Assembly (NCBI GenBank): GCA_002269645.1
Contig: NIVC01001993.1
Coordinates: forward strand, 1 to 64,000
Source: Macrostomum lignano
Lineage: Eukaryota
Direction: 5' to 3'
Length of the DNA stretch: 64,000 bases
A program made the translations under genes and the position numbers. Below, piece after piece: positions 1-64,000 of this stretch. Position 1 is the first letter of the stretch. Each line of letters begins with the position of its first letter. The notes under the pieces were generated by a model. The model ran no database searches. It saw nothing but the letters and a program-made list of their open reading frames with translations, and was not told the DNA's origin.

Positions 1-2669
1 TTTATTGTATATATGTACACTCTGTAGCTGATCATATATTTAAATCAAGGATGATTACTTACCACGGTAATGATGCAGCTAAGCACATGGCAGAATCATT
101 AGTAAATGTATTTGAATATATTCAAAATCAATATGATAAATTATCAAAAAATATTAATATGACAAATAAGGATAGAGACAATTATAAAAATGCAACAAAT
201 TGTTTTATGTGCAAAAGACATTTAAGTAAGAATAATAAGATACGAGAACATTGTCATCTAACAGGAATTATCGAGGGGCAGCATGTAGATCATGTAACGC
301 AAAAGAAGGAAAAGGATGTAAGGAAATACAGTATTTTTTCATAATGGATCCGGATATGATTTTCATTTCTTAGTTCGAGAATTGCTTCATTTAGGAAAGG
401 ATGAATATGAAATAAATATATTACCTAAAACATCAGAAAATTACATATCAATAACATATGGTAAGAAATACTCCCATCTAGTTTTTCTAGATCCTTGAGA
501 TTCTTATCAACATCTTTAGCAAATGTTGTTTCATCATTAGTTCCAAAACCATGGGATTTAGAAATAGTAAAGAAAAACTTTCCAATACTATTGAATCGTT
601 TCAAAAAGAAAAACTATCCGAGGAAGAACTAATGCTATTAACTCGTAAGGGCATCTATCCATATGAATATGTAACATCTGAAGACGTATTTTTTCATACC
701 GAATTACCCCAATTGAAAAGTTTTATTCAACATTATCACAAACAAACATAAGTGAATCGGATTATGAACACGCTCAAAAAGTATGGAAATACTTTAATTG
801 TAAAACATTTAAAGATTATCATAATCTATATCTTAAAGCAGATGTTCTCCTATTAGCTGATGCATTTGAAAACTTTAGGAATCATACATATGAGAATTTT
901 AAAATTGATCCCGCATATTGTTTCAGTGCACCGGGATTAACATGGGCTTGTGGTTTGAAACATACAGATGTTAAGATTGATTTACTAACTGATCATGATA
1001 TGTTGTTAATGATTGAGAGAGGAATTCGCGGTGGATTCTCGGGTGTACTAGGAGATAGATATACTAAAGTAAATAATAAATATCTACCAAATTATAATAA
1101 AAAAGAAAAATCATCATATGTATTATATCTAGATGCAAACAATTTATACGGTGGTTGTATGAAACAAAAATTACCAATAGCTGATTTCCAATGGAAGATG
1201 ACCCCGATTATTACAAAAATATTCCCGAAGGAAGGGGCTGTATCGTAGAAGTGGATTTGCAATATACTCGGGAAGCAAAAGCAAAAACATATAAATATCC
1301 TTTAGCTCCAGAGCATTGTTCAGTTAATGAAGATGATTTATCACAAACACAAAAAGATTATCTTAAAGTAGATAATGCAAAACATCTAGCAACAAAAAAA
1401 TTAATATTAAATTTACATGATAAGAAAAACTATGTAGTGCATTATAAGCTTCTACAATTTTATGAAAAGCAGGGATTAAAAGTGTCTAAAGTACATCGAA
1501 CAATATCGTTTATTGAGGAAGATTGGTTAGCTAAATATATTGACTTTAATTCAAATCAGAGACAGATGTCAAAAACAAATTTTGAGAAAGATTATTGGAA
1601 ATTAATGAATAATGCTTTTTATGGAAAAACGGTTGAAAATATTAGAGATAGAACCCAATTCCATTTAGAAAAGGATATTGATAAAGCAAAGAAATATTTC
1701 TCAAAACCTAACTTTAAAGACTTTATAAAATTTGATGATAACTTTATGGGTATTCATATGAGAAATAAAACAACAAAATTTCTTAAACCAATATTTATTG
1801 GAATGGTTGTTTTAGATTATGCAAAGCTGGTAATGTATGAATACTATTATGATGTTATAAATAAAACATGGCCAGATAACTATCCAATATATGCAGACAC
1901 CGACAGTTTGGTATTTAAGGTTGAAACAGAGGATCGGGCAAAGCCGCGAACCAAAGGTTCGATGTCTATAAAGATATGGAAAAAATTAAGGATACATTGG
2001 ATACCTCCGACTATCCGGATAACCATCCTTTAAAATCAGATCAAAATAAAAGTTGTACTTAAAATGAAAGATGAATTAAATAGCAAAATCATAACCGAGT
2101 TTATAGCAATAAGATCAAAATGCTATGCATTTAAGGTTTTAGGACAGGAGGGAGAGGTAAAAAAAATAAAAGGGGTATCAAGAGCAGCAGTAAAAAAGAT
2201 AACATTTGATGATTATAAAAACGTACTTTTAGATTACCTTAATACAATTGAAAATTATCATGCTCCACAATATCGATTAAATTCAGATAAGCATCAGATG
2301 TTTGTCATCGAGACAGATAAAAAAACATTAAGTCCATTTGATGATAAAAGATATTTAGATGATAAAATTAAAACATATCCATATGGTTTAAAAGAAGAGA
2401 TAAAAAATATGATAAAAGATAAAAAACAAAAAGAAGATATAATAAGTAAATATAATGAATACAAAGCGGCAATAAATAATTATTATTACGATTGTGATTG
2501 TGAATCCGAATGTGATTGTGAATATAATACATTTCTAGAATATGAAAAAGATATAGATAATTATTATTCAACATTTCCAAAAGAACTTAAAAAATTAAAT
2601 AAGGAAAAAGTCTTGAATAACTGGAAGAGATTAACAGAAAAATTACTTATCGGGTCTGTAAAAAACTAA
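1..2669 (+). pseudogene. Protein-primed family B DNA polymerase (pPolB), 5'-truncated by the window edge and frameshifted
   Basis: Motifs YLDANNLYG, KLMNNAFYGKT, YADTDSL, RSKCY and KIKGV, plus an EndoVII-like CxxC..HCHLTG.YRGAAC segment and RKGIYPYEY. About 8 single-base frameshifts are needed to join the ORF pieces. Confidence 0.93.
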
Positions 2670-2707
2670 AGCATGTAATTGTTTAGCATAATATCATTAA
2701 CTTCATT

Positions 2708-3004
2708 TCATATATTATTGAAGGCACAATTTTCCTCACAGTCGGCAGGGTAACTTAAACAATCCTTTATTTTTTTCCTAAGTTTTTTTATTTTTCTAAC
2801 CAATCTATCTATTTCAATTTCAATTACTATTTCAGCATAAACAATATCTTGTCTTAAAAAACGTTTTCTTTTATCTATCTCATATCGGATGGGAAACATA
2901 TCGTCCCCATACTCATGATATTTCTGAGATATAATTATATTTATTTTTTTATTAATATCATTAAGTTCACGCTCTTTAGTGATAAGGATTTTTATCGTAT
3001 CCAT
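2708..3004 (-). CDS. Polinton hypothetical protein (98 aa, coiled-coil-like)
   Basis: ATG-initiated ORF in a gene-dense viral region, overlapping the next ORF; no recognisable domain. Confidence 0.45.
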   Translation of the reverse strand: MDTIKILITKERELNDINKKINIIISQKYHEYGDDMFPIRYEIDKRKRFLRQDIVYAEIVIEIEIDRLVRKIKKLRKKIKDCLSYPADCEENCAFNNI

Positions 3005-3351
3005 TTTCTTATAAAAAATTTAGTCTTATCGTCATCCTCCCAAACAGCCGCCAATTTTACAGTCCTATCACTCTTTTTATTATTTGTTTGTTTTAGTTTA
3101 AATTGCAATCCACCCTCGTTGCAGTATTTCATAACAAACGCTTTAGGTTTATTAATAACTAAAACAGGAAAATTTTTAACATCATCTCCGCTTAGACATA
3201 AAATTTTTTGCCCATCTAATTGTAAAAATATTGATTGAAGCCCAATAAATTTAACCTGTCTCAAACATATAATATTATATTCTTTATTCTCCAACATATT
3301 GGGTGTGAGATAATTAATCACATTAGAATCGGTTTTGAACCAGCTCTCCAT
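2992..3351 (-). CDS. Polinton hypothetical protein (119 aa)
   Basis: ATG preceded by the element-wide TAAAAATG start context; no recognisable domain. Confidence 0.55.
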   Translation of the reverse strand: MESWFKTDSNVINYLTPNMLENKEYNIICLRQVKFIGLQSIFLQLDGQKILCLSGDDVKNFPVLVINKPKAFVMKYCNEGGLQFKLKQTNNKKSDRTVKLAAVWEDDDKTKFFIRKWIR

Positions 3352-3377
3352 TTTTAATCTAAAAAAATAACAAAAAA

Positions 3378-3890
3378 ATGAAAGACATTTATGTTTGTAA
3401 TAAATGTAATGTGACTATGCACAGAGGGCAAACAGCAAACGGAGATATATATCATATGTGTTATTCATGTTCTAAAATATATCAATTTGAAAAAACAAAA
3501 AAGATTGAAAACTCATATTACTATTTTAAAAACACAATTTTAAGAAATCTTACAAGAGACATTTCTGATCCAATTTTAATTCCCGGAAATAATGTTTATT
3601 TATATAATAACTTTTTCCATTTAAATAAAGGAAAGGGATTAAGTTCGAAAGACTCCGAAAGGATTTTAATTTTAGTTGGATATTATTTCAATTTTCTTAT
3701 TCGAGAGAATACAAAGTTTATAAGGATAGGTAACATACCTAACGAAATGTTATTGAAAAAGTCATTGGAATTTTTATGTATTGATAAAAAATTTAAACCT
3801 AGGATCAGAAGAGAGTTACCACTTTGGGAAGAATATATAACATATGCATTAGAAAAACTAAACAACCTGAAGTTCTACAGCACTTCCTGA
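3378..3890 (+). CDS. Polinton hypothetical protein with N-terminal Zn-ribbon (170 aa)
   Basis: CNKC...CYSC Cys pairs; AAAAATG start context. Confidence 0.6.
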   Translation: MKDIYVCNKCNVTMHRGQTANGDIYHMCYSCSKIYQFEKTKKIENSYYYFKNTILRNLTRDISDPILIPGNNVYLYNNFFHLNKGKGLSSKDSERILILVGYYFNFLIRENTKFIRIGNIPNEMLLKKSLEFLCIDKKFKPRIRRELPLWEEYITYALEKLNNLKFYSTS

Positions 3891-4513
3891 CCGCGGGCTT
3901 TGTGCCCCAGTAGCAATAGTTTCAGGTTCGTAAATGCCTAATGTTTCTATCGGTGGAGCTTTGGGTTTATCGAGTCTCAACTCTTTTAATTCCATATCGG
4001 TAAAAGTTTCAACATCTAAAATTCTATTTCTATCTTTTAAATATTTTTCATATAATTCAACCGCGGTTGATAATTCATGAATCGTTATCTCTCCGTCATC
4101 CAATATTTTTTGCACATATAAATATAATTGATTTTTATATTGCTTGCAACATCTCTTAAAGATTTATATTTTTCCTTTCTTTTTTTAAGATATAATTTAA
4201 TTGCTAAAAGTATTGATAAGTTCCTGATCAATTCAAAACCTGATATTGAGCCAATTGAAATACCTAAAAATAATTGAGATAAATTAAGAGTTGGAATAGA
4301 TTGTAAAATACCTAAAACGATTACACATAACATTGATAAGCTTCCAAATCCAATATTGAAAAAGTCCATATTTCTTATATGGTTTGAAACTCTTCTTACT
4401 TTTTTAGCATATAAATCATAATCATAGTTAATACGATCAACATTACTTAACATCTGACCTTTACGTTGGTTGAACCGGTCGCGTTCCCATTTATCTGCTT
4501 CAGATACCGACAT
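3858..4513 (-). CDS. Polinton membrane protein with two hydrophobic helices (one frameshift near 4110)
   Basis: ORF 4085-4513 (two hydrophobic stretches) joins ORF 3858-4115 (..QKILDDGEITIHEL..) through one indel. From memory, this resembles a conserved animal-Polinton membrane protein. Confidence 0.6.
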
Positions 4514-4826
4514 TCTCGTCTATTTTTAATAGCACCAAAATGAATTCCCCACGCTCTTTGGGTATTTGCCCGGAGCTTAATAGGTATTGTATTGGAGTGA
4601 TTCTTTCTTTTTTCTCCCATTTAAATCCTATTTTCCAAAACTCTTGAAGTATAATATGATTTTTTAATAACTTAATTAATTCTTGAAGCTTCTTATTATC
4701 CTGAACATTTACAGTACTAAATAAAAATTTGGTATGAGATTTGAATGTTTTTATATTTGATTCTTGTTTAGGAATAGGAATATAGACATTATTTTGCCGC
4801 ATCGATGGAGTTCTACTAAAAGCCAT
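4500..4826 (-). CDS. Polinton hypothetical protein (108 aa, MAFSRTP...)
   Basis: The likely start is the ATG at 4826 (TATAAAATG context), not the upstream start given by the ORF track. Confidence 0.5.
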   Translation of the reverse strand: MAFSRTPSMRQNNVYIPIPKQESNIKTFKSHTKFLFSTVNVQDNKKLQELIKLLKNHIILQEFWKIGFKWEKKERITPIQYLLSSGQIPKERGEFILVLLKIDENVGI

Positions 4827-4842
4827 TTTATATAGAAATATT

Positions 4843-6856
4843 TTATATTTGAGTAGGAGGTTTTTCCAAATAAGCAGTAGAGGGAAAAACATAACCAAAC
4901 GACGTACTACCACATACAACTGCGCCACGAATAAAATGTGCAGCATCCGATCCTCCAGTTCGAGCACCAAAACCCATAAGGGTTCCAGATTTATCTAAAG
5001 TTCCCCAAGTTCCACTATCATATGTGAAAACGTTCTGCCAATGAGGGTAAAGAATCACCAGCAACATTGTATGACTGTAATCTATACCAAACCCTTTGAT
5101 TTAAAATATTAATTCAAAAGATGCCAATCACCGTTATCAATATTAGCATAGGCTACAGTTTGATCCGTCGCGCGCTTGATCCGTCTGATTTTTTTTACTC
5201 CAAAACCAAATATCATGCCACTCACTAGCAAAAACTATCAATCCGGCGTCGGTTGATAATCCAGATCCAAATTCCGATGTTGGACGTTGGTGACAGTATG
5301 CATAAAACCAAACCGCATCTGCACCATCTCCTGTAGCATTAGCAACTCGGAAAAAGAAAGACGCAGATATATTTTGAAAATGTGTGAAATTGAATTGTAA
5401 AGCACCACTTACTCCAGAAGTTTCACGAGTAATTCTAGCGCCGTTTTGATAATCGATATAAGAAGCGTCACCAATTAAAGAACCGACTGGATATATATCT
5501 CCGGCGGTTGTTGGATTTTGATATCCAGACCAATTGCAAATTACTGGTTCGAACAAGGCCGCATCAATAGCAGGTATTCCATCCAATTTATTTTTATCGC
5601 TTCCAGACATTCTACCATTTGATGTTGGAGTAGCTAGCTGATCTACGTACGCTCGCGGAACTGCAGAAAGTATTTGAGTTGGCCAATTAAGATCTTGAAT
5701 TTCAACACGGTGTTCAAATAATTGTATTTGACGAACCTCGATAGGTTGTGTACCGGTACCACCAGTTGGGAAGAATACGCTATAATATTTCCAAAAATTA
5801 GTCGTTAAATTAGATAGAGCAAATGATGTTGCTTGAACTGGTGATCCCGACGTAGTTAATGTCGTCCATGAATCGGTAGCAACATTTTTTGCGCGAACCG
5901 ACCACCCCGAGGGTATCTCAATTGTTTCACTGCCTGTAATTCTTAATTCAAATATTCTTCTATTATAACCTAAAAATTCAAATTGAATTTCCATATTGGT
6001 TGTGGTTCCGGTATTTGGTGACCATTGTGTCGCAAGGCTTCCATCTCCAACTCGAAAAGCTGTGTTGCCATTTTCAGATGCTGTAAGAACAACATCAGGA
6101 TTTGAAGTATTTGATGTAAGCGGCGTGGTAAAAATATCGGCGTCGGTTGCATTAGCTCGCTCGTTTACTTGGCCTAGAGTTATCGAGTCTGCGTTATCTG
6201 TTCCAAATAATAAATTTGTTAATTTAAAATTATTCATATTAATATTACCACTACGAGTGGCAACTTGATTATCGACATAGTTCTTATCAACCACTGAATC
6301 ACTAGTTGTAATTGAAACATTTATAATTCGGTTGTTGCTCATATCTAGGTTTCCGGTTGCGGTGGTTTGAACATAACGTGAATCAGAATCAGTTCGAGAA
6401 TAAGAATCAGTTACATCTCTTTTTAAATTTAATCCATTATCAACTTCGGTTTTGGTATAAGAATCGGCTACGTTCCGTTTCAAATTTAATGAATTATCAA
6501 CTTCGGTTTTGGTATAAGAATCGGCTATTCGTTTAAATTTAATGAATTATCAACTTCGGTTTTGGTATAAGAATCGGCTGTATTGCGTTTTAAATTTAAT
6601 GAATTATCAACTTCGGTTTTGGTATAGGAATCGGCTACGTTCCGTTTCAGATTTAGTGAATCATCTATTTGAGTTTTGGTATAGGAATCTGCAACATTTC
6701 TTTTTAAATTTAATTTATTATCAATTTCAGTTTTTTTATAACCTTCATCTCATTAATATATCGATTATCTCCAAATGTAACACTTATTCCACCAGATGTG
6801 CCACCACCACCACTACTTGTTGTTCCGTTCCATGAGGGTGTTCCAGAAAATAACAT
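4843..6856 (-). CDS. Virion fibre / receptor-binding protein: 19-aa YTKTEVD repeats, fibre-stalk motifs, discoidin (F5/8C-like) domain and C-terminal L-type lectin domain; about 4 frameshifts
   Basis: ATG at 6856; about six 57-bp repeats (YTKTEVDNSLNLKRNVADS); LDMSNNRIINV, DKNYVD and NGRMSGSDKNKLDGI fibre motifs; discoidin-like segment ~5710-6135; lectin motifs GDGADAVWF, IDNGDWH and MGFGARTGG (last in ORF 4843-5067). Confidence 0.75.
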
Positions 6857-6880
6857 TTTTTACTGTCTATTTTATAGAGT

Positions 6881-7330
6881 CTAAAATCGCCATCGCTCGC
6901 ATGCTTTGCATGATATCTTAAATACTTCGGGGTTTACACGAGCTTCATTCGAAAGTCGATATAAAAAATACAACGCCGCTTGCCCGCAATAACTTTTATC
7001 AAAGGTTTGAAATTGTTCGTGATGATCTCCACATAAACGATTTTTAGTATGATTAAATTTATCTTTTATTTCCTGTAACGGAGGAAGCGCGTATGAATCA
7101 AAAAAATAAACAAGTTTAGGTTTGAATAAACTGCGACCAATGAACACCATTTTCTTTTGTTGTTTCAATATTAACAATGAAAGATCCATATTGTGGTAAG
7201 TCTTTGATCTCATCTCGCATAACACATCTGAATGGTTTTATTTTTAACTGCCTCGCCCAATTTGTTAATTCGATATTGCTTGTTGTGTCGTTCCATATCT
7301 TTGTTTAAAATCATCCCACGTCATGGTCAT
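6881..7330 (-). CDS. Adenain-like cysteine maturation protease (2 frameshifts)
   Basis: Reconstructed TSNIEL..FRCVMRDE..IVNIETTKENGVHW..YFFDSY..QFQ..YCGQ, containing the His, Asp, Gln and Cys catalytic motifs. Confidence 0.88.
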
Positions 7331-7331
7331 T

Positions 7332-7541
7332 TTATGTTCCTGAAAAACTCTTGGTTTTAGTTAGTTTCGTAGGTGTGGGTTTTAACAATTCCTTTCTTAT
7401 TTTATCAGCTTGTAACTGCCTTAATTTTGCTAGTTCTAGTTCGTAATTATCTTCAGCTTTTTTAACTTTTTCTGATTGTTTTTTTATTAAATTATTATTA
7501 TTATCGTGCTTTGCACGCGAACATGTTGTTCGATTACCCAT
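7332..7541 (-). CDS. Small basic protein (69 aa), candidate N-myristoylated virion protein
   Basis: TAAAAATG start; MGNRTT fits MGxxxS/T; lies between protease and penton. Confidence 0.5.
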   Translation of the reverse strand: MGNRTTCSRAKHDNNNNLIKKQSEKVKKAEDNYELELAKLRQLQADKIRKELLKPTPTKLTKTKSFSGT

Positions 7542-7554
7542 TTTTACTATAGGA

Positions 7555-8337
7555 TTAAACCTGTTTTATACGTAAAATTATTGTTATTGACTGCCCACCA
7601 AAACTTATTAATCTATCGCTTTCATCTACAATCCTAATATAAATTGATTGAACATTATATTGATTTAATGGGTAATATATTGGGGTTTGAGGTGATACAA
7701 TCATTTTCTCTCCAATTGGAACAGCAAGAAATGGGATTGAATAAATAATTCCACGTTGAACCAAAACTCCATTATTATCTGTTATATAACCGCCGTTTGA
7801 TATGTCGGTTGTTATATTAATTGTATTGACTCCGCCCTCAATTTCCACTGTATCACCGGTGCTTGATGTGGTAACTATTCGGGAATTAAATCCAAGTATG
7901 GTTCTGAGTGAATTTGCAATTGTGAAATCAACCTGATATCCGGATCCTAGTGATAGTGTGAATCTGCCAGACGGTAAATCAACACCTATAACAATTGCTC
8001 CTGCTACCCAATCACCATTAGTTGTTAATTCTCCTTCTATATAAGCATTCAAATCAGTATAGCTATACGCTCCTGGGTTAACGCTAAATGTTGTCCAATT
8101 GGCTCCGGAATCTTTAGAATATCTAAATTGATTATTTGTTGCATTAATTAATTGAGGCATGTTGAAAACCGAAAATAGAATTAAACCTATTTGATAACTT
8201 AGGCTTTGATCAAGTTGTAATGGATCGCGCAATTGAATCCGTTGCTCGCTGGTTGTCATTATAAACTGTAATGTTGTACTAAATTTTGAATTAGTTCGAT
8301 CTACCAATTGTTTTATAGTATTTAAATTTGTAGTCAT
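7555..8337 (-). CDS. Minor capsid protein (penton, single jelly-roll)
   Basis: NNQFRY, PGAYSY, LRTILGF, PIYYPL and IRIVDESDRLISF motifs typical of Polinton mCP; start at MTTNLN (8337) in AAAAATG context. Confidence 0.88.
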   Translation of the reverse strand: MTTNLNTIKQLVDRTNSKFSTTLQFIMTTSEQRIQLRDPLQLDQSLSYQIGLILFSVFNMPQLINATNNQFRYSKDSGANWTTFSVNPGAYSYTDLNAYIEGELTTNGDWVAGAIVIGVDLPSGRFTLSLGSGYQVDFTIANSLRTILGFNSRIVTTSSTGDTVEIEGGVNTINITTDISNGGYITDNNGVLVQRGIIYSIPFLAVPIGEKMIVSPQTPIYYPLNQYNVQSIYIRIVDESDRLISFGGQSITIILRIKQV

Positions 8338-8386
8338 TTTTATAGTGGGAAATCGAACTTTGGTTCGCGGACTCCGTCCGATCGTG

Positions 8387-9181
8387 CTATGTCTCTTCTT
8401 CCTCATTATCTTCTTTTATCAAATTTGTTAAAATTCTATGTTTCCTTTCTAACCTCGGATTGATATAAATATGTTTGTATTGGCTATCATCCCAAATTTT
8501 TTTACACATACTTTTAAATGGTTTTGCATCCAACCCAGGATTAAATCTCGCGTGAATATTTTGTAGATCATAGTTATCTAAATCAAACATTACACAACAG
8601 CTAGCATTCTTTTTTATAATCGATTCTAATTCTCTAAAGGATTGAGTAAGATAAAAAGCTCCAATTCCATCTCCTCTACCACTAACAAAAATTTCCTTTT
8701 GTAATTCTTGATCACCGTCATTAATACAATCATCAAAAATAATTAGTGTTTTATCATGTTTTGGAATTTGATCATAGGCTAATCGGGTTGATACTCTAAC
8801 AGTTGGGGCTCGATCGGACGAAGTCCGCGACCCTTCGGGGCGATCGGTGATGTTTTCTGGCTGTTGTGCCATTGTTTTACATAAATCCTCAATGTCTGCT
8901 AGATTAAATCGCGGTTCGTCATCATCCTCATATTGCTCATATGCTCTTAACATTCTAAACAAGACATCTTTTTTTAATTTGTTTTTTAATCCATGTTTAA
9001 GAAATTCATAATATTTTATTCTAGGTTTATTAGTATAAATTATTAAATTATTATAGTCTAACATTCCATCTGTTGTTAATAAATCGTAAACAAAGTGTGT
9101 TTTTCCTTTACCTGATCCTCCGATTACTAAACAAAGAAAAGGATCATTTGGAAATATCTTATCGTGTTTTGCCTTTACCAT
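8387..9181 (-). CDS. A32/FtsK-like genome packaging ATPase
   Basis: Walker A GGSGKGKT, Walker B LIIFDD, GR..GI..FYLTQSF; intact 264-aa ORF with a 10-aa in-frame insertion. Confidence 0.95.
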   Translation of the reverse strand: MVKAKHDKIFPNDPFLCLVIGGSGKGKTHFVYDLLTTDGMLDYNNLIIYTNKPRIKYYEFLKHGLKNKLKKDVLFRMLRAYEQYEDDDEPRFNLADIEDLCKTMAQQPENITDRPEGSRTSSDRAPTVRVSTRLAYDQIPKHDKTLIIFDDCINDGDQELQKEIFVSGRGDGIGAFYLTQSFRELESIIKKNASCCVMFDLDNYDLQNIHARFNPGLDAKPFKSMCKKIWDDSQYKHIYINPRLERKHRILTNLIKEDNEEEET

Positions 9182-9266
9182 TTTTAAAGAAATAATTTAA
9201 ATAGGTGCGACGGTCGGAGACCTGTGCCGCTTACAGCGGCGCGACGTGCTTTGCACTGCACTCATT

Positions 9267-10737
9267 TTACAATGGTGCGTCCCGAACAATCGTGCCATCA
9301 GCTTTAGCAATTGACATATATTCCTCTAGAAACAATACGTGGGCGTCAAGTGCCTGATTACCGGTTTTATTAATCTCTAACATATAATTAAGTCCAATAT
9401 TGGCTACGTTTTCTTTCTGTGCCGTTAGATCATAAACAACCACTGGATGAATGTTTAGAAACTCTGTGGGTGTGTACTGAGGGACGGCATACGCTTCATT
9501 TTTAGCATAATCTTGATAATATTTTATAAAATCATTAACATTATTATTTGCTATATTTAAATTTAGGGGGTCTTTAACCGGATAATATTGATCATCAACC
9601 TGCAGGCGGATATTCTGAACATTAAACTCGTTAATTGCAGCAACTGCGTTGTCTGTTGCGGTGGCTGCTTGTTCTGCTATGGCACCGGATTGAAGCCAAT
9701 ATAAATCCCCATTTGCTCTTTTACTCCTTCTATTTGTTATCTTAAACCAAACAAAAATATATCTCACCCGACGTTTTGATGTCAGTATTTGCCACTGGAA
9801 TGAATCCTGATTGTTATTAATGGTTCGCATAAAGTGTCTACGATTCAAATAAAATATTTCCTGATCATGCGTTAACTGATTATCGATGTGTTTTAAAAGC
9901 GGGCTGTTACCTCAATAGTTGGTACGACTAATTGAATTGAATCTATACGAACTGCTATATCGGTTGAAATTGAGGTTCCATAAAGTATCCTAGGCTGATA
10001 TCCACCAGATATTTGCAACTGTATCCCAAATTTTAATCCTTTCCATACCCGATTTGGTGAGAAAAACCCAAATAGTGGAAAGATTGAAAAGTCCTGCTCA
10101 TATGCTGTTGCTGTGGTTAAAACCGCGACTGGGAATTTATTCTGACGATCTATAAAACCAGTATTAATATCTTTTGTATTAGTCATAGTGGTTACAACTG
10201 GAACTATGTTTGTATTAAGGTAAACAATTAGCGCTGCAGTATCTGCACCGGCTGCGTTTTGTACATTAGGGAAAACTACTGCTTGCCCGTTACCTTTATC
10301 CGGCATCCACCCAACATTATCACCAACTTGTTTTGATAAATAAGTATAATTTAAATGTTTCAAAACTCCATTAATCTCTGCGGGGTTTGATGATGTCTCA
10401 ACCTCAGCACCATTAACAGTTAGTTGAGCTTGGGAAAAACATTTATAAAACCAATCATTTTCAATTATTATTCCGGATCGATCTGCGATATCTCCGCCTG
10501 CAAGAGCAGTTCCATCATTTCTAGTATACAACCATCTAACGCGGAAAAACGCATTTTTCATATCCAATATAGTGTTGGTTGCGCCGATGTCAAAAGTTAC
10601 CGTTCCAGTAGTAAAGTTATTTGAATTATCACTTGTTGGTAGGGTATAATTTAAATCTTTGCTCTGACCTCATTAATATACTGTCGGTGCTTTTTGAAAT
10701 GAAATTTATCACTCCACATAGTTTTTGTTTCAGCCAT
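9267..10737 (-). CDS. Major capsid protein (double jelly-roll, hexon-like); 2 frameshifts (~10665, ~9897)
   Basis: ATG at 10737; pieces TFDIGATNTILDMKNAFFRV, FSQAQLTVNGAEVE and NVQNIRLQVDDQYYP..VVYDLTAQ join to about 490 aa; position next to ATPase and penton. Confidence 0.85.
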
Positions 10738-10771
10738 TTTTTTAAGTTAAAAAAGTTTTTTATGTTAAAAA

Positions 10772-11443
10772 ATGAGTCAATTTATGGACGTTGATGGAGA
10801 GTTAGCGATTTATAAAGAGAAGCAAAGATATTCTGATTTTGTTAGAAATTTACAAAAAAGAAAGTTAGGAATACAATTAGCTGGCGAAAGATTTGCTGCT
10901 CCTTTTGTTAATCCTATTACTGGGAAAATTAGTGAACTAGAAAAAACAGATAAAGATCTTCTGGAAAAAATTGCTAAAAATACTGAGCCAAAAGAGGATG
11001 AACTTTTAGATGAGCCGCCTGCTTATGATGTTGATCAAGCTCAATTGAGAGTTGCAGAGATTAGGGCTGCAGAACGGGGTGGAGTTGATGAATATCCGAG
11101 AGCTGCACCAACTAGTATTGCTGTGACAGATTTAGGTAATAATAATTATCGAATTGGTGGAGTTGATAAAAATCGAAATGAACTATATAGAGAATTGGGC
11201 GGAGCATATAATATTGTTATGAACCCTAGGGTAAAATTTAACCCTGAATTATATACTAGGGATGAATTAGTAAGTGCAAAAATTTTTTATGATGAGTTGG
11301 GAGTAAGAGCTGCTAAAAATACCAGCTTGTATAAAAAGATTGTTAATTCTATAAATAACAAACCAGCTGTTGGAGAAGGATTTAAAACTCCTAGAAAACT
11401 TGTTTTAGCTGCCGCGAAAGCTGCTGGACATACTGGTGTTTAA
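10772..11443 (+). CDS. Putative Polinton core protein with C-terminal VGEGF (possible protease site) and AAGHT motif
   Basis: Intact 223-aa ORF with AAAAAATG start, divergent from MCP across only 34 bp. The family assignment is from memory. Confidence 0.6.
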   Translation: MSQFMDVDGELAIYKEKQRYSDFVRNLQKRKLGIQLAGERFAAPFVNPITGKISELEKTDKDLLEKIAKNTEPKEDELLDEPPAYDVDQAQLRVAEIRAAERGGVDEYPRAAPTSIAVTDLGNNNYRIGGVDKNRNELYRELGGAYNIVMNPRVKFNPELYTRDELVSAKIFYDELGVRAAKNTSLYKKIVNSINNKPAVGEGFKTPRKLVLAAAKAAGHTGV

Positions 11444-11470
11444 TTAATTGTTAAATTTATTTTTTATAAA

Positions 11471-12040
11471 ATGGAAACTAATAAGATTTGTACTAAGTGT
11501 AAACAAGAAAAACCGATGACGAAAGAATTTTATTTTTGGAGAAATGATTCAAAAAAATTTAGAAATGATTGTCGATCTTGTCATAATACCTCATCTGCTA
11601 TTTGGATAAAAAACAATAAAGATAAATGGAATGAATATAGAAAAAATAAGTATCACACTGATGATAATTACAAACATATTGTTTTAATTAGAAATAGAAT
11701 AAATTGGGCGTTGAAAAATTTTAATGACAAGGACTATATCTCATATCTTGGTTGCACAAAAGAATTCTTTTTTGATTGGTTAAATTTCACAAGAAATTAT
11801 TATGTATCAAAAGATTATACTGGAAAGTTAGATATTGATCATTTCATCCCCGCTTCTTCATTTAGTTACAAAGACGATGATCAGATTAAAAAGTCTGAAA
11901 ATTGGAGAAATAAAAGATACTTAACTAGCGTAGATAATCGCTATAAAAAAGTTAAACAACCAACTATCGAAGAGTTTGCAAAACAATTGGTGCTATCATG
12001 TATTTTTATGGCTATTAAAAATGAACCAAATAGTGTTTGA
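11471..12040 (+). CDS. HNH-family endonuclease with N-terminal CxxC..CxxC zinc finger (NCLDV/phage homing-endonuclease type)
   Basis: KICTKCKQEK..CRSC; YLGCT.EFF..W; DIDHFIPASSF..NWRN..N..K. Confidence 0.8.
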   Translation: METNKICTKCKQEKPMTKEFYFWRNDSKKFRNDCRSCHNTSSAIWIKNNKDKWNEYRKNKYHTDDNYKHIVLIRNRINWALKNFNDKDYISYLGCTKEFFFDWLNFTRNYYVSKDYTGKLDIDHFIPASSFSYKDDDQIKKSENWRNKRYLTSVDNRYKKVKQPTIEEFAKQLVLSCIFMAIKNEPNSV

Positions 12041-13598
12041 AGGAGGATTGTTAGATGTTCAAAAAGGATTAACAAGCTTACCACCAATCTTTACTACTGG
12101 AAGGTATACTGGGGAACTACATTTACCATCAATGAACTTCACAGGTTAACCCGTGGCCTGAGTGAGGAAGGCAATGTCCTTGCTAGTCACTATTTGTGGC
12201 GACATCTCCAAATTGCGTGAAACCCGTCATACTGCTTCAAGTACCACTTCAATTGAGAAATCTTTTGAAGGAACAGAGGTAACTCCTCTTCCCAAAGGTA
12301 AAAAGCTTGAAGACACGGTGGCAATGCGCAGCCAAGCTCCTAAGTATTTTAAATATAAGGAGAAGGTTCAGAGAGCAGACGGAGATGGGCGGTAATTATC
12401 GCCGCTTAAGGTGTGCTCCAGCCTCTTTCGAAAGATTGAGGGTAAACTACCCGGCACTCGCTTAGATTTGAGATTAAATCCTGATGACACCCCAAAAGCC
12501 GATTCAATTCCCATTAACGGTATTGATTGGTTAGCATACTATCATGACTTAGCATACAGAGATGCTGATAAGAACACACCCGAGGAAGCATTAAGATTAA
12601 AACATGAAGCCGATCAAAAAATGATTCAAGGATTAGATAACTTGCAGGGATTATCGGTAGGTCAAAAATTAACTAGGTGGATGGTTAAAAAGATCTTGCA
12701 GTCTAAAGTTAAATTTGGTTTGGGAATTAATTATAATCAACATGGAAATAATTGTGTCGAATGTTTGTTATTAAGTGGTAGTGGGCTAAGTTATGATAAG
12801 GCTAAGGTTCTTCATAAAGAATACCGAAAACCTAAATTTTATAGAAAAATCATGAACTTCAAAAAGAATGAAATTTGGTATGCTGATTTAATGTCGATGC
12901 CGAACGAAAGAGGATATAAATATATCTTAACCATATTAGATGGTTTTACTCGATACGCGTGGGCTGTTCCTTTAAAATCCAAAAAGGGAGAGGAGGTTGC
13001 TGCTGCTTTTAGAAGTCTTGGAGAAAAAAGCGAAAGATTGTGTGTTGACGAAGGAAAAGAATTTTACAATCCTCATATGTATAAATTATATCATTTTGAA
13101 AAAGGACAAGAAAGGAAAAAGGACGCGAATGGGGAGTATATTAATAAAATTTATTCTATTTATGGAGAGAGTAAAAACGCATTAATAGAAAGATTTAATA
13201 GAACTTTAGGTAAGAAATTATGGTTTCAGTTTAGTCTTAATGGTAACCAAAAATGGGTAAAAATATTACCAGACGTAGTGAAAGATTATAACAATTCATA
13301 TCATTCAGCTATAAAGATGACTCCTCAACAAGCTTATAACAATCCTGAAAATGTTAGGGTTACTTTTGGAAAATTTGAAAAAAAGAAAACTAAAGATTTT
13401 AAAGTTGGTGATTCTGTTTATATCTATAAATGGAAAGATAAGTTTGAAAAAGGAAGAAAAGGATATTGGAAGATAAGTGAGAAATTTACTATCAGTAAAG
13501 TTTTAAATACCAATCCTACAACCTATATAATTGCTGATAAGGACGGTGAAGAAATATTGGGTTCTTTTTATGAGAATCAGATATTATCTGCAAACTAA
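12021..13598 (+). CDS. PLA2-domain / RVE integrase fusion; exon 1 12021-12146, exon 2 12450-13598 (424 aa spliced)
   Basis: Exon 1 (TTAAAAATG start) ends ELHLPSMNFTG and exon 2 begins PGTRLD..IDWLAYYHDLAY (parvovirus-type PLA2 GPG loop and HDxxY). The integrase part has WYADL, VDEGKEF and IERFNRTL (DDE) plus an SH3-like tail. Confidence 0.88.
12147..12449 (+). ncRNA. Group I self-splicing intron (IC1-like), 303 nt
   Basis: P AAAUUGCGUGAAA (12210-22), Q CAAUGCGCAGCCAA (12322-35), R GUUCAGAGAGCA (12366-77), S AAGGUGUGCUCC (12408-19). P1 with U.G splice pair, P3, P4, P5abc, P6, P7, P8 and P9 all pair, several with compensatory changes. Removal restores an in-frame PLA2 motif. Confidence 0.9.
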
Positions 13599-13608
13599 GT
13601 TCGATCAG

Positions 13609-13833
13609 TTACTTAAGACAACATGGTAGTAAATTTTTTATAACAAACAAAAACAATATTATTACAATAATTGTTACTAATATTATTATTGACATTTGTT
13701 CAACTGTTATCAAACTTAAATTTTCATTAAGTTCATTAATTGGAACATTTCCGATGTAGGAATAGTTTACCTTCATTTTTTTATATATATTTTTCACAAT
13801 AAATGTCGTTTCTGTTATAGAATAATAGTTCAT
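13609..13833 (-). CDS. Small membrane protein (74 aa)
   Basis: TAAAAAATG start; one strong hydrophobic helix near the C-terminus. Confidence 0.45.
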   Translation of the reverse strand: MNYYSITETTFIVKNIYKKMKVNYSYIGNVPINELNENLSLITVEQMSIIILVTIIVIILFLFVIKNLLPCCLK

Positions 13834-13849
13834 TTTTTAAATATTTTTT

Positions 13850-14164
13850 TCACATAAAAATTTCACTTTCATTCTCTGAATCACTGGTTTCATATGAACT
13901 ATTTGTTGATTCGGAATCTGTTGATCTAACCTCCCAATCATCCGAATTTAAATAATCTCCAAGTTGAAATATTAACTCACCCTCTTGTTCTAAATCATAC
14001 ATCTCATCTAGCTCTAATGGATAAAGTTTTAGGTCGTGCTTGTCGTCATATTTTAAATAAACTTCATCAATTATTCCATTCAAAATATGTTGTTTTATTA
14101 TCTCTGCATTTTTAGCAACAGTCTCAAAAGTATCACTAACAGAAAAGGTGTAAACTCGGGTCAT
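13850..14164 (-). CDS. Polinton hypothetical acidic protein (104 aa)
   Basis: TAAAAATG start; Ser/Glu-rich tail. Confidence 0.5.
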   Translation of the reverse strand: MTRVYTFSVSDTFETVAKNAEIIKQHILNGIIDEVYLKYDDKHDLKLYPLELDEMYDLEQEGELIFQLGDYLNSDDWEVRSTDSESTNSSYETSDSENESEIFM

Positions 14165-14218
14165 TTTTAGTAACAGAAAAAGACCCTTCGCGCCTGCGGC
14201 GCGGGCAAGGGGTTATAG

Positions 14219-14489
14219 AGTAGTAGTATAGAAAAAGACGCTTACAGATCAGACCTTATTTTAATGGCCGTTTGTAAGGTCTTAAGAGGGGGGACGCGAG
14301 GGGGGTGTTGGGGAGTGTTTGGAAGTGTTGGGATGTGATTTTTATTGTTAGGGGTGATTATGGGTGATTAGATGTATTAATGGTGTTTAGATGTGTTTTT
14401 TTATTTACCCCCCGTGTCCCCCCTCTAGACCCTTAAAACGGTCATTAAAAAAGTGCTCTGGGTCTAGAAGCGTCTTTTTCTATACTACT
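14219..14489. repeat. Polinton right terminal region with internal inverted repeat
   Basis: 14222-14243 (AGTAGTATAGAAAAAGACGCTT) is the exact reverse complement of 14468-14489; imperfect similarity extends to about 85 bp. Confidence 0.8.
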
Positions 14490-14493
14490 ATAT

Positions 14494-15195
14494 CCCCCCT
14501 TTGGGATTATAAGAATTGGCATCTCAGCATCCCCCCCTTTGGGATCATAAGAATTGGCATCTCAGCATCCCCCCCTTTGGGATCATAAGAATTGGCATCT
14601 CAGCATCCCCCCTTTGGGATTATAAGAATTGGCATCTCAGCATTTCCCCTTTGGGATTACAAGAATTGGCATCTCAGCATCCCCCTTTGGGATTATAAGA
14701 ATTGGCATCTCAGCATCCCCCTTTGGGATTACAAGAATTGGCATCTCAGCATCCCCCTTTGGGATTATAAGAATTGGCATCTCAGCATCCCCCCTTTGGG
14801 ATCATAAGATTTGGCATCTCAGCATTTCCCCTTTGGGATTATAAGAATTGGCATCTCAGCACCCCCCCCCTTTGGGATTATAAGATTTGGCATCTCAGCA
14901 TCCCCCCTTTGGGATTATAAGAATTGGCATCTCAGCATCCCCCTTTGGGATTATAAGATTTGGCATCTCAGCATCCCCCCTTTGGGATTACAAGAATTGG
15001 CATCTCAGAATCCCCCTTTGGGATTATAAGAATTGGCATCTCAGCACCCCCCCCCTTTGGGATTATAAGAATTGGCATCTCAGCATCCCCCCTTTGGGAT
15101 CATAAGAATTGGCATCTCAGCATCCCCCTTTGGGATCATAGGAATTGACATCTCAGCATTCCCCCTTTGGGATTATAAGAATTGGCATCTCAGCA
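14494..15195. repeat. Minisatellite, ~36-bp unit CCCCCTTTGGGATTATAAGAATTGGCATCTCAGCAT
   Basis: Tandem copies directly flank the Polinton end. Confidence 0.95.
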
Positions 15196-15381
15196 TTCTC
15201 CCTTCGAGACTTGGCGACTTCGAGAAGGGTTTTGCGTGTGTTCAGTTCCCAATATAAAGCTAAGCATAAGATAACAACTTAATGTGTCTGAATTTGCCTT
15301 ATTATCTGTATTAGTGGGTCCTAATGGTCCCACGGAAATTCAAAGTGGATTTCTAACTGATTTTTTAATCGCATTCTTCAA

Positions 15382-17988
15382 GGCCTTCCACTGGACTCGC
15401 GACGACAAGGACAAACTGCTGTGCGTCCGGCTGGCCGACCAGCGACACCAGCCCGACGCCGCCTGCGCCTGGTCTGGCGGCTTCCGCATCGACGAGGTGG
15501 CCAGCTTCCACGTTCTGCTTCGCTCCGCTGCAGCCGGCGGCGCCCACCTCGCCACTCGGGCGCCGCATTTCCTTCGCGTCGAGGTCACGGTGCACCGGTC
15601 GACCTTTCACGTGATCTTCTCCGACATTGACAACCTGCCGCTGCCCTATCGGATTGACAATCGCAGCCGGGTGCCGGTCACCTACCGGCAGACTCAGGCT
15701 GGCGCCGAGCTGCGCTCCGTTGTCCGGCCAGGCGCCTCGGCGCCCTACGCCCTGGACGAGCCGGCGCTGAAGCCGCATATCACCCTGAGCATTCCAGGCG
15801 GCTCCTGCGCCACCTACGATATGAACTGCGTGAGCGCCGGCGAGCAATTGCGCTACGAGACTCTGTACGATGTGACGCTGGTGTCAACTGTTGGCACCCT
15901 GCGGGAGCTGGTGCTGGATTGCGACTCGCCAGACCTGCGGCTGCTGCTAGGGAAGAAGGTGCGAGAAAAATGAAAGCAGAGCTGTTGCTTTTGCTCGGTA
16001 TTAGACTGGCTAAGAATTGGAACGGAAACAAATAAGATGGATACAGGCATTGACAGACACAAAGATACAGGCATGGACACACAAATATACAGGCATGGAC
16101 AGACACAAAGATACATACATGGACAGACACAAATATACAGGCATGGACAAACACAAAGATACATACATGGACAGACACAAATATACAGGCATGGACAGAC
16201 ACAAATATACATACATGGACAGACACAAATATACAGGCATTGACAGACACAAATATACAGGCATGGACAGACACAAATATACAGGCATGGACAGACACAA
16301 ATATACAGGCATGGACAGACACAAAGATACATACATGGACAGACACAAGTATACAGGCATGGACAAACACAAAGATACATACATGGACAGACACAAATAT
16401 ACAGGCATTGACAGACACAAATATACAGGCATGGACAGACACAAAGATACATACATGGACAGACACAAATATACAGGCATGGACAAACACAAAGATACAT
16501 ACATGGACAGACACAAATATACAGGCATGGACAGACACAAATATACAGGCATGGACAGACACAAAGATACATACATGGACAGACACAAATATACAGGCAT
16601 GGACAAACACAAAGATACATACATGGACAGACACAAATATACAGGCATTGACAGACACAAATATACAGGCATGGACAGACACAAATATACAGGCATGGAC
16701 AGACACAAATATACAGGCATTGACAAACACAAAGATACATACATGGACAGACACAAATATACAGGCATTGACAGACACAAATATACAGGCATGGACAGAC
16801 ACAAAGATACATACATGGACAGACACAAATATACAGGCATGGACAAACACAAAGATACATACATGGACAGACACAAATATACAGGCATGGACAGACACAA
16901 ATATACAGGCATGGACAGACACAAAGATACATACATGGACAGACACAAATATACAGGCATGGACAAACACAAAGATACATACATGGACAGACACAAATAT
17001 ACAGGCATTGACAGACACAAATATACAGGCATGGACAGACACAAATATACAGGCATGGACAGACACAAATATACAGGCATTGACAGACACAAATATACAG
17101 GCATGGACAGACACAAATATACAGGCATGGACAGACACAAATATACAGGCATGGACAGACACAAATATACGGGCATGGACAGACACAAATATACAGGCAT
17201 GGACAGACACAAATATACGGGCATGGACAGACACAAACATACAGGCAATGGACAGACACAAATATACAGGCATGAACACACAAATATATAGGCATGGACA
17301 GACACAAATATACAGGCATGGACAGACACAAAGATACATACATGGACAGACACAAATATACAGGCATGGACAGACACAAATATACAGGCATGGACAGACA
17401 CAAATATACAGGCATGGACAAACACAAATATACAGGCATGGACAGACACAAATATACGGGCATGGACAGACACAAAGATACATACATGGACAGACACAAA
17501 TATACAGGCATGGACAGACACAAATATACAGGCATGGACGGACACAAATACACGTAGACATGGACATGGAGATAGACATTCAGGCCTAGACATATCTGAT
17601 AGGCGCACAGACACATTGAGGCAGACAAAATAATCACAAGAAACACAGCGGCAGTCATCGCGTGACCAAAAGAAATCCCAAATAACCGCAGGTGGACGGC
17701 AAGCGCAGCCAGCTGTGGCGCTGGCAGCCGGTCAGCGACAACTACGGAATCTTCATCCACGAAGGCACGATGCCGCCTCGCGATCCACGGCAGCCCAAAT
17801 CCGAGCCGCTGGCCAATTGTTACGCACTTGACGTTGACTGCATTGCGTCCAGGCCGAGCAAGCCGGGCCACGACCCGCTGCGGTTGGCTAAGAGGGACGT
17901 CAAGCGGGCCTGGACACAGGAGTGGCGGGCCACCGATGTGAGTCTGTCTATCCATCTATCTATGTCTATGTGTCTATCTATCTATCTG

Positions 17989-18085
<97 letters not shown>

Positions 18086-18086
18086 T

Positions 18087-18171
<85 letters not shown>

Positions 18172-18188
18172 GTCTATCTATCTGTCTG

Positions 18189-18225
<37 letters not shown>

Positions 18226-21200
18226 ATATCTTTATATCTGTCTATGTGTCTATCTATCCTATCTCTCAGTTTACATGTAGTAATTATTTAGTCTTAGATT
18301 TAATTCTAACTTTCTCTGAATATTAATTTTGATTTTATTTACAACTAACTTGAGCGTTTTCACTCACTTGGTACTGAGTTCGGAAGATTAAAGACGTAAT
18401 TATGAATAGATATATTTCAAGGCTTGGTTTTTTCAACCTTATTGCCAGCTTTTTGTATTTGAGTTTTAAGTCTTTATTAACCATTTATTATATGCCTTGA
18501 ATAAATGAGGCAATATTAACAGATGAAATTAACTAATGTATGAATAAAATTTCTGCTACTAAAATAAAATAGTTAGGCTGCCAGTTCGAAGTATTTATAA
18601 AAATTATTAGAACAGTTAAATTGTTTTCGCTTGCTTCAAGTTTAAAAACTGTCTACTACCTTTTGCGAGGGTCTACAAGAATAAAAATGGCAGAAAAAAT
18701 AATTATAAATAAACAAGCGGCAGGCTGAGAGTGTCTTCTTAAATAACCGCGCTAAAACGAAAACAACAAACAACAAGGTCAAGCGATAAAACAATATAAG
18801 ATGGCAAAACAGAAGCAGAGTATTGCAATCGCTAGGGATGGTGTTTTGTTCTCAGAATTCGGACTTGCTTTTGCTTGATGGCTGTCAAAAGTGAATGTAA
18901 TGATATTATTAACATATCTGCGTGCGTCAATTATCATATATTATATGTACACTTTAGTAAAGTCCTTAATTGAAATTGTCCAAGTCAGTCAGTCAGTAAA
19001 TAAATTGAATTCTATGTACAAAAGAGTTCAAATCGGGCTTGACCCCTTGTTGGTTCACTTCTTCTTGGCGGCCTTCTTCTTCGGGCTGGCCTTCGGCTTC
19101 TTAGCCTTGGCGGCCTTGGGCTTGGCCGGCTTCTTCTTGGCCGCAGCCGGCTTCTTCTTGGCTCCTCCAGCCGCCGCCTTCTTGGGCTTCTTGGCGCCGG
19201 CCGACCTTCTTGGCTTGGCAGCGGCGGCGGGCGCGGCAGCTGCGGCGGCCGGGGCGGCAGCGGCAGCCGCAGGAGCAGCAGTGGCGGCGGCGGCCTTCGG
19301 GCGCTTCTTGGCCGGGGAAGCCTTCTTGGCGCCGGCCGGTTTCTTGGCAGCAGCCGACGGGCGCTTCTTCGGCGACGCCTTCCTCTTGGCGCCGGCTGCC
19401 TTTCGCGGCGAAGCGCCGCCGGCCTTGCCAGACTTCTCGCCCAGAGCGAAGGAGCCGCTAGCGCCGACGCCCTTGGTGTGCACGAATCGGCCGCTCTTGG
19501 AACCGGCTTTGAGCGCCGCTTTCACGTAGGCGTCAACTCGTTCATCGGCGCCAAATTTGTAATTGGCGCGCAGATACTTGGTGATGCTCTGCCGGCTGGA
19601 GCCTTTGCGATCTTTCAGAGCCGAGATGGCTTTCACGATCATGTCAGTGTAGGACGGATGGCTGCGCGGCTTGGCTTCCTTCTTCTTGGAGGCGCGCGGC
19701 TTCTTGGCCTTGCCGGCCGCGGCTGGAGCTGGCGCTGAAGCCTCAGTCATGTCTATAATATTTGGCTTGATATTGGGCTGGATTCAGTAGAGAGTTGAGG
19801 GTATGACTTGCCGTTTAGCTTGCGCTGGCTTGAGGGGGAGAAGCTCCGGGGCTGCCGGGGGAGGCTATTTTTAAACCTAGAAAACTGGACCGCATCAATG
19901 TGTTCGCTGTGTTTTGCCCGGGCGAGGCCGAGCAAGCTAAGAATTGACACGCCCGCCAGTAAAACTCCTGGGTGTCGCGGAAGAACGCAAAAATGGCATG
20001 CTAAAAATTAAAGGACATTTAATCTAATAGCGCCATCTTATTGTGCATATGACTGTCTATCTAGCAGTATATTTTTGTACAGATAGAACCTTTGTGTTCC
20101 GAGAAAATCAGCTTCAAAGTCTCAGACGCGACGCAAATTATAATAGGAGTATGCATTACAAAGCGTGGCATTTCTACTAGAAGCAGAGTTAATAATTCCA
20201 AAATCGCTATAATAGAAGCCTGATATGTTGGCTGTATGTTGGCATATAGATTATTTCATTGAAGCTTTTTTCGTTCTCTAGAAATGTCAATTTTATCCTT
20301 AACTTTTATGGAAAATTGCGAAAATTTTATTACACAGTGCAATCTTTGGCGTCAAGTTTGGTGGTGTTAAAATTGTTTGATTTTAATGAAATTTGGCACA
20401 ATAGCAGAGCACATCCAGCTCTATCATTGTGCCAATTTTCAAATAAATCGGTCAATCGGTTTTGGAGATACAGCCTCTGAAAGTTTCAGATTTGTTGTTA
20501 GTCCTGCTCTCCTAAACTTGGATTTCTCTCTTGGCCTGCCTGCCCTGCCCTGCCTGCCTGTGAGACTCTCAAGCCCACAAGCATTGCCACACACTGACTG
20601 CGTACGTATTGGGCAAAGCGGTATTGGGACTGACTGCCCCCTCTGACTGCCACAAGCCTTTCGCCCTGCACTTTGGCGTCCATAGATATTCCCTTCGCCC
20701 TGCTTTATTCCCTCTTCTGTGGCCCAAAGGTATTTGTTAATGGCGAGTAAATCTCCATTCATTGTTGATAGTAAATGTTGATCATTCAAGTTTTATCATA
20801 GTTCTGTCGTAGATCTTTTTAGAACATTTTGTCTTTAATTTTACGAAATCTCTTTTAATTTTCGAATTTTCTAAAAACGTTAACTTCTCTTTTTTAATTT
20901 ACTTCGAAGAATTGCTGAAACTTGTTTAGGGGAAAAATTTTGCTAGAACTTCACCGCTTATTGAAAATCTGATCCGCCCACACAGAGAACCACTCCCTCA
21001 CCGCCTATTGAGAATCTCATCTGCCCACACAAAGAACCACTGCCCCCTCAAGAATCGCCTTCATCCGCCCCTTAAGAATTGCCCTTATCCGCCCCCTCAG
21101 GAATCACACTAACCCGCCCCCTCAAGAATCGCCTTCATCCGCCCCTCAAGAATCGCCTTCATCCGCCCCCTCAAGAATCGCCTTCATCCGCCCCCTCAAG

Positions 21201-24200
21201 AATCGCCCTCATCCGCCCCCTTAAGAATCGCCTTCATCGGCCCCTCAAGAATCGCCTTCATCCGCCCCTCAAGAATTGCCTTCATCCGCCCCTCAAGAAT
21301 CGCCTTCATCCGCCCCCTCAAGAATCGCCTTCATCCGCCCCTCAAGAATCGCCTTCATCCGCCCCCTCAAGAATCGCCTTCATCCGCCCCCTCAAGAATC
21401 GCCTTCATCCGCCCCCTCAAGAATCGCCTTCATCCGCCCCCTCAAGAATCGCCCTCATCCGCCCCCTCAAGAATCGCCCTCACCCGCCCCCTCAAGAATC
21501 GCCCTCATCCGCCCCCTCAAGAATCGCCTTCATCCGCCCCTCAAGAATCGCCTTCATCCGCCCCTCAAGAATCGCCTTCATCCGCCCCCTCAAGAATCGC
21601 CTTCATCCGCCCCCTCAAGAATCGCCTTCATCCGCCCTTCAAGAATCGCCTTCATCCGCCCTTCAAGAATCGCCTTCATCCGCCCCCTCAAGAATCGCCT
21701 TCATCCGCCCCCTCAAGAATCGCCCTCATCCGCCCCCTCAAGAATCGCCCTCATCCGCCCCTCAAGAATCGCCCTCATCCGCCCCCTCAAGAATCGCCTT
21801 CATCCGCCCCTCAAGAATCGCCTTCATCCGCCCCTCAAGAATCGCCTTCATCCGCCCCCTCAAGAATCGCCTTCATCCGCCCCCTCAAGAATCGCCTTCA
21901 TCCGCCCTTCAAGAATCGCCTTCATCCGCCCCTCAAGAATCGCCTTCATCCGCCCCCTCAAGAATCGAATCGCCTTCATCCGCCCCTCAAGAATCGCCTT
22001 CATCCGCCCCTCAAGAATCGCCTTCATCCGCCCCCTCAAGAATCGAATCGCCTTCATCCGCCCCTCAAGAATCGCCTTCATCCGCCCCCTCAAGAATCGC
22101 CTTTATCCGCCCCCTCAAGAATCGCCTTCATCCGCCCCCTCAAGAATCGCCTTCATCCGCCCCCTCAAGAATCGCCTTCATCCGCCCCTCAAGAATCGCC
22201 TTCATCCGCCCCCTCAAGAATCGCCTTCATCCGCCCCCTCAAGAATCGCCTTCATCCGCCCTTCAAGAATCGCCTTCATCCGCCCCTCAAGAATCGCCTT
22301 CATCCGCCCCTCAAGAATCGCCTTCATCCGCCCCCTCAAGAATCGCCTTCATCCGCCCCCTCAAGAATCGCCTTCATCCGCCCCCTCAAGAATCGCCTTC
22401 ATCCGCCCCTCAAGAATCGCCTTCATCCGCCCCTCAAGAATCGCCTTCATCCGCCCCCTCAAGAATCGCCTTCATCCGCCCCCTCAAGAATCGCCCTCAT
22501 CCGCCCCCCCCCAAGAATCGCCTTCATCCGCCCCTCAAGAATCGCCTTCATCCGCCCCTCAAGAATCGCCTTCATCCGCCCCTCAAGATTCGCCTTCATC
22601 CGCCCCTCAAGAATCGCCTTCATCCGCCCCTCAAGAATCGCCCTCATCCGCCCCCTCAACAATCGCCTCACTATTTCCCCGCACAGGAGGGCTACCTGGT
22701 GTGCCGCGCCGGCCTGTACGCATTCGCTGCCAGCGCGGAGCCCGGCGCCGCCCTGTTAGCCGGGCCGTTTGGCGCCGCCTCTGTCCACCCGACCGTCTCG
22801 TGCTTCGCCGCCAGGCGCACCCTGGACGGCTCCGGCCTGTTGACAGTTCAAGTCGCGGCCGACGGCCCAACCAGGGTGCTGCTAGTAACCGACGCTGGCG
22901 ACGAGGAGAGCGACGTCGATAGAAGCCGACGAGACAAGCCGGACCAAGTGACCGCCACCGACGAAGACGACGACTGGCTGGTGCTGCGGTCGCATCGTCG
23001 GCCCAGCCTGAGCTCTGGCGCCCGGCGATTCCGCAACCTTCGACTGGACTTGGCGCTGCCGCTAGGCGTCGGCCTGTCCGTGGTGAGCTCCCAGCCAGAG
23101 GAGGAGCTGCTGTACATCACGCTTGCTCGACTGCGTCTCATGCTTCAACGGGTCCACGGCTCCGAAGCCATGGAACTGGAGTTAGAACGGCTTCAGGCCG
23201 ACAATCAACTGTTGGACACTGGCTATCCGCTGCTGCTGTTTCACGAGGCGCCAAAACGGCAGCAGCAGCAGCAGCAGCAGCAGCAGCCGCCGCCGCCTCT
23301 GCCGCAGCCGGTGCTAACCCTATCTTGGATACGCGACCTGTGCCCGCGTTGGAATGCCGAAGTGTTCCAGTACTGCCACGCTCGAATTGGCCGATTGTCG
23401 CTCTGTCTAGAGGAGCGCCTAGTCTGGAAGGTGGCGTTGTTCTTTGGGCTGCACCAGCTGGAGCAGCAGCTGGACTCTGAACTGGAGGAGCTGGACTTCA
23501 CGGAGCAGCAGCGGTGAGTGAAACTAAACAGAGTCTTTTGGGAAGTCGGAAACCCACGAACATTTGTCGGAAACTATAGGGAGTTTGTCGGAAACTGTCG
23601 GAACTGTCGAAAACTGTCGGAAACTGTCCGAGTTTGTCGGAAACTGTCCGAGTTTGTTGCAAACTGTCGGAGTTTGTCGGAAACTGTCCGAGTTTGTTGC
23701 AAACTGTCCGAGTTTGTTGCAAACTGTCGGAGTTTGTTGAAAACTGTCGAAGTCTGTCGCAAACTGTCGGAGTTTGTTGCAGACTGTCCGAGTTTGTTGC
23801 AAACTGTCCGAGTTTGTTGAAAACTGTCCGAGTTTGTTGCAAACTGTCCGAGTTTGTTGAAAACTGTCGGAGTTTGTTGCAAACTGTCGGAGTCTGTCGC
23901 AAACTGTCGGAGTCGGTCGGAAACAACAGAGAACTACAGTAGTTTCTCAGAAATGAAATATATTGGTGCAACCTTATTTTATACAAATGCTTGAACCGCA
24001 ACACGCGTCTCCCGTTCTCCCCTCACCCCTACGCGCACCCCAGAACCGTAGCGGAGGTTGCGGAGGCCTGCGCTCGCAGTCGCCGCTACTATTTCGGCTC
24101 GCTACAGGTTGAGGCCGGCCGCATCTCGCTCTCCGTCTATCGGCCATCGTCCGAGCTGCCGCCTGAGCTCCGCCAAGTCAAGGAGGCTCTGAACGCGCGG

Positions 24201-27200
24201 CATCTCATCGGATTCGAGGATGCCCGAGTTGAGCTGGCGGTATTCAGGCGGGAGCACCTGTTCGAGACGGCTAATATGCTGCTGCGCGAAGCCCTGCTGC
24301 ACTATTCGCACGAGCTGCGGTCTCACGCCGTCATGATCCTGGGATCTGTGGACTTTCTCGGCAATCCCATCGGCCTGTTCACAGACCTGTCCGAGGGCAT
24401 CACGGGACTGATTCGCGATGGAAATGTCAAGGGCTTGGTTAAGGGCGTGTTTCACGGCATTTCCAATTCTACAGCTAAGGTGACTGAATCAGTACTGATT
24501 TTAATGCAATCCTAAAGTCTTTGGTTAACAGAGTTTCGGGTTCTCTGAGTTTCGGGTTCTCTGAGTTCCGGGTTCTCTGAGTTTCGGGTTCTCTGAGTTT
24601 CGGGTTCTCTGAGTTTCGGGTTCTCTGAGTTCCGGGTTCTCTGAGTTCCGGGTTCTCTGAGTTCCGGGTTCTCTGAGTTCCGGGTTCTCTGAGTTTCGGG
24701 TTCTCTGAGTTCCGGTTTTTCTAAGTTTCGGGTTCTCTGAGTTTCGGGTTCTCTTAGTTTCGGGTTCTCTGAGTTTCGGGTTCTCAGAGTTTCGGGTTCT
24801 CTGAGTTCCGGGTTCTCTGAGTTTCGGGTTCTCTGAGTTTCGGGTTCTCTGAGTTTCGGGTCTCAGAGTTCCGGGTCTCAGAGTTCCGGGTTCTCTGAGT
24901 TTCGGGTTCTCTGAGTTTCGGGTTCTCTGAGTTTCGGGTCTCAGAGTTCCGGGTTCTCTGAGTTTCGGGTTCTCTGAGTTTCGGGTTCTCTGAGTTTCGG
25001 GTCTCAGAGTTCCGGGTTCTCTGAGTTTCGGGTCTCAGAGTTCCGGGTTCTCTGAGTTTCGGGTCTCAGAGTTTCGGGTCTCAGAGTTTCGGGTTCTCAG
25101 AGTTTCGGGTTCTTAGAGTTTCGGGTTCTCAGAGTTTCGGGTTCTTAGAGTTTCGGGTTCTTAGAGTTTCGGGTTCTTAGAGTTTCGGGTTCTCTGAATT
25201 TCGGGTTCTTAGAGTTTCGGGTTCTCAGAGTTTCGGGTTCTTAGAGTTTCGGGTTCTTAGAGTTTCGGGTTCTCTGAATTTCGGGTCTCAGAGTTTCGGG
25301 TCTCAGAGTTTCGGGTTCTCAGAGTTTCGGGTTCTTAGAGTTTCGGGTTCTCTGAATTTCGGGTCTCAGAGTTTCGGGTTCTTAGAGTTTCGGGTTCTAA
25401 GAGTTGTCAGAGCTGTCAGAGTTGTCAGAGCTGTCAGAGCTGTCAGAGTTGGGAGCCAAATCAATACCAAACCGATCCCACTCGCTCAGGTGACGGGCAG
25501 CATCTCTGACGGCCTCACCATACTCAATATGGACGAGAGGCACCTGGCCAAGAGGGGCAAACTGCGAGAAGACGCTTCAAAATCCGGCACCCTTCGGGGC
25601 CACTGGTCAGCCGGGGTCAAGGGGTTTGGCCACGGCATCATTGGCGGCATCACCTCCATAATAACTCAGCCTTACTATGGCGCCTCCGAGCGCGGCCTCG
25701 AGGTAAGGGGGAGGGGGAAGGGGGACCGGCGGCGGCGCGGGTGGAACCAACCAATTAGAATCTGCTCGCAAATCTGTGTGTGTATTATATTGTACACTAA
25801 TTTTTGATGTTTAAAGAATCACGTGATTCTAAAACCCACCCACAGCCACTTGTGCTGTTTGCTAATCTACTATTATAGAATCATGGATGGTAGAGATATA
25901 ATATAGAGAGAGTGGCACTGCCACTGCACATGCTGCATCCCTTCCTTTGCTTCCTTTTTTTAGTCTCCCCTTCCTTTTTCTATCCTGCGCACGCACGCAC
26001 AAACACATAAGAGCTCTGACCTTAGAGGGCTTGTGTCCTTAGAATTGATTTTCTCTATCCTCTCCCTCTCTCCATTCATGGGGTTCCAGCCCAGACCCAG
26101 AGACGGAATAGCAGATTGTTGCCCTATAAATACTTAGGCAACTGCACTCCCAGCAGCTGCCTCGTTAGCGCAGTAGGTAGCGCGTCAGTCTCATAATCTG
26201 AAGGTCGTGAGTTCGATCCTCACACGGGGCACAATTTTTTTGTGAGTGGATTTTTTTACACTTTTGGTTACTCGATTTCAACAATTATTATTTAAGAACT
26301 TTATTAAAATATTTTAATATATTAAATTTTTGGAACAAAAAAATCAAAAACAAAATCGAATGAAAATTATGGTTTTTAAAAATAGCCGATATGTAGTGTT
26401 GAATGCATAAACCAACCTACTTTCGCCACTGAATTATAAATATTAGCAAAAATATTAGCAAAATGATGTCTTTTATATTTATGTAAGCCATACTTGGATC
26501 TGTCAATGCAAGCAGGTAAATTTATTTGTCAATCAAAGCATAGCCATTTAGCTTGATAAAGCATTTGGTAGCATAGCAACGAGCATTTAATTAGTCACGG
26601 GATTTTTTACACGAAACTTAAATATTCACTTTAAAAGTTGTATAAATTTTCGTGGAATGATTTAACATGTTTAACCAAGCACTTAGCAGCACTTAGTTGT
26701 GTTACACTAAAATGTTATTAGATAGTATTGCAAAAACGCCAGGGTATTGGTATCATATATTTACATCGGAATGGAATTCGCATGCGTTTCTCAGCATAAA
26801 AATTATTTTTAAGAGTCCGAACAAACAATTACGTTAATTAATACAAGCATAAAAAGGAATGCAAGTAGGTTGATTTGCTGTTCTTAAATATTAACTTCGG
26901 CACTTTTTTAACTTGGAATATCAAAAGTCAAAACTTAAACGCAATATGCGCTACTAACAGTAGGCTATCGGTAGTAGTGTGTGTTAATAATAAAACGTAG
27001 AAAAACGAAATTGACAATGAAAAGCACTGTAGGGTTAAAGCTACGTAGTCTGACGCGTACGCATTAGCCGGCAAAGCACGATTGACAGCCCGGCTATTAG
27101 CACCACTATAGTTGCTAATATGCCGCCAAGCGCGAACATGCTGGTCTTGTACTGGGCCAGGTAAGCAGGCGTAGGCATAATTGTAGTCATCCTGGCTGGC

Positions 27201-30200
27201 CGCACAACTAGATCGGGGAAGAAGTTATTCCAAAACGCGTAGTGATAGGTGCGATAGTCCTGATACAGATTGAAATCGTTCTCGAAGTTGTCCTGTATAT
27301 TGAGCTGGAAATAAGTTCGATTATTCCAACGAAACGAGTCCCAGGTGAAATTTCTAACTAATTGTGGCGTAGCGTTGCCGTGAATGACGAAATTGCTGAT
27401 AAAGTACATCATGTAGTCGGTCATGTTCATGTCTAGATCGGCGTAACCAAAATTCGGTCGCTGAATGCCCAGGTTAGTCCAGTTGGAGGCATTCAGGTAG
27501 GGCAGCCCGAAGATGTACTGCAGGTCGCTGCCGTGATAGGCGCCCATGTAGCGAGTTTTTGGATCGTTTCGGCTCCGGTACTTGAACACGTACATCTGGG
27601 TGAAGTTCTTCAGCGGCCGCTTGTCGGCGTGGAAGCGCAGGCTGCGGATCAGGCCGCTGCCGTAGTACCTGCAGATTTGTTAAAAATGTTAATCAGAAAC
27701 ATTAGAAATCATTGTTATCAATCAGCAATAATGCATCGGCCTTCAAAAATGTGAAAGCCATTCAATCAGCCTACAAAAAGTGAGTGATTCAATGGGCCTT
27801 CAATAAATTGAGCGATTCAATCGGCCTTCAAAAAATAAAAGCAGTTCAATCGGCCTTCAAAAATGTGAGAGTGATTCAATCGGCCTTCAAAAATGTGAGA
27901 GTGATTCAATGGGCCTTCAAAAAATGAGAGTGATTCAATGGGCCTTCAAAAAATGAGAGTGATTCAATGGGCCTTCAAAAAATGAGAGTGATTCAATGGG
28001 CCTTCAAAAAATGAGAGTGATTCAATGGGCCTTCAAAAAATGAGAGTGATTCAATCGGCCTTCAAAAAATGAGAGTGATTCAATCGGCCTTCAAAAAATG
28101 AGAGTGATTCGATCGGCCTTAAATAAAATTGAGAGCGATTCAATCGGCCTTCAAAAAGAATGAGAACGATTCTCACCTATCCGAGTAGAGATCTCGCAGC
28201 ATCTGCAGCCGAGCAGTGTCATTGTCTGTGGCTGCCCAGTCCGTGTACTCAAACTCGATAGCTTTAGCAATGGCGTGCTCGTCGTGGGGAAACACGGCCA
28301 GAGAGATGTTCATGATTCGCTCTTTGAATAGCGCAGCTGACAGGCTGGCGTTCTCCACCACGCCTGGCAGGTCGGTAGTGAACTGGGCGCCGTCGTCCCA
28401 GGTGATGCCGCCGATGACGCGAGTCTGAGCAAATCGGCCCTGACTGCGGAGATTCTCCGGCGTGTCCAGAATGAATTTGCCTGAGCAATGGGGATGAGTA
28501 ATATTCGATGAGTTCAGAGAGAAGAGAGTTCGGGCCTTGTAGTGCGATTCACACCATCCGTGAGGGCCAATCGCTAATGCACAGAGAGTGAGCATGCCTG
28601 GCACAAGGACTACTCAAGTACAATAGAAAGACTGGAAACCTTTCATAGAGCTTTCCGTTTAGAAAATTAGGATTCTATGTTAATTTTTTATTCTACGTAC
28701 ATTCCCTGTACCTAAAAATCATAAAAATGCATGGCACGGCTCGATTCATTGGTTTTATGAATCTATTTTATCACCTGAATCCTAGTTTTTCAACGAAAAG
28801 CTTTATGAATATTAATAGAGCTATAAGAAAGTCACAGCATATCAAAAGATAAACACTGGATCTGCCTCCTATCGAAAGCAATAACAATTTGTAGTGTATT
28901 TTTCGGAAAATCCTGCCTCCTAACATTTTCTAAGAAACGAGGTTTCTCGTCCTTTTACTTAAGTAGTCCTTGGCCTGCCATTGAGAAAGTCAGGGCCGCT
29001 GTGCACCCCTAAGCTACTGAGTAAGTAGTATATGTATAATAACCTACTGAAACGAGAACGAGAATGTTTATGCAGAATCTGCGAGTATGCGAATATGCGA
29101 AGCCGAGGAGATTTGCCATAGACATTCGCGGAGATTATGAGTATTCTCCGCTCCCTGTATTCGCGCGGGACACGTTTTGTCTATGGTAGAAGAAAGTGTT
29201 CAATCAACCTCACTCTGGCTCGCGGCGTTAATTTTATTGTCTATGGCAGCGGAGGTTACTTAGTGAGAATCTCCGCTAGCAAAGCACTAGCGACATAGAC
29301 AAAGCGTACAGGCAAAGTGGGATACATTATAGTTCTTCAACAGCCTCACCGTCCACAGTCGGACTCCACGGCTTGCCTAGCCAAGACCGCTCGTGCACCT
29401 GGCTATCGCTAGCCGCCCCGGCCAGCTCCGCGTGGGTTCGCTGCCTCAGACAGCTGAGCATCTCGCCCGGCTCCTGATTGGTGCACGCAGTTTTAACCGC
29501 CAATTCCAGCGCGTACCGCTGCGACTCCCCCGGATAGATAGTGAAGCCGCCCCACATGAGATCGCTGCCGGACAGCCAGATGGCCCGGTGGAACAGCGGC
29601 TCGGCGTACATGCCGCTCAGCGGCGACATGCTGTGCAGCGCGACGTCCCCGGCGCCGGAGCCGTGGCCCATCAGGGTGACCCGGGTTCGATCGCCGCGGA
29701 ATTTTTCAGCCTCCTGTTGTAGATAGCGGAGCGCTTGCACCTGTGGGTGGGGACCGGATTGTATGTTCTCTTAGAGTCTGAAACTTCTCTACCTTTTTAT
29801 TATTGATAAACAGTTTTGTAAGAATCTATTTAAACGATAGTTAAGGTATCTAGGCTTAGGAAATGGCATCTAGGCTTAGGAAATGGCATCTAGGCTTAGG
29901 AAATGGCATCTAGACTTAGAAAATGGCATCTAGGCTTAGGAAATGGCATCTAGGCTTAGAAAATGGCATCTAGGCTTAGGAAATGGCATCTAGGCTTAGA
30001 AAATGGCATCTAGGCTTAGAAAATGGCATCTAGGCTTAGGAAATGGCATCTAGACTTAGAAAATGACATCTAGGCTTAGGAAATGGCATCTAGGCTTAGA
30101 AAATGGCATCTAGGCTTAGGAAATGGCATATAGGCTTAGGAAATGGCATCTAGACTTAGAAAATAACATCTAGGCTTAGGAACTGCCAATGACAATTTAG

Positions 30201-33143
30201 GCTTCGTTAAAATTATCCAGTCATACCTGATCCATAAGGCCATAATTTCCCGTAGCCTCGCTACCCTCCAGTCTCAAGTATCCGAACGCATTCAGCCGGT
30301 ACTGCACAGTGACTACCATGATGTTGGTCTGAGCAAGCACGTGACCGGGCGTGAACTGCGCTGATCCGTAGGTGTGCTCGCCGCCGTGGATGAACACCAG
30401 AATCGGGTAGACATTCGATTTGGCCTCGTCTAGCGTTGTGTTGGTCACGAATATGTTTAGATAGAGGCAGTCCTCGTCAGCTACGGGGTTGGTCAGGCCC
30501 TGCAGCCGGTCCAGCGGTTGAGGACACGATGGCCTTGACAACAAATAGGAGCGAGTCAATCACTGCGTCGCATGTTGTCAGCTACTAGGGCCATGCTCCC
30601 CACAATTCCCCATGAGCCCTGACAGATCTGATTAATTCCCCATGAGCCCTATATCCCAGCAATTCCCCATGAGCCCTGACAGATCTGATTAATTCCCCAT
30701 GAGCCCTATTATCCCAGCAATTCCCCATGAGCCCTGACAGATCTGATTAATTCCCCATGAGCCCTATTATCCCAGCAATTCCCCATGAGCCCTGACAGAT
30801 CTGAACAATTCCCCATGAGCCCTGACAGATCTGATTAATTCCCCATGAGCCCTATTATCCCAGCAATTCCCCGTGAGCCCTGACAGATCTGATTAATTCC
30901 CCATGAGCCCTATTATCCCAGCAATTCCCCGTGAGCCCTGACAGATCTGATTAATTCCCCATGAGCCCTATTATCCCAGCAATTCCCCATGAGCCCTGAC
31001 AGATCTGATTAATTCCCCATGAGCCCTATTATCCCAGCAATTCCCCATGAGCCCTGACAGATCTGATTAATTCCCCATGAGCCCTGACAGATCTGATCAA
31101 CTCCCCGTGAGCTCTGACAGATCTGATTAATTCCCCATGAGCCCTATTATCCCAGCAATCCCGTTAACCCTTAGCAATAATAGCAGAGCTGTCAAAATGA
31201 AGCTCACCTGTAGTAAGTGGCATCCCATTTATCCACATAATCTGGCTGCATGGGCTCCATAAATCGCAGATTATTGCCTCTGGTGGGCGGCTTAGCGTAC
31301 GGCACGCCCAGCCAGATCTGCAGGAACCGTTTGCCCTTGTCTCGGTAAGAGTATGGATCGTCTAGTATGATGGCGTAGCCGTACATCTTGCCTTTGGTTG
31401 TGAAAGCAACCCGAGTGTTGAGGCAGCAGTCCTTGGAGAAGGGCTCGTAGCAGGGCATTATGGGATGGCAGATTTCGCCAGTTTTTGGCACAATATTAAA
31501 GCAGCACTCGTCGCTGGAGCAGCCGCTTGGTTTCAGGCAGGTGTTCATCTGGCCCACTGCTTGCTGGCTTTGCAGCAGAACTATTAGTATTATAATTGAT
31601 TTAATAATCATGCTATTATTATCAGCGAAATGAAAACTGGTTTAGTAAAATGTCTGCTGTGTTTAGCGCTTCTCGCTTCCGCGTTCGTTTTCAGCGGTGG
31701 GGGTTTTTTAAGGAGTTGGGGAGAGGGCGATCATGTACGGGGCGGGTATGAGGTGAAGGCCTGAGCTTTGCTAGATAATGAGAGTAAATGCAAAGGCAGG
31801 GATAGCGAGTACACCATGAATGTACAGAGCTCTCTCTCCCTCTCTCTCCCTGTCCTGCCCCCCACGACTCAAATTTCCTTTCTCTCTTCTTCAATATATG
31901 CGCAAGGTAGAGTAGGTTAGGTCTTGCGCTCTGCCAAGTCTATCTGCAGAGGTGAGCAGGCCAGCTTTGACTCAGAAAGGGAGAGAAGAGGTCCAAGTGA
32001 CTGTTGAGAAAACTGTACGGCACGTACATTGCTGTTGTCATGCTTTTTTGATTGCTGCAACTCTTTCTTTCCTTAATTTAAACAATCGTTTTAAATTCAA
32101 CGTGCCTGGGATTCGAACCTATGACCTTGCTTTTTTATTACTTTATATTCTAAATTCTATTCGGGGGTTCGAACCTGCGACCTTAAGAACCGCTACTAAA
32201 CTAACAGACCGCTCGGCTACAAGAATATAAATAAGTCATATTGCGTTAGTTTCTGTAAATTCAATCTCAATTTTATCTGGGTTGAGCTATCGGGATTCGA
32301 ACCTGTGACCTTGCTAGACAAATTTCCAATCTACAGTGCCAGATATAAAATTTCGAACTGTCGTTACTGTATCGATTGTAAAGATTATAACAAAGTTTGA
32401 TTCCCAGTTTCGAACCCGCGACCTTTTGATCAATAAAGTGACCCGCTAGACCGCTCGACCACAACCTTCTCCATTCTCAATGCCAACAATCAGCCAATTT
32501 TAAACTGGCCCTGTCCACATCCACCGCGCCGCAGGGCTTCGTATTCGGCGTCGGCAAAGGCCTGATCGGCACCGTCACCAAGCCCGTGGCTGGCGTGCTC
32601 GATTTCGCCTCGGAGATGTCCTCCAGCATCCGCGACAAAACTGGCGGCGCCGGCGAACGGCACGGCGTCGAACCGCGACGTCGGCCGCGCTGCCCAGCCG
32701 GCCTTGACCGGATGTTGAAGCAGTACAACTCGGAGGACGCCTACTGGCAGACAGTGCTGTACAAGCTGAACAACTGCAACCTGGCCGAGCGCTACCTCAC
32801 CAGCATGCCGATCCGGGCCAGCAACTCGGCCGCCGTTTGGATCATCATCTCGGACAAGGGAGTCTACCTGCTCAAGTACAAGGAGCGGCCCAGCCAGGAC
32901 AGCGTGCTAATGCAGGCCCGCTATTCGGACATTATTTATTGCCGACCGCACGAGCTGGCGGACGGAGCTGGCGGCGGTTCTGGCGGTGGCGGTGGCGCCG
33001 CCGACTGTATGGAATTCAACATTGCTAATAGGCAGACTCGAGCCCGGGTCCGCTGCGACAGCGCCGAGGCAGCGCTGAGAGCCGTGGCCGCCGTTAATCA
33101 CGGACTCGAGCTGTACAGGGAGAATCGAACCGAGCTGCGCTAA
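15382..33143 (+). CDS. VPS13D: VPS13D-like lipid transfer protein, 3' exons (~15382-15958, 17692-17937, 22687-23513, 24044-24479, 25490-25702, 32535-33143)
   Basis: PYRIDNRS (VAB/SHR-BD), GKRSQLWR ricin-like insert characteristic of VPS13D, LELERLQADNQL, ILGSVDFLGNPIGLF, KGLIGTVTKPVAGVLDFAS; GT-AG boundaries with consistent phase. Confidence 0.9.
16036..17560. repeat. Intronic minisatellite, 24-bp unit GACAGACACAAATATACAGGCATG
   Basis: Direct tandem array; source of several spurious long ORFs. Confidence 0.95.
17940..18260. repeat. (TCTA)n microsatellite
   Basis: Direct observation; begins right after the VPS13D donor site. Confidence 0.95.
19055..19750 (-). CDS. H1: Histone H1 (linker histone), nested antisense in a VPS13D intron
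   Basis: Globular domain SHPSYTDMIVKAISALKDRKGSSRQSITKY..HTKGVGASGSF and a Lys/Ala/Pro-rich tail; intronless. Confidence 0.95.
   Translation of the reverse strand: MTEASAPAPAAAGKAKKPRASKKKEAKPRSHPSYTDMIVKAISALKDRKGSSRQSITKYLRANYKFGADERVDAYVKAALKAGSKSGRFVHTKGVGASGSFALGEKSGKAGGASPRKAAGAKRKASPKKRPSAAAKKPAGAKKASPAKKRPKAAAATAAPAAAAAAPAAAAAAPAAAAKPRRSAGAKKPKKAAAGGAKKKPAAAKKKPAKPKAAKAKKPKASPKKKAAKKK
20980..22670. repeat. Intronic minisatellite, 24-26-bp unit CCCC(C)TCAAGAATCGCCTTCATCCG
   Basis: Tandem array ending just before the acceptor at 22686. Confidence 0.95.
23555..23930. repeat. Intronic minisatellite, 20-bp unit AAACTGTCCGAGTTTGTTGC
   Basis: Tandem array. Confidence 0.9.
24530..25450. 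repeat. Intronic minisatellite, 16-bp unit GAGTTTCGGGTTCTCT
   Basis: Tandem array. Confidence 0.9.
26159..26231 (+). tRNA. tRNA-Met (CAT), elongator type
   Basis: GCCTCGTTAGCGCAGTAGGTAGCGCG..CTCATAA..GTTCGATCC..CGGGGCA cloverleaf; upstream TATAAA and downstream T-run. Confidence 0.95.
27041..31611 (-). CDS. Non-catalytic cholinesterase-like (neuroligin/gliotactin-like) type I membrane protein, nested antisense in a VPS13D intron; exons ~31208-31611, 30227-30533, 29350-29740, 28177-28480, 27041-27668
   Basis: Signal peptide; LGVPYAKPP, EDCLYLNIF, VFIHGG, VTVQYRL..GY, GNYGLMDQ, YHGSDLQYIFG; the nucleophile elbow reads GHGSG (Ser replaced by Gly); C-terminal TM helix. Confidence 0.88.
27745..28160. 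repeat. Intronic minisatellite, ~29-bp unit GGCCTTCAAAAAATGAGAGTGATTCAATG
   Basis: Tandem array. Confidence 0.9.
29845..30180. repeat. Intronic minisatellite, 20-bp unit CTAGGCTTAGGAAATGGCAT
   Basis: Tandem array. Confidence 0.9.
30590..31160. repeat. Intronic composite minisatellite with alternating 30/28-bp units sharing AATTCCCCATGAGCCCT
   Basis: Tandem array with two interleaved unit types. Confidence 0.9.
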
Positions 33144-34734
33144 GCGGGATTACGGTGTTTGATTAACGAGGAAATCCTTCATAATTGCTGACGGCCGATA
33201 TGTATCGAAAATATCATAGAATTGGGTCTGTGTCCGATATGTATCGAAAATATCATAGAATTGGGTCTGTGTCCGATATGTAGCGAAAATATTATAGAAT
33301 TGGGTCTGTGTCCGATATGTATCGAAAATATCATATAATTGGGTCTGTGTCCGATATGTAGCGAGAATATTACGGAATGGAATTTATGTCCAATATGTAT
33401 CGAAATGTTTTTTTGATTGGAAATCAGTTGGATCTTCTTCTGTAACTAATTTGCGAAGCCGATATGTGTCAAAGAAATCTTGTTTATTTTATTACTAACA
33501 ATAGTAATAACCGATATGTATAGAAAATCAACTTTTTTGCATTCGGATTTGTCACGCAATTAAATTATATTCTCTATCAAGCGATCTGCTCTCTCATACA
33601 CTTATTAACAAAAGTTTTCACCCAGAACTGCTAATATTATATGAAAAATTATATGCAGATGTACAATGCGTTACTAAATTAAAAAGCCGCGTGCGTGTTT
33701 GGCGTTTCTTCGCCATCTGTGTAGCTTTGTTGCAGCGATTTTGTTTTTGACTTCTCCCCGGGTAAGGGGTGTGAATACAAAACTGGGCTCTCGGAGCTTT
33801 CTGTGTTTCATTACTTTTAAATTGAAGATTGCCGACATGTATCGAAATAACTTAACTAAGTCACAGATACTAGAATAAGTAGAGTATTCAAAGATATGTT
33901 TAGAAAATAACTTTGTGGACATATGTATATCGACGAATCTGTAGTCACCGATATGTATAGACAATAACTTAGTAGACATCATATCTACGAATCTGTAGTC
34001 ACCGATATGTATAGACAATAACTTTGTAGGCATCATATCTACGAATCTAAATTCACAAATATGTATCGAAAATAGCCTAAGTGTGCATCATATACATGTA
34101 CGAATCTATATTCACCCGATATGTATCGAAAACTATGTAATAGACATTATATCTACGAATCTACATGTACAATATATTCACTAATATGTATAGAAAATAC
34201 CTTAGCGAATTAGACATTGAGGCCAAGAATACATATTCACTGATATGCATTGTTACCAACTTGACCAAGTAGATATTAATAAATAGGTATTCACCGATAT
34301 GTATCGAAAATAACTTAACTAGGTAGGCATGGTACCCAAGAATTCATATTCACCGATGTGTATTGTTAACAACTTGGCCAGGAAAGAATTTACATTCGAG
34401 AATCCACATTCCTAGATCGGTTTGCAAGTACGAGCTATGAAGCTCTTGTGTTGTAAAAGCTTGATTGACAAATTGTATTTGATATTTGCATACACTGCAC
34501 GCTCAATACTTTAGAAAACATTAAGAATACAAAAATGCAACAATGGCAGAGGATCGGATAGTTTAGACCAGGAGAGTGCAAGGAACATCCTGCGGACCGC
34601 TTGAAAGAGACTTGCATTGATGGAACGCGCGTGAATTTATTGATAACCCATGTAATGCATGCCAAAAAGTTTACTGGGATAAAAAAGCAAATTATTACTA
34701 TACTGTAGACTTGATTTTTAGAGACTCTAGGCCT

Positions 34735-35550
34735 ATCTAGGCCAGGCTACTCAGAGACTGACTCAGCCAATCTAGGCCAGGCTACTCAGAGACTGACCCA
34801 GCCAATCTAGGCCAGGCAACTCAGAGACTGACTCAGCAATTCTTGACCAGGCAACTCAGAGACTGACTCAGCCAACTTCGGCCAGGCACTCAGAGACTGA
34901 CTCAGCTAATCTAGGCCAGGCAACTCAGAGACTGACTCAGCTAATCTAGGCCAGGCAACTCAGAGACTGACTCAGCTAATCTAGGCCAGGCAACTCAGAG
35001 ACTGACTCAGCTAATCTAGGCCAGGCAACTCAGAGACTGACTCAGCTAATCTAGGCCAGGCAACTCAGAGACTGACTCAGCTAATCTAGGCCAGGCAACT
35101 CAGAGACTGACTCAGCCAACTTCGGCCAAGCACTCAGAGACTGACTCAGCCAATCTAGGCCAGGCAACTCAGAGACTGACTCAGCTAATCTAGGCCAGGC
35201 AACTCAGAGACTGACTCAGCCAACTTCGGCCAAGCACTCAGAGACTGACTCAGCCAATCTAGGCCAGGCAACTCAGAGACTGACTCAGCTAATCTAGGCC
35301 AGGCAACTCAGAGACTGACTCAGCCAACTTCGGCCAAGCACTCAGAGACTGACTCAGCCAATCTAGGCCAGGCAACTCAGAGACTGACTCAGCAATTCTT
35401 GACCAGGCAACTCAGAGACTGACTCAGCCAATCTAGGCCAGGCAACTCAGAGACTGACTCAGCCAACTTCGGCCAGGCACTCAGAGACTGACTCAGCCAA
35501 CTTCGGCCAGGCACTCAGAGACTGACTCAGCTAATCTCGGCCAGGCACTG
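34735..35550. repeat. 35-bp minisatellite CTCAGAGACTGACTCAGCTAATCTAGGCCAGGCAA overlapping the ARID2 stop codon
   Basis: Tandem array; the last unit is the ARID2 CDS end. Confidence 0.95.
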
Positions 35551-38500
35551 AGCCACAGTTTCAGTTGCTTCGCCGCCGGCCAGCGCTATCTCGGCCAGCC
35601 GCGCCAGATTAACGCGCAGGAAGTCCCGCGCCGACTTCGCCGCTCGCGCCAGCCGCAGGAGGGTCAGCGCGGAGGTCAGCCGGATGTGCCGCGTCACGGG
35701 GCCCTCATCGATCGGCGCCCCCGGAGAAGCCGTCACTTCAGCAGCCCGAGCCGCCGCGCCGGCCTCCGTCAGGCGGTAGATGGCCAGCCGGGCCGCATCG
35801 TCCGGTAGTTGGTGGATTGTCGCCGCTGCCACTGTCGGCTCAGTCGACGACGGCGCCGTTGACACGATGGTCGGCAGCTGATGGCAGGCGGCGGCGTCCA
35901 GCGCGGCTTGTCGGCGTAGTCGAAGGGACTCGTCGAGAGCCGCCTGGCTGCAGTGCCGCTCCTGCACGTGTGACAGCAGCGAGAGGGCGCCGCGACGGCC
36001 GGGGTTGCAGCCGCGCCAACGACACCCGTCAGCGCCGGGCAGCAAGTGGACAGTGTACACGTGGTGCAGCACCCTGGCCGGGGTGTCCGCGCAGTGCCAG
36101 CAGCCGTCCCATTCGCACAGCAGGCCGAGGGGCGGCTTCGGCTTTGGGAGGGTGATGCGGATCACGATGGGCGGCTGCTGCTGCCGGCCCTGATGCCCGT
36201 TGGGCGGCTCGCTGTAGGGATCAGAGAGCAGATGGGTGGGTTTATTGAGGGCAGGTTGGTGGGTTTATTGAGGGCAGCTTGGTGGGTTTATTGAGGGCAG
36301 CTTGGTGGGTTTATTGAGGGCAGGTTGGTGGGTTTATTGAGGGCAGCTTGGTGGGTTTATTGAGGGCAGATTGGTGGGTTTATTGAGGGCAGGTTGGTGG
36401 GTTTATTGAGGGCAGATTGGTAGGTTTATTGAGGGCAGGTTGGTGGGTTTATTGAGGGCAGATTGGTGGGTTTATTGAGGGCAGATTGTTGGGTTTATTG
36501 AGGGCAGATTGTTGGGTTTATTGAGGGCAGATTGGTGGGTTTATTGAGGGCAGGTTGGTAGGTTTATTGAGGGCAGCTTGGTGGGTTTATTGAGGGCAGG
36601 TTGGTGGGTTTATTCAGGGCAGGTTGGTGGGTTTATTGAGGGCAGGTTGGTGGGTTTATTGAGGGCAGGTTGGTGGGTTTATTGAGGGCAGATTGGTAGG
36701 TTTATTGAGGGCAGATTGGTAGGTTTATTGAGGGCAGGTTGGTGGGTTTATTGAGGGCAGATTGGTGGGTTTATTGAGGGCAGATTGTTGGGTTTATTGA
36801 GGGCAGGTTGGTAGGTTTATTGAGGACAGCTTGGTGGGTTTATTGAGGGCAGGTTGGTGGGTTTATTCAGGGCAGGTTGGTGGGTTTATTGAGGGCAGGT
36901 TGGTGGGTTTATTGAGGGCAGGTTGGTGGGTTTATTGAGGGCAGATTGGTAGGTTTATTGAGGGCAGATTGGTAGGTTTATTGAGGGCAGGTTGGTGGGT
37001 TTATTGAGGGCAGATTGGTGGGTTTATTGAGGGCAGATTGTTGGGTTTATTGAGGGCAGATTGGTGGGTTTATTGAGGGCAGGTTGGTAGGTTTATTGAG
37101 GACAGCTTGGTGGGTTTATTGAGGGCAGGTTGGTGGGTTTATTCAGGGCAGGTTGGTGGGTTTATTCAGGGCAGGTTGGTGGGTTTATTGAGGGCAGGTT
37201 GGTGGGTTTATTGAGGGCAGGTTGGTGGGTTTATTGAGGGAAGATTGGTGGGTTTATTGAGGGCAGGTTGGTGGGTTTATTGAGGGCAGATTGGTGGGTT
37301 TATTGAGGGCAGATTGTTGGGTTTATTGAGGGAAGATTGGTGGGTAGCGAAGGCACATTGGTGGGTAGTGAGGGCAGATTAATGTGGGTAGTGGGATTGG
37401 TGGGACTGTTAAAATCCCGAGAATTACCCTGCAGCCTCAACTGCTGGAAGCTCAGCCTCCTCATCGACTGCTGCGTGTCCGTTCGCCATGCCGAGCAGCC
37501 GCCGTCCGTTCTTCTGCAGCGCCCGCCCAGCCAGGGCCAGACCGCCGTTGAGGCCGCAGTCCAGCTTAATCAGCTTCGAGCCGGCGGCCTCTTTTTCGAT
37601 CTCGTCCACCAATCTCAGCTGGTGCAGCCGTTTCCTATTGTTGTTCGCGCGCGGCCAGATTTGCCTGCGGATTCGGCGTTATTAGACATATAATGATAAA
37701 ACGCTATTCAGACTACTCAATAGCTACTGACTGATTTTATGGTGCGACGGAAGGAAAAGAAAAACAATTGCTCACCGCACGAGGTTGTAGAACTCCGGTG
37801 CAGTCAGCTTCGGCGGGCCGTCGGCAGCGGCGTACTCGGCGTAGGCGGCGGCCGCCGCGGCAACGACATCAAAACCGACAACGGCGGCATCAAAGCCGGC
37901 TGGGAAGCGTCTCTTCAGCCACTGTTCGGCGTGGCATTGCGGACTCTCCGCTTCGACGACTTGGTCGGCCTTCGTGTCGGAGTCGACGTCGAGTTCCGAG
38001 TCAGCATCCACGCCGTGAAAGACCCGGATGCCGGCGAGGCCAGCGTCGCCGACCTGCTTGGCATTGAAGCTCAGCAGGTCGAGCAGCACCCGCAGCAGTT
38101 CGGACGCCTCCAGTTCGGCCAGCCGGCTAGCTGTCCGGCTGCCCAGCCCGGCCAGTCGGTAGGCAGCATCCAGAGCGGCCAGCAGCAGCCGCAGGTCGGG
38201 CAGCAGCAGCAGTGGTACCAGACGGGCCAGGACAGAGTCGGGCAGGTCAGCCGCCAGCCAATCAGCGTTGTCCGGCTGCGAGGCCAGGCTGGCCAGCAGC
38301 TCCAGGCCTGCAGGTGGATTCGGCGACTTGTCACTCCGACACTTCCCATTCCCACCTTTGTCACTCCGACACTTCCCATTCCCACCTTTGTCACTCAGAC
38401 ATTTCCCATTCTAACCTTTGTCACTCCGACACTTCCAATTCACACCTTTGTCACTCAGACATTTCCCATTCCAACCTTTGTCACTCCGACACTTCCCATT

Positions 38501-41500
38501 CCCACCTTTGTCACTCCGACACTTCCCATTCCCTCCTTTGTCACTCCGACACTTCCAATTCCCACTTTTGTCACCCAGACACTTCCCATTCCCTCCTTTG
38601 TCACTCCGACACTTCCAATTCCCACCTTTGTCACTCAGACACTTCCCATTCCCTCCTTGTCACTCCGACACTTCCCATTTCCTCCTTTGTCACTCTGACA
38701 CTTCCCACCATTTTCGCTCCATCCCAAGCGTTCGTGACAAATCTGGCCGGCACTCACCCCGCACCAGCATCTGCCGGTCCTGGCCGAGCACGCAGTCAGT
38801 CACAGCCCGCATCAGCGCCAGCCGCAGGCCGGACGTGCTGGCCACCAGCGGCAGAGCCGTCAGCGCGTCGATGCCCAGGTGACGCAGCGCGGCATGCCGG
38901 CTAGCCAGGCAGAGCAGCAGCAGCCGGAGAGTCGGCGGTGACCGCGACGCCAGCGCCGCGTTGGCCGGCTCGTCCAGCACGAGGTTGCGCAGCGCTGAGA
39001 CAATCAGCAGCACCCGCTGGCCGGCCAGATCCCGGAGGCTCAGGTCCGACGCCGTCAGGTTGAACAGACGCCAAGCGGCGATGGTAACCGGCGTCGGCTG
39101 CTCCGGGTCGCCATGGCAACAGGAGCCTTTCGTCAGGCAGTTCGGCGTCAACAGTTGACGCTGCTCCGCATCCCAGACCGATTGGCGCCAGAACTGCAGC
39201 GAAGTGATTTAACAGTAAGTAAGCCAGCCATCCGGACCGTCGAGATATTCAACAGTTCTGCCATAAGCGCCAGTGCATTCAGTACACCCCTGTGCGCCAA
39301 TTAGCACTGCGCCTCAGTGCAGACTTGCCAAGCCTTCAAATTTCATCAGCACGTCGATCAAATGTGTCTGCGTCATTTCTGACTTAGTTGGTTACTGGCC
39401 TTCGCCCAGACGGAGCTTCTGGACCTTCAACATATGGCTCCAGTTGACTAAGGACACTCTGTCTCGAATTCCTTCAGTTTCGAGAGATCAAACCTAGAGA
39501 GTGGGCAAGCCTCACTGCTGGACATCCTCAGCTAGTTCTACTGTTAATCGGAACATATCGGTAGACTATGCATGGAAGCAGCGGGATTGATATCAATGCT
39601 CATTGAAACTCACGTCTGATACGTTTACTCCGCTCTCCTGTCTCCATCGCTCGGCCAGGGATGAGCAGGATGGCTGGCCTGAATCCGCTGTAAGGAACAG
39701 TGGCTGACAGCTGATTGATCGGGCAGGAGAAAACCAAAACAAAGACAAGGCAAACAAAGAAAATCTAAACAAAGACAACCCAAACAAAGACAATACAAAC
39801 AAAGACAAGGCAAGCAAAGACAACCAAAACAAAGTGTGAAATTATGAGCCGAGTGATTGTAGTTAGAAGTAGAAAAGGAAGGACACGTGAAACTCTCCAC
39901 GCGCGGTGTTGTATTTATTTATATTGATTTACTGACTCAGCACAGACAGAGATTAGGGGTGGGTGACTGAACAACACAGAGAGAGAGAGAGAGAGAGAGA
40001 GTAAATAACCAACTCCAAACCCCACCGACACTGGGGTGGCAAAAGTGCACTAGATCTAAAAAATAAACAAATAATAATAACTAACTGAGAGACCTAGCCA
40101 AGCCATACACATAACTAACTATCTGACACAAAGACAAAGCAAACAAGGCATTCTAAACAAAGACAACCCAAACAAAGTGACAATGCAAACAAAGACAATC
40201 CAAAACAAAGACAACCCAAACAAAGACAACCCAAACAAAGACAACCCAAACAAAGGCAACCCAAACAAAGACAACCCAAACAAAGACAACCCAAACAAAG
40301 ACAACCCAAACAAAGACAACCCAAACAAAGACAACCCAAACAAAGACAACCCAAGCAAATACAACCAAGACATCCCATGACACCCAAAACTCCGAGATTC
40401 TCCTCACCGTCATCCAGCACCCCCGCGTGCGCCGCCAGCAGCTCCAGAAGTCTTGGATTGCCAGCCAGCTGGAATGCCGCCGGTCCTGACTGGCTTGACA
40501 TCAGCAGGCAGGCGTTGATAGCGAAATCCAGCTCGTTAGGGAGGCCGCTGAGCAGTGCCAGCTCCAGCGGCCGGTACTCGTCGAGCTCGACCAGCTCGGT
40601 GGAGAGATTCCAGTCAGAACGCAGGTGCGGCGGCAGCAGGTGGTTGTCCAGATTGTACACCTGCTGATGTGCCGCTTCGGCCGCCGCCGAGGCCTGATAT
40701 CGCCGCAGCCTCAGCAGCTCGCAACCATCGCCTGGCTGCTGCTGCTGCTGCTGCTGGCCGCTCCGGCTGATGTCCTCCTGTATAGTAACTGCATGGCAAC
40801 CATTGTTATCGTCGCATGCGGTAGACAAATTCTGCCGCTGGCATCGTTCGAACGGCTCCAGATAGCGTTGGTACACCTGGCGGAGTGCCAGATCGGCGTT
40901 GACGTAATACCAGCGCAAGCCGACCGACTCAAGCACCAGGTGCCACTGGCGGAGCTCGCACACCTTCGAGATTTGTTTAGTGCTTCTTGAAACACCTGTT
41001 TGATGCACCTAACTTAGCACCCCTGACACCCAATTTAGCACCCCCTGACACCCAATTTAGCACCCCCTGACACCCAATTTAGCACCCCTGATACTCAATT
41101 CAGCACCCCCTGACACCAAACTTAGCACCCACTGACACCCAATTTAGCACCCTTGACACCCAACTTAGCACCCACTGACACCCAATTTAGCACACTGACA
41201 CCCAATTTAGCACCCACTGACACCCAATTTAGCACCCACTGACACCCAATTTAGCACCCACTGACACCCAATTTAGCACCCACTGACATCCAATTTAGCA
41301 CCCACTGACACCCAATTTAGCACCCACTGACACCCAATTTAGCACCCACTGACACCCAATTTAGCACCCACTGACACCCAATTTAGCACCCACTGACATC
41401 CAATTTAGCACCCACTGACACCCAATTTAGCACCCACTGACACCCAATTAAGCACCCTGACATCCAATTTCTTTTTTGGCGTTTCAGGTTGCTTATACTT

Positions 41501-41698
41501 TTCCGTTCTTAAGCCACCATAACGTCTATAAGCCCCTGAGCAAGAGATTAAAGATATGAAAATATTTCTTCAGAGTTATTGCCAGCTCGCGGTTCCATTC
41601 TAACCCGTCTGAATCCGCCCAGCCTGGCGACCGCATTGTACAGCCGGTGGAAGTCGACCCGCCTGCCGAACACTATCGGGGCGTGCAAGAATGGCGTT
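35527..41698 (-). CDS. ARID2: ARID2/BAF200-like PBAF subunit; exons ~41605-41698, 40408-40963, ~38720-39160, ~37770-38305, ~37430-37690, 35527-36211 (upstream exon not located)
   Basis: ARID domain (VDFHRLYNAVARLGGFRR|VCELRQW..LRQVYQRYLEPFER), LALLSGLPNELDFAINAC, ARM segment, two C2H2 fingers and C-terminal EGPVTRHIRLTSAL. Confidence 0.9.
36230..37350. repeat. Intronic minisatellite, 23-bp unit GGTGGGTTTATTGAGGGCAGGTT
   Basis: Tandem array. Confidence 0.95.
38328..38705. repeat. Intronic minisatellite, 30-bp unit TTGTCACTCCGACACTTCCCATTCCCACCT
   Basis: Tandem array filling an ARID2 intron. Confidence 0.9.
40130..40365. repeat. Intronic minisatellite, 15-bp unit AAACAAAGACAACCC (related short array at ~39735-39830)
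   Basis: Tandem array. Confidence 0.9.
41005..41470. repeat. Intronic minisatellite, 22-bp unit GACACCCAATTTAGCACCCACT
   Basis: Tandem array. Confidence 0.9.
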
Positions 41699-43310
41699 CT
41701 AAAAATAGCAACAACAGAGGGGTTGCCCGCCAGGGTGAATCCCTTGCTGCTTTGTGCGTAATTTTTGATTAACTAATAGAAATAAAACGATAAGCGATCT
41801 AGCAAGTTCGGACTCACTTTCTAGCTGAATGAAATTCCCTGAGCTGCAGGTCGAACTGAGCTCTGTCCTGTTCACTGAGGAGTCGCGGTCTGGCGGTCTG
41901 TTGCTGATGGCAAGTCTGCTTCTTTCTGTTCATTCTGCAGATCTTCTTTAGTGCTGAAATAAATTGTTCGTTTGAAGAATTGATAACCTATTACACAAAA
42001 TTAAAACAAACAAAAAACTTGAAAACGTATCCGCTAATATTTTATGAGGAGTTTATTTTCTCTTTTTATAAAATTTGGCTACCTGCCAAGGGACTATGCA
42101 TACTTTTAGCTGATAGGTTAACTTTCGCTACAGAATGACTGTCAATAAGATAATATGCATGTAGAAAATCATTTTACTTACAGCTGTATCGACCTGTATA
42201 AGACTAGGAGAAAATGATATTAGTTGCCGCAATATCACTTTCCGAGCCAATTCAAGCAGGAGATTACCATTGCTGTTGGTCTGCTTTTGAGAAGCAATTA
42301 TTGATTATTAAATAAGAGAGGCCCAGCTGGGGTTCGAATTCGAATGTCAAGCCAAGGGTAGAGCAGAGAAAAAGTGCAAATTTGAATTTTCGTCCCCTTG
42401 GCTCCTGCGGCGGCTGCGGCTGTGGCTGCGGCGTGAACTTTGCCTCTTCGGCAGAGGCGGTTCAGGCAAGGGCAAGCAGGTGTCTCTCTGTGTGTGTTAC
42501 CTTCTTCCCCCGCGAGAAGCCTTGGCCTCTGCCTGCTGGAGTCTAAGACCCAGTAAGCTGGCAGGGACTGATGGATGGGGATGAGGAAGGGGGATGGGTA
42601 GGACGAAAGCTTGAAGCTGCCTGCCTTGAGCTATGAGCTTCCTATAGGGGACTATAAACTTAGGGAGGGGCGCCTATTGCTTCTTGCGTTGAAAATCAGA
42701 AGCAAGCCCTATCCTTTTGCCCCGTCAATTCTCTAGCCTTCCTCCCTGGTTTCTGTCCCGAAGCAGGGCCAGGGGAAAGAGAGCGAGAGCTGTCTCCCCT
42801 CTGTACGGCAACGCTTGGACGGGCTTGCACGGGGAGAGAGAAATGGGATCGGGGCAGAGAAGAACGGGGGAGTCGCGGAGGTGGGGCCAGACAGAGACAG
42901 ACAAGTCATCCTTCTTTCCTTCCTTTTGCTTCCCTCCCCCCTTTCCAAACGGAGACTTAGAGGGGGGACCTCATGGCTCATATTGATTATTCCAGCCCTA
43001 TCCAATAGTAGAAGAGTCTGGACTGCAGTGCTAAAATAATGTCAAATAAATTAACAATAAAATGTTTTACTTGCTACTTTCAACTCACAAACAGTAGAAT
43101 ACTGAGGACTGGTGCTCCGTATTTGTTTGATTTAATTGTATAAGTTGATAGGCATTAAAAATGGACAATACCATTCAGTGAAACTTAGTCAATATTAAGT
43201 TTTAACAGTTATCATATACAAAGACTGTTAATATTACTGTCAATATTACGGACAGCAGATTTGTAATCCATTTTTTATAAAAAGCACAGTGATTGTGTCC
43301 TCCGGCAGCT

Positions 43311-43330
43311 GCCTCCGTGGCGCAATAGGC

Positions 43331-43367
<37 letters not shown>

Positions 43368-43383
43368 GAGCCCACCCGGGGCG
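43311..43383 (+). tRNA. tRNA-Asn (GTT); 3' acceptor strand one G short
   Basis: GCCTCCGTGGCGCAATAGGCTAGCGCG-TTCGG-CTGTTAA-CCGAA..GGTTCGAGCCC; downstream T-run. Confidence 0.85.
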
Positions 43384-43539
43384 GGATTTCTTTTTCCACT
43401 TTTTAGGTTTGAATTCAAAATCAAATATATTCATATTTTCATGTATTCAAAACAATAAACATCATTTAAAGTCAAAATTTTACATGCATTTTGGGCCATC
43501 CCAAAGCCTACAGATCTAGACTGGTTCACATCTGGATCT

Positions 43540-44060
43540 TGCCATCTGGGAGGCTGGCCCAGCATCTGAGGATCTGGGAGGCTGGCTCAGCATCTGAGGA
43601 TCTGGGAGGCTGGCCCAGCATCTGAGGATCTGGGAGGCTGGCCCAGCATCTGAGGATCTGGGAGGCTGGCCTAGCATCTGAGGATCTGGGAGGCTGGTCC
43701 AGCAACTGAGGCTCTGGGAGGTTGGCCCAGCATCTGAGGATCTGGGAGGCTGGCCCAGCATCTAAGGATCTGGGAGGCTGGACCAGCAACTGAGGCTCTG
43801 GGAGGCTGGCCCAGCAACTGAGGATCTGGGAGGCTGGCCCAGCAACTGAGGATCTGGGAGGTTGGCTGAGCATCTGAGGATCTGGGAGGCTGGCCCAGCA
43901 ACTGAGGATCTGGGAGGCTGGCCCAGCATCTGAGGATCTGGGAGGCTGGCCCAGCATCTGAGGATCTGGGAGGCTGACCCAGCATCTGAGGATCTGGGAG
44001 GCTGGCCCAGCAACTGAGGATCTGGGAGGGTTGCCTAGCAACTGAGGATCTGGGAACGTC
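43540..44060. repeat. Minisatellite, 28-bp unit GATCTGGGAGGCTGGCCCAGCATCTGAG
   Basis: Tandem array. Confidence 0.95.
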
Positions 44061-44477
44061 CATAAAAGTTAAAAGATCATTCGATTTGATCGAATTCTCA
44101 GCGTCTGCAGTGACCTAGTTTCCAATGCACTGCTCCAAAACTTTGATTACTACATGTAAGCCGATAAAGCCGTAAACAGCCGTAGTTTACGTAGGCCGTA
44201 GTATCCACGCCCAACACACTGGAAGAATCTTTATAACATCCTCCAGAATGAAGTCCTCGCCATCAGTTCCTGTGCTGCAGAGCTTTGCAGCAAGGACTTC
44301 AAATGCAGAAAAATCTCTTCCACTCTGACAGCCGGGCTGCCGCATAACCTTCACAGGTCACGGCTGCTTTTCCAGAGACTTCCTCCGGGGCGACCGCCGG
44401 AGCGAACTCTGCCCCCTTCTGCAACCTTGAAAACGAAAATGCCACAGAACTTTGTCTGCCACTGCCCAGTCTTCAAC

Positions 44478-45300
44478 CGCGACGTTTGCTCCACGGTAGG
44501 GTCGCGACGTTTGCTCCACGGTAGGGTCGCGACGTTTGCTCCACGGTAGGGTCGCGACGGTTGCTCCACGGTAGGGTCGCGACGTTTGCTCCACGGTAGG
44601 GTCGCGACGCTTGCTCTACGGTAGGGTCGCGACGGTTGCTCCACGGTAGGGTCGCGACGTTTGCTCCACGGTAGGGTCGCGACGGTTGCTCCACGGTAGG
44701 GTCGCGACGTTTGCTCCACGGTAGGGTCGCGACGTTTGCTCCACGGTAGGGTCGCGACGCTTGCTCTACGGTAGGGTCGCGACGGTTGCTCCACGGTAGG
44801 GTCGCGACGTTTGCTCCACGGTAGGGTCGCGACGCTTGCTCTACGGTAGGGTCGCGACGGTTGCTCCACGGTAGGGTCGCGACGGTTGCTCCACGGTAGG
44901 GTCGCGACGGTTGCTCCACGGTAGGGTCGCGACGTTTGCTCCACGGTAGGGTCGCGACGTTTGCTCCACGGTAGGGTCGCGACGTTTGCTCCACGGTAGG
45001 GTCGCGACGTTTGCTCCACGGTAGGGTCGCGACGTTTGCTCTACGGTAGGGTCGCGACGTTTGCTCCACGGTAGGGTCGCGACGTTTGCTCCACGGTAGG
45101 GTCGCGCCGTTTGCTCCACGGTAGGGTCGCGACGTTTGCTCTACGGTAGGGTCGCGACGTTTGCTCCACGGTAGGGTCGCGACGTTTGCTCCACGGTAGG
45201 GTCGCGACGTTTGCTCCACGGTAGGGTCGCGACGTTTGCTCCACGGTAGGGTCGCGACGTTTGCTCCACGGTAGGGTCGCGACGTTTGCTCCACGGTAAG
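44478..45300. repeat. Minisatellite, 25-bp unit CGCGACGTTTGCTCCACGGTAGGGT
   Basis: Tandem array. Confidence 0.95.
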
Positions 45301-45899
45301 TTCAAGTAAGTGAAGAGCTGTGAACCCTCTGATAATTAGTTCCTGTTCAAGTCTACCAAGTTCAACGAATATGTTCTAAATAAAAAATAATCAAACAAAT
45401 TTATCAGGCAGATATACGAGAAACCTTATTTCGGAACCAGACAAATTGCAGTACAGATTTTATTTACTTATTAATTTGATTTCGCAAACTACGGTAGACT
45501 CTATTTTAATTAGGCCGGTTACAGACAGACAAAAACACACAGGATAGAGATAATTTTGCTAACTATAGAATAAGTAATTAGCCGAACTAAAAAAGTACAA
45601 ATGCTTTTAAATATTATACAATAACGAAGTTTTAAAGTACACAAATAGAAGTTCATTCATGCATACTTACTAATTAGGCTAAAAATCAGATGCAGTCTGG
45701 TTGGGGACATTATTTATTAGTAATTTTTAATTTTAATTTTAGTAATTTTAGTAATTATGTAATTTTTATAATAATAAGCATCATTAGGAAACACAACGGA
45801 AAGGACAAATTTAAATTTGTACTTTAACATTCAACGAAAATATTAATAGTGAGTTCGAGAATCCACCTCGGCCTAAAACATTTGATCGAGAACTTCAAA

Positions 45900-47158
45900 C
45901 CGTACAGCTCTCACTGCCGATGCTAATGACCACATAGCTCTCACTGCCGATGCTAATGATCACATAGCTCTCGCTGCTGATGCTAATGATCACATAGCTC
46001 TCACTGCCGATGCTAATGATCACATAGCTCTCACTGCTGATGCTAATGATCACATAGCTCTCACTGCCGATGCTAATGATCACATAGCTCTCACTGCCGA
46101 TGCTAATGATCACATAGCTCTCACTGCCGATGCTAATGATCACATAGCTCTCACTGCCGATGCTAATGATCACATAGCTCTCACTGCTGATGCTAATGAT
46201 CACATAGCTCTCACTGCCGATGCTAATGATCACATAGCTCTCACTGCCGATGCTAATGATCACATAGCTCTCACTGCCGATGCTAATGATCACATAGCTC
46301 TCACTGCCGATGCTAATGATCACATAGCTCTCACTGCTGATGCTAATGATCACATAGCTCTCACTGCCGATGCTAATGATCACATAGCTCTCACTGCCGA
46401 TGCTAATGATCACATAGCTCTCACTGCCGATGCTAATGATCACATAGCTCTCACTGCTGATGCTAATGATCACACAGCTCTCACTGCTGATGCTAATGAT
46501 CACATAGCTCTCACTGCTGATGCTAATGATCACATAGCTCTCACTGCTGATGCTAATGATCACATAGCTCTCACTGCTGATGCTAATGATCACATAGCTC
46601 TCACTGCTGATGCTAATGATCACATAGCTCTCACTGCTGATGCTAATGATCACACAGCTCTCACTGCTGATGCTAATGATCACATAGCTCTCACTGCCGA
46701 TGCTAATGATCACATAGCTCTCACTGCTGATGCTAATGATCACATAGCTCTCACTGCCGATGCTAATGATCACATAGCTCTCACTGCTGATGCTAATGAT
46801 CACACAGCTCTCACTGCTGATGCTAATGATCACACAGCTCTCACTGCTGATGCTAATGATCACATAGCTCTCACTGCCGATGCTAATGATCACATAGCTC
46901 TCACTGCTGATGCTAATGATCACATAGCTCTCACTGCCGATGCTAATGATCACATAGCTCTCACTGCTGATGCTAATGATCACACAGCTCTCACTGCTGA
47001 TGCTAATGATCACATAGCTCTCACTGCTGATGCTAATGATCACACAGCTCTCACTGCTGATGCTAATGATCACATAGCTCTCACTGCTGATGCTAATGAT
47101 CACACAGCTCTCACTGCTGATGCTAATGATCACATAGCTCTCACTGCTGATGCTAATT
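45900..47158. repeat. Minisatellite, 30-bp unit CACATAGCTCTCACTGCTGATGCTAATGAT
   Basis: Near-perfect array of about 42 units. Confidence 0.97.
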
Positions 47159-47223
47159 AGTTTGACAAAATTAAAAATCCATCCAGTCTATGCAAGCCTA
47201 CAAAAGCATTGATGATTCAGTAA

Positions 47224-49448
47224 TTAGACTGACACCTTGAAATTCACCGGCCTGCCGCCACTGCCGCGATGGTCGCCGCCGCCGCTCGAGCGAAACAGAG
47301 CGGCGCGAACCGCCCGCTCGTCGATAGCAGCGCCGCCACCGCCGCCGCTTACAGCAGGCCTGGAACCGGCGCTGGGGGCGTGCATTTTGATGCCAACCAC
47401 CGACAGACGAAGCTGCATCGGCATGCCGTCCAGTTCGCGACGATCGTAACGACGAATAGCGGACAGGGCGTCCTCTTTGGACGGGTACACCACTTCGGCT
47501 GCGCCAGGGTGCAGTAGGACGCACTTTTTCACCTGGCGATTGTTGGAGAGGATTTATTAGGTCACTGTTCTTTTGACTGTGTTCATGTGCTTACTGCACC
47601 ACACTTGGGAGATTCTAGAGTGGATTGGGGAGATTCTAGGGTGGATTGGGGAGATTCTAGGGTGGATTGGGGGGATTCTATGGGTGGATTGGGGAGATTC
47701 TAGGGGTGGATTGGGGAGATTATAGGGTGGATTGGGGAGATTCTAGGGGTGAATCGGGGAGATTCTAGGGGTGGATTGGGGAGATTCTATGGGTGGATTG
47801 GGGAGATTCTAGGGTGGATTGGGGAGATTATAGGGTGGATTGGGGAGATTATAGGGTGGATTGGGGAGATTATAGGGTGGATTGGGGAGATTCTAGGGGT
47901 GGATCGGGGAGATTCTATGGGTGGATTGGGGAGATTCTAGGGTGGATTGGGGAGATTCTAGGGTGGATTGGGGAGATTCTAGGGGTGGATCGGGGAGATT
48001 CTATGGGTGGATTGGGGAGATTCTAGGGTGGATTGGGGAGATTCTATGGGTGGATTGGGGAGATTCTATGGGTGGATTGGGGAGATTCTATGGGTGGATC
48101 GGGGAGATTCTAGGGGTGGATTGGGGAGATTCTATGGGTGGATCGGGGAGATTCTATGGGTGGATTGGGGAGATTCTATGGGTGGATTGGGGAGATTCTA
48201 TGGGTGGATTGGGGAGATTCTAGGGGTGGATCGGGGAGATTCTAGGGGTGGATTGGGGAGATTCTATGGGTGGATTGGGGAGATTCTAGGGTGGATTGGG
48301 GAGATTCTATGGGTTGATTGGGGAGATTCTATGGGTGGATTGGGGAGATTCTAGGGGTGGATCGGGGAGATTCTAGGGGTGGATTGGGGAGATTCTATGG
48401 GTGGATTGGGGAGATTCTAGGGTGGATTGGGGAGATTCTATGGGTGGATTGGGGAGATTCTAGGGTTGATTGGGGAGATTCTGAGATTCTATGGGTGGAT
48501 TGGGGAGAATCTATAAGTAGGTTGGCCGTTGGGGAGATTCTAGGTGTGGATTGGGGAGATTCTAGGTGTGGATTGGGGAGATTCTAGGTGTGGATTGGGG
48601 AGATTCTAGGGGTGGATCGGGGAGATTCTAGGTGTGGATTAAGGTTATAAGGGTGTCATGAGAGATTCTCACAGTGGTTTTGGTAGATATAGGCCCTGCT
48701 CACGGGGGATTCTAAATGAGGTCCGGAACGATTGCCAGGCTCATGGTGATTTTCGGGATAAATTGGGAGATATTCAGAGAGACAGAAATTTCGTGACTAA
48801 AAGCTGACCTGTCCAACACTAGAGAACAATTCGTAGATATCCTCGCGAGTAACGCCCTGGTGCAAATTCATAATAGACACTTTGTAGGCCTGCACGATAG
48901 TGGCTGACGAAGCCGCCGGAGGCAGCGGCATCGGCGGCGCAGGCGGAGGCGCGCGGCGCTGCACTGGCGATCGGCTTCGGTCGCGTCGCTGCCGAGTCAC
49001 GTGGACTGGGATCTCGCGAGCGCCGACGCCGACGCCGCCGCCGCGCGGCCTTGGCGCTTGGCCGCCAGCAGGCATCAGCCGATAGCTGTTGTCGTCCTCG
49101 TACTCCAGCTGCGGCGGCGGGGCCGGCCTCTGCCGGTAGAGATCGTTGGCAACGACCTTCTTTGGTACTACGAGTGGCCCAGCCGAGGCTGCTTGCCGCT
49201 TCACAGTCTGCAACTGCGGCTGCTGCCTCTGCTGCTTAGCTTTGCCGATTAGCAACTGTCTGGCATCCTTGATATTCGACAACTTGCGCTGTTGAATCCG
49301 ACCGCGGGCGTCCTGAGTAAGCAGCTGCTGTTTGCGCAGCTTGCTAATCCGGTCCCGGGCGTCGCTAATCTGCTGCCGTCTCATTATTGGGCCTGATTTC
49401 TGCTGCTGCTGCCTCTTTTGCTGCTGCTGACCCGGCTTGCGCTTTGGC
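47224..49448 (-). CDS. POLDIP3: POLDIP3/SKAR-like RRM protein; exons 48809-49448 and 47224-47532 (5' exon not located)
   Basis: Repeated DAR motifs (DARDRI, QDARGRI, KDARQLL); RRM VSIMNLHQGVTREDIYELFSSVG|VKKC..AEVVY..EDALSAIRRYDRRELDG.PM; C-terminal PVNFKVSV. Confidence 0.8.
47605..48640. repeat. Intronic G-rich minisatellite, ~21-22-bp unit GGGTGGATTGGGGAGATTCTA
   Basis: Tandem array in the POLDIP3 intron. Confidence 0.95.
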
Positions 49449-49480
49449 CTGTGTGATTATGACGATTTTTGTAATCATTT

Positions 49481-49712
49481 AATAATAATTGATTACACCA
49501 TGCCTCTCTAATGGGCAGATGTGCAACCAACTGCTAAGTCCAAGAACTGGGGGGTTGCCAGACATCCTCAATTATCCCAGCTAATGCAGGCACCCATTTT
49601 ACAGCTGGGTGAACTGAAGCAATCCAGAGTTAAGTGTCAAGGACACAGTTTGTTCCAAGTAGGTCAAGAACCGAACCCCTGACTTTTTAATTGTGAGTTC
49701 AATGGCTAACAA
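49481..49712 (-). mobile_element. tRNA-derived SINE, diverged copy
   Basis: Similar to the copy at 59625-59916 (GCACCCATTTTACAGCTGGGTGAACTGAAGCAAT..GAGTTAAGTGTC). Confidence 0.7.
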
Positions 49713-51137
49713 TTATTATTTATAATTCTATCTCATATAAAAATTCTTGGCCCAAAATTGGAACATATAGTTGGCATATATAATGGCCAAATTTAGGTTT
49801 AGCATATGTGGTATAGCTGAATTTCAATCAAAGGAAGCTTAATTAAAATTAATTGAAACAAAAAGTATACAAATTTACTAAACAGAATGAAACTAAAACA
49901 AAAATTAAATAATAAGAAAAAAGTTATTATTTTTTCTATCTCATTTGATTTATCTTATTTGCTTTATAAGGATTTGAATCATGCCAAGGATTTGAATTGA
50001 TGATTTGAGTAATAATGCTAATGTGCAAAGAAGTCTATCCTGTGAGTTACCTATGGCCCAAAGGGGTTGTATCTGATAATAACTATCTTAAATTTCTTTA
50101 CCAATTTTGCAATTTTTTACCAAATCTATAAAACTATACATATACTAAACTACAAACTCCTTATCTGGTTTATAGTTATGTTTATTGTTATAAACAAACC
50201 TGCACTAGTGCCAACCAAAGTTAGGCCCTATTTACATCCTAGACCTAAATGGTATCCAATAAAACATGGAATCCACAGTGGAATGGTAAAATGCGGAATC
50301 CATAGCGGAATGGTAAAATGTGGAATTAACTGCAGAATCTACTAACTTAAAGTAAAATGTGAAATATAAGAATCAAAAAATGAAATTTTGATTATATATA
50401 GCTTTGCCTACACTATAGGCATAGCAATGTAACTATATAAAAAGGATATATAAAGAAATTTTAATATGATTCTATATTGAGGCAAATTGAACTAGAAATA
50501 GTAGCATCTATTGGACCTTACTCAAAGTAGTAATTTATAGGTTCTCTTGTGAATAATATGGCTGATGGGTGTTGAAAATTCTTATCATAGGCCTAATTTT
50601 CTCTCTAGTAGTTTGGTAAAATTTTAAAAGCTTTATTGGTATAACTATAATATTATATAATAGAGCATAATGCACTTCAGCTACTTTGTATTTGAATTTT
50701 AGTTAAAGTTACTTGATTTCATTGCTCATTCCACATTTTATTATTCCACTGCAGATTTCACATTTTACCAAGCTATTCCATTCAAATTCTGCTGCAGATT
50801 CTACACTACATTTTACTGGGGGTGCCAACCCAAACCAAACTATAATACTAATATTACATGTCATATATATATATATATATATATCATATAACATATTCAA
50901 ATTATAATCATTGTATAAAAATTATTATCATGTATTATATAAATTATATAACATAGGCCTAAGCTTAGACTAGAGTCCTGACAGGGAAATAATACTAGGC
51001 CTAATAAGGAAAGTTAAGAATTAGAATGCTTACATTGACACTTTTTTCTGCTTGATAAGATCATCCAAACTGACGTCCATTTTGATTTTGCTTTTATTCT
51101 TGTGGTAGAGCACAGGCGAGTATTATTTTATTGGTAG

Positions 51138-52811
51138 TGTAGCGTACTTTAGTAACTTTCCCGAAATTTCTTCAGATTTCTAAAAGTCAAAAACTATTTC
51201 CAGAAACTTCTTTGAGTTAGCAGCTAATCTATAACATACGCATATAAATAGTAAATAATTAATTATCACTAAGTATTAATGTTCTAATTATATTTACGTA
51301 ATGTATATAATTAAAGGGTTATTTCGCTTTGTTAAAATTAGCTTAATCTTTCTAGAAACTTCCGGAAGACAGTAACAAAGCTATAAATACACGGCGGCGG
51401 CAGTGAGACAAACCTCTCACTCTCCCCTTGTTTTCTCTTTGATCTAAGTTCCGTTGGTAAATAACTAAATGAACCACCGCCTTGCTCTTATTCAATAACC
51501 AATTAAAGAAAATTCTACAATGGTCCGGTGAGGCGTCGAGCGATCTCTTTCAGAATGCGTGTGCATACGCACGCCCGTGACCGCTCATCATGCCATCATT
51601 CGCGATCAGCACCGCCGTCGCTACCAACGCTGAAACATAGCACACCACTGTCTACTGCCCAGCGTCATCACTTCTCAGCGTGTCTCCCGTCGCCGTCATG
51701 TAATATAAATTTAGCTAAACCGTCGCCAACCTCCCTGTTCCCACATCTAAAAACGACACGGTATCTCGTCGGTGACCAAATAAACTACGCCTACACGGGC
51801 TCACGAACGGCCATCCGATCGAGCCATCCGCGCAGCTACATGTATGACCTCCACGTATACGTACCAGCGACATCAACCGCAGCACCGCGCAGACGCGACG
51901 TTAGCACTGGGTCTCACCGTCGCGAAAAACTCAATTAGCAATCCACAATAAACCGGCTGGCACTACTGGCGAGTCTACACATTGCAACCTTCTAGGAGGT
52001 TCCTCGATAAGCCGGTGGTCAACCAGCTGGCCTAACCCGGACGACACCCATGAATCTTCTCGGTTCTGTTTCAGCCGCAGAGCGACTACCCGCCTTGATC
52101 CCTGGCGCCTATCCGTAGTTCGGGAGTCGTCTGTCTGCAAACCGGCAATAACCCGCAGGTCGTTCCAAACTACAGCGACAAACCGCCATCCTGGAGCAGT
52201 GCCGCAGAGACCACGGACTTGTTAACCGCCATAATGTACAATCAGTCTGAACTCCTCGACCGCAGTGCGAGCCCAGCTGCCCCTATCCGTCTCGCGGTGA
52301 ACCCAGTCGTCAGCGTAATTTTCAGCAGCGTAATTTCAACCTGGACTTTATTCACGGTAACCCAGCATCTAATTAACATTAATTAACCGTCATACCTTAG
52401 GGACTCCGTCTCCCGTGGGGGGAACTGTTGTAGCGTACTTTAGTAACTTTCCCGAAATTTCTTCAGATTTCTAAAAGTCAAAAACTATTTCCAGAAACTT
52501 CTTTGAGTTAGCAGCTAATCTATAACATACGCATATAAATAGTAAATAATTAATTATCACTAAGTATTAATGTTCTAATTATATTTACGTAATGTATATA
52601 ATTAAAGGGTTATTTTGCTTTGTTAAAATTAGCTAAATCTTTCTAGAAATTTCCGGAAGACAATAACAAAGCTATAAATACACGGCGGCGGCAGTGAGAC
52701 AAACCTCTCACTCTCCCCTTGTTTTCTCTTTGATCTAAGTTCCGTTGGTAAATAACTAAATGAACCACCGCCTTGCTCTTATTCAATAACAAAATTAAAG
52801 GAAAACCTACA
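51138..52811 (+). mobile_element. Non-autonomous LTR retroelement (TRIM-like), 1.67 kb
   Basis: Direct repeats 51138-51519 and 52429-52811 (TGTAG...CTACA, about 98% identical); 4-bp TSD GTAG; TGG-starting candidate PBS at 51521; G-rich PPT before the 3' LTR; no gag/pol ORF in the ~0.9-kb interior. Confidence 0.88.
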
Positions 52812-53670
52812 GTAGCAGCTAGATATTATTGCTTTAATACTTGTTGGAAGATGTTTGGAACGAAGCAGTTTGCGTTGCTCCTTTGAAATATAACTTACTT
52901 ACGAGGACGGTTGATGACTGAAAATGGAGAAATAGCAGAAATTGCTCTACCTATATAAATACTAATGTGATAGGGGATGGAAATGGAATTTTTACCGCTT
53001 TTAAACTAAATACGCTGGCCCAGTCAGGCTAGCCAGGTAGATTTGTTGTTACATTTAAAAATTTGATAATTCTCAAACAAATTTTTTATTCAGTGGGACT
53101 TTTTATGAAGCTAAAATATTAAGATAGTGCATTTAATAACAGCAGTCCTACTACAAAGGTTCATACATTAAAATACAAGCAATAAACCACATTCGTTTAA
53201 CAAATTGTTATACCATGGACTGCAGAGTGTCTCCATGGCAACACAGATTGCCATGCACAACTGCACATCTTTCACGCGATAAAAATGCGCCGTATAGAAC
53301 ATCCGCTTTCTTTAAGCGTAGGTTCGCTGGTAGCTAAATTTTTCGACATCGCATGAGATTGGGGCAAGGCAAGCAAGAGTGTAAATCTGGTGAAAAAGTC
53401 GATGAAATCGTCGGATACATGTACAGCATGCTGCGATATTACAAATAGCGCACTCAGAGACACGCACCAGTCGATCTATACTAGATATTGACTTTATATT
53501 TGTTATTGCAAAAAGAGAGTATGAGTCAAAATCTAATGGAAGAGAATTGTATTAAAAAGAGGAAGAGAATAATTAAAGGACTTTGTCCTGAGGAATACAT
53601 GTAAATTATTAACGGAAATTATCTCGTATAAAATCGCTGTAACCGTAAATACGCTATAGACGGTCGTTTT

Positions 53671-53855
53671 CAGGGACTACTCAAACACCGGGACGGGAAA
53701 CTAAAATTTTTTACGAGGCTGGCTGGCAATTATTTGCATTAGAGAGATGCTGTGTTACTCGTACTTTGTTGTCTATGGTTATTTTCTACTGCTGATAAAA
53801 GACCAGCCTCGTAAAAAATTCCTAGTTTCCCGTCCCGGTGTTTGAGTAGTCCCTG
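53671..53855. mobile_element. MITE, 185 bp, probably hAT superfamily
   Basis: 33-bp perfect TIR CAGGGACTACTCAAACACCGGGACGGGAAACTA (about 52 bp imperfect); 8-bp TSD GTCGTTTT on both sides. Confidence 0.9.
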
Positions 53856-53985
53856 GTCGTTTTTTTAAGTCTTTAAAAGTTTTGGGGTGTAAAAAGCGTT
53901 TATAATTGCTTACAGAAATCGTTTCCCGTTACTACATATAGATGTACCAGTGGTGTAACCCAGGGTTTTCAATTAGGGGGGCCAT

Positions 53986-56900
53986 CACAGACCAAGAAAT
54001 ATAACTAGACTGCGCATCCCGCATTTCTTGCTTGGGCTTGTTTTTGACCAAATGACAGTGGAAAAAATGGTCCCTCTCTCCCTACTCGAAAACGATCGAT
54101 AATTGTGCTTGGGCAAGAAGTTAGGGTACAGGCCTGCTTTTCTTTCCGCCTGCGTTGATATGTAGCTATATATTAAAGTGGTCTGGGGCCAAAAATATAA
54201 ACTTATAAAACACATACTTGAAATACAAAGCAAGCTGCTTCAGTCTAATCTAAATCAATCCTCACCAAATCGAACTGCCATGGAAGAATCTAATTCTTCA
54301 AAACTGCCTAGCAGAAAAAGTCACGGCAGCTTTTGCTGCGCTCTAGGCTGCTCGAACAACTCGTCAATGTCTCCGGCAGTGTCCTTCCATTTTTTTCCAA
54401 AAGACACTGAAATGAAGAGAAAGTGGCTGGTTGCGCTCCGACGCAAGGAGTTCAAACCATCGGCGACCACCCAAGTCTGCTCGGTCCACTTTGCAGAGTC
54501 TTGCTTCAAGGAACAACTAGCCGGCTTTCTGCCCACCACAAAAAGGCGGCTGTATCCAAATGCTGTTCCTTCTATCTTCCCGACGCTCCCTGACCGCCTG
54601 CAGCCTGTTGAAAAGAAGCGAAAAACAGCCACCGCCGCCGCCGCCGCTGCTCAGGAAGTTGACTTTGCTGCATTTTTTAAAGCGCCGGAATGTAGCAAGA
54701 CGAAGGCTCAGCCAACTGACACGGAGGCAGATGAACCAGAACAACCCCTACAAGAACTGCATGCCAACTGTGTGGCCAGAGAACTATTCGAAGAAAAGGT
54801 GAGAGTCCTAAAAAACCTGAGGCGCAGATACAAAAGGCTTTTGGCTGCTCATAAGAGATCTAAGAAAAGTGCTAAGGCCATTGAAATCCTGCGTCGGACG
54901 GTACAGAGCAAGTACAGAAAAATTCGATCTCTGCGCTCAAAGCACAGGCAAATTAAACATAGAGCCAAAACATTGAAGGACGCAATTCTGGATCTAAAGG
55001 CCAAATGTGCATGTTAAACGAAGCAGCGGCATCTCGATTGAATTTCTTGACCTCCGATTCACTGCTGAGCAGCATCGTGCCTTGTAATAGAAAAAGGACA
55101 AAGAGGTTCTCTGACGAAGTGCGCAAATTCGCCTCTACATTGCATTTCTATAGTCCGAAGGCTTATGAGTATGTACGAAAGTACTTTCAGCTTCCACATC
55201 CTGCGTCACTTAGAAAATGGCTCTCAAATGCAAAGTGCTTTCCAGGGTTTTGCGATCAGGCTTTCCAGGAACTTTCGCGGCGACGCAGCTCCACTGACGG
55301 CCAAGCCTTTGACTACTGCAACGTTGTTGCTGATGAAATGTCGCTAGAGTCGATGATTGAATGGAATTCAAGCGAAGGTATGTTTTTTGGCTACGTTGAC
55401 AAAGGTGATGGCAAACCAAGTGATCAGGAGGCGTCTTCGGCACTGGTAGTGATGGCAGTGGGGCTTAAGAGCTATTGGAAGCTGCCTTTAGGGTATTTTC
55501 TAGTGAATGGAGTTGACGGCGAATTTCTTTCGAGCGTTGTAGAGGAATCCATTCAGCGACTGTACCAGGTTGGCGTCATAGCAACATCATTCACATGCGA
55601 TGGAACTCAGCACAACATTCGAGCGATCGAACTCCTTGGCTCCAGGATAAGTTCTCCGAACGAGGTCGTCGCCTGCTTCCCGCACCCCTGCGATCCTAGC
55701 ATTCAGGTTGCAGCCTTCCTGGATGTGCCTCACATGTTAAAGCTGATTCGCAATCAGTGGCAGTCACTGGGAAGATTTGTTTGGCCGAACAGAGGAAATA
55801 TTGAATGGAAATATGTTTCCATGTTGCAGCAAGTACAAGAAAGTCATGGACTCCGACTTGGAAACAAGTTAAGCAGGCATCACATCAACTTTGCTAATTT
55901 AAAGATGAAGGTCTATTTGGCATCACAACTGTTTAGCAAGTCAGTGGCCGACTCTTTGCGATGGGTGCATCAGCAAGGTGTGATCGGATTTGAGCACTCT
56001 GATGTGCTAGTCACCGCAGATTTTGTTGAGCACATGAATGATTTGTTCGACGCTTTCAATTCCAAGCGGCTGGTCAGTTATGGCGCCAAAATGGCGCTTA
56101 GAGCTGACAATCAGTCGGATTGGATCGATTTCTTCTCTAGCTCGATCGAACTTCTCCGTAGCCTTGAAACTCCGGCTGGCTGTAAGATAGTAGAAACCGC
56201 AAAGAAGACTGGCTTCCTAGGCTTCATCACCAACTGCCATGGCATTATGGAGCTCGCTAAGTATTTATTTTCGACTGGCGAATTCTTCTTTCTTTGCACT
56301 TACAAGCTTTCGCAGGATTTTCTCGAACTGTTTTTTAATGCAGTAAGGCTACGAAATGGCTGGAACCATAACCCAACGCCCACGCAATTTCGCTCAGCAT
56401 TCAGGCAGCTGTTGGTGCATGCCGGAGGTGGAATTCTACAGTCCGTGAGTCCGAATGTGAGGCAGCAGGATGCCACTATTCAGTTATCATTGTCTTGTCT
56501 GCCATCATCATCAGGACAGCAGCCATGGAAGCAGATGAAAGCTCAAAATGAAATGGGACTGAGTCTGGGTTCAATCCAACACTGCAAGAATGCATCGGTG
56601 TGTGAAATTTGCCAGTCCATCGTGTGCTATATCGCAGGCGCGGTCGTCCGAAGAATGATGAAAGCAGTTGAATGTGCTCCGTGCAGGTCAGCTCTGATCG
56701 CAAGCTCTGAGACGCCAGGAGCTTCACGCGGACCATGCTCACTCGTTGCCATAAAAAATGTTTTGAACAAGGAAGGAACTGGCGGCCTGATTTTTCCTAG
56801 CAGCAATGTCCTGCGGGTGCTGCTCAATGCAGAGACTGTTGTTCGGCGTGCCAGCTACAGCAGCGGATTCTCTAGTGATGTAGCTGTTCAGGAGATTCTG

Positions 56901-57480
56901 CGCATGTCAATCGATCTGTTCCCTGAACTGGACTCTCATTCGGCATCCGCGAGTATCAGCATTGAGTCTCACAAGCTGCATTTGATTCGAGTAATGGCTA
57001 TGCTTTTTATAAATATTCGAATGAAGAAGCTGGCTAAGGATCTTTCACGCGCTGGAAGAAAACCCGGCAAGAGGCAAAGGCTGCTTCGAACAGCGATTTT
57101 TCTTAATTTGTAATCAGCGTATTCGCATATGGAGGCTAGTAAGTAAGTTATGGCTTCAATGCATTCTGTTTAAGCTTATTCCCGTGATAAACTATATATT
57201 TGCCATTAAATGCGTGCAAAAAATTCTAGATAAATTAAAAATGAATCTGTAGTTGTTGATTTGTTAATCCTATTTCTTACTGAGTCTGAATTTTCACTAG
57301 TTACGAACATAAAGAAAAAAGAGACCCCGACAAGCTGAGTTGGCTGAGGGTAAGAAGAAAGGCCCGGGCACAATTATCGATCGTGGGGGAGTGGGCACTG
57401 GGGTGCCACTTTTCCTACTAGGAAAAAGGCACAACTTTTTTTACCCTCATGCGCAGTCTAGTTATATTTCTTGGTCTGTG
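53986..57480 (+). mobile_element. P-element superfamily (THAP9-like) DNA transposon, 3495 bp
   Basis: Perfect 32-bp TIR CACAGACCAAGAAATATAACTAGACTGCGCAT; 8-bp TSD GGGGCCAT on both sides. Confidence 0.95.
54280..57113 (+). CDS. THAP-domain P-element transposase, split by one frameshift at ~55005-55017
   Basis: THAP: CCALGC..SFHFFP..W..R..VCSVHF..AVPSIF. Catalytic part: VADEMSL, TCDG, FLDVPHMLKLIRN, KMKV.LASQLFS, SQDFLELFF..R. Confidence 0.9.
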
Positions 57481-59084
57481 GGGGCCATGCATGCCGGCGC
57501 CCCGGACACTGCCGGCGATACGGCCTACGTTCGCGCCGAGGCCTTGAAACGCACCCTGTGACGTTGTCTGTTGACTGACTGACACTGTATTTTGTCGTTG
57601 CTATAGAAGTAATAAAAAGCGCATATAGATTATAGTCGTCGTGCATTATTACATGTATATTATTGCGTACCAATATTAATTTGCAAAAGAGAAATTTTGC
57701 TCTTTAACTGTTTGCTCTTTGTCGTAGTCCCAATGACTGTAGCTGTATAGTGGTAAAAATTGCATATTAATCTTACATGTATGTACACATGTATGACAGC
57801 AGCAGTTCCACAAAAAAGAAATAAGTCGAAAAAACTACCGACAAGTTACGATGCCTGGAAGGAATTAAAACCCAAAAAACATATTTTTATCTTTTTATTC
57901 GCACTTTATTGTTATCAAAATTAAAATGGAAGTCGAAATTTTATTCGCAAGTTTCTGAGAAAAGCTAAGAAGTACGAGCGTATATGTACGCAATAAAATA
58001 ATAGTTTAAATATTCCAACACCAAATCAGTTTAGTCTGATTATCAAGAATTCGAGTATTCCAATTCGGCCGATCTGAAAATCCATGTGTAGTGTGTAGTT
58101 TTGTTATAATCAAGTTGATGTATCACTTGTAGGTGAACAGTGGCTGCGGTAAAGGCAGACTATGCGAGCTCATATTAAGGAAGTGAGGGCGCTTCATTAA
58201 AGGGCCGGTCCAAGAACGAGAGCTATCTGGTACCTTGGATTCTTACCCGAGCAGCCTCAGGTAGCTGGGTTACGGAGCTCCTAAAAATGACAGTCGAAAA
58301 CACTGTTAAAGTTGCACCCCTCCTTCGCTGAAATAGATCGATTGTTTACAAAGTTACGAAGTTGAATAAAATGCATTTTAACAGCTTACCGCCAAACACC
58401 TGCGAGTCTGAAGACTCAGTCCAGGTCACGGACCCGTCTGGATTGACCGTCTTCACTACGTCTGAAAGAATGAACAACACCATGTACTAGAAAAGGTGCT
58501 CTTTTCTATTTTAAATGCTTGCTGCCGCTGCCACTCCTCACCAGTCTTTCCAGGAATTCCTTTCATTGAACCGACGTCGGCCGCGCCAGACAAGCTTTGC
58601 CCGTCTAAAATTTGTGCGAATACAATACTGCGCGCTGTTTAAAACAAAGGACAACAATTATACTCTCTTCTCTATACTTTATATGTACTTACTATTCTCG
58701 TGAATAACTTGGTGAGTAGTATCTTCTAAAATTTGAGAAAAAATCATAATTTTATAGTTTTATGAATTAAGTTATTTCTAAAAATATCTAGTTTGGAGCC
58801 CTGGACATTGAGAATTAGAGCTTCCAATTTGCACACCGGGCAACTCCGTTGTAGTTGTCGACACTTCTGGGTGACCTACAAGGAGGAGAACAAAATATGG
58901 CGTAATCTGCGCATGCTGCGATTAAGAGCGATTATGAAATTTTCGACACACCCACTTTTCGATATACCGATAGTCACAGAAGATGTTGATTCTGACCAAC
59001 TTTCTGCACCTGCAAAGGAAATGTGTGCTTTCTGTCTCCGTGTTTATTTCTTGAGAGAAATTGTCGATTCTCTCTTTGGAAAAG

Positions 59085-59305
59085 AGTTTCTCTGAGGAGA
59101 AAGTTTCTCTGAGAAAGAAAGAGATTCTCTGCGAAGGAAGGAGTTTCTCTGAGAAAGAAAGAGATTCTCTGCGAAGGAGAGAGTTTCTTTGAGAAGGAGA
59201 GAGATTCTCTGAGAAAGAAAGAGATTCTCTGCGAAGGAAAGAGATTCTTTGCGAAGGAGGGAGTTTCTTTGAGAAGGAGAGAGATTCTCTGCGAAGGAGA
59301 GAGAC
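59085..59305. repeat. Purine-rich ~20-bp degenerate minisatellite
   Basis: TCTCTGCGAAGGAGAGAGAT-like tandem units. Confidence 0.75.
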
Positions 59306-59624
59306 TCACCGAAAAGACTGCAGCATGCTGCTTGGAGAGGATCATTGAGCGGAATTTTTAACAAAATAAATTTCAGATAAGCATGTACAAGCGTAAAAAA
59401 CAGAAATAAAGCGAAAGCGAAATTACAAGTCTAAAAGCGCGTTCTTACCACCATTCGTCCTGATGTTTTGCGCCACTTCGAGAGTAACGCTTCCCCTGCC
59501 TGAGAAAATATAAATAATTAGATGGGCCAGTGAAAAAATCAAATAAATACGAATTTACTGTCTTAAAGATCCTTATTAATTATTAGTCCTTATTATCCCT
59601 CCGCAGAAGTTTTGAAATTCAAAA

Positions 59625-59916
59625 ATAATAATTGATTACACCTGCCCTAATGGCCAGGTGTGCAACCGACAGCTCAGCCGCAGCTATTGCGCGGTGCGTC
59701 TGAAGGCTGCGTACGGCTGTTCAGTCCAAGGACTGGGGGGTCGCCACGCACACCCTCAATTACCCCAGCTAATGCTGGCACCCATTTTACAGCTGGGTGA
59801 ACTGAAGCAATGCGGAGTTAAGTGTCTTGCCCAAGGACACAAATTGTTCCGAGTGGGTCGAGATTCGAACCCCCTACCTTTCAGTCGCGAATCCGACGCT
59901 CTAACCACTAGGCTAC
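59625..59916 (-). mobile_element. tRNA-derived SINE
   Basis: On the minus strand: GTAGCCTAGTGGTTAGAGCG (A box)..GGTTCGAATCTC (B box) followed by GTGTCCTTGGGCAAGACACTTAAC, a conserved SINE2 body motif; (TTA)-rich tail. Confidence 0.8.
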
Positions 59917-60049
59917 AACCCCCCCCCCTGATTCAATGCAATCTAAAAAATGTGTAGATAGCGCGGCAGTACTGATGCAAGTAGTTTTTGAGAAGTGGTT
60001 GAGCTATGCTTGATCTCAAAATGTCAGAACAGTGCCAGAACTCACTGGC

Positions 60050-63000
60050 CAGTCCAGTCTTAAAGATACTGTTGAGCCAAAGTCCACCGCAGGTCTCCTC
60101 CTTGCTGCCGCTGCAAGCCGAGCGGCACTTGTCCGACCCTGCCGAGCCGTACTTGCCGTAGGAGTTGCCGCACCAGCACTCTCTGGCGTTCTGTACGCCG
60201 AAGTACTTGAAGCCGAGCTTGCTGCAGGCTTGAGAACACTTGGATAGTGTCAGGCTGCTGCTCGTGAGCGCCAATTCTGGCAAGTCGGGCATCGGCTTGT
60301 CATGGAAGCAACCAATGCTGAGCAGTTTGTATCCTGCTCGATTGGGTTGTCGGTAAAGACTCTGAAGATACACTGAACCATAGGGGAAATGCACGGGAAC
60401 TGAGGATCAGCAAGTGCCCATCATCATTGAAATTAGGTACAGATAGGTTGTAAATAGGTACTCTTTTGGTTGTCTGATACTATTTCTGTCAAACAAAAGA
60501 ATGAAGCATCTCAGGTATTTGTGAAAGAACAAAGTTCACGGTCTCTACTATGAGTCCCTATGGACAGTACAAAGTCACGAGTAGCCACGTGCAACCTTCA
60601 CCCTTTAAAATCAGCGACGAGCAAGGTCGCTTGAAAAGCGACCTTTTGCGCCGTCGGCGACTCCAGCTGTCAGGCCAATTTATCCACAGCGATTCGTACT
60701 GTTGATTGATGTGGAAAGCACCCTGTCGGCGAGGTCAGACGTTTCGTTGACAAGTTTCGCGCTATCTTCACGGTACAGCCCAGGGGCGCGTATTTTTTTG
60801 TTCTAAGACCCACTGACCATGTAATTCGCTGCATTTTAGTTGCAAATTTATGTAGCCAACCCTCGAATGATATGTTAATACTAAGAAGAAAGTATTTAAT
60901 ACCAGTCAGGCCAGTCGAGTAGATGTTGTTATGCCAGAGACCTCCGCAGGTGTGCGCGGGGTCACTGCGGCACGGCTTGTTGTAGCTGGACGAAGTGCCG
61001 ACGCCCTGGTTGCCGTAGGAGCTGCCGCAGCGGCATTCTACTCCATTTTGCACGCCGAAGAACGGATGTCTTTGACGCTGTCTTTGCACAACTTGAGACA
61101 ACGAGCCAGGCTCACACCTGAGCTGGTCTCAACTAGGTGCTTGAGATCGCGCTTCGACACACTGTCCTTAAAGCAGCCAAGGCTGAAGTGGGCCAGTCTG
61201 AAAATTCCGATACAAGTCAGTAGTGCAGTAGCAACTCAACATAAATATTCAGCGCTCTGATTCTCCTCAGCTAAAAACTTACCTGTTTCAGTTGATCTCA
61301 CAACCCATTTGTTAGCTTCTGTGTCAAATTCTGAAGTAGCTCGTACATATGAATTGAACGAGACATTCTTTTTATCAATAATTGGTCAGTATAATATCTT
61401 AAACAATTGTAGTGGAAATTCCCCACTTACCCTCCTCTGAGGTCTTGTAATCATCTGTAACTAGCGTCTGGTACTCAGTTTTGTACAGCCACTTCTGCTG
61501 GTTGAGCAGTTGTGTACAGGCCTCCTTCGACTTGATAATGCTGCTTGTAATTTCCGTCTTTATAGTGTTTTCATCCTCAGAGTAGGCAGATTTTTTCATC
61601 TTGACCAGCTTCCTGAAAGCCGGAGTCACCGATGCAACCCTTTGGCTCAGCACACGCAGCTTTGACTTGATTCTGGCTTGGAGTTTCTTTAGATTTCGAA
61701 CAGGAACTGTCCGCTTGGACTTCAGTAGCTTCTTGGCACCTACCTCACTTTTTGTCAACTTGAGTAACTTCCTTCTGCCTAGAACCTTGCTGAACGACAC
61801 ACGAACCTTCACGCGCCGTCGAGCAACTTTACTTATCAGAGCTCAAACATTCAGTTGTCGAGCAAGCTAGCTTTTTGCTTGCGAAGCCTGCAAAGAGCAA
61901 GCTTCTTTCTGCGAAGCTTCTTAATCAGAACTACTTTGCGTTTTACAACTGTCTTTCGAGGTCTTCTCCTGGTGAACACAAGACGCGGAAGAACAACCTT
62001 AGTTCCAGAAATGATAATCCGCTTTGAGCGCAACACAGGGGCAGCTCGACCGCTTCGCCTTCGGTTTCGACGGAGACTGCTACCGCCATGCCTTAGTGCA
62101 AATAGTCTTGGAACTCGACTGACTATGCGCTTCACAATGCGGCGGCTTTTCGTTGATGTTCGAGTAATCTTTGATCGACTAATCAGCTTCCTGCGCAACA
62201 CTCGTTTCGTGAAGCGTCGCTTCTTAAGAACAAGCCGTCGGACCTTGCGCTCCTGCCGACGCGTCTTTCTGCGCACTGAACTTATTCGACGGCGAAGACG
62301 TTGCTTCCGATTGGAGATTCTACGAATTCGGGTCTTTAGGACGCGCCTTCGACGGCGAAGACGTTGCTTCCGATTGGAGATTCTACGAATTCGGGTCTTT
62401 AGGACGCGCCTTCGACGGCGAAGACGTTGCTTCCGATTGGAGATTCTACGAATTCGGGTCTTTAGGACGCGCCTTCGACGGCGAAGACGTTGCTTCCGAT
62501 TGGAGATTCTACGAATTCGGGTCTTTAGGACGCGCCTTCGACGGCGAAGACGTTGCTTCCAATTGGAGATTCTACGAATTCGGGTCTTTAGCTGGACGCG
62601 CCTTCGACGGCGAAGACGTTGCTTCCGATTGGAGATTCTACGAATTCGGGTCTTTAGGACGCGCCTTCGACGGCGAAGACGTTGCTTCCGATTGGAGATT
62701 CTACGAATTCGGGTCTTTAGGACGCGCCTTCGACGGCGAAGACGTTGCTTCCGATTGGAGATTCTACGAATTCGGGTCTTTAGGACGCGCCTTCGACGGC
62801 GAAGACGTTGCTTCCGGTTGGAGATTCTACGAATTCGGGTCTTTAGCTGGACGCGCCTTCTTTTATACTTCACAATTCGTGAAGTACAGGTCGATAGTTT
62901 GTAAGTCAGTCGCTTGATACCTGGTACCAGTATTGATTCGGCTGATCCTGTTTATTATCACAACTTTACTCTTTGTCTTCGAGGACAAGAGTCTTCGCAC

Positions 63001-64000
63001 TATTAACTTTTTCCTCTTCAATTGTTTGAGTCGCTCGATGAGATTCTTCGTTTTTTATCGGCTCTCCTGATGCACCGCCTCATTCGACGTCTCCTGGCCT
63101 TGATTCTGCGGATTCTTCGCTTTAGTTGAACGCTGCGTCGTCCAGTGACAAGAACTCGGTGTCTGCTGGCCAGCACTCTGACTTTAGCACGTGCGATTCT
63201 CTTATATATTTTCTTGATTTGTCTCACAGAACGTTTTTTGGCGATTTTTCTGTTAGTAGCAATCATTTTTTTGCTTTTTTCGTCGCTTTCCTTCCTTGTT
63301 TGAGATGATTACCAAGCTGTTTCGTTCTGCTCAGGTACAAAACGCGCTTGGTCAGTCGGATCTTCGCCTGTCGCACTGCGTAGCGCAAGACCCTTGCATT
63401 AGTGGCATTTTACTTTACGATTCGCCTCTGAAATCGTTTCAGCAGCGTGTTAAAACAGACTTTTCTTCTCTGAGTCTTCTTCTTGAGCATTAGCACCCGT
63501 TTCTTGAGTCGCTGTCGCCTGCTCGTAATGCGGCGAATCCTTGCCTTCAACTGTATGTTTCTTCTAGACACTCTCTGAAGCCGTCTTGTATACCTGGCGA
63601 TTTGTCGGGACACCAGATTTGTCTTTCTTTTATTGGGGGTTAGAATGCGCACCGACATTCTAGATTTCTTCTTCTGAATAGTTCCTAATTTGAGCAGAGT
63701 TAGGCGCTTAATAAGAAGTGCTCGCTTATTGCTGATTTTTGCCATGTACTTTTTAACAGTTGCTCTTCTTTGAGTGATGCGTTGAATACTGCGCCTCAGA
63801 TATCGCGTCTGTCTCTTAAGGCGACCAACTCGTCGCTTAGTGACGAGAATTCTTCGAATTATGCGCTCTACTCTTTTGTTAACATTCTTCAACTCTTTTG
63901 CTGCACGCTTGGCTATCTGTCTCAGCTTTCTGCTCTTGCCGATCAGAACAAATGGCTTCTTTATGACCTTCTTTCGCCGGTAAATTCTCCTACCTGCCCT
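60050..64000 (-). CDS. Large Arg/Lys-rich protein with downstream WSC domains; runs off the right edge; several frameshifts/stops in this copy
   Basis: Minus-strand frames from 64000 to ~61430 are extremely R/K-rich with nine 21-22-aa repeats. GT-AG-flanked exons at ~60910-61199 and ~60050-60366 encode WSC domains (GCF.D..C...C....FGVQN..EC.CG..YG..C...C.G...CGG). Confidence 0.7.

Follow-up and report, generated by a model that had tools for sequence, protein, structure and literature searches.

A nuclease slot with exchangeable occupants next to a group I intron in Polintons of Macrostomum lignano, with an Eco47II-family nuclease as the intron's likely partner

In an endogenous Polinton of Macrostomum lignano, a free-standing HNH-type nuclease gene occupies a swappable slot beside a group I intron in the PLA2-integrase gene, and we think it probable that the intron's partner is a different enzyme, an Eco47II-family nuclease that is predicted to cut GGNCC. 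A preliminary description of this DNA had taken the HNH gene and the intron for a possible two-part selfish element; this appears right in kind, but the enzyme was probably misassigned, a restriction-like nuclease being likelier than HNH. Against the HNH protein as partner speak the introns that stand with another nuclease (37 of 135 loci) and the HNH genes found at all three intron-less alleles of the same Polinton family (family A); the intronic position of the Eco47II-like gene in a second family (family B), the recognition of GGNCC in the Eco47II family and the purge of GGNCC from the elements point to the Eco47II-like enzyme. On balance we also favor, with more reserve, a wider picture of methylase-free restriction between animal Polintons, in which GGNCC would be driven out of the element, the intron would hide an indispensable site, enzyme and intron would home either fused or adjacent, HNH would compete for the slot, and most introns would splice without a terminal G. 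If this is true, an endogenous animal DNA virus would be added to the settings in which introns home, and a short-site restriction enzyme would act as a homing enzyme with the intron replacing the methylase.

Layout of the Polinton and its PLA2-integrase gene

The window is the whole stretch of 64,000 nucleotides analyzed here (contig NIVC01001993.1). Its AT-rich positions 1-14,300 encode an A32-like ATPase, a double-jelly-roll-like ORF and an integrase, and the labels PolB and protease given to this part of the element are presumptive. The nuclease ORF in the slot is open and carries a CxxC...CxxC and a DH...N...N motif. Since exon 1 of the PLA2-integrase gene starts with the ATG at 12021, the two reading frames overlap by 20 nt, and the ORF stop lies 106 nt ahead of the 5' splice site; these values bear out the preliminary account of an intact Zn-finger plus HNH ORF that overlaps exon 1 by 20 nt and ends about 100 nt from the splice site. 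Exon 1 is continuous with exon-2 sequence in three natural intron-less alleles (L076, L105, and L121), and the Pfam matches of exon 2 to PF08398 (E 0.0075) and PF00665 (E 1.6e-7) are both below the cut-off. The PLA2 domain lies in one frame with the integrase in both Polinton families (in the window, 12450-13598). The coordinates of all features are collected in Table 1.

Several repeats accompany the element. Near its end, a 28-nt inverted pair (14221-14490) is followed by a 36-38 nt tandem array (14492-15000), and 57-nt direct repeats were seen within the Polinton at 6382-6749. On the host side, the window holds tRNA genes at 26159-26231 and 43311-43383 as well as an ORF at 19055-19750 (minus strand) that we take to be histone H1-like, as fits an animal host.

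Table 1. Features of the Polinton part of the window and of the PLA2-integrase gene
Feature	Positions	Strand	Remarks
Right part of endogenous Polinton	1..14300	.	A32-like ATPase, capsid-like ORF, integrase; GGNCC sites = 0
ORF of 223 aa, conserved 5' flank of the slot	10772..11443	+	
Slot 5' edge, ATTTTTTATAAA ahead of the ATG	11459..11470	+	common to HNH, Eco47II-like and X1 alleles
Free-standing Zn-finger plus HNH/EndoVII-like (putative beta-beta-alpha-Me) ORF, 189 aa	11471..12040	+	slot occupant
Slot 3' edge, common ATTAAAAATG tail	12013..12040	+	overlaps exon 1
PLA2-integrase exon 1, 42 codons	12021..12146	+	ends ...NFTG
Group I intron type T1, 303 nt, without nuclease ORF	12147..12449	+	RF00028; last base A12449
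GGT / intron / CCC Gly-Pro junction	12144..12452	+	GGNCC in intron-less alleles; predicted Eco47II-like target
Exon 2, parvovirus-type PLA2 domain in frame with rve integrase	12450..13598	+	PF08398, PF00665

A slot with alternative occupants

The slot is exchangeable in content, and the HNH gene or either of two alternatives can occupy it. Among 135 sampled family-A loci, the slot held HNH in 93, an Eco47II-like gene in 37, a third ORF termed X1 in 2 and a disrupted sequence in 3, and an intron was present in 132; some copies on separate contigs are identical, perhaps as haplotypes or duplicated regions, so that these counts do not represent independent events. The sample comprised 30 loci found via intron DNA (from the best 40 of 223 candidates scored) and 30 found via HNH, with the remaining loci coming from a PLA2 exon-2 search (best 150 of 510 scored). 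From 107 further PLA2 matches, 96 were taken and 6 family-A and 5 family-B loci were left out; four HNH-only places and 20 of 28 Rfam matches were added. Twelve loci were removed as duplicates and another 2 for lack of PLA2 in their stretch.

Two intron types, T1 and T2, were distinguished. The 93 HNH loci comprised 77 with T1, 13 with T2 and 3 that were intron-less, and the 37 loci with the Eco47II-like gene comprised 30 with T1, 7 with T2 and none intron-less, a split (3/93 versus 0/37) that is not significant (Fisher p 0.56). An intron-less PLA2 query recovered three contiguous family-A alleles among the best 150 of 670, all of them with HNH upstream; L076 and L105 carry full 189-aa HNH ORFs with the motif, and exon 1 of L105 ends in GCAGGT, as it does in many intron-bearing copies. 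The co-occurrence of HNH and intron that the preliminary description had proposed to check was thus found in 90 of the 93 HNH copies. The refuting case named there, HNH without regard to the intron in most relatives, was hence not seen, but with the intron nearly fixed this co-occurrence says little.

The two main slot genes have a common 5' motif and a common 3' tail over exon 1, and the 20-nt overlap with exon 1 is common to both. No position outside the slot was linked to the presence of HNH versus the Eco47II-like gene (highest Cramer's V 0.48), and the linkage with slot type drops off at the slot 3' edge. Counted on a tree of exon 2 (129 rows), the slot state changed at least 16 times, and on one of the upstream gene (118 rows) it did so at least 20 times (both FastTree, without a shuffled-label control). 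These swaps go part of the way toward the recombination between co-infecting genomes that had been suggested earlier.

X1 is an acidic ORF of 155 aa (L067:971-1438, L132, and L197) that gave neither a Pfam nor an Atlas match, and our guess is that it might be a DNA-mimic nuclease inhibitor. Palindromic inserts of ~30 nt were observed at the slot 3' end and in intron loops (L037, L061, and L162; in the window, behind 12024), and similar short inverted arms lie at 8362-8387 and 8808-8833 of the window.

An Eco47II-like nuclease outside and inside the intron

The second main occupant of the slot is a 167-aa protein unrelated to HNH. It falls into the Eco47II family by the Pfam score of its intronic form and by its PD-(D/E)XK fold: against RE_Eco47II (PF09553), the intronic form scored 30.1 bits with a cut-off of 25.9, the free form scored 20.6, below that cut-off, and the fold matched EcoO109I (Z 9.9, rmsd 3.5 over 166 residues; Foldseek E 2e-4). 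In the available portions of the respective sources, Eco47II is tied to GGNCC (PMC10305163) and listed as bacterial (PMC3424549), and EcoO109I is tied to RGGNCCY (PMC3299994). A profile match between the HNH and Eco47II-like proteins was rejected as an artefact, as it rests on tails outside both domains.

In family B, whose ATPases share only ~31% identity with those of family A, an intron of ~880 nt lies at the same PLA2 site as the family A intron and encodes a homolog 62-66% identical to the free-standing protein, with the nuclease frame continuing into the ribozyme core. This intronic ORF was found whole or as remnants in 21 family B loci. In a metagenome contig (L217), an Eco47II-like gene likewise lies inside an intron at the same site, and tails that read like intron core were seen in 6 of 9 database homologs of the Eco47II-like protein. 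The free-standing form grouped among intron-encoded relatives in a tree without an outgroup, with weak support, and in family A the intron was present in all 37 classified loci with the Eco47II-like gene. As the nuclease occurs both outside and inside the intron in one genome, at this level of identity, both states of the proposed route to mobile introns are at hand, and the route becomes testable.

Scans of viral contigs with the Eco47II-like alignment, PLA2 and an HNH relative returned no relative. A search for a C5 methylase gave 12 matches to PF00145, none of which lay, by eye, on a contig with a listed Polinton locus.

Purge of GGNCC and the PLA2 junction

The intron splits GGT from CCN, which encode the Gly-Pro of the PLA2 GPG motif. 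Across window positions 1-14300, GGNCC does not occur, against 14.9 +/- 4.1 expected, and none of 200 shuffles was as low; it was the most depleted of all 4- to 6-letter shapes tested in two family-A stretches and a family-B stretch. In codon controls, GGNCC at Gly-Pro was found 0 times with ~5 expected, and a synonymous shuffle gave P 0.02-0.03. All 12 long stretches with the intron are free of GGNCC, and six of the eight long intron-less stretches hold exactly one, at the junction; the other two hold one more (L226) and four more (L237), probably in non-viral inserts. Among the short family-A loci, GGNCC was found at the 3 intron-less junctions and in 4 loci with apparent foreign insertions, and intron-less family-B alleles keep the junction site intact in 10 of 10 cases. 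The last exon-1 codons of family B read GCAGGT with the intron and ACTGGC without it. As to the host, a stretch that is mostly host flank and of similar GC content (L245) holds ~1.3 GGNCC/kb (13 in 10 kb), and in the host part of the window GGNCC lies ~40% below the shuffled expectation, like other GG-spacer-CC words; a third Polinton family that could serve as a negative control did not turn up. One intron-less family-B-like PLA2 (L206:2615-2630) reads GGC CAA (G-Q-G) and hence lacks GGNCC, possibly as an escape allele or by plain decay.

Selection against GGNCC is evident from this purge, with which both homing and the killing of rivals, host or helper-virus DNA would be compatible. The recognition of GGNCC by the Eco47II type, the splitting of this word by the intron and its purge argue together for homing or immunity with a restriction-like nuclease. 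Collaborative homing, or at least intron-based immunity, with the Eco47II-like nuclease appears likely, and the family site and the purge lend strong indirect support to the intron insertion site as its putative target. In the mechanism that we propose, the Eco47II-like nuclease of one of two co-replicating Polintons would cut an intron-less rival at its single GGNCC, and repair would copy the intron into the cut rival, with the nuclease gene carried along or not. Intron-less rivals would be cut once and then converted or destroyed, and the intron would stand in for a methyltransferase as self-protection. A GGNCC cutter would cut host DNA too, and we can only guess that the host is spared through a cytoplasmic or lytic phase. 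Taken together, the purge and the swaps at the slot imply encounters and recombination between replicating Polintons, a point that matters for the question of whether Polintons behave as viruses and not only as transposons.

The slot nucleases might instead serve as weapons, directed at host DNA, at a helper giant virus or at Polintons that superinfect, with the intron providing self-protection only and spreading by selection in place of homing. We consider this improbable as the whole account; it is compatible with the homing mechanism and not exclusive of it. A restriction-like weapon would be expected to purge a short site from the whole element, and L181 shows a related intron in the capsid gene of a giant virus; the AT-rich AAAATG starts of the slot genes, which are reminiscent of cytoplasmic DNA-virus promoters, were counted on the same side. 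However, the nuclease inside the intron in family B and L217 is the usual homing layout, and the family-B exon-1 codons vary with intron state as co-conversion would give.

The HNH/EndoVII-like occupant

The HNH ORF would best be called a Zn-finger plus beta-beta-alpha-Me nuclease, considering its conserved motif, its PHROGs matches and weak fold support. In 37 aligned HNH sequences, H124 and K159 are invariant and C7, C10, C34, C37, D123, N147, and N156 are conserved at >=90%, so that a conserved His-Asn-Asn/His active-site motif is present (D123, H124, N147, and N156). The window ORF matched endonuclease VII (E 1e-7) and HNH (E 4e-5) in PHROGs, and in Pfam it gave no convincing match and no HNH hit. 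Its weak fold-search matches were mostly beta-beta-alpha-Me nucleases, the best being the Zn region of Hpy99I (Z 5.9, rmsd 2.3 over 42 residues), with Cas9 HNH domains at E 0.1 or worse and no Foldseek match with E <0.001. The DHHRN motif of F-CphI and Endo VII (CxxC-DHDH-R-CxxC-N) is absent from the window protein, which has DIDHFIP and no second CxxC after it. A word-index homolog search returned zero matches, and a full HMMER search returned 2282 proteins at E <=0.001 with a top identity of 47%.

Identity among HNH variants ranges from 54 to 100%, with a mosaic appearance on inspection by eye, and the dN/dS of the gene is 0.57, compared with 0.24 for the Eco47II-like gene and 0.06 for PLA2 exon 2. 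The catalytic His is retained in 54 of 55 full HNH ORFs. CTTNGAA, which is missing from the window (0 versus 11.3), was considered as an avoided HNH target and rejected, being present in 53 of the 93 HNH loci.

As a weaker part of our proposal, HNH may be a competing cassette that is active and diversifies fast; it would leave the junction uncut and most likely target other slot alleles. The intact HNH genes at the intron-less L076 and L105, the absence of HNH from the inside of the intron and the lack of a flanking immunity variant would fit cutting of rival alleles and not of the junction, and the intron, being required for immunity in every element, may for this reason accompany HNH.

It is conceivable, and in our estimate quite unlikely, that HNH acts on the intron-less PLA2 junction, by nicking or cutting it, and that the intron has two collaborative partners, HNH and the Eco47II-like enzyme, either of which can replace the other. 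Both genes use the same slot at equal distance from the intron, nearly all HNH copies bear the intron, and the absent flanking linkage would also fit a target that the intron destroys; moreover, HNH resembles EndoVII-type proteins, a group that, according to the available text of PMC6083498, includes the collaborative F-CphI. Some of the divergent HNH variants could cut the junction. Yet all three intron-less family-A alleles carry HNH, two of them as full ORFs, HNH was never found inside the intron and none was seen in family B, and the hypervariability of its putative DNA-binding regions (dN/dS 0.6-0.8) is not what a constant target would lead one to expect. That HNH is neutral or decayed cargo moved by ordinary recombination, its adjacency to the intron being meaningless, is very improbable: 38 of the 93 HNH loci lack a full ORF and the non-nuclease-looking X1 can occupy the slot, but broken copies are about as frequent for the Eco47II-like gene (17/37), and HNH retains its catalytic residues with dN/dS <1, down to 0.08 in the C-terminal helix.

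Relation to known systems

The preferred pairing of the intron with the Eco47II-like nuclease recalls phage collaborative homing, as described for F-CphI with the psbA intron of cyanophage S-PM2 and in the Bonocora-Shub pathway (available portions of PMC6083498 and PMC3984707). It differs in that the setting is an endogenous animal DNA virus with both states in one genome, the likely enzyme belongs to a short-site type II restriction family whose site is purged element-wide, and the slot is used by unrelated nucleases. I-Ssp6803I (PF11645) is likewise a restriction fold encoded in a group I intron; its site is 17 bp in the accessible part of PMC3424549, whereas here the family is PF09553 Eco47II, the fold is EcoO109I-like and the predicted site has 4 specified bases. 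With Eco47II and EcoO109I themselves, the Polinton protein has a family and a fold match, and the purged word is the recognition site of the family, but no C5 methyltransferase was found with the element, and protection is apparently through site loss plus the intron.

Protist Polinton-like viruses likewise carry RF00028 introns, of ~300-380 nt, and free-standing HNH and GIY-YIG nucleases; in the available text of the report (PMC12220804), those introns occur in a small number of protist groups, where they sit in a gene of 50 aa ahead of the capsid gene, and no nuclease is assigned to them, whereas here the intron lies in the PLA2-integrase gene of an animal Polinton. Collaborative homing in Polinton-like viruses appears as a hypothesis only in the accessible parts of PMC11296320 and 10.64898/2026.10.13.758929. 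Adintovirus PLA2 genes are described without such an intron in the available portion of PMC8502044; PLA2 is joined to pX in adintovirus PLA2X as described, and to integrase here. HNH fused to PolB is described in what is accessible of PMC10748475. In the literature covered, which excludes supplements and most subscription journals and could therefore miss a mention in a table, we came across no earlier account of the intron-nuclease pair for animal Polintons.

Intron ends and splicing

In sensitive mode, the window intron scored 62.1 bits against RF00028 (cut-off 50; E 3e-15); a fast whole-window Rfam scan had missed it. P1 is formed by 12142-12146 and 12156-12160, with its U.G pair retained in 4 of 4 aligned introns and one compensatory change, and P7, read from the sequence together with its intact G-binding pair, is formed by 12373-12377 and 12414-12418 (GAGCA/UGCUC). 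The earlier statement that the intron has no internal ORF holds for a nuclease and needs amending otherwise, as a 73-aa ATG frame crosses the core.

The window intron lacks a terminal G. Among 103 scored T1 copies, the last base is A in 79 and G in 24 (examples of A and G ends are L039, L120, L126, and L162), and it changes at least 12 times on the exon-2 tree; all 19 scored family-B ends, and that of L217, are G. Constraint on exon 2 does not differ between A- and G-ending copies (dN/dS 0.056 in A-ending ones), and the PLA2 YYHD motif precedes the first ATG of exon 2, which suggests that A-ending introns may splice. Four contig sets of presumed type contained no joint where the intron ends lie, a result that carries no weight for or against splicing. 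The coral mitochondrial ND5-717 intron, which also lacks the terminal G, ligates its exons correctly, as stated in the available part of PMC6545197; here, by contrast, copies of a single family differ in whether they end in A or G. This natural A/G split at the last base of T1 offers a ready test of the terminal-G rule.

T2, the second intron type at the same 5' site, spans 328 nt before exon 2 (L037, L106, and L111). It scored 41.6 bits in Rfam, and its core is presumably IE-like. Its middle region is common with T1, and T2 therefore looks chimeric; exon 2 after T2 appears to begin A-G-L-T rather than P-G-T.

An 18-nt intron pattern had four matches in viral contigs, of which L181 alone was scored as an intron. 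This contig holds two group I intron matches (L181:14-305 and 2751-3091) in a giant-virus-type major capsid gene region; one of them has the GAGCA P7 variant of T1, and a large HNH-like ORF adjoins.

Follow-up and report, generated by a model that had tools for sequence, protein, structure and literature searches.

A 303-nt insert at positions 12147-12449 (forward strand) of the 64,000-nt stretch of DNA analyzed here, referred to below as the window, is very likely a genuine group I intron, with an IC1-like architecture, that interrupts the PLA2-integrase gene carried by a polinton-like virus, itself integrated in a genome that looks animal-like. Such an intron is unusual for animals, although introns of the same kind have already been published in polinton-like viruses of protists. 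The element and its relevant genes are as follows.

1-14200 (no strand): AT-rich virus-like element, ~32% G+C, delimited by composition, gene content and a shared A-rich start context
8387-9181 (-): A32-type genome-packaging ATPase (PF04665, 28.9 bits vs. a cut-off of 22.8; PHROG terminase large subunit)
9267-10567 (-): capsid-like region (double jelly-roll), read as two ORFs; the match to the DJR-like domain PF21738 (E-value 4e-4) is below the cut-off
11471-12040 (+): free-standing gene for an endonuclease of the HNH (His-Me finger) type, zinc ribbon at the N terminus, assigned from PHROG matches
12021-13598 (+): intron-interrupted PLA2-like/rve integrase gene with 1184 relatives, most of which carry PF08398 and PF00665
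12021-12146 (+): exon 1, 42 codons, its terminal U taking part in the P1 wobble pair
12147-12449 (+): probable group I intron (303 nt, architecture resembling IC1), assigned from the match to the full RF00028 model, helix counts and intron-less alleles
12450-13598 (+): exon 2, with the rest of the PLA2-like domain, the rve core and the C-terminal region

The insert opens with a stop codon in the frame of exon 1 (TAA) and differs from its surroundings in composition (45.9% G+C vs. 31.8% in the rest of the element). The 42-residue translation of exon 1 has NFTG at its C terminus, and exon 2 resumes in the same frame with PGTRLD from 12450 and continues to a stop at 13598; neither exon is broken by a stop, and each can be aligned with relatives from end to end. 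Searched one by one with BLASTP rather than joined, residues 11-42 of exon 1 align with residues 1-32 of the intron-less protein P0271, and residues 1-381 of exon 2 align with its residues 33-387 at 70% identity. P0271, the closest relative, thus crosses the junction directly, exon 1 corresponding to its sequence up to residue 32 and exon 2 to that from residue 33. In a table of 120 related proteins, ~80 read HLPGHNFTG|PGT across the same point without interruption. The description of exons, insert and frame in the initial annotation is therefore as found, its intron boundaries agree with those drawn by the ~80 uninterrupted relatives, and the intron-less copies reading NFTGPGT that it proposed to look for exist in the form of these proteins.

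The insertion point is ~10 residues into the PLA2-like domain, whose remainder occupies ~12507-12671 in exon 2, followed by the rve core at ~12861-13067. The PLA2-like domain (PF08398) passes the Pfam cut-off and spans the junction in the intron-less proteins P0271, P0273 and P0276 but is truncated in exon 2 of the window and in P0002, which bears out the earlier claims that the intron splits this domain and lies upstream of the integrase.

RNA fold and splice sites

The best statistical evidence for a group I intron comes from cmscan, which aligned 12137-12440 (forward strand) with the entire RF00028 Intron_gpI model (positions 1-253 of 253) at 62.1 bits; the Rfam gathering score for this family is 50, and the E-value was 3e-15 in a search of 801 bases and 6e-14 in a search of 16 kb. 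The initial annotation had called a group I intron and named Infernal and Rfam as the way to check it, and the full-length match above the cut-off, together with all the core helices, upholds that call. The intron was recovered by cmscan only under laxer filters. A fast-filter Rfam scan of the whole window in gathering mode reported two tRNAs only and missed the intron, and the laxer-filter scan found no second group I intron in the window. That the default genome-scale Rfam scan overlooks a 62-bit match suggests that eukaryotic assemblies probably contain more such introns than have been counted. A blastn search of the intron against phage records yielded nothing beyond a match of 48 bases, in the core, to Brochothrix phages.

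Pairs were counted base by base, with the following result.

12140-12162 (+): P1, formed by the end of the 5' exon and the internal guide sequence, 6 of 7 pairs, with the wobble pair U12146-G12156
12203-12209 (+): 5' strand of P3, partner strand at 12381-12387, 7 of 7 pairs
12214-12330 (+): P4-P5-P5abc scaffold domain; P4 at 12214-12219/12325-12330 (6 of 6 pairs), P5 at 12224-12228/12317-12321 (5 of 5)
12331-12367 (+): P6 (3 of 3 pairs), P6a (4 of 4) and P6b (4 of 4), with a tetraloop-receptor-like motif
12373-12418 (+): P7 (5 of 5 pairs; strands 12373-12377/12414-12418), enclosing the 3' strand of P3 and P8 (12388-12403, 6 of 6)
12420-12448 (+): P9.0 (12420-12421/12447-12448, 2 of 2 pairs) and the P9 hairpin (12422-12441, 6 of 8 pairs with two U-U mismatches and a GAAA loop)

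The core P3-P4-P5-P6-P7-P8-P9 with its P3/P7 pseudoknot is thus present, and P2 (8 of 8 pairs) and P2.1 (5 of 5) precede it. In P5abc, P5a has 7 of 7 pairs, P5b, capped by GAAA, 6 of 6, and P5c 5 of 5, and there is an A-rich bulge; the receptor motif in P6a, CCUAAG/UAAGG, is a one-base variant of the tetraloop receptor. The guanosine-site pair of P7 is G12373-C12418, and cmscan aligned these strands to the consensus P7; the roles of P7 and of the terminal guanosine in group I introns are established (PMC3679873). The IC1 subgroup is a tentative assignment, made by inspection from P2-P2.1, the P5abc extension, the A-rich bulge and the L5b tetraloop with its (variant) P6 receptor. All the helices named in the initial annotation are found where it placed them, and P2, P2.1, P5, P9.0 and P10 can be added; its wording of a complete core holds for the helices but not for one invariant ribozyme position that departs from the family rule (see below). 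The unconstrained minimum-energy fold reproduces the same architecture with a z-score of only -1.8, so that the covariance model, not the energy, is the meaningful statistic.

With exon 2 starting at 12450, P10 has 4 of 6 pairs, compared with 0 to 4 of 6 for five other candidate starts. A start at 12455 also gives 4 of 6 pairs but is unsupported by the protein relatives. A 3' end at 12440, the limit of the Rfam alignment, would keep the frame but falls within the P9 stem, has 2 of 6 pairs in P10 and would add three residues that are present in none of the ~80 relatives.

The insert has a length that is a multiple of three, and its frame 0 has only three stops, the opening TAA and two more, as could also be expected if it were a spliceosomal intron, ordinary coding sequence or an intergenic spacer between two genes. 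However, no GT-AG pair yields the junction of the family (the insert begins with TA and ends with TA), there are intron-less alleles that lack exactly these bases, and the covariance-model match has an E-value of 3e-15. The RF00028 match, the ~80 uninterrupted relatives and the exon-by-exon BLASTP results refute all three of these readings, which we regard as extremely improbable.

Intron-less relatives, mobility and the HNH endonuclease gene

At the level of sequence comparison, the mobility of this intron is demonstrated, because alleles that are >90% identical occur both with and without the insert (P0002 and P0273, respectively); a second presence/absence pair within the 90% clusters, P0021 and P0276, is less sure. 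P0002, P0026, P0274 and P0275 begin with the frame-0 reading of the 3' end of the intron, and in two lineages this reading is alike in 12 of 13 residues, compared with 58 to 59% for the exons. These comparisons involve a single DNA copy of the intron, the one in the window, the relatives being compared as proteins. A region-limited search for more relatives with an ORF start inside the intron gave 6 candidates, none of them useful.

No ORF of note is found inside 12147-12449. The HNH gene ends 106 bases upstream of the insertion site, and its last 20 nt also belong to the start of the intron-bearing gene. Its product matches the endonuclease VII and HNH families of PHROGs (E-values 1e-7 to 1e-4) and has conserved C7, C10, C34, C37, D123, H124, P127, N147, N156 and K159, of which D123, H124, N147, N156 and the four cysteines are invariant or nearly so among 42 relatives. 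An AF2 model built with the alignment A2 has a pLDDT of 94 (the single-sequence AlphaFold model, at 43, is unusable); its best fold matches are HNH nuclease domains, statistically weak at E-values of 0.06 to 1, and the A2 profile had a single weak match among PDB sequences, to the zinc-ribbon part of Hpy99I.

Judging solely from its position, the HNH gene may drive homing of the intron. The endonuclease would cut intron-less alleles and thereby move the intron and itself together, a process described as collaborative homing (PMC11296320). The likeness to the phage and cyanophage cases (Zeng, Bonocora and Shub 2009, cited in PMC11296320) extends to an intron that lacks an endonuclease gene and interrupts a viral protein gene, to a free-standing endonuclease gene beside that gene and to polymorphism for presence or absence among close alleles; the host here is instead a eukaryotic virus-like element, and gene position suggests that the HNH protein may cut the intron-less allele. 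There is close to an even chance that the HNH gene is unrelated to the intron, being an independent selfish endonuclease or a viral accessory nuclease, with the intron spreading by other means or no longer spreading. Many polinton-like viruses and virophages carry free-standing HNH or GIY-YIG genes (PMC12220804, PMC11296320), commonly in the absence of introns (PMC12220804), and a word-indexed protein search with the HNH ORF gave no close relative (an exhaustive search found 2282 relatives). Against such independence speak the proximity of the gene end to the insertion site, the overlap with the start of the interrupted gene, and the presence/absence polymorphism of an intron that carries no endonuclease gene of its own. 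An endonuclease-less intron beside a free-standing endonuclease in a eukaryotic virus offers a natural study system.

The host element and its genomic surroundings

The element extends beyond the left end of the window, and its right edge, near 14.2 kb, is approximate. Its genes share an A-rich start context resembling a late promoter. The other ORFs of the element mostly have no match in Pfam, NCBIfam or PHROGs, and no protein-primed family B DNA polymerase, adenain-type protease or terminal inverted repeats were found within the 14 kb of the element inside the window, its left part lying outside. The name Polinton, used in the initial annotation, fits the A32-type ATPase, the rve integrase and the weak match to a DJR capsid but not the lack of a protein-primed polymerase in those 14 kb. 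The A-rich, late-promoter-like context and a spliceosome-independent intron would each suggest that expression takes place outside the usual nuclear pathway.

The element abuts DNA with multi-exon genes and a THAP/P-element transposase, and the host genome therefore looks animal-like. This flank comprises a complete transposase of the P-element/THAP9 type, a five-exon gene for a type-B carboxylesterase, and WSC exons; the THAP domain is known to be essentially specific to animals. The earlier placement in an animal nuclear genome is accordingly supported in part, by this flank. It is unlikely that the contig comes from a protist, either as the host itself or as a contaminating sequence in an animal assembly, in which case the intron would merely add to the published introns in protist polinton-like viruses. 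Every published RF00028 hit in such viruses is from a protist (PMC12220804), and the closest relatives of the interrupted gene are on short, metagenome-type contigs, as a protist source would suggest. However, the THAP domain, the P-element/THAP9-type transposase, the carboxylesterase gene and the WSC exons fit an animal, and more distant members of the protein family are found on contigs of 1 to 13 Mb.

Splicing competence and known systems

In the canonical pathway, an external guanosine would attack 3' of U12146, and the released 5' exon would then attack the 3' splice site, 12449/12450, which P9.0 and P10 would bring to the guanosine pocket formed by the G-C pair of P7. Joining of the exons would restore the Ca-loop region of the PLA2-like domain. 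Translation of the unspliced RNA would terminate after 42 codons, so that the full PLA2-integrase would require splicing. Since an in-frame stop opens the insert, it is a reasonable inference that splicing gates the whole PLA2-integrase protein.

Whether the copy in the window does splice is a separate question. A single base substitution makes one invariant catalytic-site position, which is needed for the second step, depart from the family rule. Completion of splicing by this copy is doubtful because of that position, and the ribozyme may stop after the first step or be wholly inactive. An inert relic, that is, a group I intron by descent whose integrated copy no longer completes splicing, is a serious contender, if somewhat short of an even chance. 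It would mean that the PLA2-integrase of this particular insertion is not made and that the intron informs on the free virus rather than on the host genome. Besides the substitution, a relic would agree with the nature of the element as a germ-line-type insertion beside host repeats and with a capsid-like region that reads as two ORFs. On the other hand, none of the 20 helices and neither GAAA loop is broken, the two exons have open frames matched by relatives from end to end, and most ORFs of the element are open and keep the A-rich start context; the intact helices, open exons and mostly open ORFs make the insertion look young.

Nuclear group I introns are said to be confined to the rRNA genes of eukaryotic microbes (PMC3679873), a rule already broken by integrated polinton-like viruses of protists: RF00028 introns have been published in those of Paulinella micropora, Desmodesmus armatus and Rhodomonas lacustris (PMC12220804, 2025), which contradicts the claim in the initial annotation that none is known in Polintons. 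These introns belong to the same RNA family by the same Rfam model, are of similar size (309 to 376 nt vs. 303 nt here) and, like the present one, are located in a protein-coding gene of a nuclear-resident polinton-like virus with no endonuclease gene inside the intron. The gene interrupted in the protists is short (~50 aa), unannotated and upstream of the capsid gene, whereas here it is the PLA2-integrase gene, with an HNH gene directly upstream, and the flank is animal-like; the comparison covers RNA family, size and gene context. If the reading given here is right, the exception to the rRNA-gene rule would also take in an animal-like genome and a gene on which integration depends.

With the Tetrahymena-type (IC1) introns of nuclear rDNA, the present intron shares P2-P2.1, the A-rich bulge of P5abc, an L5b GAAA loop facing a receptor-like motif in P6a/b, a compensated P7 with the G-C guanosine pair, the GAAA loop of P9, P9.0 and P10. 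It lacks their P9.1/P9.2 extensions (the subgroup being assigned by inspection only), and it interrupts a viral protein-coding gene rather than an rRNA gene of a eukaryotic microbe (PMC3679873). A broader proposal, which we put forward as tentative and rather unlikely as it stands, is that splicing-competent group I introns circulate among animal polinton-like viruses by means of the neighboring HNH endonuclease and enter animal nuclear genomes by integration. If true, the intron would be the first of the self-splicing kind to be found in a protein-coding gene that resides in an animal nucleus, which would also suggest that gene expression in these viruses takes place beyond the reach of the spliceosome.

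A PLA2-like domain of the parvovirus VP1 type (PF08398) in an animal polinton-type element is likewise encoded by the PLA2-like genes known from Polintons, adintoviruses and polinton-like viruses associated with entomopoxviruses (PMC3671162, PMC8502044, PMC11296320), but here and in >1000 relatives the domain is fused N-terminally to the rve integrase instead of forming a separate virion-protein gene. The match of this integrase to PF00665 is 31.9 bits in the window, just short of the cut-off of 32.6, as is that of P0271 (31.3 bits); P0002, P0273 and P0276 score 38 to 39 bits, and the integrase core matches foamy-virus integrase structures in the PDB with an E-value of 1e-6.

Structure and boundaries of the intron

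[quoted passage not shown] An ATG at 12021, in the context TTAAAAATG, opens an ORF of 42 codons that ends in ...NFTG and is terminated by a stop codon at 12147-12149; the original frame is picked up at 12450 with PGTRLD and remains open until 13598. The 303-nt insert between the two exons has a G+C content of 45.9%, compared with 31.8% in the remainder of the AT-rich element that carries the gene (composition count).

The Rfam covariance model Intron_gpI (RF00028), proposed in the initial annotation as a check, matches positions 12137-12440 (+) over its entire length (model positions 1-253 of 253; 62.1 bits; E 3e-15; 801 bases scanned), above the gathering score of 50, and the match was found again in a 16-kb scan (E 6e-14). 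All helices were counted base by base.

Base pairs formed in the helices of the group I core
P1: 6 of 7, including the U12146-G12156 wobble
P2: 8 of 8; P2.1: 5 of 5; P3: 7 of 7; P4: 6 of 6; P5: 5 of 5
P5a: 7 of 7; P5b: 6 of 6, capped by a GAAA loop; P5c: 5 of 5
P6: 3 of 3; P6a: 4 of 4; P6b: 4 of 4, with a CCUAAG/UAAGG receptor-like motif
P7: 5 of 5, including G12373-C12418; P8: 6 of 6
P9: 6 of 8, with a GAAA loop; P9.0: 2 of 2; P10: 4 of 6

From the full-length RF00028 match and these counts, the structural description in the initial annotation is therefore correct. Helices P3, P4, P5abc, P6, P8, and P9 are present already in the unconstrained minimum-energy fold, whose energy alone is little proof because its z-score is only -1.8. 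The Rfam scan revealed no second group I intron elsewhere in the window. The 62-bit match, recovered in scans of 0.8 to 16 kb, is lost in the default 64-kb scan: with the whole window in Rfam gathering mode and fast filters, only two tRNAs were reported and the intron was not detected. Such introns are probably under-counted in genome-wide surveys.

The splice junction is defined by intron-less relatives. A search with exon 2 yielded 1184 relatives, mostly fusions of the PLA2-like domain (PF08398) with the rve integrase, and the uninterrupted reading ...HLPGHNFTG/PGT... (junction at the slash) was found in ∼80 proteins in the protein alignment and the table of the best 120 of the 1184 relatives; the intron-less alleles reading NFTGPGT that the initial annotation had suggested seeking thus exist. 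The relatives probably represent copies of an animal virus-like element. When the splice model was searched one exon at a time, residues 11-42 of exon 1 corresponded to residues 1-32 of the intron-less relative P0271 (70% identical) and exon 2, from 12450, to its residues 33-387, with neither gap nor overlap between the two matches. The same 3' splice site is indicated by P9.0 and P10 (4 of 6 pairs). An alternative 3' end at 12440, where the Rfam alignment stops, is in frame; it lies within the P9 stem, allows only a poor P10 (2 of 6 pairs), adds three residues to the protein, and is overruled by the protein family. The PLA2-like domain scores above the Pfam cut-off and crosses the junction in intron-less relatives, and its match is truncated and falls below the cut-off both in the window's exon 2 and in P0002, a relative with the intron, confirming that the intron interrupts this domain.

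Intron mobility and splicing competence

In four relatives (P0002, P0026, P0274, and P0275), the N-terminal peptide is what the last 13 codons of the window's intron encode in frame 0, which indicates that this intron occupies an identical position in a different lineage. The peptide agrees at 12 of 13 positions, against only 58-59% identity in the exon downstream of it. The 90%-identity cluster of P0002 also contains an uninterrupted allele of 423 residues (P0273). P0021 and P0054, only ∼47% identical to the window's protein, start precisely at the residue that opens exon 2, and the 90% cluster of P0021 includes the uninterrupted P0276; these two may hint at additional intron-bearing lineages, a third and a fourth, with the same site occupied in distant lineages. 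Homing introns are usually recognized by two signs: they are present in some alleles and missing from nearly identical ones, and they are more strongly conserved than the gene that hosts them.

The intron itself contains no endonuclease gene. An upstream ORF (11471-12040, +) extends into the start of the interrupted gene and stops 106 bases short of the site of insertion. It has no match in Pfam or NCBIfam, and its PHROGs matches are the endonuclease VII and HNH endonuclease families (E 1e-7 to 1e-4). An exhaustive protein search yielded 2282 relatives from metagenomes, 42 of which share four cysteines and residues D123, H124, P127, N147, N156, and K159; the protein contains a zinc ribbon. The structure model built from the alignment of these 42 relatives has a pLDDT of 94, and the PDB structures it resembles most are HNH nuclease domains, at E values of only 0.06-1. 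We take this ORF for a free-standing HNH-type endonuclease. Since the intron lacks an endonuclease of its own and a free-standing one lies beside it, their positions suggest that the intron may spread by collaborative homing, a process known from phages (cited in PMC11296320).

A single base substitution in this copy violates the family rule at one invariant ribozyme position, which is required for the second catalytic step, so exon ligation may not go to completion here. It is quite possible, though we would not favor it, that the intron is a relic that no longer completes splicing here, as this substitution may mean; against this, the exon-by-exon comparison with relatives found no stop codon or frameshift in the gene besides the intron. 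Given the possible failure of exon ligation, the proposal in the initial annotation that splicing gates PLA2-integrase expression remains a prediction.

Relation to known cases

Reviews restrict nuclear group I introns to the rRNA genes of eukaryotic microbes (PMC3679873). In 2025, RF00028 introns were reported from polinton-like viruses integrated in the genomes of Paulinella (53), Desmodesmus (2), and Rhodomonas (44) (PMC12220804), so the view in the initial annotation that none are known from Polintons is not supported. Those introns, 309-376 nt long, are located in a short gene that precedes the capsid gene, whereas the one described here lies in the PLA2-integrase gene. PLA2-like genes in such elements are also known from the literature, and a literature search found no report of a group I intron in an animal Polinton, Maverick, or adintovirus. 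Because group I introns of polinton-like viruses are already published, what is new is limited to the host gene, the adjacent endonuclease, and, probably, the host kingdom.

Host element and flanking DNA

The first ∼14200 bases of the window are AT-rich and dense in coding sequence.

Features of the element and its flank
element: A32-type packaging ATPase, above the Pfam cut-off
9267-10567 (-): double-jelly-roll capsid-like region, a weak match, read as two adjacent ORFs
element: HNH gene and PLA2-integrase gene
26159-26231 (+): tRNA-Met (CAT)
27044-31641 (-): five-exon carboxylesterase gene
flank: WSC-domain exons
43311-43383 (+): tRNA-Asn (GTT)
54178-57113 (+): THAP-domain ORF, then a 702-residue P-element/THAP9-type transposase ORF with five of five Pfam domains

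The ATPase, the integrase, and the weak capsid match are partly in keeping with the "Polinton" of the initial annotation; neither a protein-primed polymerase nor a protease nor terminal repeats were found within the window, beyond which the left end of the element lies, and "Polinton-like virus" is therefore the safer name. At least nine genes have the start context (T)AAAAATG; (T)AAAAATG or TAAAATG starts are seen in most genes of the element (at 2060, 3349, 8335, 9179, 10768, 11467, 12016, 13831, 14162, and others). This A-rich leader is late-promoter-like, reminiscent of cytoplasmic large DNA viruses. Inside the element, a 57-bp tandem array (∼6 copies, 6400-6741) is partly repeated, in inverted orientation, at a distance of 2.4 kb (4047-4081). 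At the right edge, a 28-nt inverted repeat (14221-14248/14463-14490, 93% complementary) is followed by a 37-bp satellite (19 copies, 14492-15204); the inverted repeat may mark the end of the element or its insertion site.

The flank is eukaryotic nuclear DNA, as the initial annotation held, and its genes allow "animal" only in the sense of animal-like; we do not regard the contig as human. The THAP and transposase ORFs have the look of a DNA transposon of recent origin. Minisatellites are numerous: the 50 kb from 14492 to 63000 contain over 25 different arrays (periods of 15-65 bp, up to 65 copies), several of them within introns of the carboxylesterase gene.
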